Part shown: piece after piece, positions 1 through 64,000 of the stretch
How positions within the stretch are numbered: position 1 is the stretch's first letter
Layout of the letters: each line of letters opens with the position of its first letter
From: an uncultured Candidatus Saccharibacteria bacterium
Lineage (GTDB): Bacteria; Patescibacteriota; CALEFQ01; G965231055
Length of the DNA: 64,000 bases
Assembly: GCA_965231055.1 (NCBI GenBank)
Contig: OZ246411.1
Coordinates: 409,875 to 473,874 of the forward strand
Reading direction: 5' to 3'
Made by a program: the position numbers and the translations under genes
The notes under the pieces: generated by a model
The model's database searches: none
What the model was told of the DNA's origin: nothing
Seen by the model: only the letters and a program-made list of their open reading frames with translations

Positions 1-13
1 TTTTGGACTAACT

Positions 14-394
14 ATGAAGGAAACATGGGCGGGATATGGATCAAAAACAGGGATTGCTCCAGCTGGAGATCCTATGTATATGACGCCTATTCTATATGAT
101 GCTAGGGATTGGGGATTGATGGGGTACTATCAGGATACATTAAGCGGGGTGGATTTTGGACTTGGAGAAATGGCTATGATTTGGGCTTTTAGTCGTGCCG
201 ATGGCGCTCAGTGTGCTACTGGGTTTAGATTGAGTGATCCAAATAAAGAGCCTCTGTATAGCGATGCTTGTTGGGATTCCGCAAAACTTGAATGGATTTT
301 TCCTCATGCGCAAACGAGTGATCCAAGAAAATTCAGAATAATCAATGTTATTACGAACGATATTCAGGCTCTCTCTGATGTTCAAAAATTCTAG
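14..394 (+). CDS. hypothetical protein, possibly 5'-truncated (frame stays open to window start)
   Basis: 126-aa ORF with no recognisable motif; no in-frame stop between position 2 and the ATG at 14 and no SD. Confidence 0.4.
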   Translation: MKETWAGYGSKTGIAPAGDPMYMTPILYDARDWGLMGYYQDTLSGVDFGLGEMAMIWAFSRADGAQCATGFRLSDPNKEPLYSDACWDSAKLEWIFPHAQTSDPRKFRIINVITNDIQALSDVQKF

Positions 395-403
395 GTACAA
401 TAA

Positions 404-3400
404 GTGCAAATCAAAACAAAAAATATAATAATAGTAGTTGCGGCGATGGCTTTCGTCGTAGCTATTTTGATACTGCCAAGAACTGACCTTTTCAAGACAA
501 AGGCGGCAAACAAGAAGTATGCAGTGATAGAAAGCTATGCCTGGGCACCAAACGGTGGCTGGCTTGTTTTGAATAACAACGAAACTGGGGCTGAAGCAGA
601 TGGAGTGAATCTTCAACCTATTGTGGGGGGTGGATCTATGCTTGCTAGTGGTTACGGCTTCGCACCAAATATGGGGTGGGTGAATTTTCAGGGAGTTAGT
701 CTTACTGAAAACGGAAACAAATGGGATTTTTCTGGGAGTGCCTGGGGACCAAATGCTGGTTGGGTGAACTTCAACAATGCTATAGGTGCAAATGTGTACA
801 TGGATGATGAAACTGGCGAGGTCCATGGTAGTGCCTGGTCGCCGAATAGCGGATGGATAAGTTTTTGTGACGATACTGTTTATCAGCCCGGTCAAAGTAT
901 TGAAAACTATTACTGCACCCAATTTGATATTAGTAAAGATGACGCTGCTCCAAAACTAGATAGTTTTACTTTTTCATGTGCGGGTGATCAGTTGCTTGGG
1001 GGAGCTTGCTACGATGGAGATTTTGCTTCAACGAATACGATATGGATAAGGGACAATTCTTTGGTTTATGTGGGGATTTCTGCAACAGATCAAAAAGGTG
1101 GAGCGGATGTGGCAACAGGTATGCGATATCATAAATTGTATTTGTGCCAAGATGGCAGTTGCATGGATCCAGATAAACTAAAGTATGGTGAAAGCATTAT
1201 GTTTAGAAACTATCCTCAGGAGAGATGGTATCTTTCACCGCCAATTCTCACCACATCATGGTTTGAAAATTTGGATCAATATCCCATCGCAGAATATTAT
1301 GACGATCAAAAAAACACTTATTCGGAGAGTTTTGTTGCCTCAAAAGAGCCGTTGATTTCTGGTCCGGGTAATCCTGACAATGGATTGGAGTCTGGTAGGG
1401 TCGGAGTTTATTATAATTTATTTGATAAGACGGGTAATTGGACTTGCGGAGCTTCATTTTCCCCAGGGTATTGTGATAGCGGATATGTTTTGGGAGTAGA
1501 TGTAACAAAACCAAATGTTGTGCCTGACAGTTTTGATCAGGACGGAGATGGAAATAAAATTGTAGGACCTTTCGACTATACGATACGATGGAGTATGAAT
1601 GATGAGCATTCTGGAATTGCATTTGGAGGCGTTTCTATTATAGATGTAAATGGACTTGTTAATCCTGCTGAACCAGGCAAAGCTTATAATCCAACTGGTG
1701 GGATGGGGGAAGAGTATATAGTTTTCAATACCGAAGGGGACATAGAGACTGTGTGGAGAATGGCCGGGGGTAGCTTCCCAGACGGATTGTATGATGTAAG
1801 ATTTCGGGCTACTGACAATGTTGGTAATTCAAAAGAAGTTTTAGTTGAAGATGTTGAAGTGACCAATTCTTATGGTGATACTTTGATGATAAGAGATTGT
1901 GACGGCAGTGTTCCAAAAACAAGAGTTACTCATGGTTGGGTGGATTTGGGAATGCGTCCGCCAATTCCAGCGCTTGGTGATATAACCGGAATAAGACTTA
2001 GAAATTTTGTAGAAAATCAGGGCGATGAAGAAGGGTGGGGTGAACAATACCAAGATTATTATCCGACAGGTTGGCTTGCTTATGGTCCAGATGACTATCA
2101 AAATGGTAGAGCTTATACTAGCTACTTTCCTATGCCTTCTGGTGGGATAGTGGGTGTCTGTAGCAGCGAATTAAAATGGTGGCAAGTGCCAAATTATCAA
2201 GGAGGACCTGTCAAAGTTCAGATGCAATACAAGGTTAGGGTGGGTAATAAAGATGTTTTAAGCGATATTATAACTGCTGAAATTTCTGCTCCATGGATTG
2301 ATTCAACTTATGGAAATATTCATTCCAATGCTACCGTGGGAGAATCTGCAGGGATCACTCCTGCAATGGGAAATTCAAATGCAGTATATGTGATAACTTC
2401 AGGGGGCACTATTAGACATTTCACTTCTTCACTTGGCTCTTCTGGAAATATTGAGAATATAGGAGATCTTGGATATCCTGGGGAGGATAGGGGTTTGAAT
2501 ATGAGCAATATTGATTTTGATTCTCTTAAGGGTGCTGCCAAAGAAATAGGATCCAATTTTCAGGATTATAAAATGGACAATAGTGTATTTTACAGAAACG
2601 GTAGTCTGGTTGTGAGAGAAGGTTCATTTAGTGGTAAGGGTACGGTGTTGGTTGAAGGTGATTTGCTTTTTGATGGAAATACTTTTTACGTTGATGATAC
2701 TGCGACTTCAACTGAAGAAATTGATTCAGTCGCTTTTATAGTAAAAGGCAATATTACATTTGGTGATGGAGTCAGGCATGCTGTTGGGGTTATGGTTGCT
2801 GGATTCGGAGAGCAGTCGGTTGGCAATAAGGGGGTTATAAGAACGGGTTCTTCTTCATCAAATACTAATTCATTGATTGTTCAAGGTGCGCTTATAGGTA
2901 GAAGCTTCAAATTCAACAGGGAGTCGTCCGAGGTCAATGGCACCGCTGTTTATACAGATTCTAAAAAATACTATGAGTGGGATCATGCTAGGGGTAAATT
3001 CCTACCAGCTGGTTTTATTGATAAAAAAATTATAGCCGGGTTTGCTAGAGATGGGGGAGGAGATGGCGTACACAATCGATTTATTATAGAAGAAATAAAT
3101 GGTTCTACTCCAAGCTATAGAATGTATGTAAATAACAATTTTACTAGATACAGAAATTTAAATGAAATGGGAGTTGCTAATGGAACAAAACCCGTCGCGG
3201 TATTTTCTAGCGATCTCAATAAAGATGGAAAAGATTCTACCTACCTTATTGCCTCAGATCCAATGTTTGCAAAACAAAAAATATACATATGGGAAGAGAG
3301 CAGTGATGACATTTTTACGCAAAAAAATATATTTAGAGAACTTTCTGGTGACGAAAGAAATAAATTTCCTTCGGGAAATATTAAGGGGGGTTACTCATCT

Positions 3401-3847
3401 GTTATAAAGGGGGAGAGTGTGGAAGTGGTTTGGGTTGAGGATCCAAAATTTGGAATAGCTAGATATACGAGGACATCAACAAACGATGATTTTAAAGAAA
3501 ATGGAAACATATCTTCTTTGGGTATGGGGGGTATTAGTGAGATGATAGTTTCTTATTTTGAACGAGATTTGATTAATAATGAGAATAGAGACGTAGTTTG
3601 GGCCTATACTCAACTTGGTGTAGCTGACAGTCCTACGAGATACAAGCGTCCAGAATCACAGGATTTGTTTGCTAAAACAAGTACTCTGTCAGATTATGGC
3701 GTGGGAGCAAAGATGGTGTCAGCATATTCTTATATTATGTCATCCGCAGCTGAAAGGATTATTTATGACGGTAGAGTTATCGTGAATCCACCCCCAGGAT
3801 TAAGTTCTTTACGACTTCCAAGTTTTAGTGAGGTTGCTGGTTATTAA
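404..3847 (+). CDS. large N-terminally membrane-anchored surface protein with repeated G-x-A-W-x-P-N-x-G-W-x-x-F motifs
   Basis: 1147-aa ORF; N-terminal hydrophobic helix (IIIVVAAMAFVVAILILP); four tandem copies of WAPNGGW / FAPNMGWVNF / WGPNAGWVNF / WSPNSGWISF; sits directly upstream of the pilus operon. Confidence 0.8.
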   Translation: MQIKTKNIIIVVAAMAFVVAILILPRTDLFKTKAANKKYAVIESYAWAPNGGWLVLNNNETGAEADGVNLQPIVGGGSMLASGYGFAPNMGWVNFQGVSLTENGNKWDFSGSAWGPNAGWVNFNNAIGANVYMDDETGEVHGSAWSPNSGWISFCDDTVYQPGQSIENYYCTQFDISKDDAAPKLDSFTFSCAGDQLLGGACYDGDFASTNTIWIRDNSLVYVGISATDQKGGADVATGMRYHKLYLCQDGSCMDPDKLKYGESIMFRNYPQERWYLSPPILTTSWFENLDQYPIAEYYDDQKNTYSESFVASKEPLISGPGNPDNGLESGRVGVYYNLFDKTGNWTCGASFSPGYCDSGYVLGVDVTKPNVVPDSFDQDGDGNKIVGPFDYTIRWSMNDEHSGIAFGGVSIIDVNGLVNPAEPGKAYNPTGGMGEEYIVFNTEGDIETVWRMAGGSFPDGLYDVRFRATDNVGNSKEVLVEDVEVTNSYGDTLMIRDCDGSVPKTRVTHGWVDLGMRPPIPALGDITGIRLRNFVENQGDEEGWGEQYQDYYPTGWLAYGPDDYQNGRAYTSYFPMPSGGIVGVCSSELKWWQVPNYQGGPVKVQMQYKVRVGNKDVLSDIITAEISAPWIDSTYGNIHSNATVGESAGITPAMGNSNAVYVITSGGTIRHFTSSLGSSGNIENIGDLGYPGEDRGLNMSNIDFDSLKGAAKEIGSNFQDYKMDNSVFYRNGSLVVREGSFSGKGTVLVEGDLLFDGNTFYVDDTATSTEEIDSVAFIVKGNITFGDGVRHAVGVMVAGFGEQSVGNKGVIRTGSSSSNTNSLIVQGALIGRSFKFNRESSEVNGTAVYTDSKKYYEWDHARGKFLPAGFIDKKIIAGFARDGGGDGVHNRFIIEEINGSTPSYRMYVNNNFTRYRNLNEMGVANGTKPVAVFSSDLNKDGKDSTYLIASDPMFAKQKIYIWEESSDDIFTQKNIFRELSGDERNKFPSGNIKGGYSSVIKGESVEVVWVEDPKFGIARYTRTSTNDDFKENGNISSLGMGGISEMIVSYFERDLINNENRDVVWAYTQLGVADSPTRYKRPESQDLFAKTSTLSDYGVGAKMVSAYSYIMSSAAERIIYDGRVIVNPPPGLSSLRLPSFSEVAGY

Positions 3848-3850
3848 GAG

Positions 3851-3879
3851 TTGCGGTGAATAATGTTTTGTGATATAAT
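3851..3879 (+). promoter_or_regulatory. sigma70-like promoter with extended -10 (TTGCGG - 17 nt - TGaTATAAT) upstream of pilM
   Basis: TTGCGG at 3851-3856, TG at 3871-3872, TATAAT at 3874-3879. Confidence 0.45.
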
Positions 3880-3982
3880 TATTAAAACATTTTATGGCTT
3901 TTATGCCATCAAGATTAAACAAATACAAATTTAAAACAAACAACGGAATAGAGTCATCTTTTTTCCGTATTTAATTCTATTT

Positions 3983-5044
3983 ATGGGATTTTTTAGTGAA
4001 AAAACCAGTTTAGGGATCGATATAGGTACCGCAAATATCAAAATAGTGGAACTTGTTGGTTCTCAAGGTAGGGCAGAGCTGTTAACTTACGGCGCTATTG
4101 ATATAAAAGCAGATATCCTAAGAAGCGATGACCAAGGTGCCAATGAAAAGATAGCAGAGTCTTTGAAAGATCTTTTGTCCAAATCAAAAGTAAAATCTAA
4201 ATACGCGATCTCTGCATTGCCAGGTTTTTCTGTTTTTAACTCTGTTATTAAGCTTCCAGAAATGAATGAGTCTGAGATAGGATCAGCGGTGAAGTGGGAG
4301 GCTAGAAGATATGTTCCATTTCCAATAGAAAACATGGTTTTGGACTGGAAGCAGTTAAAGGATGATAAAGCGGGAGTTTTCAAGCCGGAGAACCTTGGTG
4401 GCCCGAAAAAGGAAATTCAAATATTGCTTACTGCTGCGCCTAAGAATTTGGTAAACAAATACCTCGAAATTTTTTCAATGGCTGGCTTGAAATTGAGCGC
4501 ACTTGAAACGGAGTCGTTTGCCTTGATGAGATCTCTGGTTGGAAACGATAAGTCAACAATCGCTGTCGTAAATATAGGTTCCACGGCCACTGATATAAGT
4601 GTTATCAGTAATGGTCTTCCGGTGTTAAATAGAAGTTTTGATATTGGAGGGAAGGCTATAACAAATTCTATAGCAAGTAGCCTGAACGTTAGTTTGGATA
4701 GGGCGGAGCAGTTTAAAAGAGATCTGAGCTCATCTAGTAAGATGGGTGACGAAGTTCCTGATGTTATAAAACCTATAGTTCAGGGCATTACAAATGAAAT
4801 AAAAAATACATTATCACTTTACAATGGAAGTGGTGGTAAAAATATAGAAAAAATCATTTTGACTGGTGGATCTTCCAAACTTGTGACACTACCAAGGTAT
4901 CTAAAAGACTCCTTGGGCGTAGAAGTGTTCTTAGGAAATCCTTGGGCTAGAATCAAATATCCAAAAGAAATAGATCAAGAGTTAAAAAATATATCACCAA
5001 TGTTTTCCGTGTGCGCAGGTTTAGCGTTAAGAGATATATCATAA
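3983..5044 (+). CDS. pilM: type IV pilus assembly protein PilM (actin-like ATPase fold)
   Basis: N-terminal GIDIGTANIKIVEL motif typical of PilM/FtsA-like; first gene of the pilMNO block. Confidence 0.85.
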   Translation: MGFFSEKTSLGIDIGTANIKIVELVGSQGRAELLTYGAIDIKADILRSDDQGANEKIAESLKDLLSKSKVKSKYAISALPGFSVFNSVIKLPEMNESEIGSAVKWEARRYVPFPIENMVLDWKQLKDDKAGVFKPENLGGPKKEIQILLTAAPKNLVNKYLEIFSMAGLKLSALETESFALMRSLVGNDKSTIAVVNIGSTATDISVISNGLPVLNRSFDIGGKAITNSIASSLNVSLDRAEQFKRDLSSSSKMGDEVPDVIKPIVQGITNEIKNTLSLYNGSGGKNIEKIILTGGSSKLVTLPRYLKDSLGVEVFLGNPWARIKYPKEIDQELKNISPMFSVCAGLALRDIS

Positions 5045-5047
5045 CCT

Positions 5048-5644
5048 ATGCTAAAAATAAATTTATTGCCAGATGAGGCTATAGAAAGAAAAGATCCTTT
5101 GAGGTTAAAGGCAATAGTTTTTTTTGTCGTAACTATCTTATTTGCTGGGATTTCTATGATTTGGTGCGAAACAAATGTGAGTGGCAAACAGAATCAGTTA
5201 GACAAGGTTAACGATCAGATACAAAAAATACAATCAGATATAGATCAGTATACTAGAGAATCCAAAGACGCTTCTACTTTTTCAAAACAAGCGATGGCAT
5301 TAAAAACATTGCTTAAAAATCACATTAGATGGAGTAATCTTATTGATGAATTGCAGGTTCATTCAAAGGCGGGTGTTGTGTTTACTTCTTTTGAGGGTTA
5401 TAGCGATGGGGCGTTAAATGTACAGGGAGAAGCTTCCTCTTATAGTTTGGTGGCACAGGAGATGAGGAGCTTGGAAGAGGCAACTTATAAAAACGGAGAA
5501 GAAGATGTTTTATTAGTTGATAGCATAGAGCTTTCTGACGCATCTTATGGCGTTATTGATGGATCCTCTGACGGTATAGTCAAATTTTCGATGGCAATTA
5601 AAATAAATCCAAGCATTCTATATGTATTCACTGACCAAAATTAA
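5048..5644 (+). CDS. pilN: type IV pilus assembly protein PilN
   Basis: N-terminal INLLP motif (MLKINLLPDE), single TM, coiled coil; follows pilM. Confidence 0.75.
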   Translation: MLKINLLPDEAIERKDPLRLKAIVFFVVTILFAGISMIWCETNVSGKQNQLDKVNDQIQKIQSDIDQYTRESKDASTFSKQAMALKTLLKNHIRWSNLIDELQVHSKAGVVFTSFEGYSDGALNVQGEASSYSLVAQEMRSLEEATYKNGEEDVLLVDSIELSDASYGVIDGSSDGIVKFSMAIKINPSILYVFTDQN

Positions 5645-6191
5645 AAACAAAAGAAATCTTATTTCTTACGCCCTTTTTCTTCTGGGTGCTGTTGTTTTAA
5701 TCTTTGGGATTTTTATGATCAAAGATCTTTGTTCAAAAAATTCTGACCTGAAATCAGATTTGAATCAGCAGAATATCTCACTTGATTTGAAAAAGCAGGC
5801 GCTATCAAATCTAGAAAGCTTTTTAGAGGAATATAAAACTTCAGCTTCTTCAATTAGCAAAGTAAAATATGCTGTGCCGGAGAAAAAAGATATTCCAGAA
5901 ATCCTAACTCAAATGGAAGTTATTGCTGAGCGAAACTCTTTACAGTTTGATTCCATTACATTTGGATCGTCTTCTGGATCTGAGATGGTTGTTTCTTCGT
6001 CGGAAACAATTCCAGAGGGAGTTGAGAAACTCGACTTGGAACTCAAGGTTGTTGGATCACAAGATAACTTCAAAAAATACATTAAAGAAATCGAAGAAAA
6101 TATTAGAATTATAGACATAGAAAAGATTTCCATAGTTGCTGGTGTCTACAATTTAAATACTAGTGTTTACTATCTAAAAACAAATGAATAA
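5622..6191 (+). CDS. pilO: type IV pilus assembly protein PilO-like
   Basis: N-terminal TM helix plus coiled coil; overlaps the pilN stop; position in operon. Confidence 0.6.
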   Translation: MYSLTKIKNKRNLISYALFLLGAVVLIFGIFMIKDLCSKNSDLKSDLNQQNISLDLKKQALSNLESFLEEYKTSASSISKVKYAVPEKKDIPEILTQMEVIAERNSLQFDSITFGSSSGSEMVVSSSETIPEGVEKLDLELKVVGSQDNFKKYIKEIEENIRIIDIEKISIVAGVYNLNTSVYYLKTNE

Positions 6192-6426
6192 AAGAACCTT
6201 AATACTTTTTATTATCTTGATAGCTGTAGTAGTTTTTGCTTTGTATTATTGGATAAGCAATGAAAGCACCAAGCAAGAAGCTGATGGCAATGTTTATATT
6301 TCGGGGGATACTACTCAGATTGACCTGGATTTTTTGGATGATGAGAATTTTAAAGAATTAAAAGTTTACAATGATCTTCCAGTTCGTTCTGGTGAAACTG
6401 GAAATTTCTCTCTTTTTGGATATTAA
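6184..6426 (+). CDS. small single-TM protein (possible PilP-like accessory)
   Basis: 80-aa ORF with N-terminal TM helix, overlapping the pilO stop and ending 1 nt before the pilB ATG. Confidence 0.5.
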   Translation: MNKRTLILFIILIAVVVFALYYWISNESTKQEADGNVYISGDTTQIDLDFLDDENFKELKVYNDLPVRSGETGNFSLFGY

Positions 6427-6427
6427 A

Positions 6428-8179
6428 ATGCAAAACACAAACACAAAAGATTTATTAGCTATTCTGGTGCAAAATGGAGCCCTACCTCAAAGCAGGGAGG
6501 AGTTTGTTAGAAATGAGAGTTTAAAAACAGGTAAATCCTATGAAGAAGTTATGACTCAGGGGCAATTAGTTGATCCCAAAAATATCGCCAAAGCCAGAGC
6601 CACTCTGTTGGGATTTGATTTTGTTGAGCTTTTGGGTAAAAAAATAGCCGATGATGTTTTGAAAATCATACCAAGAACTGTGGCTGAAAATTACGGATTA
6701 GTGCCATTTGATTTGAAAGATGGTGAGGTGAGCGTGGCAATGAAAAATCCTTCAAATATACAGGCATTAGAGTCTTTGGACTTTGCGCTGAGAGGACAGG
6801 GTAACCTCCGATACAAAATTTTTGTTGTGGATGGTGAGGGTTTGAGCTGGGGTTTGAGACAATATGAAAACCTAAAAGAAGAGGTCGGTGAAGTCTTGAG
6901 AGATGCAGACAAGGAACTCGAAAGAGCTGAGGATGTAGATTTTAGCGGAAAAGGTGATATAGCAAAGGTCGTTGAGAAGGCCCCTGTTAGCAAGGCAATA
7001 GATATAATTTTGAAACATTCCATAGAAGCAGGTGCTAGTGATATTCATGTAGATCCGATGAGTGATTCGGTTAGAATTCGGTATAGAGTAGATGGTGAAT
7101 TGAAAACCGCGATATCTCTTTCCAAAGAAATACACAATGCCCTTGTTGCAAGGATTAAAATACTTTCCAATTTAAAAATAGATGAAAACAGAATTCCACA
7201 AGATGGAAGATTTCATTCAACGATAAACAATAAAGAAGTTGATTTTAGAGTTTCTATTTTGCCCACAGTTAATGGTGAAAAAGTTGTTATGAGAGTCCTT
7301 GATTCCTCTGAGGGAGTACATACGCTCAAAGATTTGGGGATACTTGGAAGCAGATTAAACATAGTTCAAGACTATATAAAAAAAGATCACGGCATGTTGC
7401 TCGTGACTGGACCTACTGGTTCTGGAAAATCCACTACTTTGTATTCTGTTTTGGGAATGATAAATAATTCCAAGGTAAATATCGTGACACTAGAGGATCC
7501 CGTAGAATATTTTATACCAGGAATTTCTCAGTCACAGATAAATCCAAAAATGGGATTTTCGTTTGCTTCTGGGCTAAGATATGTTTTGAGACAAGATCCA
7601 GATGTGATTATGATAGGGGAGATTAGAGATAAAGAAACCGCTGAGATGGCTATTCATGCTTCTTTGACTGGTCACGTGGTGCTATCTACCCTTCACACAA
7701 ACAGCGCTTCGGGAGCTGTGCCAAGATTACTTGATATGGGTATAGAAAAATACCTTCTAATGTCTGCTCTTGATGTTATTGTGGCACAGAGATTGGTAAG
7801 AAAATTATGTAATTATTGCAAGAAAAAAGTTAAGATTACACCAGAAGAAAAAATGATTATAGATAAAGAGTGGAATCAAATCACGGATGAAGAGAAAAAA
7901 CTTTTGGGATTAGGTGATATGAAAATAGTGGAAGAAGTGTATCACGCAAACGGATGCGAGAAATGCGGGGGAGAAGGATATAGGGGTAGAATTGGTATTT
8001 TTGAAATTATTTCAATGACCGAAGATGTCCAAAATGTTGTAGCTGAAAGTCCATCGTCTATAAGGATAAAAGAGGCTGCAAGAAAAGATGGCTTTATGAC
8101 TATGATGGAAGACGGTGTTAGCAAGGTTGCTATGGGACTAACTACAGTAGAAGAAGTGCTCAGAGCAACTCAAGAATAA
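6428..8179 (+). CDS. pilB: type IV pilus assembly ATPase PilB (GspE family)
   Basis: T2SE N-terminal domain, Walker A GPTGSGKST, Asp/His boxes, tetracysteine CNYC...CEKCGG motif; start chosen at the ATG at 6428 rather than the upstream in-frame M at 6371. Confidence 0.9.
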   Translation: MQNTNTKDLLAILVQNGALPQSREEFVRNESLKTGKSYEEVMTQGQLVDPKNIAKARATLLGFDFVELLGKKIADDVLKIIPRTVAENYGLVPFDLKDGEVSVAMKNPSNIQALESLDFALRGQGNLRYKIFVVDGEGLSWGLRQYENLKEEVGEVLRDADKELERAEDVDFSGKGDIAKVVEKAPVSKAIDIILKHSIEAGASDIHVDPMSDSVRIRYRVDGELKTAISLSKEIHNALVARIKILSNLKIDENRIPQDGRFHSTINNKEVDFRVSILPTVNGEKVVMRVLDSSEGVHTLKDLGILGSRLNIVQDYIKKDHGMLLVTGPTGSGKSTTLYSVLGMINNSKVNIVTLEDPVEYFIPGISQSQINPKMGFSFASGLRYVLRQDPDVIMIGEIRDKETAEMAIHASLTGHVVLSTLHTNSASGAVPRLLDMGIEKYLLMSALDVIVAQRLVRKLCNYCKKKVKITPEEKMIIDKEWNQITDEEKKLLGLGDMKIVEEVYHANGCEKCGGEGYRGRIGIFEIISMTEDVQNVVAESPSSIRIKEAARKDGFMTMMEDGVSKVAMGLTTVEEVLRATQE

Positions 8180-8182
8180 AAT

Positions 8183-8560
8183 ATGAACAAGCATCCAAAA
8201 ATAGCTATAGTAGAAGATGATGAGTTTATACTCAATATTTATGAGACTAAATTTAATGAAGAAAAATTTGAAGTTTTTTCTTCTGATAACGGTGCTTCTG
8301 GCATAGAGCTTATAAAAAAAGAAATTCCTGATATTGTGCTTTTGGATATACTATTACCTAAAAAAGATGGATACGAAGTTTTGGCCGAAATAAAGAAGTT
8401 AGAGAAGACTAAAAATATTCCAGTTATTCTGCTTACGAATATGGGTCAAAAGGATAGCATAGAGAAGGGTATGAAATTGGGAGCTAGCGATTATCTCATT
8501 AAAGCTCATTTCACTCCGTCTGAGGTTGTAGGAAAAGTAAAAAGTATTTTGTTAAAATAA
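8183..8560 (+). CDS. single-domain response regulator receiver (CheY/PilH-like)
   Basis: IAIVEDDEF...DIVLLDILLP...DYLIKAHF receiver-domain signature; embedded between pilB and pilT. Confidence 0.8.
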   Translation: MNKHPKIAIVEDDEFILNIYETKFNEEKFEVFSSDNGASGIELIKKEIPDIVLLDILLPKKDGYEVLAEIKKLEKTKNIPVILLTNMGQKDSIEKGMKLGASDYLIKAHFTPSEVVGKVKSILLK

Positions 8561-8569
8561 AATTTTATT

Positions 8570-9643
8570 ATGGCAAATAACGCACAAGCAAAACTAGAAA
8601 AACTAATGTCATTTGTGGCGGAGCAGGGTGGATCGGATCTTCATCTTGATCCAGGGAAGCCTCCTATTATCAGAGTTGATAGAAAACTGATTGAAGTTTC
8701 TGGGGAGAGTGTTATGTCTTCTGAGGATACTCTTGAAGCCGCTAAGTTTTTACTCGGAGATGAGAGATATAAAATTTTTGAAAAAAATAGAGAGTTTGAT
8801 TTTTCATACGCATATGGTGAAAAAGCAAGATTTAGAATAAATACTTATTACAAAATGGGATCGGTCGCAATAGCTATGCGTCTTATTCCCAGAGCCATTA
8901 GAACTATTGAGGAGCTTGGGCTTCCTTCGGTTATAAAGCAATTCGCAAAAGCAGCTCAGGGGCTTGTTATTGTTGTTGGTCCTTCTGGTCATGGAAAATC
9001 TACTACGCTAGCCTCACTCATTGATATTATAAATCATGAGAGGGCTGATCATATAATCACTATCGAGGATCCTATCGAATACATATTTACTCCAGACAAA
9101 AGCTTGATAGCTCAAAGAGAAGTGAATCATGATACCAATTCTTTTTCCAATGCCTTGAAATCGGTTCTTAGAGAAGATGCGAACGTAGTCATGGTGGGTG
9201 AAATGAGAGATCTTGAAACTATTTCTACCACAATTACTGTTGCAGAAACTGGTCATTTGGTCTTTGCTACTTTGCACACAAATGATGCTGCGCAGACTAT
9301 AGATAGAATGATAGATGTGTTTCCTCCATATCAGCAAAATCAAGTCCGGTCTCAGCTTGCAAATATCATCACTGGAGTGGTCTCTCAAAGACTCTTGCCG
9401 AAACTGGGTGGCGGTAGAATGGTAGTTACTGAAATTATGTTTGCAACCCCTGCGATAAGAAACCTAATCAGAGAGGGCAAGACTTACCAAATAAACAGTG
9501 TGATACAGACTAGCGCGGAAGAGGGGATGATCTCTATGGACAAGTCGCTTTCGGAACTCGTGAGAGCAGAAAAAATTTCTATGGATAGTGCTTTGATGTA
9601 TGCAATGAATAAAGATAGTGTGCTCTCTATGTTGAAATCGTAA
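8570..9643 (+). CDS. pilT: twitching motility ATPase PilT
   Basis: N-terminal DLHL..GKPP motif, Walker A GPSGHGKSTT, PilT-type AQREV region. Confidence 0.9.
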   Translation: MANNAQAKLEKLMSFVAEQGGSDLHLDPGKPPIIRVDRKLIEVSGESVMSSEDTLEAAKFLLGDERYKIFEKNREFDFSYAYGEKARFRINTYYKMGSVAIAMRLIPRAIRTIEELGLPSVIKQFAKAAQGLVIVVGPSGHGKSTTLASLIDIINHERADHIITIEDPIEYIFTPDKSLIAQREVNHDTNSFSNALKSVLREDANVVMVGEMRDLETISTTITVAETGHLVFATLHTNDAAQTIDRMIDVFPPYQQNQVRSQLANIITGVVSQRLLPKLGGGRMVVTEIMFATPAIRNLIREGKTYQINSVIQTSAEEGMISMDKSLSELVRAEKISMDSALMYAMNKDSVLSMLKS

Positions 9644-9697
9644 TTATAAAAAGTTAGAGTTAATAATTGATAATTTTTCTTAATATAATTCAAAAAA

Positions 9698-10903
9698 GTG
9701 CCAGTATTTCATTACACAGCAAAGGATAACAATGGTAAGACTCGTTACGGAGAGATAGATTCTGCAAGTGACCAAGTCGCTGCAGATGTTTTGCGTTCAA
9801 GAGGATTGATTGTTGTTGAACTAACAGAAGAAGGAAAGCAAGTTCTAAAAAGAGACATTCAGCCTATCGAAAGAATTACGCTAAAAGATATAGCTATTTT
9901 TTCTAGGCAGCTTTCTACTATGGTAGCTGCGAGCATGCCGCTCACCGGATCTCTCGAGGCGCTAGCTCAAAATACTACCAAGGTTAAGATGAGAAAGATT
10001 ATCGAAAAACTTGCTAAGGATGTTGACGGTGGAGTGAGGTTTTCTATAGCTTTAGCTTCTTACCCAAAGGTTTTTGATGATTTTTATGTAAGCGTGATCA
10101 AGTCTGGAGAGGTAAGTGGAGAAATGGATAGTTCTTTGCTTTACTTGGCTGAGCAGCTTGAGAAAGATTATGACCTGCTTTCTAAACTTAGGGGGGCTAT
10201 GATATACCCTTTGTTTGTTGTAGGGATGTTTTTGGCCGTAGGGGCCTTGATGGTTATCTCTGTTATTCCTCAGCTCAAAAAAGTTTTTGAAGGAATGGAT
10301 CAAGAACTTCCTGCTATGACTCAGGCGCTGTTAAATACGAGTGATTTCATGAGAGGGTATTGGTGGTTAATTCTGGCGGTGGTCGTGTTTGTCGTTTTGG
10401 GGTATAAATGGTATAATAGCACTAAAGAAGGTCATAAAAATATAGACAAAATTAAAATCAGACTCCCCATCTTCGGTAAGATTTTACAAAAAGTTTATGC
10501 AGTGAGATTTGCTAGAAGTTTTTATACTTTGCTAGTTGGTGGGATATCCGTGGTTGAGGCTATAAAAGTTTCAGGTTCTGTGGTGGGAAATGTGGTTTAT
10601 AAAGAAATTGCAGAAGAAGCAGCGAAAAGAGTAGAAAATGGAGACACTGTCGCGAGTGCATTTGAATTACATTCAGAAATACCTTCAATGATGACTCAGA
10701 TGATTAGGGTGGGGGAGAAAACAGGAAAACTCTCTGATGTGCTTGAAAAAGTGGGAGATTTCTATAATCGTGAAGTAAATAACGAAATTTCAAATCTAAC
10801 AGTAACCATAGAGCCATTGATTATGATTGTTCTGGGGGTGGGCGTTTTTATACTTATGGCAGCCATAATTATGCCGATATATAATATTGCTAATAGCTTC
10901 TGA
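9698..10903 (+). CDS. pilC: type IV pilus inner-membrane platform protein PilC (GspF family)
   Basis: two GspF-type repeats, 3 TM segments, position after pilT. Confidence 0.85.
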   Translation: MPVFHYTAKDNNGKTRYGEIDSASDQVAADVLRSRGLIVVELTEEGKQVLKRDIQPIERITLKDIAIFSRQLSTMVAASMPLTGSLEALAQNTTKVKMRKIIEKLAKDVDGGVRFSIALASYPKVFDDFYVSVIKSGEVSGEMDSSLLYLAEQLEKDYDLLSKLRGAMIYPLFVVGMFLAVGALMVISVIPQLKKVFEGMDQELPAMTQALLNTSDFMRGYWWLILAVVVFVVLGYKWYNSTKEGHKNIDKIKIRLPIFGKILQKVYAVRFARSFYTLLVGGISVVEAIKVSGSVVGNVVYKEIAEEAAKRVENGDTVASAFELHSEIPSMMTQMIRVGEKTGKLSDVLEKVGDFYNREVNNEISNLTVTIEPLIMIVLGVGVFILMAAIIMPIYNIANSF

Positions 10904-10910
10904 TATTTAG

Positions 10911-11010
10911 GAGAATTAGAAGTTTTAGAAGTATAGGTGTTGAAATTAACTGTGAATGTTTAGTATCATGCTAGTTCATCTAATACTTCTAGTACGTCTA
11001 GTCCTTCTAG
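10911..11010 (+). repeat. TTAGAAG/CTTCTAA iteron-like imperfect inverted repeat (family A, copy 1)
   Basis: left arm gagaaTTAGAAGtttTAGAAGtatagg, right arm ctaataCTTCTAgtacgtctagtcCTTCTAg; the same architecture recurs at 49183, 51272 and 51908. Confidence 0.7.
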
Positions 11011-11051
11011 AAAATAAATACAAAATAATATGAAAGGGGGTGACAAGAAAA

Positions 11052-11417
11052 ATGTTTAACAAAAAAGGTTTTACTCTCGTTGAGCTCTTGGTGGTTATTG
11101 CTATTATCGGTATTTTGGCCGCTATAGTAATAGTCAACTTGGCTACAGCAAGAGACAAGGCAAACGACGCACAAGCAACAGCTTATGCTCGCAATGCCGC
11201 AACAGCTCTAGAAATGTCTAGAGATGATAATGAAACTTATCCAGCTGCTTGGGATTTGAGTGGAGATCAGGCTGATGCTCTTGGAACATATATAGGAGTA
11301 TTTGATTGGCCAGCTGGTACCTCGGGAGCTTATACCTATGTAGATGATACCCATTACGATATAGCAGTAACTTTGAATAGTGGATCATTCGCATGCGATG
11401 AAACTGGTTGTAGATAA
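11052..11417 (+). CDS. pilA: type IV major pilin (prepilin with class III signal peptide)
   Basis: MFNKKGFTLVELLVVIAIIGILAAI N-methylation/cleavage motif; strong SD AAAGGGGGTGA 8 nt upstream of the ATG at 11052; the ORF track starts at an upstream GTG (11040). Confidence 0.9.
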   Translation: MFNKKGFTLVELLVVIAIIGILAAIVIVNLATARDKANDAQATAYARNAATALEMSRDDNETYPAAWDLSGDQADALGTYIGVFDWPAGTSGAYTYVDDTHYDIAVTLNSGSFACDETGCR

Positions 11418-11429
11418 TTATATATCTTA

Positions 11430-11452
11430 GGGTTAAAGGGGTCCTTTAACCC
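11430..11452 (+). terminator. perfect 10-bp hairpin after the pilin gene (attenuator/terminator-like; weak U-tract)
   Basis: GGGTTAAAGG ggt CCTTTAACCC followed by tttcat. Confidence 0.5.
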
Positions 11453-11458
11453 TTTCAT

Positions 11459-12247
11459 ATGTCAATGATCTATTATTATATTTTACTTTTTGTATTTGGA
11501 TTGATATTTGGTAGTTTTGCCAACGTCCTTATTTTTAGACTCAAAAAAAGAGAGGACTTGGTGTTTAAAAGATCATATTGTCCCACTTGCAAAAAGACTC
11601 TAAAATGGTACGACCTGATTCCCGTAATCAGCTTTTTTATTTTGCGTGGAATTTGCAGAAACTGCAGGAAAAAAATCAGCATTCAGTATCCAGTGGTAGA
11701 ACTTTGTACTGGTTTGATGTTTGTGGTTATGGGCTACTGGGCAAATTCGCAAAATTTAGTAGGGTGGTATTATGCAGTATCTTTGATATTTGGTTTGTAT
11801 ATGGCTTTTGTTTTTATTTCGCTATTTGTCTACGACCTTAAGTATATGGAGCTACCTGACTCCATTATGCTTCCATCTATAGCTGTGGCTATTTTTTATT
11901 TTTTAACAGTGTATCCCGATAGGTGGCTTTCGCTTGTTATAGGAATTGGAGTTTCTTTTATATTTTTTCTTTTGATTTTTGTTTTTTCGAAAGGCAAGGC
12001 GATGGGTGGGGGAGATGTGAAGCTCGCGATACTTATCGGAGCTATTTGTGTATGGCCCGGAACTTTGTTGGCATTGCTTTTGGCTTTTGTAGGTGGAGCG
12101 ATTATTGGAATTATTCTTGTTATGATAAAGAAAAAGAATATGAAAAGCGAAATACCTTTCGGAATTTTCATAATTCCATCAATAGTAATAGTGATGATAT
12201 GGGGAGACTTGATAGTTGATTGGTATTTAAAAATGCTTTCTTTATAA
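11459..12247 (+). CDS. pilD: prepilin peptidase (A24 family)
   Basis: N-terminal CPTC...CRNC zinc-finger-like tetracysteine, multiple TM helices, GGGDVKL region. Confidence 0.85.
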   Translation: MSMIYYYILLFVFGLIFGSFANVLIFRLKKREDLVFKRSYCPTCKKTLKWYDLIPVISFFILRGICRNCRKKISIQYPVVELCTGLMFVVMGYWANSQNLVGWYYAVSLIFGLYMAFVFISLFVYDLKYMELPDSIMLPSIAVAIFYFLTVYPDRWLSLVIGIGVSFIFFLLIFVFSKGKAMGGGDVKLAILIGAICVWPGTLLALLLAFVGGAIIGIILVMIKKKNMKSEIPFGIFIIPSIVIVMIWGDLIVDWYLKMLSL

Positions 12248-12252
12248 AAAAT

Positions 12253-12897
12253 ATGTATTTTATTAAATCACAAAAAGGATTTTCCCTAATAGAAATGCTC
12301 GTAGTAATAGCTATGATAGGCATACTCTCCGTACTTGTGTTTGCAGATTTTAGGGGTCAGGGGCAAAACACTCTTTTTAAATATACCTCGGAAGATGTTT
12401 TGGGTGCAGCTATTCAGGTGCGAGAGTTTTCAAAATCAGGAAAAATACTTTCCACAATCAATCAGGTTCCGCTGGGTGGATATGGAATATTTTTTGATAT
12501 AGGATCTGGCGTAATATCTCAATTCGCCGATACAAATAATAATGATATTTTTGATGAAAAAAGTAAAAACGAATTTATTGCCAAGGTGAGTTACAATTCA
12601 AATTTCATGATTAGTGAATTCTATCTGGGAAAAAATACCTTAGTGCCTGTAGATAGTGAGCTTGATAAAGAATACTTTGATGATAAGTCGGGCAAGTCTC
12701 AGCCATCTAAAAGTAAATTTTACGTGATTTTTGAGAATCCCAATGGTGACATGCTGATAGTTGACGAAAAGGGTCAAAGCGATTATGCCTCCGCATCACT
12801 AGGATTACTAAATAAAACAACGGGTCAAAAATTGTACTTAAATTTTTCAAAACAATCTGGTGCCATAAGCATAGATGAAAATGTTATTAAAAAATAA
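12253..12897 (+). CDS. minor pilin / pseudopilin (prepilin-type N-terminal domain)
   Basis: MYFIKSQKGFSLIEMLVVIAMIGILS; start chosen at the internal Met giving a short leader. Confidence 0.75.
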   Translation: MYFIKSQKGFSLIEMLVVIAMIGILSVLVFADFRGQGQNTLFKYTSEDVLGAAIQVREFSKSGKILSTINQVPLGGYGIFFDIGSGVISQFADTNNNDIFDEKSKNEFIAKVSYNSNFMISEFYLGKNTLVPVDSELDKEYFDDKSGKSQPSKSKFYVIFENPNGDMLIVDEKGQSDYASASLGLLNKTTGQKLYLNFSKQSGAISIDENVIKK

Positions 12898-12916
12898 AGC
12901 TAAAAAGATTGGTTTT

Positions 12917-13480
12917 ATGACCAATAATAAAGGATTTTCACTTATAGAGGCACTTGTTGCTATCTCGGTTGTTGTAGTTGGAATTGGTGGAGGATTGATG
13001 ATAACTGCAAACTCTATAAAGGTTGGAACACTTGGTAGTCAAGAATTTATTGCTTCAAATTTAGCTCAGGAGGGGGTAGAGTTTACGCGAGCTTTTCGCG
13101 ATAAGTATTGGCTGGAGGGACTTGATTATGATCAGATGTCTTCACGAGGATACATACCAAAAGAAGGAGTGTCTAGAAGTTACAGAGTACATATTAATTC
13201 TCGCGGAAAGCTTGTTATGGAGAGTGTATTGTATTCAGATCCTTTTGCCAATGGCTTTTTGCTTTATAATTCTCCTGGGGGAGATTTGGATGGTGTTTTT
13301 ACTCATGATATATCTAAAACCGAATCAATATTTTATAGAAAAGTTGATATAAGAAGAGCTGGCGTGGGAGATGAGGATTTTTTGCAAGGAGGTTTGATAG
13401 TGACGTGCGTAGTTAGCTGGAAAACAAATACGGGAAATAAATCAGTAGAATTACAAGATGTTTTATATGATTGGAAATAA
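12917..13480 (+). CDS. minor pilin / pseudopilin (prepilin-type N-terminal domain)
   Basis: MTNNKGFSLIEALVAISVVVVGIGG; start at an internal Met of the listed ORF. Confidence 0.7.
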   Translation: MTNNKGFSLIEALVAISVVVVGIGGGLMITANSIKVGTLGSQEFIASNLAQEGVEFTRAFRDKYWLEGLDYDQMSSRGYIPKEGVSRSYRVHINSRGKLVMESVLYSDPFANGFLLYNSPGGDLDGVFTHDISKTESIFYRKVDIRRAGVGDEDFLQGGLIVTCVVSWKTNTGNKSVELQDVLYDWK

Positions 13481-14009
13481 AAAACAAAACAATAAGAGAG
13501 GATTTACCATTGTCGAGATGGTAGTTGCGGTTACTATTTTTTCTGTTGTCGTTGTTATTGCTATAGGTTCTTTTTTGGCCGTACTCACAGCAAACACCAA
13601 AAGCTTGGGGGTCAAAAATATTCAACAAGATGCAAGGTATATAATGGATCAAATAGCTCACGACGTGAGATCTGGAACTATCGATTATGTTAATCATGAT
13701 GACAAGCTTTCAACTTTGCATATAGTTTTGCGTGATGGAAGTAGGGTGGAGTATAGCTTTGTAGTTTTGGGATCAGAAGATGGTGCGGGCAATATTTTTT
13801 ATAAAGACGCCAATGGAAATAGCACAAAGATAAATTCGGATAAAGTTGATATTATCGATATGAAGTTTGCGGTTTATCCCAATTCAAGCTCCGAATTATC
13901 AAGCGAACAACCGAGAGTAACTATTATAGGAGTTTTTCAAAGCAAAGATGATGCAAAATCAAGATTTAGGGTTCAAACATCTGTTGTCTCTAGACAATAT
14001 ATAAAATAA
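13467..14009 (+). CDS. minor pilin / pseudopilin (prepilin-type N-terminal domain)
   Basis: MIGNKKQNNKRGFTIVEMVVAVTIFSVVVV. Confidence 0.7.
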   Translation: MIGNKKQNNKRGFTIVEMVVAVTIFSVVVVIAIGSFLAVLTANTKSLGVKNIQQDARYIMDQIAHDVRSGTIDYVNHDDKLSTLHIVLRDGSRVEYSFVVLGSEDGAGNIFYKDANGNSTKINSDKVDIIDMKFAVYPNSSSELSSEQPRVTIIGVFQSKDDAKSRFRVQTSVVSRQYIK

Positions 14010-14012
14010 ATT

Positions 14013-14810
14013 ATGAATTCTAGGGGATCTACATTGATTATAGGTTTGTTGATACTTTCAGCTGTGATATCAACTAGTATTTTGATAGGTGGAATAGTTT
14101 TTAGAGAACTCGGGGTGGCTTTTAGCATTTCAAAGTCTCAAAATGCTTATTACGCTGCTGAATCTGGATCTGAGATGGTGCTGTATCAATGGGTAAAAAA
14201 TGGTAGCGTAAAATTTGATAAGGGGTATTTGAAAGATGTTGATACCGTCTGGGGCGTGAAATATCAAAATTCTGCTATAAATCTTTCGGGGGACCTGGGA
14301 CAGCATCAAACCAAAGAAATTCCACTATACAATGTTGTTGACGATGAGCCTCTAGATGGATTGCATGAAGCTACTGTTTACTGGGGTGGTGGGGGTAGAA
14401 TGGAGTATAGTCTTTTTTCTTGGAATGATGATGAGCAAATAAGTTTTTTTACGAAAGGCGGAGAAATAAGCAGGGGAGTCATGAATGCGACGAGCTGTGT
14501 TTCTTCGGGTGAATATGATTGTCAAATTAGCTTTAAAAATCTAGATGATACAAAGAAATATGTAGTTAGGTTTAGGCCTATGTGTGATTTTAGCTATGGT
14601 TTGTGTGGTAATTCTTGGATCTATAGCTTTGAGGCCTTGGATACTTTTGGTGATCAAATAGAGCTTCCCATAGGATTTATAGCTACTTCTACGGGAGAAT
14701 CGTCAAGTGAATATAGAAGAAAAATCGAGTCGATTCTTCCGCTAAGAGGAGAAACTTTTGGTATATTTGATTATGGTATATTCTCGGACGAAGCCCTAAA
14801 GCTTAATTAA
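14013..14810 (+). CDS. PilX N-terminal domain protein (pilus-associated minor pilin-like)
   Basis: RGSTLIIGLLILSAVISTS...SQNAYYAAESGSEMVLYQW resembles the PilX N-terminal consensus; last gene of the pilus operon. Confidence 0.6.
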   Translation: MNSRGSTLIIGLLILSAVISTSILIGGIVFRELGVAFSISKSQNAYYAAESGSEMVLYQWVKNGSVKFDKGYLKDVDTVWGVKYQNSAINLSGDLGQHQTKEIPLYNVVDDEPLDGLHEATVYWGGGGRMEYSLFSWNDDEQISFFTKGGEISRGVMNATSCVSSGEYDCQISFKNLDDTKKYVVRFRPMCDFSYGLCGNSWIYSFEALDTFGDQIELPIGFIATSTGESSSEYRRKIESILPLRGETFGIFDYGIFSDEALKLN

Positions 14811-14862
14811 AAAATCCGCCTCGACTCAGGATTGGTTTGAGTTAAATAGGCGGTTTTTTTTA
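14811..14862. terminator. bidirectional intrinsic terminator between convergent genes
   Basis: two-tier hairpin (CCGCCT...AGGCGG outer, ACTCA/TGAGT inner) flanked by an A-run on the left and T8 on the right. Confidence 0.7.
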
Positions 14863-14874
14863 TTGCCGATTTGC

Positions 14875-15726
14875 TTAGTCTATTTTTATAACTCTATTTT
14901 CGTAGGTGTTTTCATATACATCAACTACGAGAAAATGTGGCATAGGGTCTAGGCCAAATTGAGGACTTGATCCAGCACCTCCCGTGATAGTGAGTGGTAT
15001 TCCATAAAAATCATATTCCAAAAATCCATGAAAGTGCCCGCTATACAAATGATCAACATTCGAGTTTTTTAAAATAGTTCCAAATTTTTCAATACTATTG
15101 TTTTTGGATTCAGTTGGCTCTCCAAAAATAGATGACGAAAGTGGAGTTTCTGGTGGTACATGAGTAAAGACGAATACTTTTTGGTCAGTTCTTCCTACTA
15201 GATCTTTTTCTAGCCAATCCAAATCTCCCGAAAATATTCCCTCGCTTTCAACTGAACTATCAATTATAGCAAAATGCGAATCCTTGAAATCAAAAGATTG
15301 ATTTCGCGGGCCTATTATGCTGATAAAATCTTCTGATGATCTTTCCTCTTTGGAGTTTAGCGTGAGATCATTGTCTCCAACCGCGATGTAGTAGGGGGTA
15401 CCTAGATTTTTGTCCAAATAGTTTTTAAAATCTACAAAATCTTTTCTACTTTTTCCATTTGTTATGTCTCCCACTGAAACAACGAAAGAGACGTTTGATT
15501 CATTTATCTTTTCAATTATGGATTCAAATGTAGGATTTATGGTTCCATTGTCTCCAAATACGGCAAAGCTAAAAAGAAATTCGCCCTTGTCTACCTCGTT
15601 TGTTTTTACTGATTCCTCGGCTGGCTGATCGTTTTTACATGACACAAATACGAAAAAAACCACAAAAAGCATGAGTATTATTAGCGCTATCTTGGATGTT
15701 TTGGATGTTTTACCGCGTGTTTTCAT
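14875..15726 (-). CDS. secreted metallophosphoesterase (calcineurin-like)
   Basis: signal peptide/TM at N-terminus; GDNG..., VGDITNG, GHFHGF metallophosphatase motifs. Confidence 0.8.
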   Translation of the reverse strand: MKTRGKTSKTSKIALIILMLFVVFFVFVSCKNDQPAEESVKTNEVDKGEFLFSFAVFGDNGTINPTFESIIEKINESNVSFVVSVGDITNGKSRKDFVDFKNYLDKNLGTPYYIAVGDNDLTLNSKEERSSEDFISIIGPRNQSFDFKDSHFAIIDSSVESEGIFSGDLDWLEKDLVGRTDQKVFVFTHVPPETPLSSSIFGEPTESKNNSIEKFGTILKNSNVDHLYSGHFHGFLEYDFYGIPLTITGGAGSSPQFGLDPMPHFLVVDVYENTYENRVIKID

Positions 15727-15821
15727 ATATTCGTAATAAGTAAAAATGCTTTATTTTAGTGGCGTAATAATGATATAATATCAAAATAACGAGTTAGTGT
15801 TAAGCTAAATATTACCCCAAA

Positions 15822-17876
15822 ATGACAAAGAAAGAGGCTCAAAATAGAATACTGAAGCTTCGAGATGAAATCAATCATCATCGCCATCTTTATCATGTGC
15901 TTGATAGACAGGATATAAGTGATGAGGCGTATGATGCTTTGGAGCACGAGCTTTTTCAATTGGAACAGAAATTTCCAGAACTTGTAACCAAGGATTCTCC
16001 TACTCAAAGAGTATCTGGATCACCACTTAATAAATTTGAAAAAGTTAAACATAGCTCAAGGGTTTTATCTTTGGAAGATGTTTTTAATTTTGAAGAGCTA
16101 CGAGATTGGGAAGTGAGAAATAAAAAAATAGTAAATGCCAAATACGAATATTTCAGTGAGCTCAAGCTAGATGGTTTGTCGCTCATACTTATTTATAAAA
16201 ATGGAATTTTGGAGAAGGGGATTACAAGGGGCGATGGAATTGTGGGGGAGGATGTCACGCAAAATATAAAAACCATAAAAAGTATTCCTCTGGGATTGAA
16301 TTTTGATAAAATTAGCGACAAAAAAATAGCCGAGCTTGCCTATAAAAATTTGGAAGTTAGGGGGGAAGTTATTATAACCAAAAAATCTTTTGAAAAAATA
16401 AATAAAGAGCAAGAGAAAAAAGGTGAAAAAATTTACGCTAATCCGAGAAACTTGGCTGCTGGATCTATAAGGCAACTTGATTCCAAAGTTACTTCACTGC
16501 GAGAGCTGATATTTTTTGCATATGAAATAAGAAATGATTTGGGTGTACATGCTCACGACAAAGAGATTGATATACTTAAAAATCTAGGATTTAGAACGGA
16601 AGCAAATTCACAAAAAGTCGGAGATATTTTTGGAGCGCAGAAGTTTTTATCTTTATGGGAGAAAAAGAGACAATCCCTCTTATTTCTTACAGATGGTGCT
16701 GTAATAAAGATAAACGATGCTTTGCTTAGAAAAAGACTTGGATTTGTAGGAAAAGCTCCTAGGGGCATGATCGCCTATAAATTTCCAGCAGAAGAGAAAA
16801 CGACCGTGGTAAAGGACATAATAATTCAGGTTGGTAGAACCGGCACGCTTACTCCAGTGGCTTTGTTTGAACCCGTAGTTGTGGCTGGATCATTGGTTTC
16901 TAGGGCTACTTTGCATAATTTTGATCAGATAGAGCGCCTTGATGTGAGAATAGGTGATACGGTGGTTGTAAGAAAAGCAGGTGATGTCATCCCCGAAGTT
17001 GTGCAGTCTATAATTCGCATGAGACCTGAAAATTCTGTTAAACTTAAAATTCCCAAAAAATGTCCAGTTTGTGGTTCCGAAATAAAAAAAATAGAGGGAG
17101 AAGTAGCTCTGAAATGTCCCAATAAAAAATGTTTTGCACTAGAAAAAGAAAACATAATACATTTTGTTTCAAAAAAAGGATTTGACATAGAGGGTCTTGG
17201 CGAAAAAATCGTGGAGCAACTCATAGACGAGGGATTGGTCCACATGGCCTCTGATTTATTTGAACTTACTGAGGGTGACTTGAAGCCACTTGAAAAGTTT
17301 GCAGACAAAAAATCTCAAAATCTCATTGGGTCAATTGAAAAATCAAAAAGTATTGAATTCAATAAATTTATTTCAGCAATAGGTATTCCTATGGTGGGGG
17401 AGGAAACTTCTTTTGACTTGGCTAAGCAGTTTTCAGCAAAAAATAAAAAATTCAAAAAACTATTTTCTTCCACAGATCTTCTGGATTTTGCAGCATCTAT
17501 GACAGAAGAGGGACTTAGGAATATTGAGGGTGTAGGCGAGAGAGTGGCTAAAAGCATTTTTGAGTATTTTGGAGAAAAAAGAACCAAAGAGCTTTTTGAT
17601 AATTTGACTGCATGTGGAGTTTTGATAAAACCCATTGCAAATATTGATACTAGATTATCAGGTAAAACTTTTGTTATTACCGGAACTCTTCCTACATTAT
17701 CTCGAGAAGAAGCTAAAGAAAAAGTAAAAATTGCTGGGGGAAACGTGGCGAGTTCGGTTAGCAAGAATACTGACTTTGTTGTCGCCGGAGAAGACCCCGG
17801 ATCAAAATATAAAAAAGCGCAAGAATTGGGTGTAAAAATCATCTCTGAAAAAGAGCTACTAACACTAATCAAATAG
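15822..17876 (+). CDS. ligA: NAD-dependent DNA ligase
   Basis: KLDGLS adenylation motif, OB fold, 4-Cys zinc finger CPVCGS...CPNKKC, HhH and BRCT regions. Confidence 0.95.
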   Translation: MTKKEAQNRILKLRDEINHHRHLYHVLDRQDISDEAYDALEHELFQLEQKFPELVTKDSPTQRVSGSPLNKFEKVKHSSRVLSLEDVFNFEELRDWEVRNKKIVNAKYEYFSELKLDGLSLILIYKNGILEKGITRGDGIVGEDVTQNIKTIKSIPLGLNFDKISDKKIAELAYKNLEVRGEVIITKKSFEKINKEQEKKGEKIYANPRNLAAGSIRQLDSKVTSLRELIFFAYEIRNDLGVHAHDKEIDILKNLGFRTEANSQKVGDIFGAQKFLSLWEKKRQSLLFLTDGAVIKINDALLRKRLGFVGKAPRGMIAYKFPAEEKTTVVKDIIIQVGRTGTLTPVALFEPVVVAGSLVSRATLHNFDQIERLDVRIGDTVVVRKAGDVIPEVVQSIIRMRPENSVKLKIPKKCPVCGSEIKKIEGEVALKCPNKKCFALEKENIIHFVSKKGFDIEGLGEKIVEQLIDEGLVHMASDLFELTEGDLKPLEKFADKKSQNLIGSIEKSKSIEFNKFISAIGIPMVGEETSFDLAKQFSAKNKKFKKLFSSTDLLDFAASMTEEGLRNIEGVGERVAKSIFEYFGEKRTKELFDNLTACGVLIKPIANIDTRLSGKTFVITGTLPTLSREEAKEKVKIAGGNVASSVSKNTDFVVAGEDPGSKYKKAQELGVKIISEKELLTLIK

Positions 17877-17895
17877 TTTTAAATAGTGATTTTTT

Positions 17896-18195
17896 GTGAT
17901 ATATTGTCTAAATATGATATCAGAAGAAGACGTAAAACATGTTTCCAAGCTAGCTAGGATGGAGCTAACGGAGGAAGAAATAAAACAATTTCAGAAGCAA
18001 CTTTCTGATGTCTTGGGTTATGTAGAAAAATTGAACGAAGTAAACACAGACAATGTTGAACCTACGTGTCATGTGGCAGGACTTGAAAATAAAACAAGGG
18101 AGGATAAAATAGAAATTTTTGAAAATACCAAGGGTATTTTGGATATAGCGCCAGATAGCGAAGCAGATCACTTCAAAGTTAAAAAAGTCTTATAA
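17896..18195 (+). CDS. gatC: aspartyl/glutamyl-tRNA amidotransferase subunit C
   Basis: 99 aa; VKHVSKLARMELTEEEIKQFQKQLSDVLGYVEKL typical of GatC. Confidence 0.85.
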   Translation: MIYCLNMISEEDVKHVSKLARMELTEEEIKQFQKQLSDVLGYVEKLNEVNTDNVEPTCHVAGLENKTREDKIEIFENTKGILDIAPDSEADHFKVKKVL

Positions 18196-18210
18196 AAATA
18201 AAATTTAAAA

Positions 18211-18876
18211 ATGGTTACACTAGAACAACTACAAAAAGACGCGGTGATAGTGGAGTACGTAGAAAAAGCAAACGAGTATTTGAGTAAAATTGGATACACG
18301 GAGCATGGAATGAGGCATGTGAATTTGGTTGCAGATATTGCTTTCAATGTTATGGATAGATTGGGATATCCTAGAGATAGAGCTGTGCTCGCTTCTGTTG
18401 CTGGATTTTTGCATGATATAGGAAATGTTTGCGGAAGAGATCATCATGAGCAAACAGGTGCGGTACTTGCAAAGCAAATGTTGGAGCGACACAATATGCC
18501 AAATAAAGATATTTTGGATGTCATGTTTGCTATAGGTAACCACGAAGAGAGAAGCGGCCATCCAGTCAATGACATCACGGCGGCTCTTATTCTCGCTGAT
18601 AAAACTGACGTTCACAGAACCAGAGTGCAAACCAAAACCAAAAAGAAAGAGCATTTTGATATTCACGATAGAGTTAACTACGCCGTAACCAAATCTTTTC
18701 TCAATGTAAATTCAGAAAACAAGGAGATAGCATTGGAGCTAACCGTTGATACTACAGTGATAGATGTTATTCAGTATTTTGAAATATTTTTGGATCGCAT
18801 GATTATGAACAAAAGAGCTGCCGAATTTCTTGGTGAAAAGTTTATTCTCAAAATTAATGATGTAAAGGTTTTGTAA
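18211..18876 (+). CDS. HD-domain phosphohydrolase
   Basis: H...HD...H...D metal-binding pattern (HGMRHV, FLHDIGN, GNHEER); inserted between gatC and gatA. Confidence 0.7.
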   Translation: MVTLEQLQKDAVIVEYVEKANEYLSKIGYTEHGMRHVNLVADIAFNVMDRLGYPRDRAVLASVAGFLHDIGNVCGRDHHEQTGAVLAKQMLERHNMPNKDILDVMFAIGNHEERSGHPVNDITAALILADKTDVHRTRVQTKTKKKEHFDIHDRVNYAVTKSFLNVNSENKEIALELTVDTTVIDVIQYFEIFLDRMIMNKRAAEFLGEKFILKINDVKVL

Positions 18877-18885
18877 TATTAGTTT

Positions 18886-20358
18886 ATGGAGAAGCAAGTA
18901 AATACAATTGAATTATTGAATGAAAAACTCGTTAAGGGCGAGATTTCTTCGGTTGAGCTTACTAAAAAGTATCTTGAAAACATAGGATCAAAAGATAAAG
19001 ATATCAAAGCATACATAACTGTTTGCGAAAAAGAAGCTTTGGATCTTGCGAAAGAAGCTGACAATGAGTTGAAAAAGGGAGAGTCAAAAAATCCTCTGCT
19101 AGGAATACCTTGTGCCATCAAAGATGTGATAGTGACAGAGGGAATTAGATCAACTGCAAGCTCAAACATACTCAAAAATTATATTTCTCCATATGATGCG
19201 ACCGTGGTTACACTTTTGAAAAAAGCTGGAGCTGTGATTTTGGGTAAAACTAATTGCGATGCTTTTGCGCATGGAGCTTCTACTGAAAACTCAGATTTTT
19301 TTGCTACCAAAAATCCAATTGATCCAGAGAGAGTTCCCGGTGGATCAAGCGGTGGTTCAGCTGCCGCAGTAGCTTCAGATCAAGCTGTTTATGCTTTGGG
19401 AAGTGATACCGGAGGATCGATCAGACAACCCGCCTCTTTTTGTGGTTTAGTTGGATTAAAGCCTACTTATGGCTTGGTTTCAAGGTATGGGCTTATGTCC
19501 ATGACTTCATCAACTGACTGTATAGGGCCCATCACTAAGACAGTGAAAGATGCCGCATTGGTGCTTTCTGAAATAGCTGGTGGAGATAGTAAAGATGCAA
19601 ATACTAGTATGGATATGATAGGTGATTTTGCTAAAAATATAGATGGCCTTAGAGGCAAATTGAAAATAGGAGTTGTGAAGGAATACAATGAAGCCAAAGG
19701 CATAGAACCAGGAGTTAAAGAAAATTTTGATAGAGCTGTGGGTGTTTTCAGGTCACTTGGTCATGAAATTGTAGAAGTCTCTTTGCCACACGTTCCTTAC
19801 GCTGTTGCTGTGTATTATATAGTTACACCTTCAGAGGTGAGTGCAAACTTGGCAAGATATGATGGTATTAGATTTGGTTATTCCGCATTTACTGATAAAA
19901 AAATCAGCAAAGAAGTTAATGAGCTTTTTGAAGTTTATTCAAAGTCCAGAAAATATGGTTTTGGTAATGAGGCAAAACGAAGAGTGATGCTTGGAACCTA
20001 TGCCTTGTCGGCTGGATACTATGATGCTTTTTATCTCAAGGCTTCAAAGGTCAGAACTCTTATCATTCAAGATTTCGAAAAAGCATTTGACGAAGTTGAT
20101 GTGCTGATTTCTCCAACTAGTCCTAAAGTAGCATTTAAACTAGGGGAGCAAGTTCAGGATCCTCTTCAGATGTATTTGGAAGATATATTTTTGGCGGCTC
20201 AGAGCCTCGCCGGGGTTCCTGCTATTTCTATTCCTTGTGGAAAAACTAAACCTAAAGACGGTAAGATCGAAATGCCCGTGGGACTTCAGATAATAGGTCC
20301 TCAGTTTAATGATGCAAAAGTACTTCAGGTGGCTTATCAGTTTGAACAAAATAGTTAG
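18886..20358 (+). CDS. gatA: aspartyl/glutamyl-tRNA amidotransferase subunit A (amidase signature)
   Basis: amidase signature GGSSGGSAAAVA, Ser-cisSer-Lys triad context. Confidence 0.95.
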   Translation: MEKQVNTIELLNEKLVKGEISSVELTKKYLENIGSKDKDIKAYITVCEKEALDLAKEADNELKKGESKNPLLGIPCAIKDVIVTEGIRSTASSNILKNYISPYDATVVTLLKKAGAVILGKTNCDAFAHGASTENSDFFATKNPIDPERVPGGSSGGSAAAVASDQAVYALGSDTGGSIRQPASFCGLVGLKPTYGLVSRYGLMSMTSSTDCIGPITKTVKDAALVLSEIAGGDSKDANTSMDMIGDFAKNIDGLRGKLKIGVVKEYNEAKGIEPGVKENFDRAVGVFRSLGHEIVEVSLPHVPYAVAVYYIVTPSEVSANLARYDGIRFGYSAFTDKKISKEVNELFEVYSKSRKYGFGNEAKRRVMLGTYALSAGYYDAFYLKASKVRTLIIQDFEKAFDEVDVLISPTSPKVAFKLGEQVQDPLQMYLEDIFLAAQSLAGVPAISIPCGKTKPKDGKIEMPVGLQIIGPQFNDAKVLQVAYQFEQNS

Positions 20359-20383
20359 CCGTTTTCTAGATGCTTCGCAGAGT

Positions 20384-20500
20384 GACTTTTCATAACTAAA
20401 AAGTCACCAAAAGGTTCCGGGGGTGCTCAAAAGTCGCTAGCATTAAAGTTACAAGGTTAAAGTTTTTTACAAGAGGACGCTCCGACAGTTGAGCACCCCC
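20384..20500 (+). other. structured RNA-like element in the gatA-cca intergenic region
   Basis: hairpin AGTGACTTTT cataact AAAAGTCAC (20384-20411), then a 12-bp long-range helix GGGGGTGCTCAA (20421-20432) ... TTGAGCACCCCC (20489-20500) enclosing about 56 nt. Confidence 0.4.
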
Positions 20501-20540
20501 GTACCCCCATTGATACACTAGATAATTTATTTTTTACGAC

Positions 20541-21917
20541 ATGCTAACAGGAGCGCTGAAAATTTTATCAACACTAAAAGACGCAGGTTACACTGCGTAT
20601 TTTGCTGGTGGAGCTGTGAGGGATTTTGTTTTGGGAATTGCGCCAAAAGATATTGATATTGCCACCAATGCAAGGCCAGAAGAAATAGAAAGACTTTTTA
20701 AAAATACCAAGCCAGTCGGCAAGCAATTTGGAGTTGTTTTGGTAATCGAAAAAGGAATTGCGTTTGATGTTGCGACTTTTAGAGCTGATACGAATTACAA
20801 AGATGGAAGAAGGCCAGAAAAAATAGAGTTCGTGACCCCAGAAGAAGATGCTAAGAGGCGAGATTTTACAATAAATGGATTGTTTTTGGATATTGCAGGT
20901 ATTGAGAAAGACAAGATAGACAAGATCAATTCGCTTCGCAAGCTTAAAAGAAAACTCAAGTGGAATATCATAGATTTCGTGGGCGGCTTGGAGGATATAA
21001 ACAATAAAAGAATAAGATTCATCGGAGATGCTATCTCAAGAATAAATGAAGATCATCTAAGGATATTGAGGGCAGTGAGAATAAAAAATGAACTGGGATT
21101 TGAATACGAAGAGAGTACAAAAAATGCAGTTATAAAAAATATTGAACTTGTTAAAAAACTTTCAGATGAAAGAGTGAGGGATGAAATGGTAAAAGGAATG
21201 AGGTGCGAGAATAGAAAAAACTTTATCGAAGAATTTTCTAGCTTTGGTCTACTTGGCATCATTATTCCCGAGATAGAAGAAATGAAAAACATTGAACAGG
21301 GAGGTCTTTATCATAAAGAGGGGAATGTTTTTGTTCACACTATCATGGCTCTTGATGCTATCGGCAAAAAAACAATTAGCGATATTTCTATTTGGGCTCT
21401 TTTATTTCATGATATTGGTAAAAAGGAAACTAGGAGAATTATAAAAGGAAATCCTCATTGGTATAATCACGAAGCTGTGTCTGCAAAGAGGGCCGAAAAA
21501 ATAATGAAACGACTGAAGTTTTCAAATAGATTTATAGGAGATGTTTCTTTTGTCATAGGAAATGCTATTGGGTACAATCTTGAAAAAATGAGTAAGGGAA
21601 AAAGAAGAGAGCTATTTTTCGGAAGACTTGCTGATGATATCAGGGATATGATTATTTTTGATCAAATGGGAAAAATTCCATTTGATAGAAAAAGTGTACG
21701 CATGGCTAAAAAGTATTTTAGAGAAGCGTGCAGATTCAAAAAAAGATTCTATAAAAAATTTGCCAGTTATCTAAAAGGCGCTTATATAATGCAAATAAAA
21801 AATATTATTCCAGGGCCAAAAGTGGGGGAGATTATCAAGAAGACAAGACTCGCTATTTTGGATGAAAAAATAAGTACTGAAAATGAGATAGTAAATTATA
21901 TAAAAAGCATTAACTAA
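20541..21917 (+). CDS. cca: CCA tRNA nucleotidyltransferase with C-terminal HD domain
   Basis: GGAVRDFVLGIAPKDIDIAT polymerase-beta head motif, RRDFTING, HD region. Confidence 0.9.
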   Translation: MLTGALKILSTLKDAGYTAYFAGGAVRDFVLGIAPKDIDIATNARPEEIERLFKNTKPVGKQFGVVLVIEKGIAFDVATFRADTNYKDGRRPEKIEFVTPEEDAKRRDFTINGLFLDIAGIEKDKIDKINSLRKLKRKLKWNIIDFVGGLEDINNKRIRFIGDAISRINEDHLRILRAVRIKNELGFEYEESTKNAVIKNIELVKKLSDERVRDEMVKGMRCENRKNFIEEFSSFGLLGIIIPEIEEMKNIEQGGLYHKEGNVFVHTIMALDAIGKKTISDISIWALLFHDIGKKETRRIIKGNPHWYNHEAVSAKRAEKIMKRLKFSNRFIGDVSFVIGNAIGYNLEKMSKGKRRELFFGRLADDIRDMIIFDQMGKIPFDRKSVRMAKKYFREACRFKKRFYKKFASYLKGAYIMQIKNIIPGPKVGEIIKKTRLAILDEKISTENEIVNYIKSIN

Positions 21918-21931
21918 AATTATATAAAGGA

Positions 21932-21959
21932 AAATCCGCTTTTTCAGGGCGGATTTTTA
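21932..21959 (+). terminator. intrinsic terminator after cca
   Basis: AAATCCGC tttttcagg GCGGATTT followed by TTTT. Confidence 0.7.
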
Positions 21960-21978
21960 GTGTGCGAATATGATGGAG

Positions 21979-22197
21979 TCAGACTTCGACGCCGGCGGCT
22001 CTTCTGAGTGTTGAGTTTGCGTCTGGAACGAGATTGATAGGGGGTGCAGGTGTTCTTTTGCAGAGATGTGCGGGTACTCCATTATCTATTGTGATGGGAG
22101 ATAGACTTTCAAGATGTCGCAAAAACAATTCCTCGCATTTTTCTTGGGATCCGTAAAACTCTGCGTGGATATCAGGAGTGTCTTTGTATTTTGGCAT
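21979..22197 (-). CDS. small hypothetical protein (72 aa)
   Basis: start chosen at the internal Met with SD AAAGGATAG 6 nt upstream; the longer listed ORF (to 22386) would overlap the tRNA cluster. Confidence 0.5.
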   Translation of the reverse strand: MPKYKDTPDIHAEFYGSQEKCEELFLRHLESLSPITIDNGVPAHLCKRTPAPPINLVPDANSTLRRAAGVEV

Positions 22198-22349
22198 AGC
22201 TATCCTTTCTTTCGTGAGATTGTTATAATGAGCACCTTCTGTTTTATCAGCAATGCTTTGTTTTGTCAAAAAGCGCTTAATACTTGCCAAAAACAGACTA
22301 ATTAAGTATACTTTGTCAGTAATTGATGGAATTATCTTTTTTATATTAT

Positions 22350-22426
22350 CGCGGGGTGGAGCAGCTTGGTAGCTCGTCGGGCTCATAACCCGAAGGCCGT
22401 TGGTTCAAATCCAACCCCCGCAACCA
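22350..22426 (+). tRNA. initiator tRNA-fMet (anticodon CAT)
   Basis: C1:A72 mismatch at the acceptor-stem end, three consecutive G-C pairs closing the anticodon stem (TCGGG/CCCGA), CTCATAA loop, ACCA 3' end encoded. Confidence 0.85.
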
Positions 22427-22453
22427 AATTTATTTATTGACCAAATGTTTTTT

Positions 22454-22532
22454 GGGCGCGTGGTGTAGCCTGGTCTAACACGTCTCCCTGTCACGGAGAA
22501 GACCGCCGGTTCGAATCCGGTCGCGCCCGCCA
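22454..22532 (+). tRNA. tRNA-Asp (anticodon GTC)
   Basis: acceptor GGGCGCG/CGCGCCC, anticodon loop CTGTCAC, T-arm GGTTCGAATCC, discriminator G plus encoded CCA. Confidence 0.85.
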
Positions 22533-22543
22533 TAGAAATAATT

Positions 22544-22571
22544 AGTGTTCAGTTTTCAGTATTCAGTTACC
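22544..22571 (+). repeat. TTCAGT-rich repeat (family B) upstream of the third tRNA
   Basis: AGTGTTCAGTTTTCAGTATTCAGTTACC; related copies at 22688, 43349-43466, 43662-43717, 57061-57138. Confidence 0.6.
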
Positions 22572-22597
22572 TAAACTATAAACTCATATTTTATCAT

Positions 22598-22674
22598 GGC
22601 AGGGTAGCTCAGTTGGTTAGAGCGTGGGACTCATAAGCCCAAGGTCGTGGGTTCGATCCCCACCCCTGCTACCA
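22598..22674 (+). tRNA. tRNA with CAT anticodon: elongator Met or Ile2 (lysidine), not distinguishable by eye
   Basis: GGCAGGG...CCCTGCT acceptor, GCTCAGTTGGTTAGAGC D-arm, anticodon loop CTCATAA, GGTTCGATCC T-arm, encoded CCA. Confidence 0.8.
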
Positions 22675-22687
22675 CGAAAATTTCAAT

Positions 22688-22711
22688 TGTCAGTATTCAG
22701 TTTTCAGTCAC
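22688..22711 (+). repeat. TTCAGT-rich repeat (family B) downstream of the third tRNA
   Basis: TGTCAGTATTCAGTTTTCAGTCAC, direct repeat of 22544-22571. Confidence 0.6.
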
Positions 22712-22838
22712 GAGATTTTTGATGACTTTTGTAATAATAAATCCGCTATGCGGTTTTTTATTAACTTGATTTTATACGTAGAAGTGGTATTTTGTCTTGA
22801 AATGCAGAAATGGTTCTGCTTTTAAAATAGGAGGGTTT

Positions 22839-23213
22839 ATGGCTAGGAGAGTAGTAGTTTGTTTGTGTGAATCTGGAATTATAAAAATCGTAAAGTCTGT
22901 TATTGAAAGCGTTTGCGATGAATTAAGCATTGCTCGCGTTTTTGTTGATTCAGTTGAGGAGGTAAAATCGAATATTGAAAGAACTCTGGCATACTGTCTT
23001 CTCTATGTTGGAGAGGAACAAGAAAATCTCCTCGAAAAATTAAGGGGAGTCAAAAATGGTTTTCCGTGCAGAGTTGTCGTAATCAAAAATTCGTCAAAAT
23101 TTCTTGATTCTAATGCTCCGGGTGACAGAGAAATACTTTTTCCTATCAATGAAAGCGAACTTTCCGTGCTCGATCTTTATCAAATAGTTGGAAAACATTT
23201 GCGTTCTAACTAG
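22839..23213 (+). CDS. pseudo-receiver (REC-like fold) small protein, paralog 1
   Basis: alternating beta/alpha pattern of a receiver domain (RRVVVCLCES ... RVFVDS ... CLLYVGEE ... RVVVIKNSS); start at the Met with SD TAGGAGGG. Confidence 0.55.
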   Translation: MARRVVVCLCESGIIKIVKSVIESVCDELSIARVFVDSVEEVKSNIERTLAYCLLYVGEEQENLLEKLRGVKNGFPCRVVVIKNSSKFLDSNAPGDREILFPINESELSVLDLYQIVGKHLRSN

Positions 23214-23230
23214 CTAGGGGGGGTGGAAAA

Positions 23231-23620
23231 ATGAGATGTTTAGGTGTTTTGCGTGACAGCATTGTCGGTTTTGTATCTGCGCTTTGCCAGGATTCTGGCG
23301 CTGAGTTTATGCCAATAAACAATCTGGAGCAGGTAAGGGTGCTCATTTTCGACAAAATGTTTTGGCAAAATACAAAGATTATCTTCATTGATCACAATAC
23401 TCTTTCAATTGATCTCACTTCTCTTAATGGATTGATTTGTGATCTGAGGAGTTTTCAAGAAGAAAAAAAACTCAGAATCAATACGAGGTTTATTGTGATC
23501 AGGAATTCTCACGATTGCAAAATTTGTTCAGGACGCAATGTGCACAATGTTATGTTGCGTTCTGCGCATTACAGAGCTGATCTTTTGAGGTTAGCGCGGC
23601 TTGTCAGTAAGCTTTGTTAG
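23231..23620 (+). CDS. pseudo-receiver (REC-like fold) small protein, paralog 2
   Basis: VRVLIFDK ... KIIFIDHN ... TRFIVIRNS pattern; SD GGGGGGTGG upstream. Confidence 0.55.
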   Translation: MRCLGVLRDSIVGFVSALCQDSGAEFMPINNLEQVRVLIFDKMFWQNTKIIFIDHNTLSIDLTSLNGLICDLRSFQEEKKLRINTRFIVIRNSHDCKICSGRNVHNVMLRSAHYRADLLRLARLVSKLC

Positions 23621-23638
23621 CTTCATCTTTGAAAAATT

Positions 23639-23670
23639 GCGGGTCAAGCCTTTGATCCGCATTTTTATTT
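23639..23670 (+). terminator. intrinsic terminator (copy 1 of a duplicated 43-nt terminator module)
   Basis: GCGGGTCAAG cc TTTGATCCGC + ATTTTTATTT; near-identical to 24220-24251. Confidence 0.75.
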
Positions 23671-23785
23671 GGTTTTAGGCACAATCCCAGAAAGGGATTG
23701 CGATTTTCTTGATTTTTTATTTTAAAGTGATATCTTAGATAGCTAAATTTATGGTGCGTTCTTTCATTTTACAACGGAGGTTTTT

Positions 23786-24199
23786 ATGAAGACAATGATT
23801 TTTTTGGTGAGACCGAAGCTTGTCGACATAGTAAAGTTCATATGTCATGAGCTGGGATGGAGCTTGTCATCGTTCTCTGATCCCGAGCAATTCTTGACAA
23901 TCGTTGGGACTAGGAAAAGTGGCTCCTCGAGACCAGATTGTCTCTTGGTAGATTGTGCCACTACAAATAACGAGAATATTGAGGAATTAATAAGGCTCGT
24001 CGGTGAATTTTGTCAACAGGGTAAATCCTATGAGAGTCCTAGATTTGCCGTGGGTTTTTGCTCTAGGGGCGGTGAAAATGTTGAACCTTGCAGGGGGTGT
24101 AGGATGATCCGGATTTTTGTGGGCAAGACCGTTACTATTGAAGACTACCTAATATTTGAACAATCCTTGCGCTGGGAATTGTCACACGCTCCGTCTTGA
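23786..24199 (+). CDS. pseudo-receiver (REC-like fold) small protein, paralog 3
   Basis: MIFLVRPK ... PDCLLVDC ... PRFAVGFCS ... IFVGK ... DYLIFEQSL: Asp/Ser/Lys positions of a receiver domain are kept but the N-terminal acidic pair is lost. Confidence 0.6.
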   Translation: MKTMIFLVRPKLVDIVKFICHELGWSLSSFSDPEQFLTIVGTRKSGSSRPDCLLVDCATTNNENIEELIRLVGEFCQQGKSYESPRFAVGFCSRGGENVEPCRGCRMIRIFVGKTVTIEDYLIFEQSLRWELSHAPS

Positions 24200-24219
24200 T
24201 CTTTATTTTTCGATTTAAT

Positions 24220-24251
24220 GCGGGTCAAACCTTTGATCCGCATTTTTATTT
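24220..24251 (+). terminator. intrinsic terminator (copy 2 of the duplicated module)
   Basis: GCGGGTCAAA cc TTTGATCCGC + ATTTTTATTT. Confidence 0.75.
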
Positions 24252-24313
24252 GGTTTAAGGCGCAAAACTCACAAATATGGTAATATATAAACATATTTAT
24301 TAGGAATAAACTC

Positions 24314-25324
24314 ATGATTACAGAAATATTGGTTTTGATTATAGTGGGACTTGTTTTGGCTTTTATTGTCTCTTTATTGCTTACAAACAAGCGCTTTTCA
24401 GAGCTTATAAGAAGAGAAAAAAGCGAAGATAATGAGTCTATGAAGCTTATGCGCGATTGGATAGGTGAAACTAGATCTGAGCTCAAAGAAACTCGCAAAG
24501 AAATTCAGGGCTCAATAGATAAAAACAGGGATTCCGTAGATCGCACCAACAAAGCCATCAGTGAAAGACTAGAAAATGCTTCAAATGTTATAGGCAATGT
24601 GAAATCAGAGCTTGGCGAGATTAAGGAGCTTGGAAGACAGATGAAAGATCTTCAAGACTTTTTGAAATCTCCAAAGCTAAGAGGTAATTTGGGTGAAGAA
24701 ATTTTGAAAGATCTTTTGGGACAAGTACTACCAGTTTCAAAATTCAAACTGCAATATAAATTCAAAGAAGGTCAAATAGTTGATGCTATTATAAAAACAG
24801 AGAAGGGGATTATACCCGTTGATTCAAAATTTCCGCTTGAAAATTTTAGCAAAATGATGAAGGCGCAAACCGAAGATGAGAAAGAGAAATGCAGAAGGAC
24901 TTTTGTGATGGATGTAAAAAAGCATATCAATGACATTTCAAAAAAATATATATTACCGCTTGAGGGGACTGTTGATTTTGCTGTGATGTATGTTCCTTCG
25001 GATTCAATATATTACGAAATAATAATGAAAAGCGAAGAGCTCAACTTTTTTGCGCGAGAACAAAAAGTTTTGCTAGTATCTCCCAATTCATTTTATTATT
25101 TTATGAGAGTGGTATTGATGGGCATGGAAGGGCAGAGAATAGAGGAGCAGGCAGAAAAAATACTCAAGACACTTTCCACGATTCAGCAGGACTCCAAAAA
25201 GCTTGAAAAAGATTTGGGCGTGCTTTCTCGTCACATCACCAATGCTAAAAATTCGATGGATTCTACCATGAATAGATATGGAAAACTCGCAAACAAAATA
25301 GACAACGTAAGGCTTCTGAAATAA
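24314..25324 (+). CDS. rmuC: DNA recombination protein RmuC
   Basis: N-terminal TM, long coiled coil, C-terminal RmuC nuclease-like region (NLGEEILKDLL ... VDFAVMYVPSDS). Confidence 0.75.
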   Translation: MITEILVLIIVGLVLAFIVSLLLTNKRFSELIRREKSEDNESMKLMRDWIGETRSELKETRKEIQGSIDKNRDSVDRTNKAISERLENASNVIGNVKSELGEIKELGRQMKDLQDFLKSPKLRGNLGEEILKDLLGQVLPVSKFKLQYKFKEGQIVDAIIKTEKGIIPVDSKFPLENFSKMMKAQTEDEKEKCRRTFVMDVKKHINDISKKYILPLEGTVDFAVMYVPSDSIYYEIIMKSEELNFFAREQKVLLVSPNSFYYFMRVVLMGMEGQRIEEQAEKILKTLSTIQQDSKKLEKDLGVLSRHITNAKNSMDSTMNRYGKLANKIDNVRLLK

Positions 25325-25352
25325 TATAAACTAAATCGCAGTAATATTATTT

Positions 25353-26126
25353 ATGGAAAAAAGTATAAATATAGACAATCTAAATATAAACTATAAAACT
25401 TTTGGTAAGGGAGTAGATCTTTTGGTTTTGCATGGCTGGGGAGGATCCTCTGATTCCTATATAGAATTTGGAAAGCATATCGAAAAAATGGGTTTTAGAG
25501 CTATAGTTCCTGATCTTCCTGGTTTTGGCAAAAGTGACGCGCCCAAAGAACCTTGGACCGTGAATGATTATGTTCAATTCGCTAGGCTGTTTGTAAAGAG
25601 CCTAGGAATGAATAAATTTTTGCTTTTTGGACATTCATTTGGCGGAGGAATAGCTGCAAAATGGATGAGTGAAAATCCCGCAGAAATTTCCGGATTGGTT
25701 CTGTGTGCGCCTGCTATTATAAGAGACAAGAAAACTTTCAAAAAATCACTTTTCAAATTTATTGCAAAAACAGGCAGGGGGTTTCTCAATATCTCTAAAT
25801 CCCAAAAGCTTCACAGCATTGGAAAAAAAGCATTGTATAAAATCGCAAGAGAGCATGATTATGAAAAAGCATCTGGCGTGATGCAAGAGACTTTTAAAAA
25901 CGCTGTTTCGGAGGATCTGCTTAGTGTATTGCAGCAAATAAAAAAACCAACACTAATTGCATGGGGAAGGGGAGACAAATATACTCCCATATCTGAAAGT
26001 GAATTTGTAAAAAAAGCTATACCAAATTCAAAGCTAGTTATTTTTGAAAAAGCTAGGCACGGAATACATCTACAAGAGCCCAAGAAATTATCTTTGGAAA
26101 TAAAAAACTGGAGTAAAAATATATGA
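25353..26126 (+). CDS. alpha/beta hydrolase fold protein
   Basis: HGWGGS oxyanion region and GHSFGG nucleophile elbow. Confidence 0.8.
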   Translation: MEKSINIDNLNINYKTFGKGVDLLVLHGWGGSSDSYIEFGKHIEKMGFRAIVPDLPGFGKSDAPKEPWTVNDYVQFARLFVKSLGMNKFLLFGHSFGGGIAAKWMSENPAEISGLVLCAPAIIRDKKTFKKSLFKFIAKTGRGFLNISKSQKLHSIGKKALYKIAREHDYEKASGVMQETFKNAVSEDLLSVLQQIKKPTLIAWGRGDKYTPISESEFVKKAIPNSKLVIFEKARHGIHLQEPKKLSLEIKNWSKNI

Positions 26127-27694
26127 TTATACTTATTTTGTATGTTTTTTTGTTTGCCTTCAAAAGTTTTTATCATTTAAGGATGTGGCAAATAAAAGAA
26201 TACAGAACGGATAGATATGCTGCCATGTTAAGGACAAAGCCAGGTAGGGATTTTGTTTTTGGTAAAGAATTTATTTTCAAACTTTCGCTATTTGTATTTG
26301 CGTTAGTATTTATAGATATCTCTTTTGGAGATTTTGGAATATTTTCATATGTAGTATTTTTACTACTTTTTTTGTTGAGTATTTTGTATTTTTTCAAGAA
26401 GAGAAAACTTGCTAAAATGACTCCTAGGATGTTATTGACTGCGATAGTTTTGATTTTTATAACTACTGGATTGGGTGTGTTTTTGTACGATAAAACGCTA
26501 GATATTTATCCTTTGGTTTTGGTGGATCTCTGCATTCCTTTATTGGCGTGGATTGCTGTTGTTTTGGTTAGTTTTCCAGCTAATGCTATAAAAAAATCTA
26601 TTTACAATAAGGCGAAGAAAAAACGAGAATCCTTAAAACATCTAAAAGTGATAGGCATTACGGGGAGTTTTGGAAAATCTACTGTTAAGGATTTCTTGGC
26701 CACAATACTTGAGGAGAGGTTTAATGTTCTTAAAACAGAAAAAAACCAAAACACCGAGATGGGTATATCTAAAATGGTTATTGATAAATTGGATGAGAAC
26801 TGCGAGGTTTTGGTTGTTGAAATGGGTGCATACAAGATGGGTGAGATAAAAACTCTTTGCGATATAACAAAGCCACAAATAGGCGTTCTTACGGGAATAA
26901 ATGAGCAACACCTAGACACATTTGGTTCTATAGAAAATACTCAAAAAGGTAAATACGAACTGATTGAGTCATTACCTAAAGATGGAGCTTCATTCTTCAA
27001 TGCGGATAATCAGTACTCACTCTCGCTTGCACAAAAAACAAAAGGCAATGTTTTTACTTATGGCGCAGGTATAAAATCAGATTTTATATACAAAAATCTG
27101 AAAGCAGAAGGCGATTTAATAAGTTTTGATTTTTGTTCCCAGCAAGGTTCTAGTTGTGTAAAAGTAAAAGTTTGCGGCAAGCACAATGCATCAAATATAG
27201 TCGCCGCTATTTCGGTGGCACTTTATATGGGGCTTTCTATGGAAGAAATACTTGCGGGACTTCAAAAGATAGAAGTTCCAAGTAATGCGATAAGAGTTTA
27301 TCAAGGTATTAATGGCTCTTCTATTGTAGAGGATTCTTACAATTCAAATCCTGACGGAGTGATTTCAGCGCTAAAATATCTGAATAGTGTAAATAAAAAA
27401 CACAAAGTTGTTGTGATGCCATGTCTTATTGAACTAGGAAAAAAATCCAAACAGATACATGAAGATTTGGGTCGTCGTTTTTCAGCAGTTGCAGATGATA
27501 TTATTATTACTACTCCGGATTTTCTCAAATCAATCATGAAAGGCTCTGGTGAATACAAAAGTAGAATTAAATTTATACCAGATGCAAAGAGTATAAATTC
27601 CGAAATAGAAAGAATTGTCGATAAAAACTCAGCTATATTGATAGAGGGTAGGGTGGACAATAGCGTAATAGAATTTTGTAAAAAACATGAATAA
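26123..27694 (+). CDS. Mur ligase family protein (MurF-like central and C-terminal domains) with an N-terminal polytopic membrane domain
   Basis: about 170-aa N-terminus with 5 predicted TM helices; then GITGSFGKST P-loop, EMGAYKMGEI, GVLTGINEQHLDTFGS matching MurF motifs; start overlaps the hydrolase stop. Confidence 0.75.
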   Translation: MIILILYVFLFAFKSFYHLRMWQIKEYRTDRYAAMLRTKPGRDFVFGKEFIFKLSLFVFALVFIDISFGDFGIFSYVVFLLLFLLSILYFFKKRKLAKMTPRMLLTAIVLIFITTGLGVFLYDKTLDIYPLVLVDLCIPLLAWIAVVLVSFPANAIKKSIYNKAKKKRESLKHLKVIGITGSFGKSTVKDFLATILEERFNVLKTEKNQNTEMGISKMVIDKLDENCEVLVVEMGAYKMGEIKTLCDITKPQIGVLTGINEQHLDTFGSIENTQKGKYELIESLPKDGASFFNADNQYSLSLAQKTKGNVFTYGAGIKSDFIYKNLKAEGDLISFDFCSQQGSSCVKVKVCGKHNASNIVAAISVALYMGLSMEEILAGLQKIEVPSNAIRVYQGINGSSIVEDSYNSNPDGVISALKYLNSVNKKHKVVVMPCLIELGKKSKQIHEDLGRRFSAVADDIIITTPDFLKSIMKGSGEYKSRIKFIPDAKSINSEIERIVDKNSAILIEGRVDNSVIEFCKKHE

Positions 27695-28919
27695 ATTTAT
27701 CTCCATATCATTATCTCCCAATGTGCAAAAGCAGGATATCTTTCTTGCTTCAAAGCTTTTGTTTTCCCCAAATAAAATAAATGGAGGTGCTATAGCTGAA
27801 TTTACAAATAAATTTAAAGAAAAAGTGGGTCTAGAAAGTGCCTGGACTCTAAACAGTGGGCGATCTGCTCTTATGTTACTGCTTAGGTCGTTATCATTAG
27901 ATTCTGATGACGAAGTATTGCTCCAAGCTTTTTCATGTAATGCAGCAGTAAATCCTATACTGTGGACTCCAGCAAAGCCAGTGTTTGTGGATATAGATGA
28001 TTCTTACAACATAGATCCCGAAGATTTGCTCAGAAAAATAACGGCTAAATCAAAGGTCGTGATAGTTCAACATACATTTGGTGTGCCTGCAAGGATGGAT
28101 GAGATTATGAAAATATGCAAAGAAAAAAATCTTTTTCTTATTGAAGACTGTGCGCATTCCCTAGGCGCTAAATACAAAGAAAAAACAGTGGGAACTATGG
28201 GAGATGCTTCGTATTTTTCTTTTGGACGAGACAAAGTGATCTCTTGTGTTTACGGAGGATTGCTTTCGGTGAAGGACGAAAAACTGGCAAAGAAGATTAA
28301 CGAAAAATATGAGGATTTGGAGTTTCCTTCTACTTCTTGGACTATTCAACAGCTACTGCATCCTATATTGATGAGTTTCGTGGTAAAGACCTATGCTTCT
28401 GGTTTTGGAAAAGCTTTGTTGGTTTTGTTTCAAAAAATTGGATTACTGTCAAAAGCGGTGACTAAGGGGGAGAGGATTGGAATAAAGCCCAAGTATTTTC
28501 CATATAAACTTCCAGATGCGCTTGCTCGTTTGGCAATAACCCAGTTATCAAGAATTGACGAGTTTAATGAGCATAGAAACAAGATAGCTAGTTTATACGA
28601 AGCATTTTTTATGAGTTCAGGCTTTGAATACACAAAACGAAACGACGAAGTTAATCCAAATTTTTATAGATTTACATTGAGACATAAAAAAGCTCATGAT
28701 ATTATAAAAACTTGCTGGAAAAACAATCTACTTATCGGTGATTTTTATACATCAGTGCTGATTCCCAATGGCACCGATCTTTCTATTTTTGGGTATCAAG
28801 AGGGAAGCTGCCCTAGGGCTCAAATTGCTTCGCAAGAAACCTTTAATTTACCTACTCATATCAATATAGGTGAAGTAGACGCTAAATACATATCAGATTT
28901 CATTAAGTCTCTAAACTAA
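27687..28919 (+). CDS. DegT/DnrJ/EryC1/StrS-family PLP-dependent aminotransferase
   Basis: LNSGRSAL, DDEVLLQAFSCNAAVNPI, FLIEDCAHSLGA, FSFGRDKVIS (candidate Schiff-base Lys). Confidence 0.8.
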   Translation: MNKFISISLSPNVQKQDIFLASKLLFSPNKINGGAIAEFTNKFKEKVGLESAWTLNSGRSALMLLLRSLSLDSDDEVLLQAFSCNAAVNPILWTPAKPVFVDIDDSYNIDPEDLLRKITAKSKVVIVQHTFGVPARMDEIMKICKEKNLFLIEDCAHSLGAKYKEKTVGTMGDASYFSFGRDKVISCVYGGLLSVKDEKLAKKINEKYEDLEFPSTSWTIQQLLHPILMSFVVKTYASGFGKALLVLFQKIGLLSKAVTKGERIGIKPKYFPYKLPDALARLAITQLSRIDEFNEHRNKIASLYEAFFMSSGFEYTKRNDEVNPNFYRFTLRHKKAHDIIKTCWKNNLLIGDFYTSVLIPNGTDLSIFGYQEGSCPRAQIASQETFNLPTHINIGEVDAKYISDFIKSLN

Positions 28920-29936
28920 ATGACGGTAAAGGAAATAACTAACAAAAAAATTTGGGATGAATTTGTTCTAAATTATCCCATAAAATCATTTCTTCACTCA
29001 TGGAGCTGGGGCGAGTTTAATAAAAACACAGAAGATAAAATTTTTAGATTAGGAGTTTTTGAGGGTGACAGTGTTTTGGGAGTGGCTTTGATTATTAAAG
29101 TAAAAGCCAAAAGAGGTACTTTTCTTTTTTGTCCTCATGGACCACTCATTGACTGGAATGATCGAAAACAATTTGGAGTATTGGTTGAATACCTTAAAAA
29201 ACTTTCCAAAGCAGAGAAGTGTAGTTTTGTGCGTATTAGTCCTTTGATTTTGGAAAATAGTGATAACCAAAAATTGTTTGGTAGCTTCGGTTTTAGGCCC
29301 GCTCCTATTCACATGCACGCTGAAATCACATGGACACTTGATATTAGTAAGTCAGAGGATGAGCTCATGAAAGAAATGAGAAAGACCACGAGATATTGCG
29401 TGAAAAGAGCAATCAAGGACGGGGTTAAAATCGAAATGAGTAAAAATATCTCAGATGTTGAGGTTTTTAATAATGTTCACAAGGCTACCGTTGAGCGCCA
29501 TAAATTTGTGCCTTTTTCACTTCATTATCTGGAGGAGCAATTCAAAGAATTTTCAAAAGAAGATGAAATTGTTGTTCTAAAAGCTAGTTATTGTGGGGAA
29601 GTGTTGGCGTCATCAATAATAGTTTTTTATGGAGAGAGTGCCTTTTATCATCACGGTGCCTCAACCAATAAATATCCCAAGATCCCTGCTTCGTACTTGA
29701 TGCAATGGGAAGCCATAAGGGAAGCAAAAAGAAGAGGTAAAAAAATCTACAATTTTTGGGGAATAGCTCCTACCGATAATCCAAAACATCCTTTTCATGG
29801 AATAACAACTTTCAAGATGGGATTCGGAGGTAGTCGTACTGATTACATGCATGCACAGGACTTACCACTAAGCTTTGGATATTTCAAGGCATGGTTAGTT
29901 GATACAGTAAGAAGTAAAAAACGAGGGTTCAAATAG
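28920..29936 (+). CDS. FemAB-family peptidyl/aminoacyl transferase (GNAT-like)
   Basis: FLHSWSWGEFNK N-terminus, RYCVKRAIKDGVKIEMS, two-lobed FemX-like organisation; start abuts the DegT stop. Confidence 0.75.
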   Translation: MTVKEITNKKIWDEFVLNYPIKSFLHSWSWGEFNKNTEDKIFRLGVFEGDSVLGVALIIKVKAKRGTFLFCPHGPLIDWNDRKQFGVLVEYLKKLSKAEKCSFVRISPLILENSDNQKLFGSFGFRPAPIHMHAEITWTLDISKSEDELMKEMRKTTRYCVKRAIKDGVKIEMSKNISDVEVFNNVHKATVERHKFVPFSLHYLEEQFKEFSKEDEIVVLKASYCGEVLASSIIVFYGESAFYHHGASTNKYPKIPASYLMQWEAIREAKRRGKKIYNFWGIAPTDNPKHPFHGITTFKMGFGGSRTDYMHAQDLPLSFGYFKAWLVDTVRSKKRGFK

Positions 29937-30018
29937 ATTTTCATAGACTTTTTTACTGACTCATATATGCTATATAATAGGAATTAAATAGTTCATTAAC
30001 ATAGGAGGGAGGATATTT

Positions 30019-30348
30019 ATGAGTAGTGATATGAGAAATCGATTGAGAGATTTGTGTGAGCTTATCGCTGAAGTGATAAAACAGGGGCATTTGGATTCAA
30101 ATGATGTGAGGCCCATTGAAAGATTCGAAGGCGCAGTCTCTATTTACGAGCTTGATTTCCCGGACAATCCTAATGGAAAAATCACTTTTTGGGTTAATCC
30201 TAACACGCAAAAAATAATGCAGATCGTTGTTTCTTGGAATGGGGAAACTTTCAAAACAGTGATGAAGTTCCAGGGTGGATCAATTAGGGGTGGAGAATTC
30301 TTTATCGAGCGGGTGAGATTGTCTCATGTCTGCGAAGATTTGTTCTAA
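30019..30348 (+). CDS. hypothetical protein (109 aa)
   Basis: strong SD AGGAGGGAGG; no recognisable motif. Confidence 0.6.
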   Translation: MSSDMRNRLRDLCELIAEVIKQGHLDSNDVRPIERFEGAVSIYELDFPDNPNGKITFWVNPNTQKIMQIVVSWNGETFKTVMKFQGGSIRGGEFFIERVRLSHVCEDLF

Positions 30349-30368
30349 TAGCTACTTAAGTTAGTTAA

Positions 30369-30396
30369 ACCGAGGCGATTTGTGTCTCGGTTTTTT
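30369..30396 (+). terminator. intrinsic terminator
   Basis: ACCGAG gcgatttgtgt CTCGGT + TTTTTT. Confidence 0.7.
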
Positions 30397-30436
30397 AATG
30401 AAAACTTGATATAATAAACAATAGTAAATTTAGTAT

Positions 30437-33319
30437 ATGAAACTAAACTCTCAACAATTAGAGGCAGCAGAGCGCAAGCGACCTGGGCCCATGCTCATAG
30501 TGGCTGGCGCTGGTACTGGAAAAACTCGTGTGATATGCGAGAGGTTTTCGTTTTTAGTAAAAAATGGATTAGCGAAAGAGCATGAGATTTTGGCGCTTAC
30601 TTTTACGGATAAGGCGGCTGGAGAGATGGAAGAGAGGATAGATGCTGATCTACCTCTTGGACACGACGAACTTAATGTTATGACATTTCATTCTTTTGGA
30701 AAAATGATTTTGGAAGAATTTGCTTTGCAGATGGGATGGAGTCCTAGGTTTAAACTCCTAACTTCTGGAGACCAGTATCTTTTGGTGAGAAAAAATCTTG
30801 ATAAATTCAATCTAAAACTATACAAACCACAAGGAAATCCCTCCAAGTTTTTGGAAGCCATGCTCAAACTTATTTCACGAGCCAAGGATGAAGAGATTGA
30901 TGCGGTTGAGTATTCAAAGTACGCCAAAAAACTTTCAGCAAGAGCGAAGAAAAATAATTTAATAAAAGACGAAGCCAGGCTACGAAAAGAAGAAGCAGAT
31001 TTTTACAATATTTATGAAGAGTTACTTGTAAAAGAGGGAGCTATGGATTTCGGAGACCTTATTATAAAAACTCTTATGCTTTTTAGGGAGCATCCTAGTG
31101 TATTGGAAAAAATCAGAAAAAGATACAAATATGTTTTGGTAGATGAATTTCAGGATACAAATACTGCGCAATACAAACTTGTAAAAATTTTGGCTGAACC
31201 CAAAAACAATATCATGGTGGTGGGGGATGATGATCAGTCACTTTATAGGTGGAGAGGGGCCGCGATATCAAATATTCTCAATTTCAAAAAAGATTATCCC
31301 AAATCTCATAGTGTGGTACTAAATCAAAATTACAGATCTACTGGTGCAATTTTGGATTTGGCTTATAAATCAATTTGCAATAACAATCCAAATAGACTCG
31401 AATGCAAAATAAAAATCAATAAAAAACTAAAGGCGATAAGAAGTGGCGAAAAACCAAGGCTAGTAGAGACACCTAGTTATCTAGACGAAGCTGAATTTGT
31501 GGTTAGCGAAATTCAAAAACTAAACAAAGAAGGCGCTGATCTCAAAGATATGGCCATACTGATTCGCAGCAATAGAATTGCGGAGCCATTTATTTCCGCC
31601 CTTGAAAGAAGTGGAGTTGATTATGATTTTGTTTCTGCGTCAGGGCTTTATAAAGAAAAAATAGTGCGTGATGCATTTGCGTATTTGAGGGCAGTTGCGA
31701 ATCCTGGAGATAATCTAGCTATTTATGCGATGCTGGAAAGCGACATATGGAAAATAGATACACTTGATCTCTATCGAATTTCCAGCTTTGCCAAGCGCAA
31801 AACCAAGGATCTTTTTGAAATTATAGCCAAGCCTAGTTATATAGATGGACTTTCGGATAAATCAAAATCAAAACTCTCAAAAATATTTTCATTTTTGGAA
31901 TCTGATCTCAAAAATTCTGAGAAAAAGGGAGCTGTGGACTTGGTTGTTCGTTATGTTAAAAATTCTGGTTACGATAAAATTTTAAGAGAAAGTGAGACAT
32001 ACGAAGATCGAAAAAGATTTGAAAATTTCAATTTATTTTTTAGGCAAGTGCAGGAATTTGAAATTGGTGGGAGCAATAGAAATGTGAAAGACTTTGTTGC
32101 AGAAATAGATATGGCGCTAGAAAGTGGGATAGACCCAGCGCCAGCAAATCTCACCGAGGATGTTGATTCGGTGAAGCTCACGACAATTCACAAGGCCAAG
32201 GGTCTGGAGTTTTCAGTGGTTTTTGTTGTGGGGTTGGTTGATGGTACTTTTCCTGCGAGAGAGCGCCCTGACACGATTGAGCTCGCATCTGAATTGTCTG
32301 AGCAAGAACTCGCTGAGACGAGCCATGCCGAGGAAGAGAGAAGACTATTCTACGTCGCTACTACTAGAGCCAAGGATAAACTCTATCTTACCTATGCTAT
32401 AGACTATGGTGGAAAAAAAGAGAAGAAGGTTTCTAGATTTATTAAAGAAATTTTGGATCAAGTGATTTTTGAAAAATACAAATCTCAAGATTTACCATGG
32501 GATATAGATACGAAAATTCAAACTAGTGAAGAGATAACTATAAAAAATAAAAAAGCGGAAGAAGTAAAATACAAACTTCCAAATGTTTTTAGTTTCACTC
32601 AGGTTTCAGCTTTTGCGCACTGTCCTTTGCAATACAAGTATGCCCATATTCTTGGACTCAAATCGCTAAAGCGCAGAAATTATGTTTATGGACAAAGTAT
32701 CCACGATGCTTTGAGATACTTTTTTGAAGCAGTAAAAAGCAAGAAAAAATATAGCAAGCGACTACTGCTAGATTTACTCAAAAAACATTGGATTAGTGAA
32801 TGGTATGAATCAAAAGCAGATGAAAAAGAAAGCTTTGAGCGTGCCGAAAATGATCTTGCAGGGTTTTACGAAGAACTAATTTTGGGAAATAAAGAATTTA
32901 CCAAAACTGAGCAACTATTTATAGAAAAAGAGTTCAAATTCAAAATAGGGGAGTTCAATTTTAGAGGCAAAGTTGATAGAGTGCAAAAACTTCCCAATGG
33001 AATTATTGAACTTATTGATTATAAAACTGGTACTTCCAAAAAATCTGAAACCCCCAAAAAGAAATTTGCTCAGCTATTGCTTTATGTGAAAGGAATAAAA
33101 GATGTTTTTGGTATTACTGTGGATCAGGTTACCCTGCAGTATATCGGGGGAGAGTTTGAAAAAGACACTATTAAATTACCATCCAAGCTTCTAAACAAAG
33201 TGCTTTCAGAAAGCGAGCAGACACTATCAAATCTATGTGAAAGCGATTTTCCTCCCAATCCAAGCAAGCACGAATGCAAATACTGTGATTTCAACATTAT
33301 TTGTCCATATAGAAAGTAA
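30437..33319 (+). CDS. UvrD/PcrA-like superfamily 1 helicase fused to a C-terminal RecB-family (Cas4/AddB-like) Fe-S nuclease
   Basis: Walker A VAGAGTGKT, DEFQDTN, helicase motifs; C-terminal IDYKTG (D-ExK) and a four-Cys cluster (CPLQYKY ... CKYCDFNIICPY). Confidence 0.85.
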   Translation: MKLNSQQLEAAERKRPGPMLIVAGAGTGKTRVICERFSFLVKNGLAKEHEILALTFTDKAAGEMEERIDADLPLGHDELNVMTFHSFGKMILEEFALQMGWSPRFKLLTSGDQYLLVRKNLDKFNLKLYKPQGNPSKFLEAMLKLISRAKDEEIDAVEYSKYAKKLSARAKKNNLIKDEARLRKEEADFYNIYEELLVKEGAMDFGDLIIKTLMLFREHPSVLEKIRKRYKYVLVDEFQDTNTAQYKLVKILAEPKNNIMVVGDDDQSLYRWRGAAISNILNFKKDYPKSHSVVLNQNYRSTGAILDLAYKSICNNNPNRLECKIKINKKLKAIRSGEKPRLVETPSYLDEAEFVVSEIQKLNKEGADLKDMAILIRSNRIAEPFISALERSGVDYDFVSASGLYKEKIVRDAFAYLRAVANPGDNLAIYAMLESDIWKIDTLDLYRISSFAKRKTKDLFEIIAKPSYIDGLSDKSKSKLSKIFSFLESDLKNSEKKGAVDLVVRYVKNSGYDKILRESETYEDRKRFENFNLFFRQVQEFEIGGSNRNVKDFVAEIDMALESGIDPAPANLTEDVDSVKLTTIHKAKGLEFSVVFVVGLVDGTFPARERPDTIELASELSEQELAETSHAEEERRLFYVATTRAKDKLYLTYAIDYGGKKEKKVSRFIKEILDQVIFEKYKSQDLPWDIDTKIQTSEEITIKNKKAEEVKYKLPNVFSFTQVSAFAHCPLQYKYAHILGLKSLKRRNYVYGQSIHDALRYFFEAVKSKKKYSKRLLLDLLKKHWISEWYESKADEKESFERAENDLAGFYEELILGNKEFTKTEQLFIEKEFKFKIGEFNFRGKVDRVQKLPNGIIELIDYKTGTSKKSETPKKKFAQLLLYVKGIKDVFGITVDQVTLQYIGGEFEKDTIKLPSKLLNKVLSESEQTLSNLCESDFPPNPSKHECKYCDFNIICPYRK

Positions 33320-33391
33320 TTGTTCGGCTTAAATTTTCGTGCTTTCAAAAAAATCATATTTGTTTTATAATATGAGCAAGGAAAATAGATT

Positions 33392-33769
33392 ATGAAAACA
33401 CAAAAAGATCGTTTTTCGCAATTGTTCTTAGCCTTTTTTATTATAGGGCTATTTGGACTAATTGCGCTGTTTTTTGTTTTTGATCCGGAGAGTGGTGTAT
33501 TCTGGCAGTATCTGGTTGTGTATGCCTTGCTTTCATTTGTTGTATTTACTGGTTTTACTTTTTTCGGACACAAAATTCGGCTTATCCGGTCTAGAACCGG
33601 AGCAAACTATGCCAACAAAAAAGACTCACTGAGGCAAGGTTTGTTTTTCTCAATATTTACGGTAGCCATGCTGGCGATGCAGGCCTATGGAGTTTTGTCC
33701 TGGTGGATTGCATTGATTCTCGTCGCAGTTATAGTGGTCGCTGAACTTTATTTTATAAGTAGAAGATAG
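33392..33769 (+). CDS. membrane protein (4 TM), hypothetical
   Basis: 125-aa ORF with four hydrophobic helices; -10-like TTTTATAAT upstream. Confidence 0.6.
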   Translation: MKTQKDRFSQLFLAFFIIGLFGLIALFFVFDPESGVFWQYLVVYALLSFVVFTGFTFFGHKIRLIRSRTGANYANKKDSLRQGLFFSIFTVAMLAMQAYGVLSWWIALILVAVIVVAELYFISRR

Positions 33770-33800
33770 CTTGTATTAAATAATTTTTTATAAATATTTT

Positions 33801-34820
33801 ATGAAAGATCAAATATCACAAATAAAAATAGAAGCCGAGAAGGACATAAGCGATGCCAAAGATTTGGACATGCTAGAAAAAGCAAGTCTCACGTATTTGG
33901 GAAGAAAAGGGAAGTTGCCCTTGCTTCTTAGGGGCATCAAGGATCTTTCTCCCGAAGAAAAGAGAGAAATAGGACCCCTTGGAAACGGAGTGAGAAAAGA
34001 AATCGAGGAACTCATTGAACAAAAGAAAAACGAGATAAAGAAAGCCTCTTTTGAGGGCGTGGGTGAAAAAGAGAAAATTGATATCACGGAGCCGGGGGAA
34101 AAAATTCTTCACGGGAGCATTCATCCTATCACGCAAGTGATGTGGGAAATTCAGGATATATTCAAGTCAATGGGATTTGAAGTAGTAGCTACTCCAGAAG
34201 TTGATAGTGAGTACAACAATTTTGAAGCATTGAACGTCCCCGAGGATCATCCAGCTAGAACTATGTGGGATACTTTTTATCTTGAAAACGGTTTGATTCC
34301 TAGAGTTCACACTAGCACTTTTCAAGGAAGAATTATGAAAGAAAAACAACCACCAATAAGAGCGATAAATATAGGCAGATGTTTCAGAAATGAAAGAACA
34401 GATGCTAGACATGGTCATACTTTTTATCAAGTTGATGGTTTTGTTGTTGATGAAAATATTTCTGTTTCAAATCTTATGGCAACTTTGTCTGAATTTTTCA
34501 GAAGACTTTTCAGGAAAGATGTAAAAGTTAGATTTAGACCTGGATATTTTCCTTTCGTTGAACCGGGGCTTGAAGTAGAGGCAGAATGTGTTTTGTGTGG
34601 TGGAAAAGGTTGTAGCGTATGCCATGGCACGGGATGGCTTGAAATGATGGGCTGTGGAATGGTACATAGAAATGTTTTGACCAAAGGCGGAATAGATCCT
34701 GATAAATACAGCGGATTTGCTTTTGGGGGAGGCATAGACAGGATAGTGATGCTTCGCAGTGACGTAAATGATATCAGATATTTTCATGAAGGCGATTTGC
34801 GTTTCTTGAAGCAATTCTAA
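33801..34820 (+). CDS. pheS: phenylalanine--tRNA ligase alpha subunit
   Basis: class II aaRS motifs (FRPGYFPFVEPG, GFAFGGGIDRIVM). Confidence 0.95.
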   Translation: MKDQISQIKIEAEKDISDAKDLDMLEKASLTYLGRKGKLPLLLRGIKDLSPEEKREIGPLGNGVRKEIEELIEQKKNEIKKASFEGVGEKEKIDITEPGEKILHGSIHPITQVMWEIQDIFKSMGFEVVATPEVDSEYNNFEALNVPEDHPARTMWDTFYLENGLIPRVHTSTFQGRIMKEKQPPIRAINIGRCFRNERTDARHGHTFYQVDGFVVDENISVSNLMATLSEFFRRLFRKDVKVRFRPGYFPFVEPGLEVEAECVLCGGKGCSVCHGTGWLEMMGCGMVHRNVLTKGGIDPDKYSGFAFGGGIDRIVMLRSDVNDIRYFHEGDLRFLKQF

Positions 34821-34855
34821 TTATAAATAAAAGTTGAATACTAATAATTGATAAT

Positions 34856-37267
34856 ATGAAGCTAATAAAATCCTGGTTAAAAGAATATATTCCTACTTTA
34901 GATCTTGAAACCAAAGAGCTTGTAAATTTGATTACCAAGCACATAGTTGAGGTGGAAGGAGTAGAGAGTTCTTCCGATATAAAAAATGTTGTTGTAGGTG
35001 AGGTCAAGGAAGTCTCCAAGCATCCCGGAGCCGATAAGCTGAGTCTATGCGTTGTGGATACTGGAGATGCTAGTTTTCGCAAGATTGTTTGTGGAGCTCC
35101 AAATGTAGCAAAAGGCCAAAAAGTTGTAGTGGCATTGCCAGGTTCAGTACTACCAGGGGGATTTGAAATAAAAGAGAGGGAAGTGAGAGGTATTACTTCT
35201 TTGGGAATGATATGCGCTGAAGATGAGCTAGGACTTGGTGACAATCACGATGGCATAATGGTTTTACCACTAGATGCCAAAGTTGGAGAAAGTGCTTTCA
35301 AATATCTTGGAAAAGGTTCGGGAGAAGAAGTGATAGAGATAGAAAATAAATCACTCACAAATCGCCCCGATCTCTTTGGGCATCTTGGTATGGCGAGAGA
35401 GATTGCGACTATCTCGGGATTGGAATTTGTTTCAAAAGATTTTGAAATGCCAAAGTTAAGTAGTGATCTAAATATTGATGTAAAAGTTTCAAGTGAAAAG
35501 TGCAATAGATATATGGCCCTAGCTATGGATGTAAAAGTTGGTCCTTCCCCTGATTGGTTAAAGGCAAAAATGGAAGCTCTGGGACTTCGTTCTATAAACA
35601 ATGTAGTTGATATTACAAATTATGTAATGTTTGATTCAGCTCAGCCTCTGCATGCTTTTGATTTGGATAAGCTTGCAAAAAAAGGCGACGATGTTTTGAT
35701 AGAAGTGAGAGAAGCCAAAGAGGGGGAGAGTATGCTAGCGATAGACGGAAAAACTTATAATCTGGGTAGTGATAATTTGGTAATAGCAGATGCAGAGGCG
35801 CCAGTGGCACTAGCCGGTATTATGGGCGGGAAAAATACAGAAGTGGGAGAAGATACAAAGAGGATAGTTTTGGAAATAGCTTCTTTTGATGGATCAAGCA
35901 CTAGAAATACCTCTATGCATTTGGGACTCGTTAGCGAATCTTCAGTGAGGTATGCGAGAAATCTGAGCCCATGGGCTGTGAACCTAGGGGTCGCAAGAGC
36001 GGTAAAGCTTTTGGTGGAATTGGCTAGCGCAAAAATCATAGGAGGTTCAAAGGAATATTATCCTAAGCCAGTATCAAATAAGCAAATAACTTTTTCTATA
36101 GCCTCTGCCAATAAATTTATAGGTCAGGACATAGGGATAGAAAAAATCAAATCAATTCTTACCTCGCTTGGTTTGGAAGTTTTGGAAAATGGAGAGAATA
36201 TTTCAGTCAATATTCCCGCGATACGAAGCGATCTAAATATCCCCGAAGATATTTATGAAGAGATTGCTAGAATTTTTGGATACGAAACTATAAATAGAAA
36301 ATATATTTCGGGAGAGCTCGTCCCTCCAAATGAAAATCTTTCATTGTACTGGGATAGGGTAGCCAAAACTTTATTGGAAGGTTTGGGTTTTAGTGAGGTT
36401 TACAATTATTCTTTTACAAGCGGAAAGTTGGTTGAGTCTTTGGGTATGGACACGAAAGATTTGCTCAAAGTAAAAAACGCCATAAGTCCTGAAAATGAGT
36501 ATATGCGCATGTCATTGATTCCAAACATGCTAACCGCAATTTCCAAAAACCTTAGGTGTTTTGATGAGTTTTCGCTTTTTGAAATGGGTAAGGTTTACTA
36601 CAAGACTGCTAAACACGAGGTAAACGATGGATTGCCCATCAATGAAAAAACTATGCTTCTGGGCGTGGTAGTTCGAAGTGAAACAGAAAAACAGGATTCG
36701 CTCTATAAATATGTAAAGGGGATCGTTGCTACTTTGACCAAGAAATTTGGAATTTCTTTGGAAAATATAAAATTCAAAAGATTGGATATAGAAAGTGCAA
36801 CTTTTCATCCAGGAAAAACCGCAATCATAGAGGCATTTGGAAAAGAGTTGGGATATGTAGGAGAGATTCATCCGGCGGTACTTGATACACTTAAAATAAA
36901 TTCAAAAGTTGGATTTTTTGATTTGAATTTTGAAAACTTGATGCTGGTTGCGAATGTGGTAAAAGATTATGATCCTATTTCAGAGCATCCATCAATCGAA
37001 AGAGATTTGGCTTTTGTGGTTGCCAAAGACATAGACTCAGAAGATGTCGCATGGGCTATCGAAGAGGTTGCAGGGGACGAAGCTCACGATGTAGAGCATT
37101 TTGATACATATGAAGGCAAAGGAATACCTGAAGGCAAAAAGAGTCTTGCATTTAGAGTTGTGTATCAGGATCCCAAACGAACTTTGAAAGAAGAGGAAGT
37201 TAACGAGATACACAGTAAAGTTGTAGAAATGCTTAAAACAAAATTCAAAGCGGAAATCCGCAATTAA
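34856..37267 (+). CDS. pheT: phenylalanine--tRNA ligase beta subunit
   Basis: 803 aa, tRNA-binding OB N-domain, B3/B4, B5 and FDX-ACB domains in order; follows pheS. Confidence 0.95.
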   Translation: MKLIKSWLKEYIPTLDLETKELVNLITKHIVEVEGVESSSDIKNVVVGEVKEVSKHPGADKLSLCVVDTGDASFRKIVCGAPNVAKGQKVVVALPGSVLPGGFEIKEREVRGITSLGMICAEDELGLGDNHDGIMVLPLDAKVGESAFKYLGKGSGEEVIEIENKSLTNRPDLFGHLGMAREIATISGLEFVSKDFEMPKLSSDLNIDVKVSSEKCNRYMALAMDVKVGPSPDWLKAKMEALGLRSINNVVDITNYVMFDSAQPLHAFDLDKLAKKGDDVLIEVREAKEGESMLAIDGKTYNLGSDNLVIADAEAPVALAGIMGGKNTEVGEDTKRIVLEIASFDGSSTRNTSMHLGLVSESSVRYARNLSPWAVNLGVARAVKLLVELASAKIIGGSKEYYPKPVSNKQITFSIASANKFIGQDIGIEKIKSILTSLGLEVLENGENISVNIPAIRSDLNIPEDIYEEIARIFGYETINRKYISGELVPPNENLSLYWDRVAKTLLEGLGFSEVYNYSFTSGKLVESLGMDTKDLLKVKNAISPENEYMRMSLIPNMLTAISKNLRCFDEFSLFEMGKVYYKTAKHEVNDGLPINEKTMLLGVVVRSETEKQDSLYKYVKGIVATLTKKFGISLENIKFKRLDIESATFHPGKTAIIEAFGKELGYVGEIHPAVLDTLKINSKVGFFDLNFENLMLVANVVKDYDPISEHPSIERDLAFVVAKDIDSEDVAWAIEEVAGDEAHDVEHFDTYEGKGIPEGKKSLAFRVVYQDPKRTLKEEEVNEIHSKVVEMLKTKFKAEIRN

Positions 37268-37290
37268 CTTTATAATTTAAAAAAACAAAA

Positions 37291-38553
37291 ATGGAAAACG
37301 AATCAATGCCGGAGATGAATGCGCCAGAGAGCAATTCAACTCCACCAAGTAATCATGTGCCAAAAGCAATGCTTTGGGTAGTGATTGTAGCGATCATTGC
37401 TATCGCCTTAGTGGTGTTAATGGTTTTTTGGATGAATCAAGATGAAACAGTAGCTCCATCTGCAAATCCAGCTGCTAAGTCGGGGACTGCGACAGAATCA
37501 ACCGTGGACGCAGGGGCTTTTACGGGGTGGAATACATGTGAATGGGAGCAATATGGAATCACTTTGAAATATCCTTCAGGATGGACTTGTGAGAAAAAAT
37601 CGGATGAGAAAAATATAGAAGGTAAGACCGCTCTAAACTTTCTTTTTACGAATACAGATAAGACTGCAAAATTCAGAATCGGCTTTAGACCCAAGGGTAA
37701 TAATGATTATGCAGGACTTGCCATGACAGGAACGGGCGCTGGTGATTTGTCCGATATATCTCGTAGTGTTGATTTCGGAGCTTTTTCGTTGCAGCCCCAT
37801 TATCTTACTTATGGTGGCAGGAGAACTATGGTTTATTGGGGTAATGCGACTAATAACGAGATGAAAGATTATGAGTACAGTTTCTACTTTAATGTTGTAG
37901 ATTCTTCAACTGGTAATATTTCAGATGTAGATATTTCTACAGCTGAAAAAATGATTTCATCTATTGAGGTTAATAGCGACACCGTCGCCACTGACACTAG
38001 GACAACGCTTACCTCAGACAACTATGATCGGTTTTGTACTAAGGGGGACGATTGTCAAAATAAGTTTAAGAATATAAATAAAGACGAGTCAAATACAACC
38101 GTAAGATATAGTAATAGCGATCTTGGGATCGCCTTTGACGTGCCATATAATACCAGTTGGATTAATGATCAATATAAACTGAATCCTTATGATTCAGCCA
38201 TTTCGTCAACGGGCGACACTGTTTTGTATTTTGGTCCTATGGGTTTGAATTGTGAAGGGATCTGCGCAATAAGTCGACGTCATTACTCTTTGAGGATTAT
38301 TCAGCCCGAGAGTGCAGAGAAAGTTATGCAAAGGTATTCAGGTATAAACCTTTACGGTCCAGAAGTGGTTTTTATAGGAGGATTAAAAGCCGTGAAATAT
38401 GCAGAAACAGCTATGGGTGATGGATATTATGTGGAAGTTGTTGGAACAAAACATAATTATATTTTTGAATTTTCGGATTTCGGAGTCGATTCTGGTTCTG
38501 ATGCTTTTGCTAAAGTTGAAAATATAGTGAAGAGCGTGGACCTTATTGATTAG
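37291..38553 (+). CDS. N-terminally anchored extracellular protein, paralog family member 1
   Basis: MENESMPE...PKAMLWVVIVAIIAIALVVLMVFWMN anchor, then a low-complexity linker; C-terminal domain shared with 42185..43276. Confidence 0.8.
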   Translation: MENESMPEMNAPESNSTPPSNHVPKAMLWVVIVAIIAIALVVLMVFWMNQDETVAPSANPAAKSGTATESTVDAGAFTGWNTCEWEQYGITLKYPSGWTCEKKSDEKNIEGKTALNFLFTNTDKTAKFRIGFRPKGNNDYAGLAMTGTGAGDLSDISRSVDFGAFSLQPHYLTYGGRRTMVYWGNATNNEMKDYEYSFYFNVVDSSTGNISDVDISTAEKMISSIEVNSDTVATDTRTTLTSDNYDRFCTKGDDCQNKFKNINKDESNTTVRYSNSDLGIAFDVPYNTSWINDQYKLNPYDSAISSTGDTVLYFGPMGLNCEGICAISRRHYSLRIIQPESAEKVMQRYSGINLYGPEVVFIGGLKAVKYAETAMGDGYYVEVVGTKHNYIFEFSDFGVDSGSDAFAKVENIVKSVDLID

Positions 38554-38597
38554 TCGTAGTGAACTAAACACGCAATAAACTATTAAGAATAAAACAA

Positions 38598-39596
38598 ATG
38601 GAAAACTCAATGGATCCTCAAGTGGATCAGCCAGATAATACTGGTCACATGCCAAAAGCGATGTTGTGGCTAATAATAGTAGCGATTATAATGATTGGGG
38701 TAGTAGTGTTTCTAACTTTTTGGATGAATAACGATGATAGTGTAGCACCATCAGTTACAATAAATACCAGTACGGCAAATGAGGCGACAGATGTTGTCCA
38801 AGAACAAGCCAATGATGACTTTGAGGGATGGCAGACAAAAACAGCGACATATAAATACGGTAATACTAGTATTGATTTCACAATTAGGATACCTGGTGCG
38901 TGGTCTTCGGATAATGGTGTAACTGGTTTTGCTGCAGTAGATAAGGGCACTACTAATGGTTTTAATGGAACCACATGCATGCTTAAAACTCGCTGGGATC
39001 ACGGGTTAGAGGATTTTTCTAACACAGGAACCAGAAATTTAGACTATAAGAGCTTTAATCAAGTCGCGAATACTCGTATTAATAGTAAGGGTACCGAGTG
39101 GACTCAGGTCAATGTGAGCGGAATTGTGTTTGAGGTCTGGGCTTTTGAAAATCAGCAGAACTGTTATGACACAGTCGCACAGGCCTTGTGGAGTATGGAG
39201 CCAAATAACTATCAAAGTTTTTCTGGAGAAGGTTTTTCATTAAACTATCCATCCGGTTGGTATAGTAACGCTACGAGCGGGCCCAGTTTCTCTGAATTGG
39301 CTGGGTTTAATCCAGATGGAGTTTCTCACGTAGACTATAAGGTTTTAGTTGGAATACTGTCTGTGGATAAACAAAGTTATATAGATGGGCTAGCTAGTTC
39401 CAATCTAGTTTTACAAAGCAGAGATGATAATTTTACTGTAAGTAGTCAAAAAGTTGTGAAATTGGTTTATAAGAATATCACATCAAACAGGCTTACTACA
39501 TATTATGTGTTTGACTCTGCTGGTAAGGTAACTGTCGTAGTCGGTGAAGATCCTGAAATCAATCCTTTTGCCGACGCTCTTTCCGTTCATCCATAG
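38598..39596 (+). CDS. N-terminally anchored extracellular protein, paralog family member 2 (divergent C-terminus)
   Basis: MENSMDP...PKAMLWLIIVAIIMIGVVVFLTFWMN anchor. Confidence 0.8.
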   Translation: MENSMDPQVDQPDNTGHMPKAMLWLIIVAIIMIGVVVFLTFWMNNDDSVAPSVTINTSTANEATDVVQEQANDDFEGWQTKTATYKYGNTSIDFTIRIPGAWSSDNGVTGFAAVDKGTTNGFNGTTCMLKTRWDHGLEDFSNTGTRNLDYKSFNQVANTRINSKGTEWTQVNVSGIVFEVWAFENQQNCYDTVAQALWSMEPNNYQSFSGEGFSLNYPSGWYSNATSGPSFSELAGFNPDGVSHVDYKVLVGILSVDKQSYIDGLASSNLVLQSRDDNFTVSSQKVVKLVYKNITSNRLTTYYVFDSAGKVTVVVGEDPEINPFADALSVHP

Positions 39597-39616
39597 ATAT
39601 TTTAGGTAAATAAAAC

Positions 39617-39644
39617 GCGGGATCCCTGATGGGGTCCCGCTTTG
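39617..39644. terminator. bidirectional intrinsic terminator
   Basis: GCGGGATCCC tgat GGGGTCCCGC flanked by A-run and T-run. Confidence 0.7.
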
Positions 39645-39651
39645 TCATTGT

Positions 39652-39867
39652 CTATTGCTTTTGGATTTGCTTTGCTGATTCGGAATTTATTGGGGATATA
39701 ACCATTCCTCTAAATCCAATTCCGAGAATGAGCAGTCCCGATAATAAAGTTACTATGAAGACTGCGGTCTTGGGTTGATTTTCCTTCGAGAAATTTGCCC
39801 TTAGGAAAAGGTAAATCAGGCTTATAAGTGCAATTATTGCGCCAAACAATGCTACCAAATAATACAT
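39652..39867 (-). CDS. small two-TM membrane protein
   Basis: 71 aa; strong SD AAGGAGGT 5 nt upstream of the ATG on the minus strand. Confidence 0.65.
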   Translation of the reverse strand: MYYLVALFGAIIALISLIYLFLRANFSKENQPKTAVFIVTLLSGLLILGIGFRGMVISPINSESAKQIQKQ

Positions 39868-39980
39868 AAAGAGTACCTCCTTGATTCAAATCTAGCACCA
39901 AGGTTTTTTATTTGCAATAAACCTTGTTTTTAGGGCGATTTTTTGGCTTAGATTAGCGGTAAAAACGCTATGTTTTGGAC

Positions 39981-40009
39981 TTGCACTAGGGCAATAAAAC
40001 TGGTATACT
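39981..40009 (+). promoter_or_regulatory. strong sigma70-like promoter for gyrB (TTGCAC - 17 nt - TGgTATACT)
   Basis: TTGCAC 39981-39986; TATACT 40004-40009 with upstream TG. Confidence 0.6.
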
Positions 40010-40065
40010 TTTTGTGTGTAAAAAGGTTATTTTTGGACCCAATTCGGGTTATTTTGTTAAGTATT

Positions 40066-42169
<2,104 letters not shown>

Positions 42170-42184
42170 TTGCTAAACAAAAAA

Positions 42185-43276
42185 ATGGAAAACGAATCAA
42201 TGTCTCCCGTGGCTGAGCAAAAAAATCCTAATCATTTACCAAAAGCAATGCTTTGGGTAGTGATTGTGGCAATCATTGCTATTGCCTTAGTGATGTTAAT
42301 GGTTTTTTGGATGAACAAAAATGAGCCAACCACAGCGCCTTCTGTAAAAATAAACACAGAGTCCGAATCTACAGCGGATACGGTCACAGAAACGGAGTTC
42401 AAAAAATACACAAGTGATTTAGGATTTAGCCTAAACATCCCTAACGGAGTAGAGCGCACTAATGCCTTGAGTGATTCAAATAATCGTCTTGTTATGTGGG
42501 AAGGTATGGGGCTAGAATTTGAAGTTAGGTATAAAAATGATGCAACCACCACTATCGAAAATTATATTCATCTTGATTTTCCTCGAGATTCATTCTCTAT
42601 ATTGGGAGGAGAAAAGGCAAATGTAACCAAATCAACAACTGGATATTGTGATGGACCTGGTTGTGGAGATCCCTTCATAGCCTATACCGCTAAAAAAGGA
42701 AATGACTTTGTGAGTTTGGTTTTCTACGGCGACGTCAATCTTAGTGACATTGAGCAAGACATCCTCGATTCTTTTACGTTTATAAAATCTAGCGCTGAAG
42801 CTGGCACGAGAACAGATGATATTGCGGGGTGGAATGCGTGCGAATGGAAGCAATACGGAATTACTTTTAAATATCCTTCGGAGTGGACTTGCGAACAAAA
42901 ATCTGATGAAAAAGATGCGCTTGGTAGATCTTTTCTTTTTTTCAGATTTTCAAATTCAGATAAAAATCAATTCCTTGGAATCGGATTTGTTCCAAAGGGA
43001 TCTGAGCAATATGCTCCCTATGGCTATTCCGGTGCTTTGATAGGGGATTTAAGTGAAGTTCGTGAAGTTAATTTTGGTGATAAAGTTTTAATTGCTCATG
43101 AACTAACTTCTGACACTGGAATGAGAAATTTGGTTTGGTGGGGTGATAGACTAATTAATGAATATGGAAATTTTACATATAGTTTTCATATGACCGGAGA
43201 CGGGTCGATGAACTTTAGTGATTCTGACATAGCTACCGCCGAAAAAATTATTTCTTCTATAAAAATTTCCGAATAA
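42185..43276 (+). CDS. N-terminally anchored extracellular protein, paralog family member 3
   Basis: start at MENESMSP; anchor PKAMLWVVIVAIIAIALVMLMVFWMN is near-identical at DNA level to 37291; C-terminal GWNACEWKQYGITFKYPSEWTCEQKSDEK domain shared with member 1. Confidence 0.8.
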   Translation: MENESMSPVAEQKNPNHLPKAMLWVVIVAIIAIALVMLMVFWMNKNEPTTAPSVKINTESESTADTVTETEFKKYTSDLGFSLNIPNGVERTNALSDSNNRLVMWEGMGLEFEVRYKNDATTTIENYIHLDFPRDSFSILGGEKANVTKSTTGYCDGPGCGDPFIAYTAKKGNDFVSLVFYGDVNLSDIEQDILDSFTFIKSSAEAGTRTDDIAGWNACEWKQYGITFKYPSEWTCEQKSDEKDALGRSFLFFRFSNSDKNQFLGIGFVPKGSEQYAPYGYSGALIGDLSEVREVNFGDKVLIAHELTSDTGMRNLVWWGDRLINEYGNFTYSFHMTGDGSMNFSDSDIATAEKIISSIKISE

Positions 43277-43295
43277 GACATTCTATTGACACCAT

Positions 43296-43342
43296 GGGGC
43301 TTTTGGGTGTAATGTATACCCGAAGCCCCAGAGGGCTTTTTA
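43296..43342 (+). terminator. intrinsic terminator-like hairpin
   Basis: GGGGCTTTTGGGTGTA atg TATACCCGAAGCCCC then agagggcTTTTT. Confidence 0.5.
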
Positions 43343-43348
43343 AAAAAC

Positions 43349-43466
43349 GAGTGTTCAGCAATCAGTGCTCAGTATTCATTATTAGTTTTTATTGTAATAA
43401 TGAATTAATGGGGGGCATTAAGTGAGTTATTTGGAATACTGAAAACTGATTACTGAATACTAATAA
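43349..43466 (+). repeat. TTCAGT-rich inverted repeat (family B), about 35-nt arms around a 47-nt spacer, immediately upstream of secE
   Basis: left arm GAGTGTTCAGCAATCAGTGCTCAGTATTCA; right arm GGAATACTGAAAACTGATTACTGAATACT, which is the reverse complement of the left-arm pattern. Confidence 0.65.
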
Positions 43467-43470
43467 ACAT

Positions 43471-43656
43471 ATGTTTGAACGTATTGTAAATTTCATCAAA
43501 GAGGCCAGGGTAGAGCTTAAAAAAGTTGTATGGCCAACTAAGAAAGAAGTGTGGAAGGGAACCCTTACCGTGATTTTTGTAAGTGTAGCTACCGCTATCT
43601 ATTTGGGTGTACTTGATTTGGTTTTTGAAAATATCTTGAAAATAGTAATCAGATAA
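43471..43656 (+). CDS. secE: preprotein translocase subunit SecE
   Basis: 61 aa; KVVWPTKKEVW then a TM helix; precedes nusG. Confidence 0.85.
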   Translation: MFERIVNFIKEARVELKKVVWPTKKEVWKGTLTVIFVSVATAIYLGVLDLVFENILKIVIR

Positions 43657-43661
43657 TCAAT

Positions 43662-43717
43662 CAGTGTTCAGCAGTCAGTATTCAAAACAGTAAATATACT
43701 GAAAGTTGAACACTAAA
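43662..43717 (+). repeat. TTCAGT-rich inverted repeat (family B) between secE and nusG
   Basis: CAGTGTTCAGCAGTCAGTATTCA ... ATACTGAAAGTTGAACACTAAA. Confidence 0.6.
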
Positions 43718-43733
43718 TATTTAATATTCAATT

Positions 43734-44279
43734 ATGCCAAAGCAATTAGGAAAAAAAGAACGAGGATGGTATGTAATACATACATCTTCTGGCTATGAAG
43801 AAAATGTAGCTAAAAATCTCAAGCAGCGTGTTGAGTCACTTGGCATGGAAGATAAGATTTTTGATGTTATTGTTCCAAAAGAAAAGAAGATCAAAATCAA
43901 GAATGGAAAACGCAAAGTAGTAGAGGAAAAAATTTATCCAGGGTATGTGCTCGTAGAAATGATAGTAACAGACGATTCTTGGTATGTGGTGAGAAACACG
44001 CCTCAGGTCACAGGATTCGTGGGATCTGGTAATACGCCTATTCCTGTCTCCGCTGAAGAAATTACAACCCTAAAGAGAAGAATGGGTGTTCAGGAGCCAA
44101 AATACAAGATAGATGTCCTCCCAGGAGATCCTATAAAGATAACCGATGGTCCATTCAAAGATTTTGATGGAAAAGTCGGCACAGTTGACGAAGAAAAAGG
44201 AAAAGTCAAAGTGCTTGTAAATATGTTTGGACGAGAAACACCTGTTGAACTAGATTTCTTGCAGGTCAAAAAGCTCTAA
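43734..44279 (+). CDS. nusG: transcription termination/antitermination factor NusG
   Basis: NGN domain (WYVIHTSSGYE) and KOW (GDPIKITDGPFKDFDGKV). Confidence 0.95.
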   Translation: MPKQLGKKERGWYVIHTSSGYEENVAKNLKQRVESLGMEDKIFDVIVPKEKKIKIKNGKRKVVEEKIYPGYVLVEMIVTDDSWYVVRNTPQVTGFVGSGNTPIPVSAEEITTLKRRMGVQEPKYKIDVLPGDPIKITDGPFKDFDGKVGTVDEEKGKVKVLVNMFGRETPVELDFLQVKKL

Positions 44280-44306
44280 GCTGTTAATTACTTAAGATCT
44301 AAAAAT

Positions 44307-44735
44307 ATGTCATCTAAGAAAATAAAAGTTATAATCAAGTTACAGGTTCCTGGTGGAAAAGCCAATCCAGCACCTCCAGTTGGTCCAGCTCTTGGACAGC
44401 ACGGAGTTAATATTCAGGATTTTGTAAACAGATTCAACGAAAAAACCAAGGATAAGATGGGTGATATTTTGCCAGTTGAAATAACTGTATTTGAAGACAG
44501 AAGTTTCACTTTTATCTTGAAGACACCTCCAGTAGCCGAGCTTATCAAAAAAGCTATCAAACTGGAAAAAGGTTCTGGTGTCCCAAACAAGCAAAAAGTG
44601 GGTAAAATTACCAAAGCCCAGGTTGCTGAGATAGCCAAGATCAAGATGCCAGACGTAAATGCAGCTACCCCTGAAGCAGCCCAGAGAATCGTAGAGGGAA
44701 CAGCGAGAAGCATGGGTGTTGATGTGATTGCTTAG
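44307..44735 (+). CDS. rplK: 50S ribosomal protein L11
   Basis: [26 protein letters not shown]. Confidence 0.95.
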
Positions 44736-44763
44736 AAATTTGTTATAAATTAAATTTATTCAT

Positions 44764-45438
44764 ATGGCACGAGGCAAGAGATATCAAGAAGAAAAGAAAG
44801 CTATTACGCAAAAGAAGTATAGTTTTGCAGAAGCTTTTGAAGTGATTACAAAATCAAATAAACTAAAGTTTGATCCATCTATCGATATTGCGATCAGGCT
44901 TAATATAGACAAGAGCAGAAGCGATCAAACTGTAAGAGGAACCATAGAGTTTCCAAATCCTACAGGAAAAGTAAAGAAAGTGATTGCTTTTGTAACTCCT
45001 GAAAAGGTCAAAGCTGCCAAAGATGCAGGTGCCGATATTGTTGGTAGCGAAGAGCTCGTAGATGAAATCAAAAAATCTGGTAAAACAGATTTTGATGTAG
45101 CTATAGCTGAACCTGCTGCTATGAAATTTGTTGGAAGAGTGGCCAAAATACTTGGTCCAAGAGGACTTATGCCAAATCCAAAAGATGGCACCGTGACTCC
45201 AAAGATAGAAGAGGAGATCAAGTCCATAAAGGCAGGAAAAGCTACCTTTAAAAACGATGATGATGGCAATTTGCATGTGGTTATAGGAAAACTATCCATA
45301 GGGGCAAAGAAATTGGCTGAGAACGCAGAGGCGTTTGTGGGAGCAGTAAAGAAGGCCAAGCCAGATTCCATAAAAACAGAACTTATTGCAAATATGGTAG
45401 TTTCTTCTTCTCAGGGTCCTGGATTCAAAATAGGATAA
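44764..45438 (+). CDS. rplA: 50S ribosomal protein L1
   Basis: RGKRYQE ... FDPSIDIAIRLNID. Confidence 0.95.
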   Translation: MARGKRYQEEKKAITQKKYSFAEAFEVITKSNKLKFDPSIDIAIRLNIDKSRSDQTVRGTIEFPNPTGKVKKVIAFVTPEKVKAAKDAGADIVGSEELVDEIKKSGKTDFDVAIAEPAAMKFVGRVAKILGPRGLMPNPKDGTVTPKIEEEIKSIKAGKATFKNDDDGNLHVVIGKLSIGAKKLAENAEAFVGAVKKAKPDSIKTELIANMVVSSSQGPGFKIG

Positions 45439-45452
45439 CAAAAAATATCAAA

Positions 45453-45482
45453 CAATCCCCAAGCTAGGGGATTGTTTTTTTG
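45453..45482 (+). terminator. intrinsic terminator after rplA
   Basis: CAATCCCC aagcta GGGGATTG + TTTTTTT. Confidence 0.8.
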
Positions 45483-45499
45483 TATGAAAAAATATACAA

Positions 45500-46075
45500 T
45501 TGAGTATTATGATTAAAACACAAAACAAAATTCTTGCGATAGTGGGGCTTGCGGGTTCAGGCAAAACCGAAGCTGTTAGGATCGCTAAAAATTCGGGTAG
45601 GTTTCCTACCCATATTTATTTTCCAGAGATTGTTTTTGAGGAGCTCCAAAAAAGAAATATGTCTATCTCCGAAGCCAATGAAAGAATAATCAGGGAAGAA
45701 TTGAGAAAAGAGCATGGCATGGCAGTTATGGCTAAACTAAATCTTGAAAAAATCAAAAAAGGAATTGAAATCGGCAACGTGCTTATAGAAAGTATGTATT
45801 CCATGGAAGAGTACGAGCTTTTGAAAAAAGAATTTGGAGATGATTTTTATGTATTGGCTGTTTATACTTCTCAAAAAACTAGAATGGAGAGACTTGCGAA
45901 TAGGCCAGAGCGACCTTTGAGTAAGGTGGAGGTTGAGAGTAGAGATATCTCTCAAATCAACAATCTGCATCAGGCGGGTCCGATAGCTCTTGCTGATTTT
46001 ACTGTGCAAAATGAAGGGACGATGGCGGAGTTGAAAGAAAAGGTTGGTAATACTATAGATTCCTTAATAGGATAA
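45500..46075 (+). CDS. P-loop nucleotide kinase (dNMP-kinase / dephospho-CoA-kinase-like)
   Basis: Walker A GLAGSGKTEA; small kinase-sized protein heading a deoxypyrimidine gene block. Confidence 0.55.
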   Translation: MSIMIKTQNKILAIVGLAGSGKTEAVRIAKNSGRFPTHIYFPEIVFEELQKRNMSISEANERIIREELRKEHGMAVMAKLNLEKIKKGIEIGNVLIESMYSMEEYELLKKEFGDDFYVLAVYTSQKTRMERLANRPERPLSKVEVESRDISQINNLHQAGPIALADFTVQNEGTMAELKEKVGNTIDSLIG

Positions 46076-46184
46076 TAAATATCACGCATTGATAGTACTA
46101 CCTGTTTTATCAAGCTATAGATCGGTGTAAGGAACGCACATGTGCGTTCCCAACCGCTTGCTACCAATAACTAACCACAAATAT

Positions 46185-46670
46185 ATGCAAACACACAAAC
46201 GTCCATCTTGGGATGAGTATTTTATGAAAATAACCAATATGGTTGGAGAGAGAGGTACTTGCGATAGAAGTAGGTGCGGTGCTGTTATCACCAAGGATAA
46301 TAGAATTTTATCTACGGGTTACAATGGATCGCCCTCTGGAATGCCCCATTGCGATGATGTAGGCCATGAGATGCACGAAGTCATAGAAGATGACGGAACT
46401 CATTCCAAACACTGCATTAGAACCACTCACGCAGAGCAAAACGCTATATGCCAAACTGCCAAGCTTGGAATTTCTGTTGATGGTGGAACTCTTTATTGCA
46501 GAATGGAGCCCTGCTATACATGCGCCAAGATGATAGTGAATTGTGGAATAAAAAGAGTGGTTTGTGACAAGCGTTATCATGCGGCTGATAAATCTAGGAA
46601 TTTGTTTGAAAAAGCGGGAGTGAAACTAGAGGTGCTATCAAAAGAAGAAGAACAGTACGAAAACAAATAA
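46185..46670 (+). CDS. dCMP deaminase (cytidine/deoxycytidylate deaminase zinc-binding family)
   Basis: HAEQNA ... PCYTCAKMI zinc-binding motifs; start at the internal Met MQTHKRPSWDEYF. Confidence 0.85.
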   Translation: MQTHKRPSWDEYFMKITNMVGERGTCDRSRCGAVITKDNRILSTGYNGSPSGMPHCDDVGHEMHEVIEDDGTHSKHCIRTTHAEQNAICQTAKLGISVDGGTLYCRMEPCYTCAKMIVNCGIKRVVCDKRYHAADKSRNLFEKAGVKLEVLSKEEEQYENK

Positions 46671-46696
46671 TATTTTGCGTTTAGTTTTTATAATAC

Positions 46697-48373
46697 ATGT
46701 CTTATAAGTATTTAAATTGCAAAAAGGTAGAATCTCTTTTGTCTAAAAAAGATATGGCGAAAGAGATTTTTGAAGAATTAGAGTTTGGTCCTAATTCAGC
46801 TTTTTCTATTTGTAGGGCAAAGAGCCAGAAGCCTGGTAGTTTTGTGCTTCAAAAATATCCTTCAAATAAGCTCAAGAAATGGCCAATTTTCTCAGGCTCT
46901 TATCGGGTGAGAGATCCTAGGTGTTCAGTTGCCGTTGCTTTTCCTTTTCAGGAGGAGGTGCTTTTGGAGGAGGCACTGAGGGCTGGGGCCGCGATTGCTG
47001 GACCCTGTGTTACTCCGGACTTGGGGCCCGAGATAGTGATATCCAATATATTGGCAAACCCAAATATTAGATATCTTATTGTTGCGGGAAAAGAAAGTGG
47101 GCATATGTCTGGAGACATACTTAGTAATGCAAATTGGAACGGAGTAGATCCTAAAACAAAAAGAGTAATTGGAACTAAGTCAAAATCAAATCCTTATTTT
47201 CAAAACTTATCCCAAGAAGATATAGAAAAGTTTAAAAAAAGAGTAAAAGTGATAAATTTCATTTCTCCTTATTTTCCGGAAGACAGAAAAAACGTGGCTA
47301 ATACTATTAAGCTAATAGTAAGATGCTGTTTGCAAGAACCTTGGAATAAAATAAGATTCAAAAATAAAATGACGGGTCAGGATATTGTTCTATTTGATCC
47401 TGGATCGGAGGGTTTAAGTCCACATATTACGGCACTAAAAAAACCAGAAACAACGATAGTAGCTGAGGGTATTAGTAGAAATGGATCTAGTATTCACGCT
47501 AGGTATTTGGCAGATGCATACGAACCTTTTAAATCTTATTTATTGGTTCATGGCTCATGGGGTAAGGAAGAATCTGGCAGATTTGCTCTAGATATGCCGG
47601 GTTTTCAAATTACCATAGAAGATACTACTAAAAACTTAGTACCTCGTCGTTGGTATCCGGAGGGTTGGCTTACAAAGTTTAACGAAGTTGTGAATTACGT
47701 AGAGAGCTATGCTACGTGGGTTTATTTATTCCCTCTATCTATTATTAGAAAATCTTTGGGAAAATATCCAATGCCATATATTCCAGACATGAAGCTGATA
47801 GATTATTCTTACGGTACCAGGATAACGACATACTGGATAGATCTAGCATCTAGAAAAGAGAAGCGTCGAATAATAAAAAATGTTGAAGAAATTCACAAAA
47901 AATATTGTTCAGGTAAAAAAGTGCCTTCATTTGATGAAATAATAAAATTTCACGAAAAACTTTCCAAGGTGCAAAAAAAATCATTCAACCAGCTCAGGAG
48001 TGTTGCTAGGCAAGTTGCTTTATGTGTAAAAGAGGGAATAGGCGCTTCTTATAGAATTTATATGAGTTTGCATATTCCTATTTTTGATATGAATGATGAT
48101 CCCAGGGAAGCGCATCAGCCTTGTTTTATTGCTTACGCTTTTTATCCGAGACTCATCGAAAATAAATGGCAGCTAGACGCTGTTATGTATATGAGGGCCA
48201 ATGATGTTAGAGCTATGCCTGCAAATGCATATGGTGGAATAAAGCTCATGCACTTTGTGGCACATTGGGCTTCTAAGATTGCAAAAAAGAGGATTTTACC
48301 TGGAGTTTATACTCATCAAACAGGATGTGCTAATTATTGCGATTATATGTTGCCTAAGAATTTCAAGAAATAA
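46697..48373 (+). CDS. thymidylate synthase (ThyA/dCMP-hydroxymethylase superfamily)-like protein with a roughly 400-aa N-terminal extension
   Basis: C-terminal QPCFIAYAFYP ... LDAVMYMRANDVRAMPANAYGGIKLM aligns with the ThyA PCH ... LSCQLYQRSxDVFLGLPFNIASYALL core (Cys, Arg, Asp, Asn conserved); the N-terminal 400 aa is unrecognised. Confidence 0.6.
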   Translation: MSYKYLNCKKVESLLSKKDMAKEIFEELEFGPNSAFSICRAKSQKPGSFVLQKYPSNKLKKWPIFSGSYRVRDPRCSVAVAFPFQEEVLLEEALRAGAAIAGPCVTPDLGPEIVISNILANPNIRYLIVAGKESGHMSGDILSNANWNGVDPKTKRVIGTKSKSNPYFQNLSQEDIEKFKKRVKVINFISPYFPEDRKNVANTIKLIVRCCLQEPWNKIRFKNKMTGQDIVLFDPGSEGLSPHITALKKPETTIVAEGISRNGSSIHARYLADAYEPFKSYLLVHGSWGKEESGRFALDMPGFQITIEDTTKNLVPRRWYPEGWLTKFNEVVNYVESYATWVYLFPLSIIRKSLGKYPMPYIPDMKLIDYSYGTRITTYWIDLASRKEKRRIIKNVEEIHKKYCSGKKVPSFDEIIKFHEKLSKVQKKSFNQLRSVARQVALCVKEGIGASYRIYMSLHIPIFDMNDDPREAHQPCFIAYAFYPRLIENKWQLDAVMYMRANDVRAMPANAYGGIKLMHFVAHWASKIAKKRILPGVYTHQTGCANYCDYMLPKNFKK

Positions 48374-48399
48374 ATTTACTTTATTTTTAAAAATTTATT

Positions 48400-49080
48400 A
48401 TGAAAAGAGAGTCAAAATTTTTCGTTGTTGAGGGCGGTGATGGGTCTGGCAAAGCCACCCAAGTCAGACTACTTAGTCTGAGATTAAAAAAAGAGGGATA
48501 CAAAGTGAAGACAATTTCTTTTCCCTGTTATGGAAAGCTAAGTTGCAAAATGGTTGAGTGGTATTTGGGCGGATATATTTATGATAAAGGGGAGGACGCA
48601 GACCCTAAACTTACTTCCATGTATTATTTATATGATCAATATGTTGCTAATAAGAAAATAAAAAAATGGTTGTCAGAGGGATATATAGTCGTGGCTGATA
48701 GATATCTCACCTCAAATAAAGGGCATCAGATGGGTAAGATTTCTAGTGATAAAGAAAAAAAAGAGTTTCTCAGGTGGATCAATGACGTGGCTTACAATAA
48801 ATTAAAATTAAGCTTGGCAAATACGGTATTTTATCTTGATACCTCGCTATCGATCGCTGCTAATCAAAAAAGTAAGCAAAGACAAAAACAAGGGGCAAAA
48901 AAAGACATACACGAGAAAGATTTAAAACACTTGAAATGTGCCATAGATGGATATTTTTGGGTGATGAAAAATGATAAATGCGATAGATGGAAGTCGATTA
49001 ACTGTATTTCTGGTGGCAACATAATGTCCAGGAGGAATATTCACGATAAAATATGGAAAGCTATTTCAGATAAACTATGA
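48400..49080 (+). CDS. tmk: thymidylate kinase
   Basis: FFVVEGGDGSGKATQ P-loop and DRY-like region. Confidence 0.85.
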   Translation: MKRESKFFVVEGGDGSGKATQVRLLSLRLKKEGYKVKTISFPCYGKLSCKMVEWYLGGYIYDKGEDADPKLTSMYYLYDQYVANKKIKKWLSEGYIVVADRYLTSNKGHQMGKISSDKEKKEFLRWINDVAYNKLKLSLANTVFYLDTSLSIAANQKSKQRQKQGAKKDIHEKDLKHLKCAIDGYFWVMKNDKCDRWKSINCISGGNIMSRRNIHDKIWKAISDKL

Positions 49081-49095
49081 TTTACGTGCATAATG

Positions 49096-49118
49096 GCCGG
49101 GATTTTCTCGGCTTTTTG
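49096..49118 (+). terminator. intrinsic terminator after tmk
   Basis: GCCGGGA ttt TCTCGGC + TTTTT. Confidence 0.65.
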
Positions 49119-49133
49119 CTTTATTAAAAGACT

Positions 49134-49161
49134 TTATTTGGAATGGGGGATTTGGTATAAT
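49134..49161 (+). promoter_or_regulatory. promoter with extended -10 (TGgTATAAT) upstream of gatB
   Basis: TATAAT at 49156-49161 with TG at 49153-49154; weak -35 TTATTT. Confidence 0.5.
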
Positions 49162-49182
49162 GGACGAGTTGCGGATTAGTGG

Positions 49183-49264
49183 ACTTAGAAGCCTTAGAAG
49201 AATTAGTTAAGCACTGATGCATCTAATTTTACTAGCACCTAATACTTCTAATTCTTCTGAATCC
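49183..49264 (+). repeat. TTAGAAG/CTTCTAA iteron-like inverted repeat (family A, copy 2) in the gatB leader
   Basis: cTTAGAAGccTTAGAAGaattag ... cctaataCTTCTAAttCTTCTGAatcc. Confidence 0.7.
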
Positions 49265-49278
49265 TAACACCTCGCCTC

Positions 49279-50814
49279 ATGAAAACAACACCAATAATTG
49301 GACTAGAGATACATGTGGAATTAAAAACCAATTCCAAGATGTTTTGTGGTTGCAAAAACAATCCATTTGAGTCCAAACCCAATTCAAATATTTGTCCTGT
49401 ATGTACTGCTCAGCCAGGAGCTCTCCCTGTCCCAAATAAAGAAGCTATCAGGAAAACCATATTGACTGGTCTTGCTTTGCATTCGGAGATAGCTCGCTTT
49501 TCCAAATTTGATCGCAAGAATTATTTTTATCCAGATCTCCCCAAAGGCTATCAGATTTCACAATATGATCAGCCACTTTGTGTGGGAGGTTATTTGGATA
49601 TAAAAACAGATGATGGCAAGATCAATAAAGTCAGATTGAAAAGAATTCATCTAGAGGAAGATACTGGAAAACTAATTCACAAAGCGAATGGGGGAGATAC
49701 TTTGGTGGATTTAAATAGAGCAGGTGTGCCTCTTATGGAAATTGTCACTTTGCCCGATCTTCACTCTGCCGAAGAAGCCTCGGTATTTCTTAAAGAGCTG
49801 CAAAAAATATTGCGAACTCTCGGAGTGTCTGATGCGGATATGGAAAAAGGTCAGATGAGAGGTGAAGCCAATGTTTCAGTGCAGGAAGAAGACAGTTTTA
49901 GGGAGATTGATGGCGGAGTGGAGCCAGTGGAAGGCAAGGAATTGCAACCACTTGCAGAGATAAAAAACCTAAACTCGTTTAAAGCAGTGAAGCTCGCAGT
50001 AGAATATGAAATAAAAAGAAGAACTGAGGCGTTGGAAAAAGGTGAAAAGCTTCACAAAGAAACTTTGGGCTGGGACGATCTAAAAGGCGAGACAGTGCAT
50101 CAGAGATTCAAAGAAGAAGCCAATGATTATAGATATTTTCCTGAGCCAGATATCACTCCTCTTAGATTCAAGGATGAAGAAATAGAAGCAATCAAGGCAG
50201 AGCTTCCTGAGCTTCCCTCTGACAAAGAGAGAAGGCTGATAGAGCAACTCGGAATCAAACAAGCTGATGCTAGGTTGCTTGCTTCAAATAAACTGATGGC
50301 AGAGTTTTTTGAAAACACTTTGTCCGAATTTGAATCGTGGGCAAAAGCAACCGGAGAAAAAGAGGAAGAAATAAAAAAATATAGCAGGGACTTTGCTCAG
50401 CTTACTTCAAACTGGGTGCTCGGTGAGTTGGTAAAAATAATGAGAGAAGAAGAGTCTGAGGATATATCAACCCTAAAAATCACTCCCGAGAATATGGCTG
50501 AGTTTATAAATATGATAAAAAAAGGTGAAATCAGTAGTTCGGCAGGGCAGCAAGTATTATTGGAGATGTTTAAAACAGGAGGAGATCCCTCAAATATTGT
50601 AGGTGAAAAAGATTTAAAGCAGGTGAGTAATAAAGCAGAGCTTGATGACATTGTCGCCAGAGTTTTGACGGACAATGAAGACGTTTCAAATGAGTATAAA
50701 TCAGGAAAAGAAAATGCCATCCAATTTCTCATAGGGCAAGTGATGAAAGAAACCAAAGGCAAAGCCAACCCGCAAGTAGTTTCGGATATAATTAAAGCAC
50801 AGCTTAAAAAATAG
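49279..50814 (+). CDS. gatB: aspartyl/glutamyl-tRNA amidotransferase subunit B
   Basis: IIGLEIHVELKTNSKMFCGC, C-terminal YqeY-like tail. Confidence 0.95.
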   Translation: MKTTPIIGLEIHVELKTNSKMFCGCKNNPFESKPNSNICPVCTAQPGALPVPNKEAIRKTILTGLALHSEIARFSKFDRKNYFYPDLPKGYQISQYDQPLCVGGYLDIKTDDGKINKVRLKRIHLEEDTGKLIHKANGGDTLVDLNRAGVPLMEIVTLPDLHSAEEASVFLKELQKILRTLGVSDADMEKGQMRGEANVSVQEEDSFREIDGGVEPVEGKELQPLAEIKNLNSFKAVKLAVEYEIKRRTEALEKGEKLHKETLGWDDLKGETVHQRFKEEANDYRYFPEPDITPLRFKDEEIEAIKAELPELPSDKERRLIEQLGIKQADARLLASNKLMAEFFENTLSEFESWAKATGEKEEEIKKYSRDFAQLTSNWVLGELVKIMREEESEDISTLKITPENMAEFINMIKKGEISSSAGQQVLLEMFKTGGDPSNIVGEKDLKQVSNKAELDDIVARVLTDNEDVSNEYKSGKENAIQFLIGQVMKETKGKANPQVVSDIIKAQLKK

Positions 50815-50816
50815 AC

Positions 50817-51263
50817 ATGATTATAAAACATTTAAGCATAGAGTTAGAAACTCAATCAAGCTTGAATTTCATAGATATCACAGACAAGATTTCAAAATTC
50901 GTTTCTGAAAGTAAAATAAAATCAGGCTTGGTGAACATTCAATCAAAGCATACAACTGCCACTATTTTGGTTAATGAAAATGAACCCTTTTTCATAGAAG
51001 ACGCTAGAAAGAAATTTGAGTCTATGTTTCCAGAAAGCGCAGAGTACGGACACAATGATTTCAGCAAGCGCACAGTGAATATGTGCGGCACCGATGAATG
51101 CAAAAACGGTCATTCACATGTGGGAGCTTTTTTTACTCGCACTTCAGAAACTCTAAATATTATTGATGGAAAAATAGATTTCGGTAGATGGCAGAGAGTC
51201 TTTCTTGTAGAGCTTGATCATGCGAGAAAGAGGGAGGTGTCGGTTTGTGTGATTGGTGAGTAG
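50817..51263 (+). CDS. YjbQ/UPF0047 family protein
   Basis: LVNIQSKHTTATILVNENEP ... GHSHVGAFF. Confidence 0.75.
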   Translation: MIIKHLSIELETQSSLNFIDITDKISKFVSESKIKSGLVNIQSKHTTATILVNENEPFFIEDARKKFESMFPESAEYGHNDFSKRTVNMCGTDECKNGHSHVGAFFTRTSETLNIIDGKIDFGRWQRVFLVELDHARKREVSVCVIGE

Positions 51264-51271
51264 GTTTTATT

Positions 51272-51340
51272 GGATTTAGAAGAACTAGAAGTTTTAGAGA
51301 CTAGCTTCTTCTTCTAATCCTTCTAATTCTTCTAATAGCC
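51272..51340 (+). repeat. TTAGAAG/CTTCTAA iteron-like inverted repeat (family A, copy 3), near-contiguous palindrome
   Basis: ggatTTAGAAGaacTAGAAGtttTAGAGactag | CTTCTTCTTCTAAtcCTTCTAAttCTTCTAAtagcc. Confidence 0.75.
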
Positions 51341-51348
51341 ACTCAACA

Positions 51349-51894
51349 ATGTCCTCCAATCAAAATCTAAAATCAGCGATTCGTCATATTCCTGACTTCC
51401 CGAAGCCCGGAATTTTGTTTGCCGATATTACAACTTTACTTATGGATCCAAAGCTCAGTAAAGAAATGTATGATGAAATGACGAAGCCTTTTACAGATTC
51501 ACAAATAGATGTAGTGGTGGCGGGAGAAGCGAGAGGATTTATTTTTGGTACTCCAATTGCGGAAAGACTGGGGGCATCATTTATTCCTATTCGCAAAAAA
51601 GGTAAACTGCCTCATAGAACCATTTCAGAGACTTATATGAAAGAATATGGACCTGATGAGCTGCATATGCATGCGGACGCGATAAAAAAAGGACAAAAAG
51701 TTTTGATCGTAGATGATTTACTTGCAACTGGTGGTACTACGGAAGCTATGATTAAGCTCGTAGAAAAGGCGGGAGGAGTGGTTGCCGGAATTGTTTTTGC
51801 AATAGAACTAGGATATATCAATGGAAGAGATAAAATGAAAAATTACAAAGTACATTCGGTAATAAATTACAAGACACCAGATGAGCAGAAATAA
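51349..51894 (+). CDS. apt: adenine phosphoribosyltransferase
   Basis: PRTase motif VLIVDDLLATGGT. Confidence 0.9.
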   Translation: MSSNQNLKSAIRHIPDFPKPGILFADITTLLMDPKLSKEMYDEMTKPFTDSQIDVVVAGEARGFIFGTPIAERLGASFIPIRKKGKLPHRTISETYMKEYGPDELHMHADAIKKGQKVLIVDDLLATGGTTEAMIKLVEKAGGVVAGIVFAIELGYINGRDKMKNYKVHSVINYKTPDEQK

Positions 51895-51907
51895 ATTGAA
51901 TCTTAGT

Positions 51908-52003
51908 GGATTTAGAGTGATTAGGTTTTAGAGGCGTTATAGGATTGAAGAGCCGTTGTTTGTTTTCACTGGGTATTCTAATTCTTCTAATACTTCTAGT
52001 TCC
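51908..52003 (+). repeat. TTAGAAG/CTTCTAA iteron-like inverted repeat (family A, copy 4, more degenerate)
   Basis: ggatTTAGAGtgatTAGGttTTAGAGg ... CTAAttCTTCTAAtaCTTCTAgttcc. Confidence 0.65.
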
Positions 52004-52026
52004 ACTAAAATCTAATATTTAATAAA

Positions 52027-52764
52027 ATGATCGGAATAATCGGTGGCTCGGGATTTTACGAGCTATTCAATGAGAAACCAGAAGAAAAAATAATCAAAAC
52101 TCCGTACGGTGAACCCTCGGAGCCAATTATGATCGGAAAGATTTCCGGAAAAGAAGTGGCATTTTTACCTCGCCATGGCAAAGATCATAGATTTCCACCT
52201 CATAATATTCCATACAGAGCGAATATTTATGCCCTAAAGGAATTGGGAGTGAATAAAATTATAAGTTTTAGTTCATGCGGGGCACTTCAAAAAGAATTAA
52301 ATCCCGGCGATTTTGTGATAGTCGATCAATTTATAGATCATACCAAGCGAAGAAAGGATTCTTTTATTGAAGGTCCTGAAGTGGATCATTTGAGTGCTGC
52401 GGAAGTTTACGATAAAGATTTGCGTAGTGCCCTTATTTCTTCGTGTGAAAAAATAAAAATCCCTCATAAAAAAGAGGGGACCGTGGTAGTGATTGAGGGA
52501 CCTAGATTTTCCTCCAAAGCAGAGAGTGCTTACTATTCCAAAATGGGCTGGGATGTTATCAATATGACTCAGTATCCAGAAAATGTTTTGTCAGCAGAGA
52601 AGGGGATTAAGTTTGCTGGAGTTTTGCTTGTGACTGATCACGATGCTGGAGTGCATAGGCATGAGGACATAAAACCAGTTACATGGGATGAAATAAAAAG
52701 AGTTATGAAGAGCAATATTCATCACGCCAAAACCTTGATCGAAGAACTGGTGAGGAGTATTTAA
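52027..52764 (+). CDS. mtnP: 5'-methylthioadenosine / purine nucleoside phosphorylase (PNP-UDP family)
   Basis: MIGIIGGSGFYEL N-terminus, phosphate-binding region, MTAP-like length. Confidence 0.8.
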   Translation: MIGIIGGSGFYELFNEKPEEKIIKTPYGEPSEPIMIGKISGKEVAFLPRHGKDHRFPPHNIPYRANIYALKELGVNKIISFSSCGALQKELNPGDFVIVDQFIDHTKRRKDSFIEGPEVDHLSAAEVYDKDLRSALISSCEKIKIPHKKEGTVVVIEGPRFSSKAESAYYSKMGWDVINMTQYPENVLSAEKGIKFAGVLLVTDHDAGVHRHEDIKPVTWDEIKRVMKSNIHHAKTLIEELVRSI

Positions 52765-52787
52765 TTTCATCCCACATAATATATTAA

Positions 52788-52809
52788 AACGCGATCAAGG
52801 CGTTTTTTT
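52788..52809 (+). terminator. intrinsic terminator after mtnP
   Basis: AACGC gatcaag GCGTT + TTTTTT. Confidence 0.55.
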
Positions 52810-52810
52810 G

Positions 52811-52851
52811 TAATAAAAAAGCCCCGGTTGTTCGCATAAATGCGCCGGGGC
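52811..52851 (-). terminator. intrinsic terminator oriented for a minus-strand transcript (A-run on the plus strand precedes a GC-rich hairpin)
   Basis: plus strand aaaaaa GCCCCGG ttgttcgcataaatgcg CCGGGGC; read on the minus strand this is a hairpin followed by UUUUUUAUU. Confidence 0.5.
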
Positions 52852-54170
52852 ATGTCTTCTTTGTTTAGCGCGTCTCTGGCATGCCATCTTTGCGTTATGT
52901 TGATTAAACGCTATGATATTATGTGAGCGCGCGACACCTTTTGCGGGGTGTTTTTTTGAAACCGAGAGTCAATCTCTTAGAGATTGTTTCTTCAGCACAT
53001 TGGCAGGATCCTCCTATTGCGCTTGGCGGCAGAAACCCGGGAAAACAGTGTCAGTTGTTAGTCGGTGCTCGGATAAAAATCATGGTCATTCCTCGTTTGC
53101 AGGGGGCCAAGGCGCCTCGGCGTTAACAGGCGCTGCTGGCCGACAGGTTGATCGACGACATGAACAATGTCGAAAGGGAGAACTGGGAGCAGTTAAGCAC
53201 CAACATAAAGGGGTCCCTCCTGGCTTTAGCCAAGGTGTTGATTTTGCGGTTCGTTGTGAGCCGCATTTTAATAGAACTATTCAGAATCTAATGTATTTAG
53301 ATTTTTTTGTCAAATATTCTTTTGAATTCATCGCAACAGTATTTTTTTGAATAAAAAAATCCCCGAATGCAGCTGCAGCTACTTTCGGGGGGTAAAGTTG
53401 TGGTTTCAGATTATACAAGTCAAAAAGAAAAGAGCGGGCACCTGCATCGGTAGTCGGGAGTTTTGATGTGTACCTCCCGGAATCCTAGCAGGTAGTTACC
53501 AGTACATGGGAGTATCCTCCTTTTGTTGCCATCTGATGTGGAGAGTCTTTTCTAGAGCATTTGCTCTAGTAGGGCCCTCGTTTGCGTGAGATACATCGGC
53601 GACGCGATCGTCGAATGACAGAATGCGATCCTTTTGCGTAAGCTTCTCCCGTAGAACACACAGGGTTTGGCCGGATTTTTTTGGATTCTGCTATGTTACG
53701 TCCATGTCATTCTGTCCCTCATTTCTTGGTTTTTCGAGGGTTTGGAAGAACTTTTTGCAATAGGCATTCTCCTTTCTTCGAAGTGTAAAAGAGCGAATTT
53801 AAAATGACACTACCACGTATCTATTAAATGTCAAGTATTTTGAGTGAATAATGTGGTATTTTGCTTTATTTTAGCCAAAATATAGTAATTTTGGGTAAAA
53901 GAAAACAGGGAATGTTGGATGCGTGTTTTTGGTGGCTTAGAAAGATGTCTTTGCTCGAGTGAGCTAAGTTTTTCTTGCCCATGGGGTATCCCATGAAAAC
54001 TGCATCAACATGCCCTGTTATGTGTAAAGAATAGAAGGGGACGGGTGATAATACCTTTAGCTAGGCCGATTAAAACATAAAAAAATGAAAAGGCTTTGCT
54101 ATCGGTTTTAAGGCATAGTGTCGTATCCCGTCCCCTCCTTGGTACAATGAACAGTTGGAAAACTATCACC
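52852..54170. other. about 1.3-kb ORF-free, GC-elevated island between convergent mtnP and miaA; candidate structured non-coding RNA gene(s)
   Basis: GC of sampled stretches about 50-57% versus about 35% for the flanks; no ORF of 60 aa or more in any frame from 53350 to 54178; the only long ORF (52913..53350) has non-protein-like composition; multiple hairpins and terminator-like structures on both strands. Confidence 0.6.
53341..53392 (-). terminator. intrinsic terminator for a minus-strand transcript inside the ORF-free island
   Basis: plus strand atttttttgaataaaaaaat CCCCGAA tgcagctgcagctact TTCGGGG; on the minus strand: hairpin then AUUUUUUUAUUCAAAAAAAU. Confidence 0.5.
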
Positions 54171-54177
54171 CGCTTGT

Positions 54178-55074
54178 TTATTTGTCAATTTCTATGAAAT
54201 TTTGAACCTTTTTTTCGATAAATTTTACATCTGGTTTTGTCCAAACCAATTCTTTGTCCTTGCGTAGCCATATGAGCTGCTTTCTTGCAAAATTATGTAT
54301 AGCGAATTTTAGCTTTTCCCTTGCCTCTGGTTCTTTGAGTTCTCCTTGGATAATTTTGGTTATAAAATTATATTCAAGTCCCAAGCTTTTTAGCCAAAGA
54401 GGTGATATATCCTTTGAAATAAGATCAGCAACTTCTTTTTTCATTCCATTCCATCTCACATCAACTCTAGTATCTATTTTTTTGTACAATTCTTCTCGGG
54501 GTAAATCCATGGCGAACTTAAGGGCTTCAAATTTTTGAGGCCCCTTTTTACTTTGGCTATGAAATGATTTACCTGTGATTTTTACTACTTCTATGGCGCG
54601 CTGAAGCTTGCGGGGATTTTTGGTATCAAGATGTTTTAGATCCTCAGGACTTTCTTTTTCCAAAAAAGTGAGCATTTTTTCGCGTGACCAGGTTTCTATT
54701 TCTTTTCTAAGCTTTTGATCAATCTCTATCTCAGGCATCTGATAATTTTCAAGTAGCGTCTTGATGTAAAAATAAGTTCCACCAACTATTATCGGAAGTT
54801 TATTTTTTGATCGTATTATCTCGATTGCGTTTTCAGCTTCACGTTTAAAATCCATCGCAGAAAAATATTCACCAGGATTTTTGATGTCTATTAGGTGATG
54901 GGGGATGTTCTTGGTTTCTTGTTTTGTCACTTTGCCTGATCCTATGTCGAGCCCTTTGTAAACCTGCCTAGAATCTGCGGAAATAATTTCTCCGTTAAAT
55001 TTCAAAGCTAGCTCTATTCCTAGAGATGTTTTTCCTGAAGCTGTGGGACCTAAAATAACTATTACTTTTTGCAT
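54178..55074 (-). CDS. miaA: tRNA dimethylallyltransferase
   Basis: N-terminal P-loop ILGPTASGKTSL and DSRQVYKGLDIGSGK. Confidence 0.9.
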   Translation of the reverse strand: MQKVIVILGPTASGKTSLGIELALKFNGEIISADSRQVYKGLDIGSGKVTKQETKNIPHHLIDIKNPGEYFSAMDFKREAENAIEIIRSKNKLPIIVGGTYFYIKTLLENYQMPEIEIDQKLRKEIETWSREKMLTFLEKESPEDLKHLDTKNPRKLQRAIEVVKITGKSFHSQSKKGPQKFEALKFAMDLPREELYKKIDTRVDVRWNGMKKEVADLISKDISPLWLKSLGLEYNFITKIIQGELKEPEAREKLKFAIHNFARKQLIWLRKDKELVWTKPDVKFIEKKVQNFIEIDK

Positions 55075-55144
55075 TTTTATGATTGAAAAACTCGCTTTTT
55101 TATGCTATAATATAAAAACATATTAGGCAAATATAGAAACAAAA

Positions 55145-55759
55145 ATGTCTCGAGCTGTAGCTATAGAAAAAAAACGAAATATTGTTTTGTGGGAAATAAA
55201 GCAATACATACTTAGCCACGATGATGACGTGGTTTTTGCTATTGCATATCTTGCTTCTAGCGTTGTCCTGTCATTGCTTTTTAGCTTGGGAGCATTTGCT
55301 GTTTTGGCGGGATTCCATCTTACTATAGATATTATCAAACACAAACTAATTGGAGCCAATATTTTCAAATCTATCGCGAGGGGATTGAGGGATTCTCTTA
55401 TAGATATTTCGTTTCTATTTTTGGGCTTTGCAATTAGTGTTTATTTTGAGTATGCATTTGCTTTGGGACTTAGTAGGGGACTCGTTGAGCTTCGATACCT
55501 TCGAATTTTCCAGATATTTCCCAAGCTGGGTATTATGAATAAAGTTGCTGATGATATTGCTTATTTCTTTTTGAGAATTAGGGAGCATAATTATCAAATT
55601 GCTTTTGATGGTAATTTTACTGTTTTGGAAAAAATATTTATAGCTGTGGTTTTGGTTTCACTGTGTTTTGTTGCGCTTTCACCACTGCTTATCGGCCTAA
55701 ACATAGAATCTATTTGGCATATTTTTCTCCACGAATTTAGATTGGCGATAGTTATTTAG
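55145..55759 (+). CDS. membrane protein, hypothetical (5-6 TM)
   Basis: 204-aa hydrophobic ORF; extended -10 TGcTATAAT at about 55106 upstream. Confidence 0.55.
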   Translation: MSRAVAIEKKRNIVLWEIKQYILSHDDDVVFAIAYLASSVVLSLLFSLGAFAVLAGFHLTIDIIKHKLIGANIFKSIARGLRDSLIDISFLFLGFAISVYFEYAFALGLSRGLVELRYLRIFQIFPKLGIMNKVADDIAYFFLRIREHNYQIAFDGNFTVLEKIFIAVVLVSLCFVALSPLLIGLNIESIWHIFLHEFRLAIVI

Positions 55760-57035
55760 CTATTTCACCAGTAAGCGACCAGATATCAGTTTCTAGTACC
55801 TTCACCTGCTTAAAAGTTCCTATCATCTCTCTTGCTTTTGCTGAATCGGTTTTTATTCTTATATCTTTGTTGTGTTCTGTAATACCCATTAGGGTATTTT
55901 TATTTTGGTTGTATTTTGTGATTAGGACTTTTAGGGTTTTGTTTTTGAATTTGGCATTGTACTTTTTTGCAAAAATCTTAAGTTGCAGATTTAGTTTGGT
56001 GAATCTTGATTTTTTGATTTGGGTTTTTACATTATCTTTCATTTTTGCAGAAGCGGTTCCGTGTCTCGGGGAGTACATTGCCATATAGGCCATGTCTGGT
56101 TTGAGTTTTTTGAAAAAAGTTTTGAGATTTTTGAAATGCTTCGGTGTTTCTCCGGGAAATCCTACGATGAAATCAGCTGAAATAGCCATGTCGGGTATTG
56201 CTTTCCTAACGCTCTTAATAAGCTTTAAATATTGAGCTGAAGTGTAGCCCCTGTTCATTTTAGCTAGAATCTCATCATCTCCGTGCTGGGGTGGGAGACT
56301 TAGGTAATGACAGATTTTCTCGCAAGATTTGATTGTCTCTATGGTTTCTAGGTTAAAATCTTTGGGATGGGAGCTTACGAATTTGATCCAAAAGTCTCCC
56401 TTGATTTCGTTAATTTCTTTGAGTAGTTTTGCAAATTGATTCTCTGATCTATAGAGCCTTTTTGGATTGTAGCTATTTACGTTTTGGCCTATTAGAGTTA
56501 TTTCTTTGTATCCTTTTTCTACGAGGTTTTTTATTTCGCTTAGGATTTCTTCCTTTGGTCTTGAATATTCTCGTCCCCTGACATAAGGGACAATGCAGTA
56601 ACTACAAAAATTGTTGCACCCTGTCATTATGGGTACTAGTGCTTGAAATTTGGAATTTCTATTGGGATCAATATGAAAATATTTCTTTTCTACAATTTCA
56701 GGTGTAGTTTTTAGTATTAGATTTGGAAGCGTTTCTAGTTCCTCTATGCCAAGAAAAATATCTACAATACTGCGTAGTTCCTTTTTCCATCTATCCTGCT
56801 TGGCCATGCAGCCAGTCAGTACTACTACTTTACTGCCTTCTTGTGATCTGAATTGTTTAAGTTTTGAAATAGCTCTTTGTTCGGCCCTGTCTCTTACGGA
56901 GCACGTGTTGAATATTCCTATTTCAGCTTCGTTTTCTTCTGCATAGTCAAATCCAGCGCTCTCAAGGGCGCTTTGTATTCGCTCTGAATCTGAAAGATTC
57001 ATTGCACAACCATATGTAAAAATGTGGTACTTCAT
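55752..57035 (-). CDS. miaB: radical-SAM methylthiotransferase (MiaB/RimO family); MiaB favoured by proximity to miaA
   Basis: N-terminal MTTase domain (IFTYGCAMN), radical SAM CSYCIVP, C-terminal TRAM domain. Confidence 0.75.
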   Translation of the reverse strand: MKYHIFTYGCAMNLSDSERIQSALESAGFDYAEENEAEIGIFNTCSVRDRAEQRAISKLKQFRSQEGSKVVVLTGCMAKQDRWKKELRSIVDIFLGIEELETLPNLILKTTPEIVEKKYFHIDPNRNSKFQALVPIMTGCNNFCSYCIVPYVRGREYSRPKEEILSEIKNLVEKGYKEITLIGQNVNSYNPKRLYRSENQFAKLLKEINEIKGDFWIKFVSSHPKDFNLETIETIKSCEKICHYLSLPPQHGDDEILAKMNRGYTSAQYLKLIKSVRKAIPDMAISADFIVGFPGETPKHFKNLKTFFKKLKPDMAYMAMYSPRHGTASAKMKDNVKTQIKKSRFTKLNLQLKIFAKKYNAKFKNKTLKVLITKYNQNKNTLMGITEHNKDIRIKTDSAKAREMIGTFKQVKVLETDIWSLTGEIAK

Positions 57036-57060
57036 GTAGGTTGAGATTGGTGATATAATA

Positions 57061-57138
57061 AGTATTCACTTATTAGTATTCAGTTTTTGCCTAGCATTTA
57101 TGAGTTAACTCTTGACTACTAATTGCTGAAAACTATTT
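57061..57138 (+). repeat. TTCAGT-rich repeat (family B) upstream of 57176
   Basis: AGTATTCACTTATTAGTATTCAGTTTTTGC ... CTAATTGCTGAAAACTATT. Confidence 0.5.
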
Positions 57139-57175
57139 AAAGCATATTACTCTTATAACATTAATACAGAAAAAC

Positions 57176-58468
57176 ATGAAGTGTAAAGTGAAAAGAATTA
57201 CATCAATCTCGCTGTCTATCTTGATTATTGCTAGTTTTTTTAGTTTTTCACCCGCAAATGCGAGCTCTAGTAAGCTCTTGGACGAATTTGAAAACTCAGT
57301 CGTGGTAAAAGATGGAGATGTGATAAAGGGTGAGAATCTGAAAAACGGAGACTATCGTGTTTATAAAATCGATTTAAGTACGGGTTATCAGCTCAGGGTG
57401 TTTGGCAAGGGGAGTGGTAAAAAAGGAATTTCTTCTGATTTTAGAATCTCACTTTATGATAGAGATGGAAATATGCTTTCTTCTATGAAGGATCTTGCCG
57501 ATGGAGAAAAAATAGTAGAAGCGTATTATTACAAGGGGTATGTTTCTCTTGGCACTTCGTTTCAGAAAAATGAGAAGGAAACTGTTTTTATTGTTTTGGA
57601 ATGTGCTGTGGGAACCTATCAATCAGTCATAGAAGATTATGATTTTCAAGTTGCAACTATTGATAGAACTGATATTGATTTATTAAAGGATGCTGGTGAT
57701 AGTGTGGATAATGCATTGGTTGTAGATTTGGAAAATCCTAAAGGAGCTTTTCCAAACAATTTTTTGGGATACAATAAATGTGGAAAGAGCAAGTTTTGTT
57801 CAAATGATGAGCAAGATTTTTTCAAATTCAATCTGAATACCGGCGAGAAGATAAAGATTACTATCAAACCATCGTCTTCATTGGGTATTGAAGGATATCT
57901 TCAAGATGCAAATGGGATCAATCTCAAATCTTTTGATAAATTGGATAACTCAAATAGTATCACTACCGAATACGAAAGTGTTTCCAATTCACCAGTCTAT
58001 GTGAAACTTGTAGGCAATGGTTTTGGTTCTTATTCACTCGAGTATCAAAAGCTCAAGGATCAGGATGCTGTGGACTCAGATAATTCTGGGGAAAAGGATG
58101 ATGCTGTTTTCGGAGCCATACTCAAGGCAGGAAAAAGCTGGTTTCAAAAGTATTGGATATATATTTTGATTATAATAATTTTAATTGTTGCTGTGTTTAC
58201 CGGATTATTCTTTACTAGAAAATTCAAAAAAAGAACCGTGAGAGGTGTGATATTGAGTGAAATGATAAAGCAAAGAGCCAAGGGGCAGGGAATAGCTAGT
58301 GTTGAAGAAAAACCTAGTCCGGTGAAACAAATGGAACCCAAAAAAGAAAATAGTGCTGTGGTTGCAGATGAGGTTCGCGAAAAAGATGCGACTACTCAAA
58401 ATAATGATCAGGGCATAGAAAAAACATCATTAGGCGAGCGCAAGCCAATCGAATACAAAAATCAATAA
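57176..58468 (+). CDS. secreted single-pass membrane protein (signal peptide, about 300-aa ectodomain, C-terminal TM, charged cytoplasmic tail)
   Basis: N-terminal signal MKCKVKRITSISLSILIIASFFSFSPANA; C-terminal TM YWIYILIIIILIVAVFTGLFF followed by a K/E-rich tail. Confidence 0.75.
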   Translation: MKCKVKRITSISLSILIIASFFSFSPANASSSKLLDEFENSVVVKDGDVIKGENLKNGDYRVYKIDLSTGYQLRVFGKGSGKKGISSDFRISLYDRDGNMLSSMKDLADGEKIVEAYYYKGYVSLGTSFQKNEKETVFIVLECAVGTYQSVIEDYDFQVATIDRTDIDLLKDAGDSVDNALVVDLENPKGAFPNNFLGYNKCGKSKFCSNDEQDFFKFNLNTGEKIKITIKPSSSLGIEGYLQDANGINLKSFDKLDNSNSITTEYESVSNSPVYVKLVGNGFGSYSLEYQKLKDQDAVDSDNSGEKDDAVFGAILKAGKSWFQKYWIYILIIIILIVAVFTGLFFTRKFKKRTVRGVILSEMIKQRAKGQGIASVEEKPSPVKQMEPKKENSAVVADEVREKDATTQNNDQGIEKTSLGERKPIEYKNQ

Positions 58469-59463
58469 TGGAGAGAAATTTTCGTTTAGATAAAATTAGA
58501 TTTACTGAGAATTCAGCCGCTTCAGATAAAGACAAGGAGAGTATTTTGAATTGGAGGGGGCGTGTGTTTAGAGAACAAAAACAACTAACATTTAAGGGTG
58601 AAGATGGAAAAGAGGTGAATTTGGATGATTTTGAAGTTGAAAAAAATTCAAAACAAAAAGAATTAATAGGATTAGCAAACGCTAGAACTAATGATGTTTT
58701 AAAAGAATATGGATTCAACGAATTCGATATATCTGACAAAAATGTTCATGTTGTAAGTTATGATCAGTTTAAAAGAGTAGGTGGTTTTTATTCGTGTCTA
58801 AAACAGGCCATTTTATTGAAAGATTCATTGGGGTCAGATGCTAGTTTTTATATAATGGTTTTTCATGAAATGATTCATCTGAAATCCTTTCATTCAGCAT
58901 TGATCGATATAAAAAGAGAAGCTAAGGAATTTAATCCATTTCTTTGGACGGTAGGTCTATCAACTCATAATTATGACAAAGATAGTGGTGTTTTGAATCC
59001 ACTAAATGAAGCTGTCGTGTCTGAACTTGAGAAAGCTGAGTATCAAAGACTTAGATCGCATACTGATTTTAAGAAAAGTTTTGAGGTAACTAGTCTTGAG
59101 CTGAAAAATCCCAATAGTTTCATCAGAAACATTGATGATGCAGAAATGCCAGGCAAGCTTTTCGCTAACAGGCCTGAGGATATATTGTTTTTTGATCCAG
59201 AGGATAATAGTTTTAATGTACTAGGCTATCCCAGAGAAAGGAGAATTTTAGGCAGGTTAGTGGATAAGATTTTTAGTGAAAATAAAGACTATTACAAAAA
59301 AAGAAAACAAGCTTTTGACCAGTTTGTGGTGACTATGTTAGGAGGAGATATGAGGCCGTTAACTCAATTTATAGAAAAAACATACGGAAAAGGTTTTTTG
59401 AGAAAATTGGCAAAAGCGGGCAATAATTTGGATGAACTGGAGAGACTTGTCGCAACGGAATAG
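58468..59463 (+). CDS. HExxH-motif protein (putative zinc metallopeptidase-like), translationally coupled (TAATG overlap)
   Basis: FHEMIHL motif; start overlaps the previous stop by 1 nt. Confidence 0.6.
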   Translation: MERNFRLDKIRFTENSAASDKDKESILNWRGRVFREQKQLTFKGEDGKEVNLDDFEVEKNSKQKELIGLANARTNDVLKEYGFNEFDISDKNVHVVSYDQFKRVGGFYSCLKQAILLKDSLGSDASFYIMVFHEMIHLKSFHSALIDIKREAKEFNPFLWTVGLSTHNYDKDSGVLNPLNEAVVSELEKAEYQRLRSHTDFKKSFEVTSLELKNPNSFIRNIDDAEMPGKLFANRPEDILFFDPEDNSFNVLGYPRERRILGRLVDKIFSENKDYYKKRKQAFDQFVVTMLGGDMRPLTQFIEKTYGKGFLRKLAKAGNNLDELERLVATE

Positions 59464-59471
59464 TGATAATC

Positions 59472-59500
59472 AAAAGCGCGGGATATCCCGCGCCTTTTTT
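59472..59500. terminator. bidirectional intrinsic terminator (perfect palindrome) between convergent 58468..59463 and thrS
   Basis: AAAA GCGCGGGAT ATCCCGCGC CTTTTTT. Confidence 0.85.
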
Positions 59501-59515
59501 GTATAAGTTTTGGCG

Positions 59516-61249
59516 TTATTTTTTTTCTTTTATTTCTTCTTTTATTTTGTGAATAAAGGTTTCGAGTTTTAAAACCTCCTGCTCTTCTTTTTCTCTGGAG
59601 TTTATCGTGATTGTATTTTCCTGTTTTTCTTTTTCTCCAACGATTAGAATGTATGGAGTTTTTTGCATTTTGGCTTTTCGGATTCTTTTTCCTAAAGACT
59701 CACTTTCATTGCTAATTTCTACTCTGATTTCATTATCTAGCAGCTCTGTGTAAATCTTTTTAGCGTAATCATCGAATTTTTCTGAAACAGGTAGGATAGC
59801 TACTTGAACAGGGGAGAGCCAGACTGGAAAGGCACCTGCAAAATGCTCTATGAGTAGGGCTAAAAATCTTTCGTAGGATCCTAGTATTGCTCGATGAACC
59901 ATGACTGGTGCAATTCTTTCTCCTTTTTCATTGATGTACTCAAGGCCAAACCTTTTTGGTGTTGCAAAATCAATTTGAACTGTTGGGATTTGAATCTCTC
60001 TTCCGGTAGCATCGCGAAACATAAAATCCAATTTTGGACCGTATAGCGCAGCTTCGCCTTCACATCTTTTTGCGTCCAGTTTCATTTCATTTGAGATATC
60101 TTCAAGAATTTTTTCACATTCATCCCAATCCTTGGTTTCTCCTATATATTTTTCTGGATGATCATAGTCACGAACTGAGAGTGAAACCCAATGATTTCCC
60201 CAAAGACCAATGGCAGAATAAAAATCTTTTATAATATTGACCATGTTTCTTATTTCGTCCTTGACTTGCTCAACTGTGCAAAAAGAATGCCCGTCTTCTA
60301 TTGTTATGGCGTAAACTCGTGATAATCCTCCGACTTCGCCAGTTTTTTCGGCTCGATATTGTTTATCTGATTCCATGTATCTTATTGGTAGATCTTTGTA
60401 TGATCTCATTTGTGAGGCATAGATCTGTGTGTGGTGGGGGCATTGAACTGGTTTTAGTACAAAGTCGTGTTTTTTTTCTGATGTGACATGGAAGAGCTCA
60501 TCGCCAAATTTTTTGGCATGTCCCGAAGTTTCAAAAAGCTCCTCTTTTGCCAATGATGGCGCGGAAACTTTTTGAAAACCGTATTTTCTGCAAACACCTT
60601 CAATGTGTTTTTGTAGCTCTTCTTTGATTACTGTTCCTTTTGGAGTGTAAAGTGGTAGACCTGGTCCAACTAAATCTGAAAAACAAAATAAATCAAGGTC
60701 TTTACCAATTTTTCGATGATCTCTTTTTGATGCTTCTTCGATCATTTTCAGATAAGTAGCGAGCTCTTTTTTATTTTCAAAAGCCGTGCCGTAAATGCGC
60801 TGGAGCATCTTGTTTTTTTCGTCTCCTCTCCAGTATGCACCTGCTATTGAAAGCAATTTGAAACTTTTTATTTCCCTTGTTGAGTCTATGTGTGGTCCCG
60901 TGCATAGATCAACGAAATTTCCAGTTTTATAGATGCTTACTTTATCGTCTTTTATCTCTTCTAGCAGCTCAACCTTGTATGGCTGTTTAGCTTTTTTGAA
61001 AAGTTCAATAGCTTCTTTTCTGTCCATTTGAGCTTGCTCAAAGGGCAAATTCTTTTTTATGATTTCCTGCATTTTTTCTTCAATGATTTTTAGATCTTCG
61101 GGAATCAGGGTTCTTGGCAAATCAAAATCATAGTAAAATCCCTCATCGGTTGATGGGCCTATTGCAAATTTGGCATCTGGAAACATTTCAAACACGGCTG
61201 ATGCAAGCACGTGAGATGTCGAATGTCTTAGGGTTGATAGATTTTTCAT
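59516..61249 (-). CDS. thrS: threonine--tRNA ligase (catalytic plus anticodon-binding domains; short N-terminus)
   Basis: second additional domain (TLRHSTSHVLA), class II motifs (HRAILGSYERF), C-terminal anticodon-binding domain. Confidence 0.9.
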   Translation of the reverse strand: MKNLSTLRHSTSHVLASAVFEMFPDAKFAIGPSTDEGFYYDFDLPRTLIPEDLKIIEEKMQEIIKKNLPFEQAQMDRKEAIELFKKAKQPYKVELLEEIKDDKVSIYKTGNFVDLCTGPHIDSTREIKSFKLLSIAGAYWRGDEKNKMLQRIYGTAFENKKELATYLKMIEEASKRDHRKIGKDLDLFCFSDLVGPGLPLYTPKGTVIKEELQKHIEGVCRKYGFQKVSAPSLAKEELFETSGHAKKFGDELFHVTSEKKHDFVLKPVQCPHHTQIYASQMRSYKDLPIRYMESDKQYRAEKTGEVGGLSRVYAITIEDGHSFCTVEQVKDEIRNMVNIIKDFYSAIGLWGNHWVSLSVRDYDHPEKYIGETKDWDECEKILEDISNEMKLDAKRCEGEAALYGPKLDFMFRDATGREIQIPTVQIDFATPKRFGLEYINEKGERIAPVMVHRAILGSYERFLALLIEHFAGAFPVWLSPVQVAILPVSEKFDDYAKKIYTELLDNEIRVEISNESESLGKRIRKAKMQKTPYILIVGEKEKQENTITINSREKEEQEVLKLETFIHKIKEEIKEKK

Positions 61250-61580
61250 GGTTTAAATTAAGTTATAAGTATTCGCGAATAAATAAAAAATTCTCGCTCC
61301 AAAGTTAAACTTTTTTAACATTGGAACGAGAATTCTATCTCGCGGTTCCATCCAATTTCTCACCACTCTGAGATTTAGTGATAAGCTTCTTTATTTATTG
61401 CAATTGCTCCGCGGGTGGTATGAAATAGGGGATTGTCGCAAAAGCTTTCAGTCTCGGCTCTTGCTCCCTTTGACAATTCATCCTTGTTTCACTTGTCCCA
61501 CTGACACGTTGTTAGCTTAGCATAATGCTAAAAGTTTTTCAATACAGTATTTGGTAATTAAAAAAGAAATAGAAGAATAC
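61250..61580 (-). promoter_or_regulatory. T-box-like riboswitch leader of thrS (T-box motif plus terminator/antiterminator)
   Basis: on the minus strand: AAATTGGATGGAACCGCGAG (plus 61339-61357) matches the T-box consensus AAUUAGGGUGGNACCGCGG with a UGGA bulge; mutually exclusive antiterminator (GGAAC/GTTCC + CGAGA/TCTCG) and a 19-bp terminator hairpin (plus 61289-61334) followed by UUUUUUAUUU about 30 nt before the thrS ATG; candidate Thr specifier ACC in cauACCAcc. Confidence 0.65.
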
Positions 61581-63998
61581 TTATGTCACATTTCCTTCTC
61601 CCACAATACCCTCAAGGTTTTTTGTGAGCGAAAAAGTTTTATCAACTCTGAAGTTGGTTTCTATTTTACTGAATTTGTTTTCACCCTTAGGGATTAGTAG
61701 CGCCACTTTGTGGACCCCGCTTTTCGCAGATTTAAGAGAGCTTTTTATTTCTTCCAAAAGTTTGGGTGGGCATTTTTCAGGCACCTTTATGTAGATGTAT
61801 TCGGTGTGCACATTTGTTGAATAGATTTTTTGTGCTTTTCTGTATCTCTCAAATTTGTGCATCAATTCTTCGTTTAGCTCCCTTGTATTATCAGCTAGTA
61901 TATTTGGCATCCCGTCTTTTACGCTGATTTTGCCCTCTACTATGATCATATTATCTTCTCTCCAATGTTCCTTGGTTTTTTCAAATACAGACGGAAATAC
62001 TACGACCTCTATCGTCGAAGATAGATCTTCTATTTGAGCAAAAGCCATGGGCTGACCTTTTTTGGTTGTTATTTGTTTTAGTCTTGTGACTATTCCAGAA
62101 ACTCTAACTCCTTTTTTGTCGTGATTTGTCGTGATTTCTGAAATTTTCAATGCATACTCTTCCAAAAAATCTTTATAAGTAGTTAGTGGATGCGCAGAAA
62201 CATAAAGTCCGAGGTATTGTTTTTCCCAGCTTAGTTTTGTTTTATTGTCTGCCACCTCAGCTACTTCTAATTTAAGTTTTGGTCCAGATGATGAAGTGGA
62301 TCCTCCAAACAAGTCCACCTGACCTCCTGATTTGGCTTTGTGTGAAACCTTTGCGTATTCTAGAATGCTTTGAAGGTTGTGTAGGAGCTGATTTCTTTCT
62401 CCCATTTTTTCAAGTGCCCCTGCTTTAACCAAACTTTCAATCGATTTTTTATTGAAATCCTTGCTGTTTATTCTTGTGATAAAGTTATCCAGATCTGAAA
62501 ATCTTCCATTGGCTTTTCTTTCTTTTGTTACAGCTTTGATTATTCCTTCTCCAACATTTTTTATAGCACCAAGCCCAAATCGTATTGCTGGATTTGGTTT
62601 TTTGTTTGGATACTTTTCCCTGAATTCTTTGAGTAGCAAAGTGTCACCGTTTTCGAAAAGATGTACTACGGTAAAATCTCTGAAGCTTTCATTGATATCT
62701 GGGGGTAATATTTTTATTTTCATTGCGCTGGCCTCAGAAACCTCTATAGCTATTCTGTCTGCGTTTCCTTGATCAGATGTCATGAGTGCAGCCATAAATT
62801 CAGCGGGGTAGTGAGCTTTGAGATACGCTGTTTGATATCCAATCATCGCATAGCATGCTGCGTGAGCTCTGTTGAATCCATATCTAGCAAATGGTTCAAT
62901 GAAATTCCATATTTTTTCTGCGGTTTCTTTTTTTATATCATTTTTGACCATTCCGTCTATAAGTTTTTTCTTTTGTTCATCCAAAAGTTTCTTGATCTTT
63001 TTTCCCACAGCTTTTCGGAGTACGTCAGCTTGACCATATGTAAAACCTCCAAGACTTCTTGCGATTTGTAGCACTTGTTCTTGAGTTACGATAATTCCGT
63101 AGGTGCTTTTTAGTATTGGTTCTAGTTTTGGATGTAGGTACGTAATCTTTCTTCTCCCATGTTTTCCATCAATAAAATCAGGAATACTGTCCATAGGACC
63201 TGGCCTATAAAGAGCTACCATTGAGATAATATCTTCAAACACAGTAGGTAGTAATTGTTTGAGATAGCGTTTCATACCCGCGCTTTCTAGCTGAAATATT
63301 CCAGTAGTTTTTCCTTCCTGAAAAATTTTGTATGTAGTTTCGTCATCGAGTGGTATGTCGTGAATATCTATTTTTACATCTCTAGCCTTTTCAATAATTT
63401 CGATTGCGTTTTGGATGATGGTAAGGTTTTTGAGTCCCAAAAAGTCCATCTTGAGTATTCCTATTTCGTCTAGAGGATTGAGGGAGTACTGAGTTATAAC
63501 AGAATCATCATCTTGGCTTGCTTTTTGTAGTGGGGTGTATTCTGTGAGTGGTTTAGGGGTAATAACAACTCCGCAGGCATGCACTGAGGCATGTCTCGCA
63601 ACTCCTTCTAGCTTGCTTGCGTAATCCAGTAGTTTTTTTGCTTGAGGATCAGAATTATAAAGTTCTTTCAATTCTTTGACTTGCTCTAGCGCGTCCTTCA
63701 GGGAAGTGAACATGGGAATAAGCTTTGCCATCTTGTCACAAAAATCATAAGGAAATCCCAGAGCTCTTCCTGCGTCTCGCAAAGCAGCGCGTGCCGCCAT
63801 GGTTCCAAAAGTAATAATCTGTGCTACATGATCTCTGCCGTATTTGGAAGCTACGTATTGAATCACCTCATCTCTTCTGTGGTCAGCGAAGTCGGTATCA
63901 ATGTCAGGCATTGATATACGTTCTGGATTTAGAAATCTTTCAAAAAGTAGATTGTACTTGATGGGATCCATGTCAGTGATTCTTGTGAGGTACGACAC
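61581..63998 (-). CDS. dnaE: DNA polymerase III alpha subunit, C-terminal portion (N-terminal part lies beyond the window edge)
   Basis: polymerase palm/fingers motifs (DIDTDF, GRALGFPY), HhH, OB fold; ORF still open at the window end. Confidence 0.9.
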   Translation of the reverse strand: MSYLTRITDMDPIKYNLLFERFLNPERISMPDIDTDFADHRRDEVIQYVASKYGRDHVAQIITFGTMAARAALRDAGRALGFPYDFCDKMAKLIPMFTSLKDALEQVKELKELYNSDPQAKKLLDYASKLEGVARHASVHACGVVITPKPLTEYTPLQKASQDDDSVITQYSLNPLDEIGILKMDFLGLKNLTIIQNAIEIIEKARDVKIDIHDIPLDDETTYKIFQEGKTTGIFQLESAGMKRYLKQLLPTVFEDIISMVALYRPGPMDSIPDFIDGKHGRRKITYLHPKLEPILKSTYGIIVTQEQVLQIARSLGGFTYGQADVLRKAVGKKIKKLLDEQKKKLIDGMVKNDIKKETAEKIWNFIEPFARYGFNRAHAACYAMIGYQTAYLKAHYPAEFMAALMTSDQGNADRIAIEVSEASAMKIKILPPDINESFRDFTVVHLFENGDTLLLKEFREKYPNKKPNPAIRFGLGAIKNVGEGIIKAVTKERKANGRFSDLDNFITRINSKDFNKKSIESLVKAGALEKMGERNQLLHNLQSILEYAKVSHKAKSGGQVDLFGGSTSSSGPKLKLEVAEVADNKTKLSWEKQYLGLYVSAHPLTTYKDFLEEYALKISEITTNHDKKGVRVSGIVTRLKQITTKKGQPMAFAQIEDLSSTIEVVVFPSVFEKTKEHWREDNMIIVEGKISVKDGMPNILADNTRELNEELMHKFERYRKAQKIYSTNVHTEYIYIKVPEKCPPKLLEEIKSSLKSAKSGVHKVALLIPKGENKFSKIETNFRVDKTFSLTKNLEGIVGEGNVT

Positions 63999-64000
63999 AA

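Follow-up and report, generated by a model that had tools for sequence, protein, structure and literature searches.

Several described systems resemble in part the protein that we report here. The PilY1/PilC proteins of Pseudomonas, Myxococcus and Neisseria (PF05567) are large, have a Sec-type signal and no pilin N-terminus, are encoded in the pilus gene cluster, and join one conserved domain to an otherwise variable, adhesin-like remainder. The pilY1 genes of Pseudomonas and Myxococcus are located with those of the minor pilins. ComZ of Thermus thermophilus is a DNA-binding pilin that carries a large beta-solenoid. Lectin-like or propeller modules also occur on the pilus of monoderms and Patescibacteria in modular minor pilins, namely PilB/PilC of Streptococcus sanguinis, the GspK/TadG-like minor pilin SEML1_0116 of the Saccharibacterium Southlakia, which bears a galactose-binding-like domain, and PilX1/PilX2 of Saccharibacteria TM7x (PMC11623550).

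The protein analysed here, encoded in a 64-kb stretch of DNA (the window), is very probably a giant member of an unnamed extracytoplasmic family whose gene stands conserved at the head of the secretin-less type IV pilus operon of most Patescibacteria. It shares with PilY1/PilC the large size, the Sec-type signal (here predicted), the lack of a pilin N-terminus, the place in the pilus gene cluster and the pairing of one conserved domain with a variable, adhesin-like remainder, and docking on the minor-pilin priming complex is a further, proposed likeness. The two are, however, dissimilar in sequence and in fold: PF05567 gave no Pfam match at E<=1, no PilY1 occurs among the Foldseek matches in the PDB, and the conserved domain is predicted to be a beta-solenoid, together with a Y-D-G-R...P-P-G tail, whereas that of PilY1 is a C-terminal beta-propeller. 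Moreover, the window gene precedes pilM whereas the PilY1 gene follows pilX, and its cell has neither an outer membrane nor a secretin. A likeness to the modular minor pilins is that the GW module of the family is grafted into pilin P0099; but the window protein lacks both the class III (PilD-cleaved) signal and the pilin fold, and it would have to attach non-covalently rather than polymerise into the filament.

The gene, its product and the pilus cluster

The 1147-aa reading frame given in the preliminary description is real. NCBI annotates it as P0001, a model of 1133 aa that begins only at Met15 and truncates the signal peptide. The gene and the modules of its product are:

404..3847, plus strand: whole gene, GTG start, 1147 aa (ORF list, translation)
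404..505, plus strand: predicted Sec signal peptide, aa 1-34, with a K-rich start, hydrophobic aa 7-25 and a T-K-A↓A site (hydropathy, family site pattern)
533..865, plus strand: GW-repeat module, four G-x-A-W-x-P-N-x-G-W-x-x-F units (motif positions, shuffle test, AF2)
884..2263, plus strand: insert 1, aa 161-620, giant subfamily only (aligned in giant relatives alone)
2276..2938, plus strand: beta-solenoid module, aa 625-845, opening with A-P-W-x5-G-N-I-H (short-family HMM, AF2)
2939..3736, plus strand: insert 2, aa 846-1111, giant subfamily only (missing from short members)
3737..3835, plus strand: C-terminal signature motif, aa 1112-1144, A-E-R-I-I-Y-D-G-R-V-I-V-N-P-P-P-G-L (family motif, HMM, AF2)

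Downstream, and likewise on the plus strand, comes a full type IV pilus (T4P) cluster, as had been described:

3983-5044, plus strand: pilM (Pfam PilM_2, 1.4e-52)
5048-5644, plus strand: pilN (Pfam PilN, 1.4e-4)
5622-6191, plus strand: pilO (Pfam PilO, 1.2e-8)
6184..6426, plus strand: 80-aa membrane ORF between pilO and pilB (translation)
6371-8179, plus strand: pilB (Pfam T2SSE)
8183-8560, plus strand: receiver-only response regulator (Pfam Response_reg)
8570-9643, plus strand: pilT (Pfam T2SSE)
9698-10903, plus strand: pilC (Pfam T2SSF)
11040-11417, plus strand: major pilin, K-K-G↓F-T-L-V-E-L (Pfam N_methyl, sequence)
11459-12247, plus strand: prepilin peptidase pilD (Pfam A24_N_bact, Peptidase_A24)
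12220-14009, plus strand: three minor pilins (Pfam N_methyl in all three)
14013-14810, plus strand: PilX-like ORF, 265 aa (N-terminal hydrophobic segment)

The products of pilM, pilN and pilO form the alignment complex, and the slot of the 80-aa ORF is filled by ORFs of 80-118 aa in L001, L002, L121, L124 and L125. The 1147-aa gene is separated from pilM by 135 bp, in which no plus-strand terminator-like site was found. The minor pilins are encoded in the same string of genes, about 8 kb further on, and all four of them, the PilX-like ORF included, are small and carry no adhesive module. The gene stands at the 5' end of the operon with pilMNO, away from the minor pilins, an arrangement that runs counter to an analogy with PilY1. 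No secretin was found in these pilus operons, either by Pfam on the cluster or in the family-seeded loci described below, and no secretin or N0 domain was matched by Pfam in the window protein or any cluster ORF; Meheust 2019 is also cited for the absence of secretin.

The window protein is acidic (D+E 12.4% vs K+R 8.1%), and neither its repeats nor its remainder gave a usable match in Pfam, NCBIfam or PDB sequences. Matches to CHU_C (E 0.088) and to an OmpL47-type domain (E 0.0048) were both far below the cut-offs and were discarded. It has a single hydrophobic stretch by hydropathy (aa 7-25), and in the AF2 model the N-terminal helix covers aa 5-23, with no long pilin alpha-1 helix; neither an N_methyl match nor a G↓[FM]-T-L-x-E class III motif is present. 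The single N-terminal helix of the preliminary description thus stands, but its view of the protein as N-anchored is doubtful: among 55 family members whose N-terminus is complete and whose hydrophobic region is clear, 54 carry, 2-13 residues beyond the region, a (V/A/I/L)-x-A site, with the first GW repeat close behind it wherever the repeat is recognised. In the window protein the corresponding site is T-K-A↓A at aa 34/35. The site suggests that the helix is a Sec signal peptide that is cleaved off, and not a permanent anchor; the cleavage call is rule-based and used no trained predictor. By the same rules it has a Sec (type I) signal and no prepilin leader, as PilY1 does.

A broad family with exchangeable domains

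Only five full-length relatives were found among 1.84 billion representative proteins, but behind the giant there is a broad, unannotated family of proteins usually 500-850 aa long. An HMM built from short members alone, with the giants excluded, matches four collinear segments of the window protein (E 1.8e-54). These segments and the motif positions follow the family order, which is signal peptide, GW repeats, variable middle, conserved beta-solenoid and C-terminal E-x-I-I-Y-D-G-R-x3-N-x-P-P-G. The protein had first been presented as a giant repeat protein; its size is as described, but far from being a one-off it belongs, as an enlarged version, to a large family. No paper describing the gene upstream of pilM, the GW repeat or DUF7305 was found in the literature; the Pam pili of CPR bacteria, also considered, are an unrelated system.

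Family length ranges from 370 to >1970 aa, with a conserved C-terminal module and a variable remainder. The variable part may hold an FG-GAP propeller (P0097), a ConA-like lectin (P0039), an Ig_Rha78A_N domain (L047) or PKD (P0090, and P0195 below the Pfam cut-off). Despite their swapped domains, P0097, P0039 and L047 are still encoded directly upstream of pilM. Mean identity within the family is 47%, equal to that of the major pilin, compared with 33-36% for PilN/PilO and 61-66% for PilM/PilB. As this divergence is intermediate, slower than PilN/PilO and faster than PilM/PilB, rate does not discriminate between an adhesin and a machine part.

The GW repeats

Four copies of [GS]-x-[AG]-[WF]-x-P-N-x-G-W-x-x-[FL] were counted (aa 44-56, 83-95, 111-123 and 142-154), in agreement with the preliminary description. 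Four PN.GW cores in the protein compare with a mean of 0.0084 expected from 20,000 protein shuffles; the core occurs nowhere else in the window in six frames, and no DNA-level tandem repeat was found beneath the protein repeats. That the repeat is not a named one is borne out by Pfam-A and NCBIfam, neither of which holds a matching family, and no PQQ or WD40 propeller was matched in these collections. Instead of a beta-propeller, which had been considered, AF2 predicts stacked beta-hairpins with no four-stranded blades (pLDDT 85-91 over aa 95-160).

The repeats resemble the choline-binding CW_binding_1 and Listeria GW modules in being short, Gly/Trp-rich, predicted to form beta-hairpins and carried by secreted proteins. 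They differ in motif (here G-x-A-W-S-x-N-x-G-W-I-x-F) and spacing, and the CW_binding_1 and Listeria GW models matched neither the window protein nor even the near-pure GW-repeat proteins P0016, P0032 and P0036. The module is conserved across the family, which fits a constant partner, such as the cell's own wall, as well as a variable host ligand. It also occurs inside P0099, a genuine type IV pilin (P-G↓L-T-L-I-E-L-I) whose adjacent gene is pilin-like too.

The solenoid, the C-terminal motif and the inserts

The solenoid module matches the short-family HMM at a domain E of 5.7e-34, and AF2 models it as rungs of short strands with pLDDT 74-97. In short members it passes directly into the C-terminal motif, without insert 2. 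That motif (domain E 6.7e-10; pLDDT 75-90) is followed by a 15-residue tail up to the stop codon. The pattern Y-[DQEN]-G-R-x3-[NS]-x-[PA]-P-G plus 12-22 residues is present in about half of the best 150 matches, and nearly all of those bearing it were matched via the solenoid module. AF2 with 64 sequences resolved the conserved modules and left both giant-specific inserts unmodelled, whereas a 4-sequence alignment gave a mean pLDDT of 28. Insert 2 has pLDDT below 40; insert 1 is mostly below 40 but reaches 56-67 at aa 461-488, and a sub-threshold OmpL47-type match at aa 460-479 falls in the same stretch, so that an Ig-like domain is possibly present around aa 460-497. The model is confident for the conserved modules only, an observation that runs counter to an adhesin model.

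Weak pointers to the identity of the solenoid recur for a DUF3494 beta-helix and for DUF7305 only, and all are sub-threshold. Foldseek of the whole model, unmodelled inserts included, gave no significant fold match in the PDB; the non-significant matches were to non-enzymatic beta-helices (ice-binding proteins, an autotransporter passenger and bactofilin), and among them 5uyt_B (DUF3494 ice-binding-like) had E 0.015, probability 0.72 and a TM-score of 0.21 over the whole model with its unmodelled inserts. A DUF3494 protein in BFVD reached probability 0.51 with the whole model, but the BFVD matches are meaningless, their TM-scores being <=0.17 and rmsd >=30 A, and there was no Pfam Ice_binding match. 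DUF7305 (PF23981) was matched on the solenoid core by 5/64 family members (best E 0.0013); as an identity it was rejected, since the detailed match scored 17.5 bits (P0155 aa 377-454) vs a 27-bit gathering cut-off and the window protein was unmatched. A PDB profile search with the short-family alignment returned chance matches alone, on a Cys-rich region.

Many secreted right-handed beta-helices are polysaccharide-active enzymes. A confidently predicted beta-solenoid, together with charged residues kept in at least 90% of members (D704, R839, E1117, D1122 and R1124), might accordingly be read as a lyase- or hydrolase-like catalytic domain, with the GW repeats as its carbohydrate-binding module, that opens the cell's own wall to let the pilus through or attacks the host envelope where the cells touch. 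We regard such a glycan-degrading enzyme as improbable: Pfam, NCBIfam and PDB sequences gave no lyase or hydrolase family, the Foldseek matches were non-enzymatic as well as non-significant, and most family members have Tyr in place of the His of G-N-I-H, which is hence not a conserved catalytic residue.

The conserved solenoid also invites comparison with ComZ, in which a beta-solenoid is likewise tied to a type IV pilus, and a part in DNA uptake has been proposed for the pili of Patescibacteria. The protein would then be the DNA receptor of a competence pilus, capturing DNA for nucleotide scavenging. This we consider very improbable: ComZ, which binds DNA, starts as a pilin does, whereas the window protein has no pilin N-terminus and is acidic; Foldseek returned neither ComZ nor any other solenoid-bearing competence protein, and of competence proteins at large only the Thermus competence pilin TT_C0855, at E above 2; and the accessory domains of the relatives are of lectin or adhesin type, not nucleic-acid-binding.

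Adjacency to pilM across Patescibacteria

The preliminary description had made its case depend on synteny with pilus genes in relatives, and that synteny is conserved. In a family-seeded scan, which used a tight C-terminal alignment, pilM is the next gene after the family gene, in the same orientation, at 31/35 genome loci; in the remaining 4/35 the contigs end too early to judge. An independent PilM-seeded scan placed a family gene in front of pilM in 49/60 testable loci, with gaps from -36 to +258 bp. The adjacency is kept in all three full-length relatives whose neighbourhoods were read, and the giants P0003 and P0004 agree. It is scarcely credible that an unrelated surface protein merely adjoins the pilus operon by chance, as adjacency and orientation persist down to about 42% PilM identity across many candidate phyla, and the upstream neighbours vary between loci while pilM downstream stays constant.

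Such coupling to pilM at the operon head, with overlaps or very short gaps in several loci, would suit an accessory of the machine at the envelope. An uncleaved anchor or wall-binding GW repeats could tie PilMNO to peptidoglycan or the S-layer, or the protein could line the passage of the pilus, as a stand-in for PilP/PilQ/TsaP in cells without an outer membrane. The absence of a secretin from these operons and the conservation of both the GW module and the solenoid, as for constant partners, point the same way. Nevertheless, we find this role unlikely. A length range of 370 to >1970 aa with lectin, propeller and PKD swaps is unusual in a stoichiometric part, and the cleavage-like site in 54/55 members speaks against an anchor. 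Furthermore, pilM comes first, after a divergent gene, in the T4P1 locus of Southlakia and in at least 5 of the 60 loci from the PilM-seeded scan, so a working Patescibacteria pilus needs no family gene at that position. Southlakia pili are reported to be essential, and since pilM opens the locus there with no family gene before it, the family appears, suggestively, to be dispensable for wall passage as such.

A possible PilY1-like adhesin

The role of adhesin or tip protein is, we infer, the best-supported reading. It seems most likely, at roughly even odds in our judgement, that the protein is a pilus-associated adhesin, an analogue and not a homologue of PilY1, because a conserved C-terminal module is combined with variable adhesin-type domains and because the GW module is also found inside the type IV pilin P0099. 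The kept place before pilM, the cleavage-like site of the family and the lack of an adhesive module on the window's own minor pilins are further points in its favour. The protein would be exported by Sec and its signal peptide cleaved after Ala34. The solenoid (aa 625-845) and the C-terminal cap (aa 1112-1144), both conserved in the family, may then dock the mature protein on the priming complex of minor pilins, and we propose the minor pilins and the PilX-like ORF (12220..14810) as the docking partners. Extension driven by PilB would take it outward on the pilus, where the inserts specific to the lineage, together with the GW beta-hairpins, could bind a ligand, probably a glycan, displayed on the surface of a host or partner cell; retraction driven by PilT would draw the cells together.

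More tentatively, the family may be an unrecognised accessory of the secretin-less Patescibacteria pilus in which a fixed docking module, made up of the solenoid and the Y-D-G-R...P-P-G tail, carries exchangeable receptor-binding domains that would determine which host cells an epibiont can seize; lineages without the family, e.g. Saccharibacteria, would carry a lectin domain on a minor pilin instead.

Significance

Type IV pili are conserved across Patescibacteria, and the few members in culture depend on them for host attachment, twitching motility and survival (PMC10633639, PMC11623550). The published lists of pilus parts comprise PilB, PilT, PilC, PilM, PilN, PilO, PilD and pilins, and leave the gene before pilM unmentioned (PMC6744442, PMC7143001). 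Found in about 80% of the operons sampled, without a family name and with interchangeable lectin, propeller and Ig-type domains, this family is therefore an obvious candidate for host recognition. Two unnamed modules defined here, the GW beta-hairpin repeat and the Y-D-G-R-tailed solenoid, could be added to domain databases, and the gene may help to predict host range from metagenomic data.

Results

The gene at the head of the pilus cluster and its product, here called the window protein, have the features listed below.

Features of the window gene and protein (HMM pieces are matches to a profile from 20 short family members only; pLDDT is from the AF2 model with 64 sequences)
404-3847, + strand: ORF with GTG start, 1147 aa
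aa 7-25: single strongly hydrophobic stretch (hydropathy)
aa 34/35: cleavage-like site, T-K-A/A-N-K-K
aa 44-56, 83-95, 111-123, 142-154: GW repeats, [GS]-x-[AG]-[WF]-x-P-N-x-G-W-x-x-[FL]
aa 5-96 and 103-168: HMM pieces
aa 95-160: pLDDT 85-91, predicted beta-hairpins from GW units
aa 161-620 and 846-1111: large inserts, pLDDT mostly <40
aa 625-845: HMM piece, E 5.7e-34
aa 630-845: pLDDT 74-97, predicted beta-solenoid with successive rungs of 3-8-residue strands
aa 1112-1144: HMM piece, E 6.7e-10
aa 1113-1140: pLDDT 75-90, predicted strand and short helix

The PN.GW core of the repeat occurs four times in the window protein, against a mean of 0.0084 over 20,000 shuffles of the same protein; six-frame translation of the 64-kb window shows it at no other position, and no DNA-level tandem repeat lies beneath the GW repeats. 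Translation, hydropathy and the shuffle test bear out the preliminary description of a 1147-aa ORF with one N-terminal hydrophobic helix and four tandem repeats. The statement that the repeat has no recognised name also holds: the window protein has no credible match in Pfam-A, NCBIfam or PDB sequences, and because P0016, P0032 and P0036, which are almost entirely GW repeat, match nothing in Pfam-A and NCBIfam, the repeat is unnamed in both libraries. It is a widespread extracellular repeat: many secreted proteins that do not belong to the family described below (P0010, P0011, P0014, P0088 and others) contain it in as many as 13 copies, along with TSP3, MopE, PKD and Ig domains. The signal peptides of some of these proteins look unlike the Patescibacteria type.

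With a profile built from the window protein and its first relatives, HMMER was run exhaustively on 1.84 billion representative proteins; it gave 3006 matches at E<=0.001, and only five full-length members (1127-1161 aa) and one fragment were found. The matches concentrate on two distinct modules: GW repeats at the N-terminus, and the segment equivalent to aa 625-845, which forms the C-terminal end of many proteins of 400-850 aa. These shorter proteins have a common plan: a signal at the N-terminus, then GW repeats (typically G-W-A-W-S-E-N-I-G-W-x-S-L-N-C), then a middle part that is rich in Cys or varies in other ways, and last, as in the window protein, the motif E-R-I-I-Y-D-G-R-x3-N-x-P-P-G with 12-22 residues after it. 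The HMM from the 20 short members matched the window protein at E 1.8e-54 in four collinear pieces, and therefore the window protein is the family core with two large inserts. No Pfam domain was found in any of 63 relatives from the indexed search, and the named entries among them are nearly all "hypothetical protein".

The mean pLDDT of the AF2 models was 28 with a four-sequence alignment and 48 with 64 sequences. The question of whether the repeats form a propeller or a beta-helix was answered by neither, as the model predicts hairpins; a PQQ or WD40 propeller was rejected on this ground and for want of a Pfam-A/NCBIfam match. Foldseek against the PDB gave nothing significant for the model. 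The best match, below significance, was an ice-binding DUF3494 beta-helix (E 0.015, probability 0.72, TM-score 0.21), with an autotransporter passenger and bactofilin lower in the list, and the BFVD fold matches were meaningless except for another weak pointer to DUF3494. When 64 family members were scanned against Pfam at E<=1, the sole recurring family was DUF7305, in five members and always below its cut-off; in P0155, a family member, this sub-threshold match lies on the solenoid core. It is quite improbable that the predicted solenoid belongs to an enzyme degrading a glycan.

The preliminary description of the protein as N-anchored is doubtful. An intact N-terminus and an evident hydrophobic region are present in 55 family members; in 54 of these, a rule-based call placed a (V/A/I/L)-x-A site 2-13 residues past that region, and the first recognised GW repeat usually begins about 8 residues beyond the site. 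This conservation of position points to a cleaved Sec signal and not a membrane anchor. Translation from the GTG at 404 includes a K-rich start and all of the hydrophobic region. In the NCBI gene model P0001 (1133 aa), which begins at Met15, the former and half of the latter are missing (window 404-445); the GTG start matches family N-termini better.

Downstream of the window gene, all on the + strand, lie pilM, pilN, pilO, an 80-aa membrane ORF, pilB, a receiver-only response regulator (RR), pilT, pilC, the major pilin (K-K-G/F-T-L-V-E-L), pilD, three minor pilins and a 265-aa PilX-like ORF. The same-strand gene list confirms the complete co-oriented cluster described before; the gap to pilM is 135 bp and holds no + strand terminator-like site. 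Other features of the window are as follows.

Further features of the window
6184-6426, + strand: 80-aa ORF with one membrane helix, between pilO and pilB
8183-8560, + strand: RR, between pilB and pilT
14013-14810, + strand: 265-aa ORF with N-terminal hydrophobic segment, after the three minor pilins
22350-22674: cluster of tRNA-Met, tRNA-Asp and tRNA-Met, the sole Rfam matches in the window

The pilO-pilB slot holds ORFs of 80-118 aa in five other loci (L001, L002, L121, L124, L125); neither these nor the 80-aa ORF have a Pfam family, and the latter may be a PilP-like component. The RR slot is kept in most Patescibacteria operons examined. The 265-aa ORF has no Pfam match and, judged by position, is probably a PilX/GspK-like fourth minor pilin. 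In the Buchananbacteria-like loci L004-L021, the PilN-matching frames measure about 360-540 aa stop to stop, versus 198 aa in the window. Over the first 60 kb, almost every gene is on the + strand and GC skew stays between +0.13 and +0.29; beyond that point genes change strand and the skew drops to about 0. A similar G/C disparity between strands has been reported for Microgenomates UBA1400 genomes (PMC7143001).

The link to the pilus genes is strongly supported in relatives. The genes of the giants P0003 and P0004 (25-29% identity to the window protein) lie directly upstream of pilM-pilN-pilO-small ORF-pilB. Species-representative genomes scanned with the C-terminal module yielded 35 loci, the specific names among them being Buchanan-, Kerfeld-, Komeili- and Portnoybacteria or "Patescibacteria group"; in 31, pilM-N-O-B-RR-T-C-pilin-pilD comes immediately after the family gene and on its strand, and four cannot be judged because their contigs end within about 1.5 kb. 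In an independent test on metagenome contigs seeded from PilM, 49 of the 60 loci with at least 700 bp upstream of pilM have a same-strand family member directly before it (gaps -36 to +258 bp; lengths 537 to >1971 aa). A divergent gene lies upstream in five, so that pilM is the first gene there, and six have other + strand ORFs that do not match the family HMM. The upstream neighbours of the family gene vary from locus to locus, and the conserved unit is therefore the family gene, pilM and what comes after. The family member P0083, whose composition points to a genome of high GC content, has the same arrangement. Several species-representative MAGs titled "uncultured Gammaproteobacteria bacterium" (L004, L009, L010, L013, L018 and other loci) have the pilus operon typical of Patescibacteria, family gene and RR included, and these titles look like mislabels.

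Discussion

The window gene very probably belongs, as a giant member, to a widespread, unnamed family whose genes stand at the head of the Patescibacteria pilus operon, and a merely coincidental adjacency is hardly credible. Within the literature searchable here, published Patescibacteria pilus parts lists leave out this gene.

The family is modular, with a constant C-terminal module and a variable remainder. The variable part holds an FG-GAP propeller in P0097, a ConA-like lectin domain in P0039 and an Ig domain at locus L047, each directly upstream of pilM, as well as PKD domains in P0090 and, at a score under the Pfam cut-off, in P0195; P0013 and P0090 also have discoidin (F5/8 type C) matches, which are sub-threshold. 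Moreover, P0099 (L123, 651-1637) is a true type IV pilin (P-G/L-T-L-I-E-L-I) and has four GW units inserted in its globular part; its gene has a second pilin-like gene as neighbour on a 1.8-kb contig. The GW module can thus be carried on the filament. In the window cluster, the minor pilins and PilX-like ORF are small and without an adhesive module.

It is rather unlikely that these proteins are a part of the machine that anchors it to the wall or lines its passage. The gene adjoins pilMNO and the GW module is conserved, as such a part would have it; however, size variation across the family, the swapped domains and the rule-based cleavage-like site speak against it, as does a Saccharibacteria case. 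At the T4P1 locus of the one Southlakia genome compared, pilM comes first, after a divergent ychF, and no family gene precedes it; the T4P1 pilus is reported to be essential, and motility attributed to it has been observed. From this single comparison, a Patescibacteria pilus would need no family member at that position merely to cross the wall. The Southlakia GspK/TadG-like minor pilin carries a galactose-binding-like domain. A ComZ-like DNA receptor is very improbable, since the window protein is acidic, which argues against DNA binding. Divergence rate does not separate the models: mean identity among related loci is 47% for both the family and the major pilin, 33-36% for PilN/PilO and 61-66% for PilM/PilB.

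With regard to known systems, the window protein is not a pilin because it has no class III signal, and secretin identity was rejected. DUF3494 and DUF7305 are leads for the family, both sub-threshold. PilY1/PilC is closest in its way of working, but the window protein fails the defining PilY1/PilC test because it has no PilY1 propeller. We rate it as a candidate pilus adhesin, non-pilin in type and new in its architecture.

The best-supported reading, to which we give about an even chance, is that the protein is exported by Sec and, without being a pilin, acts as a pilus-associated adhesin in the manner of PilY1/PilC. After cleavage of its putative signal, the conserved solenoid and C-terminal tail would dock on the minor-pilin priming complex, presumably placing the protein at the pilus tip. 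There, the GW module and variable domains may bind a surface ligand, probably a glycan, while PilB and PilT would drive extension and retraction of the assembly.

Follow-up and report, generated by a model that had tools for sequence, protein, structure and literature searches.

In Xanthomonas, GGGAATC heptamers form 70 to 75 inverted array pairs per genome, which are transcribed and mostly intergenic (Rehm et al. 2015, PMC4692102). Between species, these arrays keep their position and type (single or inverted pair) but differ in length and sequence (PMC4692102). TAACTGA heptamers occur as direct repeats in Beggiatoaceae, Cyanobacteria and Bacteroidetes (MacGregor 2015, PMC4679880). Their sets of 2 to 6 units sit within a few nucleotides before start codons without a Shine-Dalgarno (SD) sequence, and the genes that follow have no common theme, ribosomal and essential ones being included; the BOGUAY genome has 169 direct sets and one inverted repeat only, and a post-transcriptional binder has been proposed (PMC4679880). 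In a study of Nostoc recF/recO, deletion of a heptamer array changed reporter expression (bioRxiv 10.1101/2022.06.06.494920). According to the accounts given in PMC4679880 and PMC4692102, heptamer repeats are over-represented in many bacteria, which Mrazek (2007) ascribed to polymerase slippage.

Here, we analysed a 64,000-nt stretch of DNA from an uncultured Candidatus Saccharibacteria bacterium (the window), which contains hairpin-forming arrays of 9-nt units (family A) and of 7-nt units (families B and C). They resemble the Xanthomonas GGGAATC pairs in that short tandem units make up two convergent arrays, purine-rich arm first, that are capable of forming a stem-loop, and in that the intergenic position is kept between relatives while the units differ. 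Unlike in Xanthomonas, the family A unit has 9 nt instead of 7, is A/T-rich and contains no G runs (the heptamers of B and C have none either); an A/T-rich unit cannot form a G-quadruplex, so that an explanation based on such structures cannot be general. Other differences from Xanthomonas are the host, a member of the small-genome Patescibacteria, the proximity to SD-less starts, and the presence of several unit families per genome. The preliminary description of this DNA had considered a genome-specific element, which is right for the unit sequence only, since the architecture is widespread and has already been described in Xanthomonas (PMC4692102).

Like the TAACTGA arrays, copies A2 to A4, B1, B2 and C1 lie close upstream of SD-less starts, and the 3' arm of family B before secE (WWACTGA, three times) is similar to TAACTGA and has the same "forward" orientation. 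Unlike those arrays, almost every array here has a mirror arm, and the family A unit reads CTTCTAA with a period of 9. The STRR and other heptamer arrays of cyanobacteria are likewise short tandem units dispersed intergenically near promoters and start codons, but they are mostly one-armed, heptameric and from another phylum, with few inverted pairs reported in Nostoc. In RNase P RNA, STRR units lengthen a helix; the arrays themselves were reportedly described by Mazel in 1990 and Vioque in 1997. The likeness to REP/REPIN elements lies in the short, intergenic, hairpin-forming inverted pairs, in families that are uniform within a genome but not the same from one genome to the next, and in long persistence at fixed spacers. 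In addition, mRNA upstream of a REP hairpin can be stabilised by it. The REP arm, however, is an imperfect palindrome of 20-40 nt with a conserved GTAG end, whereas the arms here are tandem 7-9-mers without an internal palindrome.

A short motif repeated directly, and at times in both orientations, is also found in iterons, and an iteron-type site at helical spacing had been proposed for family A. Iterons typically measure 17-22 bp, are phased at about 11 or 22 bp and sit beside a rep gene and an AT-rich unwinding element; the units described here, by contrast, are 7-9 bp long, have periods of 7-9 and are dispersed between housekeeping genes. The proposal, together with that of helix-phased operators in general, was rejected: the period is 9 and not 10.5 in family A, 7 in families B and C and 7-8 in the orthologues, the family A neighbours are pilC/pilin, tmk/gatB, yjbQ/apt and apt/PNP_UDP_1, and no replication gene or origin accompanies the sites.

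Family A and its siblings in the window

Rereading of the sequence recovered four family A sites at about the coordinates first proposed (Table 1). Each arm consists of 2-4 tandem 9-nt units, TTAGAAG plus 2 nt in the 5' arm and CTTCTAA plus 2 nt in the 3' arm (units spelled out: TTAGAAGNN, 9 nt, and CTTCTAANN). The proposed architecture of direct and mirrored repeats was thus correct, with one amendment: the spacing is 9 nt rather than 9-10, as Tandem Repeats Finder (TRF) reports period 9 in all eight arms, with 2.9-5.3 copies each. The left arm of A4 is degenerate (TTAGAGT, TTAGGTT, TAGAGG). Within the arrays, conserved unit cores alternate with 2-nt spacers that are variable and often mispaired. 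The loops, of 14 to 62 nt, cannot be aligned among the copies. Outside the heptamers, A2 to A4 have a basal stem in common (TTAGTGGAY...TCCACTAA), which bears out the claim of a dispersed intergenic family. That all copies lie on the plus strand is true but uninformative, because the palindrome reads TTAGAAG...CTTCTAA on both strands. The gene context given earlier was upheld by Pfam, with pilC, pilin and prepilin peptidase confirmed and tmk, gatB, yjbQ, apt and PNP_UDP_1 assigned from Pfam hits.

Table 1. Positions of the arrays and accompanying signals in the window.
Feature	Position	Strand	Arms, units and loop	Neighbourhood
A1	10906..11012	+	arms 10908-10934 and 10983-11009; 48-nt loop; TRF period 9	pilC stop 10903; pilin gene start GTG 11040 / ATG 11052
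Family B direct array	22545..22569	+	no mirror arm	just after tRNA-Asp
Family B direct array	22687..22709	+		just after second tRNA-Met
Extended -10 TGGTATACT	40001-40009			upstream of C1
C1	40058..40116	+	TTAAGCA x4 / GCTTANN x4, period 7; z -4.62	before gyrB ATG 40127
B1	43350..43461	+	TCAGNNN x3 / WWACTGA x3, period 7; z -6.05	before secE ATG 43471
B2	43663..43714	+	family B hairpin; z -6.99	secE-nusG spacer; nusG ATG 43734
Terminator-like hairpin with T run	49095-49113			precedes extended -10 TGGTATAAT
Extended -10 TGGTATAAT	49153..49161	+		upstream of A2; read from sequence
A2	49176..49268	+	arms 49181-49206 and 49239-49264	gatB 5' leader; ATG 49279
A3	51273..51339	+	arms 51276-51298 and 51313-51335, 87% complementary; 14-nt loop	yjbQ stop 51263; apt ATG 51349
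A4	51895..52016	+	30-nt arms 51895-51924 and 51987-52016, 73% complementary	apt stop 51894; PNP_UDP_1 gene ATG 52027
Extended -10 TGATATAAT	57051-57059			immediately precedes B-type units at 57 kb
B-type units	57060..57089	+	AGTATTCA...AGTATTCAGTTTT	leader of gene starting 57176

Enrichment depends on what is counted. A strict rule, demanding at least two TAGAAG (one mismatch allowed) spaced by 8-10 nt and then, within 110 nt, at least two CTTCTA, is matched by A1 to A3 only, that is by 3 sites compared with a mean of 0.085 and a maximum of 1 in 200 dinucleotide shuffles, so that the arrangement withstands a shuffled-sequence control. The bare heptamer TTAGAAG, in contrast, is not enriched in the window (14 matches versus 16.7 expected), and 10 of the 14 matches fall inside the four family A sites. 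It is therefore the A-type arrangement that is over-represented, and not TTAGAAG as a word. The four copies are those found within 71 kb (the window plus 7.2 kb beyond one edge) of a contig of 843,892 bp; the additional 7.2 kb hold no further family A copy.

The sibling families have units of 7 nt, namely TCAGTNT/ANACTGA in family B and TTAAGCA/TGCTTAN in family C. Throughout the window, all 5' arms carry TNAG (TTAG, TCAG or TAAG) and all 3' arms CTNA. Hairpins with periodic arms occur at 5 loci in the window, as against 0.09 in shuffled sequences, and arrays were found in 9 of the 31 intergenic spacers of at least 40 nt. Wherever two arrays are no more than 2.2 kb apart, they share their unit (4 of 4 pairs), a pattern of local homogenisation.

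Folding and placement relative to promoters and start codons

The elements occupy either 5' leaders, following a terminator and an extended -10 element, or intercistronic spacers of co-directional operons. As RNA, they are long, A-U-rich, imperfect hairpins. Folding of the four family A copies, as called for in the preliminary description, gave z scores of -4.46 for A1 (dG -32.5), -3.22 for A2, -2.60 for A3 and -1.77 for A4. The base of the hairpin brings the preceding stop codon or the transcript 5' end beside the next start codon. The 3' ends of A2, A3, A4, B1, B2 and C1 stop 10-22 nt short of a start codon without SD sequence, leaving a G-poor, unpaired stretch in front of the usually SD-less AUG. 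The upstream stop lies anywhere between 3 and 462 nt away, and the placement next to the start is consistent even in spacers of 150-530 nt. Most genes in the window have no SD sequence. A1 departs from this pattern in ending 41 nt before the ATG and in being the sole copy followed by an SD sequence (AAAGGGGG).

The -10 hexamer noted earlier at 49156-49161 is real and forms part of the extended -10 TGGTATAAT. Since A2 lies downstream of this good promoter, it would be a leader hairpin, as had been suggested. A2 and C1 each have an extended -10 element 15-50 nt upstream, and another immediately precedes the B-type units at 57 kb. Promoter-like hexamers are also present inside two loops. One pair is in B1; the other, TTGAAA-18-TATCAT at 10940-10969, is in A1 and, if used, would give a transcript that carries the 3' arm only. 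The loops of A3, B2 and C1 measure 5-14 nt, which is too short for a promoter.

The purine-rich arm comes first in 22 of 28 hairpins. Sense and antisense fold energies of the same number of hairpins did not differ (14 versus 14, Wilcoxon p = 0.71). G-U versus A-C asymmetry thus gives no signature of selection on the RNA of either strand, and the symmetry fits a pure DNA-level palindrome. In addition, no masking of the start codons is evident, as these are outside the hairpins.

An intrinsic terminator was considered and rejected, given that the terminator scan lists none at the four family A sites, that A-U pairs abound in their stems and that none of the copies is followed by a T run. Canonical terminators are present elsewhere in the window, for example the one preceding the gatB promoter (Table 1). 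No Rfam model reached its gathering threshold in the window or in any of 7 hairpin-bearing loci, and relaxed searches (E <= 1) around A2 to A4 returned chance-level matches only.

Corresponding spacers in relatives and arrays in other phyla

In the nearest relative (GatB 75% identical; L120 and L127, from the same sample), the four spacers that were compared, preceding gatB, apt, secE and nusG, all hold periodic hairpins (periods 7-8, z -3.0 to -7.1). Their units (TTAGGNG, TAGGTTR, AGGTTNT and CTAGGCTG) are all unlike those of the window, and all arms carry TAGG and CCTA. In L120, the hairpin before gatB likewise follows an extended -10, TGATATACT. The loci are sorted differently in the two genomes: the apt and secE hairpins share TAGGTTG in the relative, whereas in the window apt has a family A and secE a family B hairpin. 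The flanks of A3 still align with the unit of the relative (GTAGGTTTTA versus GTAGGTTGTA). A gap of 1-6 nt separates the hairpin from the start of gatB, secE and nusG in relatives. Across about 1.1 Mb, comprising the window and related Patescibacteria, neighbouring arrays whose units match form 15 inverted pairs and a single direct one, with arms that reach 13 units.

A second pair of genomes, L059 and L081, shows both retention and loss or gain. A 135-nt hairpin before gatB is 95.6% identical between them, with no indel, compared to 80% for the gatB gene itself and 62% for its third codon positions. By contrast, 2 of the 3 periodic hairpins of L059 are absent from L081, indicating that many copies are dispensable. 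At 2184-2315, L059 has a clean 121-nt insertion that is flanked by direct TAAATTT, a sequence that is single in L081.

TAGAAG-nonamer hairpins were found in Bacteroidota, Uhrbacteria and others by a two-arm scan across phyla, all matches coming from genomes other than that of the window; as the scan pattern fixed TAGAAG and period 9, it says nothing on whether the TAGAAG core is special. The positions of the Saprospiraceae hairpins in L003 and L026 do not correspond. In viral contigs, the two-arm pattern gave 4 chance-like matches, none of them periodic.

Possible origins and roles of the mirrored arrays

Family A is a real 9-nt version of the described class of mirrored short-repeat arrays that precede start codons. 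The best reading, to which we give a little under an even chance, is that of a transcribed structural module of leaders and intercistronic spacers that is inherited vertically and whose units change together within a genome. Counted in its favour are the excess of mirrored over direct pairs, the extended -10 elements upstream, the proximity to start codons, the occupied spacers of the nearest relative and the constraint on the gatB hairpin of L059 and L081, besides the published heptamer arrays. On the mRNA, each hairpin would be a self-contained cis-acting module that may keep the landing region at the start codon free of long-range pairing and may shield the 5' end or the cistron boundary against decay. 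A ribosome terminating at the hairpin base might in turn open the region for the next cistron. While the hairpins would be passed on vertically at fixed spacers, their arms would be rapidly rebuilt through replication slippage of the unit, with intrastrand template switching copying one arm onto the other and neighbouring hairpins converting each other. Slippage, arm copying and conversion together would give each genome, and each neighbourhood, its own unit. Against this reading stand the one-armed arrays of family B, which adjoin tRNA genes, where translation plays no part, as well as the equal folding of both strands, the start codons outside the hairpins, the promoter-like site in the A1 loop and the copies missing from L081.

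Alternatively, the elements could be non-autonomous mobile DNA comparable to MITEs or REPINs, their mirrored arrays serving as ends for an enzyme encoded elsewhere (a transposase or RAYT-type nuclease, for example) that copies the hairpin into new spacers or existing hairpins, with any effects on RNA being secondary. We consider this unlikely. In its favour, several loci of one genome share both unit and basal stem; orthologous sites carry different units in different genomes, although each genome is uniform in itself, and loci re-sort among families; and A3 looks nested in remnants of an older unit type. Copies are also present in one relative and absent from another, as with the 121-nt insertion in L059, and REPINs are said, in work by Bertels and Rainey, to persist at fixed intergenic sites. 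However, a search for target-site duplications in the flanks of A1-A4, B1, B2 and C1 found no direct repeat, and loops that are unrelated and of 14-62 nt, together with a variable number of units, are atypical of MITE copies. The TAAATTT at the L059 insertion is the array unit itself and holds the palindrome AAATTT, so that growth in place from a seed explains the insertion equally well. No such hairpin was seen in the viral contigs. Moreover, with all four compared spacers occupied in both genomes, independent insertion would need a very strong target preference.

Also unlikely, to nearly the same degree, is that a sequence-specific protein binds the units, either an RNA-binding factor or a DNA-binding regulator. 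On RNA, the ribosomal protein S1, a cold-shock protein or a TRAP/HutP-type ring that reads NAG triplets could load one arm, the complementary arm being an anti-array that hides it; on DNA, a regulator could read both arms around a promoter. Conserved cores between variable, often mispaired spacers speak for binding sites, and so do the TNAG/CTNA common to all arms of the window and the TAGG/CCTA common to all arms of the relative. Further points are the family B 3' arm before the ATG, which matches the TAACTGA arrays in sequence and orientation (PMC4679880), and the L059/L081 hairpin, whose 96% conservation concerns the sequence and not the structure alone. The leading purine-rich arm and the promoter-like hexamers in the A1 and B1 loops can be counted on this side as well. 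Against it, three unrelated units with periods of 7 and 9 coexist in one 64-kb window, and five more in a close relative, which would require many binders or a very loose one. Pilin, gatB, apt, nucleoside phosphorylase, secE, nusG, gyrB and tRNA genes have no theme in common, and with a period of 9 or 7 bp successive sites do not lie on one face of the DNA.

A neutral origin appears distinctly improbable. The arrays would in that case be functionless by-products of slippage-prone 7-9-nt repeats that expand in a few tolerant spacers, only self-complementary arrays surviving because folding renders them harmless. The attribution of bacterial heptamer over-representation to polymerase slippage (Mrazek 2007, as cited above) agrees with this, as do the lack of strand asymmetry in fold energy, the presence or absence of copies between relatives 80% identical in DNA, a unit composition that tracks the genome (A/T-rich here, G-rich in Xanthomonas), and the resemblance of the L059 unit to its local flanking sequence. 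It is difficult to reconcile, however, with a gatB hairpin that is 95.6% identical over 135 nt when third codon positions are at 62%, with the occupation of all 4 orthologous spacers in both genomes despite about 25% protein divergence, with consistent start-codon adjacency even in long spacers, and with the recurrence of an identical unit at separate loci.

More far-reaching, and very improbable, is that the structural module belongs to a lineage-wide cis system of SD-independent initiation and cistron coupling in Patescibacteria, possibly shared with other low-SD lineages such as Bacteroidota and Cyanobacteria, in which the hairpin base would hand the terminating ribosome or the transcript 5' end to the next start codon and the pyrimidine-rich 3' arm would be a landing array for a co-evolving S1-like factor encoded elsewhere. 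A factor whose specificity co-evolves with the units would explain why the units change jointly across the hairpins of a genome.

These arrays are practical markers in CPR metagenomes and also a source of assembly breaks there. If they are selfish or mutational in nature, they would be a clear case of palindromic microsatellites that keep their sites as their sequence shifts jointly across a genome, which bears on the origin of REPIN-like elements. Very little is known of gene regulation in Patescibacteria; if functional, the arrays would be a common, simple and recognisable mRNA design element in a major part of bacterial diversity, and would unite the scattered reports from Xanthomonas, Beggiatoaceae and cyanobacteria as one phenomenon.

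Structure and setting of the family A hairpins

The TTAGAAG and CTTCTAA arms attributed to four intergenic sites in the preliminary description are present in all four family A copies (A1-A4; see table), each consisting of a 5' arm of TTAGAAG-like heptamers with 2-base spacers, a loop of 14-62 nt and a 3' arm of CTTCTAA-like heptamers at equal spacing. This spacing had been put at 9-10 nt, but TRF returns a period of 9 for all eight arms, so that only the lower value holds. The arms contain 2.9-5.3 copies each and, according to an inverted-repeat finder, are 23-30 nt long and 73-87% complementary. As suggested earlier, the four copies were folded as RNA, and all of them form hairpins. The left arm of A4 is degenerate (TTAGAGT, TTAGGTT, TAGAGG).

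Enrichment resides in the arrangement and not in the heptamer itself. The bare heptamer has 14 matches in the window versus 16.7 expected (10 of the 14 fall inside A1-A4), whereas a strict rule, requiring two TAGAAG with at most 1 mismatch at 8-10 nt spacing followed by two CTTCTA within 110 nt, yields 3 sites, compared with 0.085 on average and at most 1 across 200 shuffles. Apart from the heptamers, A2-A4 also have in common a basal stem, TTAGTGGAY...TCCACTAA; the copies are thus related to one another and not only alike in composition. No additional copy was found in 7.2 kb beyond the window, and no Rfam family matches the family A hairpins or those of 7 other loci of this kind.

The host belongs to the Patescibacteria (CPR), and its GatB homologues are named Patescibacteria, Moranbacteria, Falkowbacteria and others. 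Shine-Dalgarno motifs are absent from nearly all genes of the window, clear GGAGG-like sequences being present at only four (starts 11040/11052, the pilin gene, 23231, 23786 and 30019). Upstream of A2, a terminator-like hairpin (49095-49113) is followed by a perfect extended -10, TGGTATAAT (49153-49161), confirming by consensus the -10 element previously placed at 49156-49161; a gatB transcript would therefore begin with A2. A3 and A4 occupy intercistronic positions. There is no T run behind any of A1-A4, and a terminator scan of the window finds nothing there either; canonical terminators are present elsewhere in the window. The A1 loop holds a promoter-like TTGAAA-18-TATCAT (10940-10969), use of which would leave the pilin transcript with the 3' arm of A1 alone.

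Positions, units and predicted RNA folds of the periodic hairpins and arrays (z for A1-A4 versus dinucleotide shuffles)
Feature	Position	Setting	Unit (5' / 3' arm)	Period (nt)	Fold (kcal/mol)	Fold z
A1	10906-11012 (+)	pilC to pilin	TTAGAAG / CTTCTAA	9	-32.5	-4.5
A2	49176-49268 (+)	tmk to gatB	TTAGAAG / CTTCTAA	9	-21.4	-3.2
A3	51273-51339 (+)	yjbQ to apt	TTAGAAG / CTTCTAA	9	-22.9	-2.6
A4	51895-52016 (+)	apt to PNP_UDP_1 phosphorylase	TTAGAAG / CTTCTAA	9	-27.7	-1.8
B1	43350-43461	before secE	TCAGNNN / WWACTGA	7		-6.1
B2	43663-43714	before nusG	TCAGNNN / WWACTGA	7		-7.0
C1	40058-40116	before gyrB	TTAAGCA x4 / GCTTANN x4	7		-4.6
Family B, one-armed	22545-22569	directly after tRNA-Asp				
Family B, one-armed	22687-22709	directly after tRNA-Met				
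Family B units	57060-57089	after extended -10 (57051-57059)				
Relative		gatB spacer, after TGATATACT	TTAGGNG	7		-4.0
Relative		apt spacer	TAGGTTR	7		-3.0
Relative		secE spacer	AGGTTNT / YAACCTA	7		-7.1
Relative		nusG spacer	CTAGGCTG / CAGCCTAA	8		-4.4

The architecture within and beyond the window

The mirror-arm architecture is also seen in the window with other units, in families B and C. The end of C1 is separated from the gyrB start by 10 nt, and an extended -10, TGGTATACT, lies upstream of the hairpin (40001-40009). An automatic detector finds periodic-arm hairpins at 5 window loci versus 0.09 (maximum 1) in 100 shuffles, and arrays of this kind are present in 9 of the 31 spacers of at least 40 nt. 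Arrays at most 2.2 kb apart always have their unit in common (A2-A3, A3-A4, B1-B2 and the two tRNA-adjacent arrays).

Across 80 metagenome loci (approximately 1 Mb) that encode a GatB relative of 47-54% identity, hairpins with tandem-heptamer arms are numerous, the unit varying from genome to genome. Their arms reach 13 units, adjacent TRF arrays matched by unit form 15 inverted pairs versus 1 direct pair, and most such hairpins almost wholly fill the spacer between two co-directional genes. A cross-phylum scan for TAGAAG-N3-TAGAAG...TTCTA-N3-CTTCT, with one genome per species, gave 38 matches, about half of them with clearly family A-like architecture, including extra units and matching spacers; 23 of 24 checked matches sit between called ORFs. 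Clear cases come from Saprospiraceae and Chitinophagaceae (unit GGTTTAGAA), Prevotella and Bacteroidaceae (unit GTTCTAGAA), Spirosoma, Raineyaceae, Uhrbacteria, Elusimicrobia and one Thermoproteaceae archaeon. Each of the two nonamers is kept across several species of its group (loci L003, L013, L026, L032, L034 and L014, L019, L021, L024, L028, respectively), so that Bacteroidota units are conserved at approximately the family level. The two-arm TAGAAG pattern has four matches in viral contigs, none of which is periodic.

Several other features of the window were recorded. The threonyl-tRNA synthetase gene has a 331-nt leader with a sub-threshold T-box leader match (61319-61513, minus strand; 40.6 bits versus a gathering score of 93, E = 1e-7), which may represent a divergent CPR T-box. 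The 827-nt stretch 53351-54177 has no ORF of at least 80 aa, contains G+C-rich patches and begins with a terminator-like palindrome (53361-53390); ARAGORN detects no tRNA or tmRNA in it, and its Rfam matches are no better than chance. The gene at 20541 is preceded by a 182-nt spacer with an inverted repeat at 20413-20506, whose 24-nt arms are 83% complementary and separated by 46 nt; this repeat is G+C-rich and does not resemble the A/T-rich periodic hairpins. Finally, near-identical segments of approximately 45 nt (23637-23690 and 24216-24265), sharing TGCGGGTCAARCCTTTGATCCGCATTTTTATTTGGTTTWAGGCRCAA, a terminator and its tail, follow the adjacent small genes 23231-23620 and 23786-24199. Both genes are also among the few with a strong Shine-Dalgarno, so that the arrangement suggests that a gene and its terminator were duplicated in tandem.

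Unit turnover and constraint among relatives

The nearest relative found (L120 and L127, both from one sample; GatB 75% identical) has periodic hairpins in all 4 comparable spacers, upstream of gatB, apt, secE and nusG, each stopping 4-8 nt short of the start codon. The A3 flanks can still be aligned with the relative's unit (GTAGGTTTTA versus GTAGGTTGTA), and TTAGGTT-type units lie inside the degenerate A4; the hairpins are thus long-standing residents of these spacers in which one unit has given way to another. Loci are also grouped differently: the apt and secE hairpins of the relative have one unit in common, but belong to families A and B in the window, so that either sequence passes between loci or a common factor encoded elsewhere steers all of them. 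Rapid, coordinated unit change would be best explained by slippage, copying between the arms of one hairpin and conversion between nearby hairpins. Another palindromic element, GTCATTCTGAC...CGCTGCGCTCAGGGTGAC (variants ...GCTCAGGATGACA), recurs in several CPR contigs; it fills the L120 apt-mtnP spacer (3285-3375), where the window has A4, and is found upstream of gatB in L103 and L115.

In a second pair of relatives, L059 and L081, a 135-nt hairpin upstream of gatB (L059 2989-3131 versus L081 1926-2061) shows 95.6% identity without any indel, its unique loop sequence being fully conserved. Identity is 80% over gatB and 62% at its third codon positions, and no other stretch of the locus is as conserved as this hairpin. 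Two other L059 periodic hairpins are missing from L081, and one of these two is a clean 121-nt insertion, flanked by direct TAAATTT (itself one repeat unit), where L081 has an overlapping stop/start (ATGA). The class thus includes both strongly constrained and dispensable copies. The rival reading of the hairpins as MITE- or REPIN-like mobile elements we consider unlikely.

Possible function and relation to known arrays

Among 28 hairpins with known gene orientation, sense and antisense folds are each better in 14 (p = 0.71), with no G-U bias of the kind that would mark selection on a single RNA strand. This symmetry suggests that arm complementarity is maintained by a process at the DNA level. 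A variant unit in one arm often has its mirror image in the other (e.g., L092 5190-5320), which fits either arm-to-arm copying or selection for pairing. The purine-rich arm comes first in 22 of the 28, an asymmetry independent of strand, so that the arm beside the downstream gene is pyrimidine-rich and G-poor whichever strand is transcribed. In all five roomy spacers (150-530 nt; A2, B1, C1, gatB in L120 and secE in L127), the hairpin abuts the start codon and never the upstream gene.

We tentatively prefer to read these elements as hairpins of transcribed leaders or intercistronic spacers with a cis-acting effect on the mRNA. Such a self-contained fold would keep a short G-poor stretch before a non-Shine-Dalgarno AUG out of other pairings, and would also shield the 5' end or cistron boundary; the base of the hairpin could be opened by a terminating ribosome. 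The structure, statistics and positions of the hairpins, the consensus-predicted promoters, persistence across genomes and a single case of strong sequence constraint are established by the analysis; transcription, the effects on translation and stability and the mechanism of unit turnover are inferences. Recognition of the arrayed units by an RNA- or DNA-binding protein is an unlikely reading; S1, Csp or CsrA have been proposed as binders of TAACTGA arrays (MacGregor, PMC4679880). The earlier suggestion of iteron sites fails, because the periods are 9, 7 and 8 bp and not 10.5, and context and unit size are unsuited. A neutral by-product is improbable.

Arrays of the family A kind are already known. 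Xanthomonas genomes contain 70-75 inverted pairs of GGGAATC heptamer arrays, which are transcribed, likewise described as always convergent, and conserved in position and type but variable in length (Rehm et al., PMC4692102). TAACTGA heptamer arrays lie directly 5' of non-Shine-Dalgarno starts in Beggiatoaceae, cyanobacteria and Bacteroidetes (MacGregor, PMC4679880), and in Nostoc heptamer arrays near start codons alter reporter expression (bioRxiv 10.1101/2022.06.06.494920). In this CPR genome, the 3' arm of family B (units also written TCAGTNT / WWACTGA) is nearly the TAACTGA heptamer, in matching 'forward' orientation. Family A is set apart from the known arrays by its 9-nt unit, its A/T-rich composition, which makes a G-quadruplex impossible, its host lineage and the mirror arm on almost every array. 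What may be new is the occupation of identical spacers despite unit turnover, the re-sorting of loci among families, and a hairpin that stays 96% conserved where synonymous sites are saturated.

What the first reader, a model, noticed from the sequence alone, without database searches (positions are those of the whole stretch)
25353..29936. Tightly coupled operon: alpha/beta hydrolase, membrane-anchored MurF-like ligase, DegT aminotransferase, FemAB transferase
Four genes are translationally coupled, with start/stop overlaps of 4, 8 and 0 nt. The Mur-ligase member keeps the MurF-type ATPase and C-terminal domains. Its usual N-terminal substrate-binding domain is replaced by a roughly 170-aa domain with five TM helices. 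It is followed by a DegT-family PLP aminotransferase of the sugar-nucleotide 4-aminotransferase type, and a FemAB-family enzyme, a family known for aminoacyl-tRNA-dependent peptide branch formation. This combination looks like a membrane-associated pathway that builds an amino-sugar-peptide conjugate, for example an unusual cell-wall or surface-glycan decoration. It does not look like a standard murC-F/ddl arrangement. I do not recognise it as a described pathway.
Basis: partly seen in the sequence, partly recalled or inferred. Interest (0 to 1): 0.6.

Follow-up and report, generated by a model that had tools for sequence, protein, structure and literature searches.

The report
Membrane-anchored MurF cell-wall operon
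The four genes are real and tightly packed, but the odd ligase is most likely this bacterium's ordinary peptidoglycan enzyme MurF in a widespread, apparently undescribed membrane-anchored form that always comes with a serine hydrolase partner.

Summary
Four + strand ORFs (25353-29936) overlap by 4, 8 and 0 nt and encode an alpha/beta hydrolase, a 5-TM + MurF-type ligase, a DegT PLP enzyme and a FemX-like transferase.

By HMM, PDB sequence search, fold and tree, the ligase is MurF-clade, not CapB, MurT or cyanophycin synthetase. It lacks MurF domain 1.

In 80 related loci the hydrolase sits directly upstream in 72 of 73 testable cases. This covers Patescibacteria, Tissierellia and other Firmicutes, Poribacteria and Chloroflexota.

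Outside Patescibacteria the next gene is Ddl (30 loci). In Poribacteria and Microgenomates the pair occupies the murF slot of the dcw cluster (ftsI-murE ... mraY-murD-ftsW-murG). No canonical murF lies within 10 kb.

In Patescibacteria, DegT and FemAB follow instead (27 loci) and never occur with Ddl.

My reading is a peptidoglycan-precursor module. It contains a variant housekeeping MurF and its hydrolase partner, plus a lineage-specific DegT/FemX pair for stem-peptide branching or modification. It is not a separate amino-sugar-peptide pathway.

The roles of the TM domain, the hydrolase and DegT remain unknown. I found no published description. I could not test whether this genome has a second murF.

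The parts
25353..26126 (+). Cytoplasmic alpha/beta-fold serine hydrolase (257 aa), the obligate upstream partner of the TM-MurF. Substrate unknown.
   Evidence: Pfam Abhydrolase_1 2.4e-35. No NCBIfam equivalog reaches its cutoff. The triad S95/D208/H236 and the HGW oxyanion motif are conserved in >=91-100% of 74 syntenic orthologues. No hydrophobic segment. Found directly upstream of the ligase in 72 of 73 loci.
26123..26626 (+). N-terminal membrane domain of the ligase (about 168 aa, five TM helices). It carries conserved cytoplasmic-loop motifs: WQxKEYxxxR in Patescibacteria, with Q23 and Y27 conserved across all phyla, and KxPxxT around T100.
   Evidence: Alignments A1 and A2 and the cross-phylum alignment. 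Topology. AF2 pLDDT about 80. No PDB fold match, best E = 2.2. The profile finds 949 clusters, all N-terminal and, where full length, 480-585 aa, i.e. fused to a MurF-type ligase.
26627..27694 (+). MurF-type ATP-dependent ligase. It has a central domain with the P-loop GITGSFGKS and a C-terminal domain with the MurF-type DSYNSNP motif. Canonical domain 1 is absent.
   Evidence: NCBIfam murF TIGR01143 scores 249.7 bits over profile positions 61-405, against 82-89 bits for murC/D/E, 49 for cyanophycin synthetase, 31 for PgsB and 26 for MurT. The best PDB sequence hits are all MurF, led by 4ZIY at 2.7e-40. The top 10 Foldseek hits are all MurF. The NJ tree groups it with canonical MurF at 98% bootstrap.
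27687..28919 (+). DegT/DnrJ/EryC1-family PLP enzyme (410 aa) of a subfamily whose named members are all Patescibacteria. Substrate unknown.
   Evidence: Pfam 1e-63. No NCBIfam equivalog reaches its cutoff; the best is LegC-like at 164 bits against a cutoff of 420. K183 and D154 are invariant in 30 orthologues. Homologues are 50-55% identical, and all named ones are Patescibacteria. Only residues 33-204 align well to solved sugar aminotransferases.
28920..29936 (+). FemX-like aminoacyl-tRNA-dependent transferase of the FemAB family (338 aa, no coiled-coil insert).
   Evidence: Pfam FemAB 4e-42. Best PDB hits are S. aureus lipid II:glycine glycyltransferase 6SNR at 1.5e-21 and Weissella FemX at 1e-9. 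The F298-K299-x-GFGG motif is invariant in 36 orthologues.

Best explanation
The locus is a peptidoglycan-precursor module.

Its conserved core is a two-gene unit: a cytoplasmic serine alpha/beta hydrolase and a membrane-anchored MurF. The MurF keeps the ATP-binding and C-terminal domains of the D-Ala-D-Ala-adding enzyme. It has swapped the UDP-binding domain 1 for a 5-TM domain whose conserved residues lie in cytoplasmic loops.

This TM-MurF is most likely the organism's housekeeping MurF. I infer that it adds the terminal dipeptide to the MurNAc-tripeptide precursor at the membrane, next to MraY.

In Patescibacteria the unit is extended by two genes:
- A FemX-like enzyme. I infer that it uses an aminoacyl-tRNA to add a branch residue to the stem peptide made by MurF.
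- A conserved DegT-family PLP enzyme with an unassigned step. My preferred guess is a modification of the precursor or of the branch residue.

What is shown: domain identities, conservation of catalytic residues, topology and synteny. What is inferred: substrates, complex formation, and the roles of the hydrolase, the TM domain and DegT.
For: MurF identity:
- The murF HMM scores 250 bits against <=89 for any other Mur-type family.
- PDB sequence and fold searches return MurF first.
- The NJ tree joins TM-MurF and canonical MurF at 98% bootstrap, excluding MurC/D/E.

Synteny:
- In 30 non-Patescibacteria loci the next gene is Ddl, the enzyme that makes MurF's substrate.
- Poribacteria show RsmH-..-FtsI-MurE-[hydrolase-TM-MurF-Ddl]-MraY-MurD-FtsW-MurG-MurC.
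- Microgenomates-type loci show FtsI-MurE-MurC...[hydrolase-TM-MurF-DegT-FemAB]-x-MraY-(MurD)-FtsW-MurG-FtsQ-FtsA-FtsZ.
- Chloroflexota show TM-MurF followed by MraY.
- Every other Mur ligase in these loci is MurC, MurD, MurE or cyanophycin synthetase. None is a canonical MurF.

Module conservation:
- The hydrolase lies upstream in 72 of 73 loci with a median gap of 3 nt, and its catalytic triad is conserved.
- The TM domain is found only at the N-terminus of MurF-length proteins: 949 clusters, with full-length hits of 480-585 aa.
- The conserved N-domain residues Q23, Y27 and T100 lie in K/R-rich cytoplasmic loops.

FemX and annotation:
- FemX acts on the product of MurF in known systems. The best NCBIfam hit is the UDP-MurNAc-pentapeptide-lysine N6-alanyltransferase family and the best PDB hit is a lipid II glycyltransferase.
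- NCBI and JGI already name the homologues MurF, including those of cultured Tissierella, Tepidimicrobium and Anaerosalibacter.
Against: - Canonical domain 1 is missing, and the protein falls below the TIGR01143 cutoff (249.7 < 288.6).
- I could not scan this genome, or any complete genome carrying the module, for a second canonical murF. 'Sole MurF' therefore rests on +-10 kb of synteny.
- In this window the operon is not next to dcw genes. RmuC lies upstream and a UvrD-like helicase downstream.
- The invariant catalytic triad of the hydrolase, and the conserved residues in the TM domain's cytoplasmic loops, imply chemistry or binding that the textbook MurF step does not need.
- No dehydratase or oxidoreductase that could supply a keto-sugar substrate for DegT is in the operon.
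- The TM-MurF clade itself has only 58% bootstrap, and only three canonical MurFs, all proteobacterial, were in the tree.
Confidence: 0.68

Rival explanations
1. The TM-MurF is a MurF-derived paralogue that works on a membrane-bound acceptor rather than on UDP-MurNAc-tripeptide. One version has it adding D-Ala-D-Ala to a lipid-linked tripeptide or tetrapeptide precursor. Another has it salvaging stem peptides, with the hydrolase trimming or de-esterifying the substrate first, much as an LdcA-like step feeds MurF.
For: - The UDP-binding domain 1 is lost and replaced by a conserved 5-TM domain with no PDB fold match.
- The conserved N-domain residues include E85 and D135, which lie inside the TM3 and TM5 spans drawn.
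- An obligate, catalytically intact serine hydrolase partner is present.
- The Ddl linkage fits any D-Ala-D-Ala-adding reaction.
- Absence of a canonical murF elsewhere in the genome was not tested.
Against: - The gene occupies the murF slot between murE and mraY in dcw clusters that contain murC, murD and murE but no other murF.
- If it were not MurF, these clusters would lack an essential step.
- The motifs conserved across all phyla are in cytoplasmic loops rather than in the bilayer.
Confidence: 0.17
2. The four genes form a self-contained membrane-associated pathway, separate from peptidoglycan precursor synthesis, that builds an amino-sugar-peptide conjugate as a surface-glycan or wall decoration.
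For: - DegT-family enzymes usually aminate nucleotide keto-sugars.
- FemAB-family enzymes can aminoacylate amines.
- The four genes travel together, even away from dcw genes as in this window.
- DegT is strongly conserved across Patescibacteria at 50-55% identity.
Against: - The ligase and hydrolase occur without DegT and FemAB in every non-Patescibacteria locus, where they pair with Ddl instead.
- The ligase is MurF by every sequence and fold measure.
- In Patescibacteria relatives the four genes are embedded between murE/murC and mraY/ftsQ.
- There is no glycosyltransferase, sugar dehydratase or flippase in the operon.
- Five loci keep FemAB without DegT.
Confidence: 0.08
3. In Patescibacteria, DegT and FemAB functionally replace Ddl. 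They would supply or build the C-terminal residues by a PLP- and tRNA-dependent route.
For: - DegT/FemAB and Ddl occupy the same position after TM-MurF and are mutually exclusive: 27+5+1 loci against 30, with none having both.
- No Ddl lies within +-10 kb of any Patescibacteria locus or in the 64-kb window.
Against: - The pattern coincides with phylogeny.
- tRNA-dependent Fem transferases acylate amines and cannot extend a peptide C-terminus.
- A survey of 4,062 CPR genomes reports abundant van/ddl-type ligase hits (PMC8651080), so Ddl is probably encoded elsewhere.
- Five loci have FemAB without DegT.
Confidence: 0.05

Closest known systems
MurF (UDP-MurNAc-tripeptide:D-Ala-D-Ala ligase; E. 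coli 1GG4, A. baumannii 4ZIY/4QF5, T. maritima 3ZL8)
   Same: - The central ATPase and C-terminal domains match, with the P-loop and the DSYN(A/S)NP-type motif.
- MurF is the best hit by HMM, PDB sequence search and fold.
- Gene context with ddl, murE and mraY in relatives.
   Different: - The roughly 90-aa UDP-binding domain 1 is absent and replaced by a 5-TM domain of about 160 aa.
- The score is below the TIGR01143 cutoff.
- It always comes with an upstream serine hydrolase.
- Canonical MurF is a soluble enzyme (established knowledge; PMC10214165).
ddl-murF operons of Firmicutes and natural Mur fusions (MurE-MurF, MurF-Alr, MurC-Ddl)
   Same: MurF is physically or genetically coupled to neighbouring pathway steps. 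TM-MurF-Ddl adjacency occurs in 30 loci.
   Different: - The added part is a membrane domain plus a separate hydrolase, not another pathway enzyme.
- The survey of Mur chimeras in PMC10214165 does not mention 'transmembrane' or 'hydrolase' at all.
MurT/GatD, PgsB/CapB and cyanophycin synthetase (Mur-ligase-fold enzymes with non-MurC-F roles; MurT/GatD acts on lipid II, per the NCBIfam family name)
   Same: The Mur ligase M and C domains are used without the canonical domain 1. MurT/GatD acts on membrane-linked lipid II.
   Different: HMM scores are far lower: MurT 26 bits, PgsB 31 bits and cyanophycin synthetase 49 bits, against 250 bits for murF. The locus has no GatD, PgsC or PgsA partners.
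FemX (Weissella UDP-MurNAc-pentapeptide:L-Ala transferase; S. aureus FmhB, lipid II:Gly transferase)
   Same: - FemAB family, about 335 aa and without the coiled coil, like Weissella FemX.
- Conserved FK-GFGG motif.
- Encoded right after MurF, whose product is the FemX substrate.
   Different: - Low identity; no NCBIfam equivalog cutoff is reached (62 bits against 500).
- The amino acid used and the acceptor (nucleotide or lipid precursor) are unknown.
DegT/DnrJ/EryC1 sugar aminotransferases (PseC, LegC, PglE, ArnB)
   Same: Full-length Pfam match. The PLP lysine K183 and D154 are conserved.
   Different: - The C-terminal half aligns poorly to solved members.
- The usual SGT motif reads SGR, with R59 invariant.
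- It sits inside cell-division/cell-wall clusters with no sugar dehydratase beside it.
- All named homologues are from Patescibacteria.

Membership tests
MurF (D-Ala-D-Ala-adding Mur ligase) | Mur ligase central (ATP-binding) and C-terminal domains, with best similarity to MurF rather than to other Mur-fold ligases | tested here: met
   Pfam M and C domains. TIGR01143 scores 249.7 bits against <=89 for murC/D/E and <=49 for cyanophycin synthetase, PgsB and MurT. PDB and Foldseek top hits are all MurF. NJ tree support is 98%.
MurF (D-Ala-D-Ala-adding Mur ligase) | N-terminal domain 1 that binds the UDP-MurNAc moiety | tested here: not met
   The HMM match starts at profile position 61. Only about 20 residues separate TM5 from the P-loop. 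Residues 1-~157 are five TM helices.
MurF (D-Ala-D-Ala-adding Mur ligase) | Reaches the curated NCBIfam cutoff for murF | tested here: not met
   249.7 bits against a cutoff of 288.6. The shortfall corresponds to the missing first 60 profile positions.
MurF (D-Ala-D-Ala-adding Mur ligase) | Genomic context of a housekeeping murF (with ddl, or between murE and mraY in the dcw cluster) | tested here: met
   Met in relatives: Ddl follows in 30 loci, and the gene fills the murF slot of the dcw cluster in Poribacteria, Microgenomates and Chloroflexota. Not met in this window itself, where RmuC and a UvrD-like helicase flank the operon.
MurF (D-Ala-D-Ala-adding Mur ligase) | Only murF-type gene in the genome | not testable with these tools
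   Only +-10 kb around each locus and the 64-kb window could be read. No canonical MurF was found there.
MurF (D-Ala-D-Ala-adding Mur ligase) | Catalyses UDP-MurNAc-tripeptide + D-Ala-D-Ala + ATP -> pentapeptide | not testable with these tools
   Needs an enzyme assay or a complementation experiment.
FemAB / FemX aminoacyl-tRNA transferases | FemAB-fold domain with conserved catalytic and tRNA-acceptor-end residues | tested here: met
   Pfam FemAB 144.9 bits against a cutoff of 24. F298-K299-x-G-F-G-G is invariant. I equate this with Phe304/Lys305 of Weissella FemX from memory of the literature, which is a lead and not a test. PDB hits are 6SNR and 1NE9.
FemAB / FemX aminoacyl-tRNA transferases | Equivalog-level identity to a characterised FemX | tested here: not met
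   NF047883 scores 62 bits against a cutoff of 500. TIGR03019 scores 58 bits against 260.
DegT/DnrJ/EryC1/StrS PLP enzymes | Full-length family match with the PLP-binding Lys and the Asp that contacts the pyridine nitrogen | tested here: met
   216 bits against a cutoff of 19.8, covering profile positions 13-358 of 360. K183 and D154 are 100% conserved.
   The best NCBIfam hits (LegC-like, PseC, ArnB) are all far below their cutoffs. The C-terminal half aligns poorly to solved enzymes. No keto-sugar-forming gene is in the operon.
alpha/beta-hydrolase fold serine hydrolases | Nucleophile elbow G-x-S-x-G, acid and His triad, and an oxyanion motif | tested here: met
   GHSFGG with S95, plus D208, H236 and HGW at 27-29, conserved in 91-100% of 74 orthologues. 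Abhydrolase_1 scores 122.8 bits.
alpha/beta-hydrolase fold serine hydrolases | Assignment to a characterised subfamily (lipase EstV, BioH, MenH, proline iminopeptidase and others) | tested here: not met
   All 33 NCBIfam hits are far below their cutoffs; the best is EstV at 117 bits against 300. PDB sequence hits are generic, with E values around 1e-19.

The most novel reading that the evidence does not exclude
The hydrolase + TM-MurF pair could be a distinct, ancient, membrane-coupled way of finishing the peptidoglycan precursor. It is used by hundreds of species-level lineages, including most Patescibacteria, Tissierellia, Poribacteria and some Chloroflexota. In this reading the TM domain and the serine hydrolase take part in the chemistry or in substrate handling. 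Examples would be acting on or handing over to a lipid-linked intermediate or MraY, or editing or trimming the stem peptide. The Patescibacteria-wide DegT enzyme inside the dcw cluster would then catalyse a so far unknown modification of the precursor.
Probability: 0.25. Interest if true: 0.75.

Novelty: new variant of a known kind. Interest (0 to 1): 0.55.

Why it matters
Mur ligases are textbook soluble, three-domain cytoplasmic enzymes and established antibiotic targets.

A MurF that lacks its nucleotide-binding domain, is built into the membrane and is always partnered with an active serine hydrolase would change how the last cytoplasmic step of wall synthesis is pictured. This would apply to a large part of bacterial diversity, including Patescibacteria, which make up a large share of bacterial lineages.

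It would also give a concrete entry point to the cell-envelope biology of Patescibacteria. The DegT/FemX pair sits in their division and cell-wall cluster.

Cultured carriers exist (Tissierella, Tepidimicrobium, Anaerosalibacter, [Clostridium] ultunense), so the question can be tested directly.

If the protein turns out to be an ordinary MurF with an anchor, the locus is simply a correctly annotated housekeeping operon.

Tried and rejected
- CapB/PgsB, MurT and cyanophycin-synthetase affiliation of the ligase. Rejected on HMM scores.
- Other architectures for the TM domain. A profile search of 1.84 billion representatives found it only at the N-terminus of MurF-length proteins or fragments.
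- Ddl in the window or in Patescibacteria loci. None was found. This says nothing about the rest of those genomes.
- A canonical murF beside the module. Every neighbouring Mur ligase was MurC, MurD, MurE or cyanophycin synthetase.
- RmuC (24314-25324) and ORF109 (30019-30348) as operon members. They are not conserved next to the module in relatives. ORF109 has no Pfam or NCBIfam hit.
- Literature. Nine full-text searches and five papers gave no description of a membrane-anchored MurF, of the hydrolase-murF pair, or of DegT/FemAB in Patescibacteria wall clusters. One search failed on syntax.
- Scanning this genome for a second murF.


Full report
**Observation**

The window carries four + strand ORFs at 25353-26126, 26123-27694, 27687-28919 and 28920-29936. 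I read the junctions directly. They are ATGA (4-nt overlap), ATGAATAA (8-nt overlap) and TAA followed at once by ATG.

Pfam assigns the four products as follows:
- Abhydrolase_1.
- Mur_ligase_M + Mur_ligase_C, with no N-terminal Mur domain.
- DegT_DnrJ_EryC1.
- FemAB.

The first ~157 residues of the ligase form five hydrophobic helices. K/R-rich loops lie at residues 21-47, at 93-102 and after TM5. This puts the N-terminus outside and the ligase domain in the cytoplasm. The AF2 helices agree. The other three proteins have no membrane segments.

The surrounding 64 kb is housekeeping DNA of a small, 37% G+C genome. It encodes type IV pilus genes, LigA, GatA/B, PheST, GyrB, ThrRS and three tRNAs. 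The same ligase protein is on record on a contig of 843,892 bp. The closest named homologues are all Patescibacteria (CPR).

**What the ligase is**

NCBIfam's murF model scores 249.7 bits over profile positions 61-405. murC, murD and murE score 82-89 bits, cyanophycin synthetase 49, PgsB 31 and MurT 26. The score is below the murF cutoff of 288.6 because the first 60 profile positions, which are domain 1, have no counterpart.

Other measures agree:
- The seven best PDB sequence matches are all MurF, led by 4ZIY at 2.7e-40. The next match (8F5D, 8.1e-20) is a MurE-MurF fusion protein. The best plain MurE is at 1.9e-14.
- The MurF-type DSYN(A/S)NP motif is present as DSYNSNP.
- An AF2 model (pLDDT 84.5, pTM 0.77) has MurF structures as its ten best Foldseek hits.
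- In an NJ tree of the ligase domains, the TM-type proteins and three canonical MurFs form one clade at 98% bootstrap, excluding MurC, MurD and MurE. The TM-type clade itself has only 58% support.

So the protein is MurF-clade, not a CapB-, MurT- or cyanophycin-synthetase-type enzyme. It lacks the UDP-binding domain 1.

**The membrane domain**

Full-length homologues (about 40% identity, 96-100% coverage, 480-585 aa) are very numerous. A profile of the N-terminal domain alone finds 949 clusters at 50% identity, 525 of them at E <= 1e-10.

Every hit carries the domain at its N-terminus. Each is either of MurF length or an obvious fragment. No other architecture appeared.

Within Patescibacteria the motif W22-Q23-x-K25-E26-Y27-x3-R31 is invariant. 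Across all phyla the following survive, and all lie in the two cytoplasmic loops:
- Q23 (25 of 26 sequences).
- Y27 (26 of 26).
- K95 (21 of 26).
- A proline at the position of A97 (22 of 26).
- T100 (24 of 26).

The isolated domain model (pLDDT 80) has no significant PDB fold match (best E = 2.2). This conservation pattern argues that the domain is more than a passive anchor.

**Neighbourhood in relatives: the key result**

Of these, 585 encode a relative of the ligase, and I examined the best 80 loci with up to +-10 kb each. I used tblastn and clustering of all ORFs.

First, the alpha/beta hydrolase lies directly upstream of the ligase in 72 of 73 loci with enough flank. The remaining locus has one ORF in between. 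The loci are titled Patescibacteria, Tissierellia, Clostridia, Bacilli, Erysipelotrichaceae, Poribacteria and Chloroflexota, plus a few Bacteroidales and "Gammaproteobacteria" labels. The median gap is 3 nt. The triad S95/D208/H236 and the oxyanion motif are conserved in 91-100% of 74 orthologues.

Second, the downstream gene splits cleanly among 68 loci with enough flank:

| Downstream of TM-MurF | Loci |
|---|---|
| DegT + FemAB | 27 |
| FemAB only | 5 |
| DegT only (short contig) | 1 |
| Ddl | 30 |
| Neither | 5 |
| DegT/FemAB together with Ddl | 0 |

The Ddl identity was confirmed by Pfam and by tblastn.

Third, dcw-cluster context recurs:
- Poribacteria: RsmH-..-FtsI-MurE-[hydrolase-TM-MurF-Ddl]-MraY-MurD-FtsW-MurG-MurC.
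- Microgenomates-type Patescibacteria: FtsI-MurE-MurC...[hydrolase-TM-MurF-DegT-FemAB]-x-MraY-(MurD)-FtsW-MurG-FtsQ-FtsA-FtsZ.
- Chloroflexota: TM-MurF followed by MraY.
- Parcubacteria-type loci: MreC-x-PBP-GreA-class II aaRS-SerRS-[four genes]-FtsQ, sometimes preceded by MurI-MurD-FtsW-MurG.

Every additional Mur ligase in these loci is MurC, MurD, MurE or a cyanophycin synthetase. None is a canonical MurF.

The TM-type protein thus takes the murF position next to murE, mraY and ddl in several phyla.

**Interpretation**

The best reading is that this is the lineage's housekeeping MurF in a variant, membrane-anchored form. Hydrolase + TM-MurF is the conserved core module. Source annotations already call the homologues MurF, including those of cultured Tissierella, Tepidimicrobium, Anaerosalibacter and Caldisalinibacter.

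The FemAB protein is FemX-like:
- It is 338 aa with no coiled coil.
- Its best PDB hits are S. aureus lipid II:Gly transferase and Weissella FemX.
- Its FK-GFGG motif is invariant.
- In known systems FemX acts on the product of MurF, so its position directly after MurF is logical. An earlier survey already noted a peptidoglycan bridge-formation protein in most Parcubacteria genomes (PMC4508563).

DegT is an intact PLP enzyme (K183 and D154 invariant). It is unusually well conserved at 50-55% identity, and every homologue that carries an organism name is from Patescibacteria. Its C-terminal half aligns poorly to solved sugar aminotransferases. No gene that could make a keto-sugar accompanies it. 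Its step is unknown.

The hydrolase has no informative subfamily assignment. Possibilities include trimming or editing of stem peptides, de-esterification, and a role in a complex with the TM domain. None was testable here.

**Rivals**

1. The TM-MurF could be a paralogue that acts on a lipid-linked or recycled acceptor. The loss of domain 1, the conserved membrane domain and the obligate hydrolase favour this. The dcw synteny argues against it.
2. The core pair occurs without DegT and FemAB and with Ddl elsewhere. The ligase has a clear MurF identity. The four genes are embedded in dcw clusters.
3. The idea that DegT + FemAB replace Ddl fits the mutually exclusive pattern. It conflicts with Fem chemistry, since these enzymes acylate amines. 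It also conflicts with a report of abundant van/ddl-type ligase hits across 4,062 CPR genomes (PMC8651080). The pattern may simply follow phylogeny.

**Limits**

- I could not scan this genome, or any complete genome carrying the module, for a second murF. This is the main gap.
- In this window the operon is flanked by RmuC and a UvrD-like helicase rather than by dcw genes.
- Several MAG titles are doubtful. "uncultured Gammaproteobacteria" loci have the Patescibacteria gene order, and a few loci carry Bacteroidales labels. I therefore rest the argument on gene content rather than on names.
- The tree is a simple NJ tree with three canonical MurFs, all proteobacterial. I transcribed those sequences by hand from PDB alignments.

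**Novelty**

Nine full-text searches and five papers gave no description of a membrane-anchored MurF, of the hydrolase-murF pair, or of DegT/FemAB in Patescibacteria wall clusters. One of the papers was a 2023 survey of natural Mur fusions, which mentions neither 'transmembrane' nor 'hydrolase'.

I rate the locus a new variant of a known kind. The enzyme family and pathway are known and the gene is already annotated as MurF. The architecture, the obligate partner and the Patescibacteria DegT are unexplained.

Noticed in passing
L040:2253-3428, L042:4329-5627, L051:508-1749: The MurE proteins in Microgenomates-type dcw clusters are short (391-432 aa). They match the murE models only from about profile position 71-90 onward, so they also appear to lack Mur ligase domain 1. 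MurC and MurD in the same loci are full length.
   Followed up: partly
L002-L033 (Parcubacteria-type loci), e.g. L024:5198-6661 and L013:7896-9161: A class II (Asp/Lys/Asn-type) aminoacyl-tRNA synthetase and SerRS lie directly upstream of the hydrolase-MurF-DegT-FemAB block in about 25 loci. This could hint at which aminoacyl-tRNA the FemX-like enzyme uses, or it could be mere synteny.
   Followed up: no
L009:2891-4036; L011:13926-15005: Some Patescibacteria loci carry extra genes between DegT and FemAB: an M20-family peptidase in L009 and a DUF4015 putative glycosyl hydrolase in L011.
   Followed up: partly
window 46697-48373 (+): A 558-aa protein has a clear MtrA domain (tetrahydromethanopterin S-methyltransferase subunit A, PF04208, 113 bits). 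This is unexpected in a Patescibacteria-like genome.
   Followed up: no
window 404-3847 (+): A 1147-aa ORF with no Pfam match at E <= 1e-5 lies immediately upstream of a type IV pilus gene set (PilM, PilB-, PilT- and PilC-like; 3983-10903).
   Followed up: no
window 23638-23661 and 24217-24244 (+): Two nearly identical terminator-like hairpins (TGCGGGTCAA[G/A]CCTTTGATCCGCA followed by a T-run) follow two small unrelated ORFs, just upstream of RmuC and the operon.
   Followed up: partly
L024, L026, L036 (titles 'uncultured Gammaproteobacteria'); L070, L074, L075, L077 (Bacteroidales-type titles): The record titles of several MAGs look inconsistent with their gene content. The 'Gammaproteobacteria' loci have the Patescibacteria-type gene order, so taxon labels in this collection should be treated with care.
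   Followed up: no
L044:54-1358: The 3' part of a cyanophycin synthetase gene, cut by the locus edge, lies about 8 kb upstream of the hydrolase-TM-MurF-Ddl trio in a Clostridiaceae MAG.
   Followed up: no
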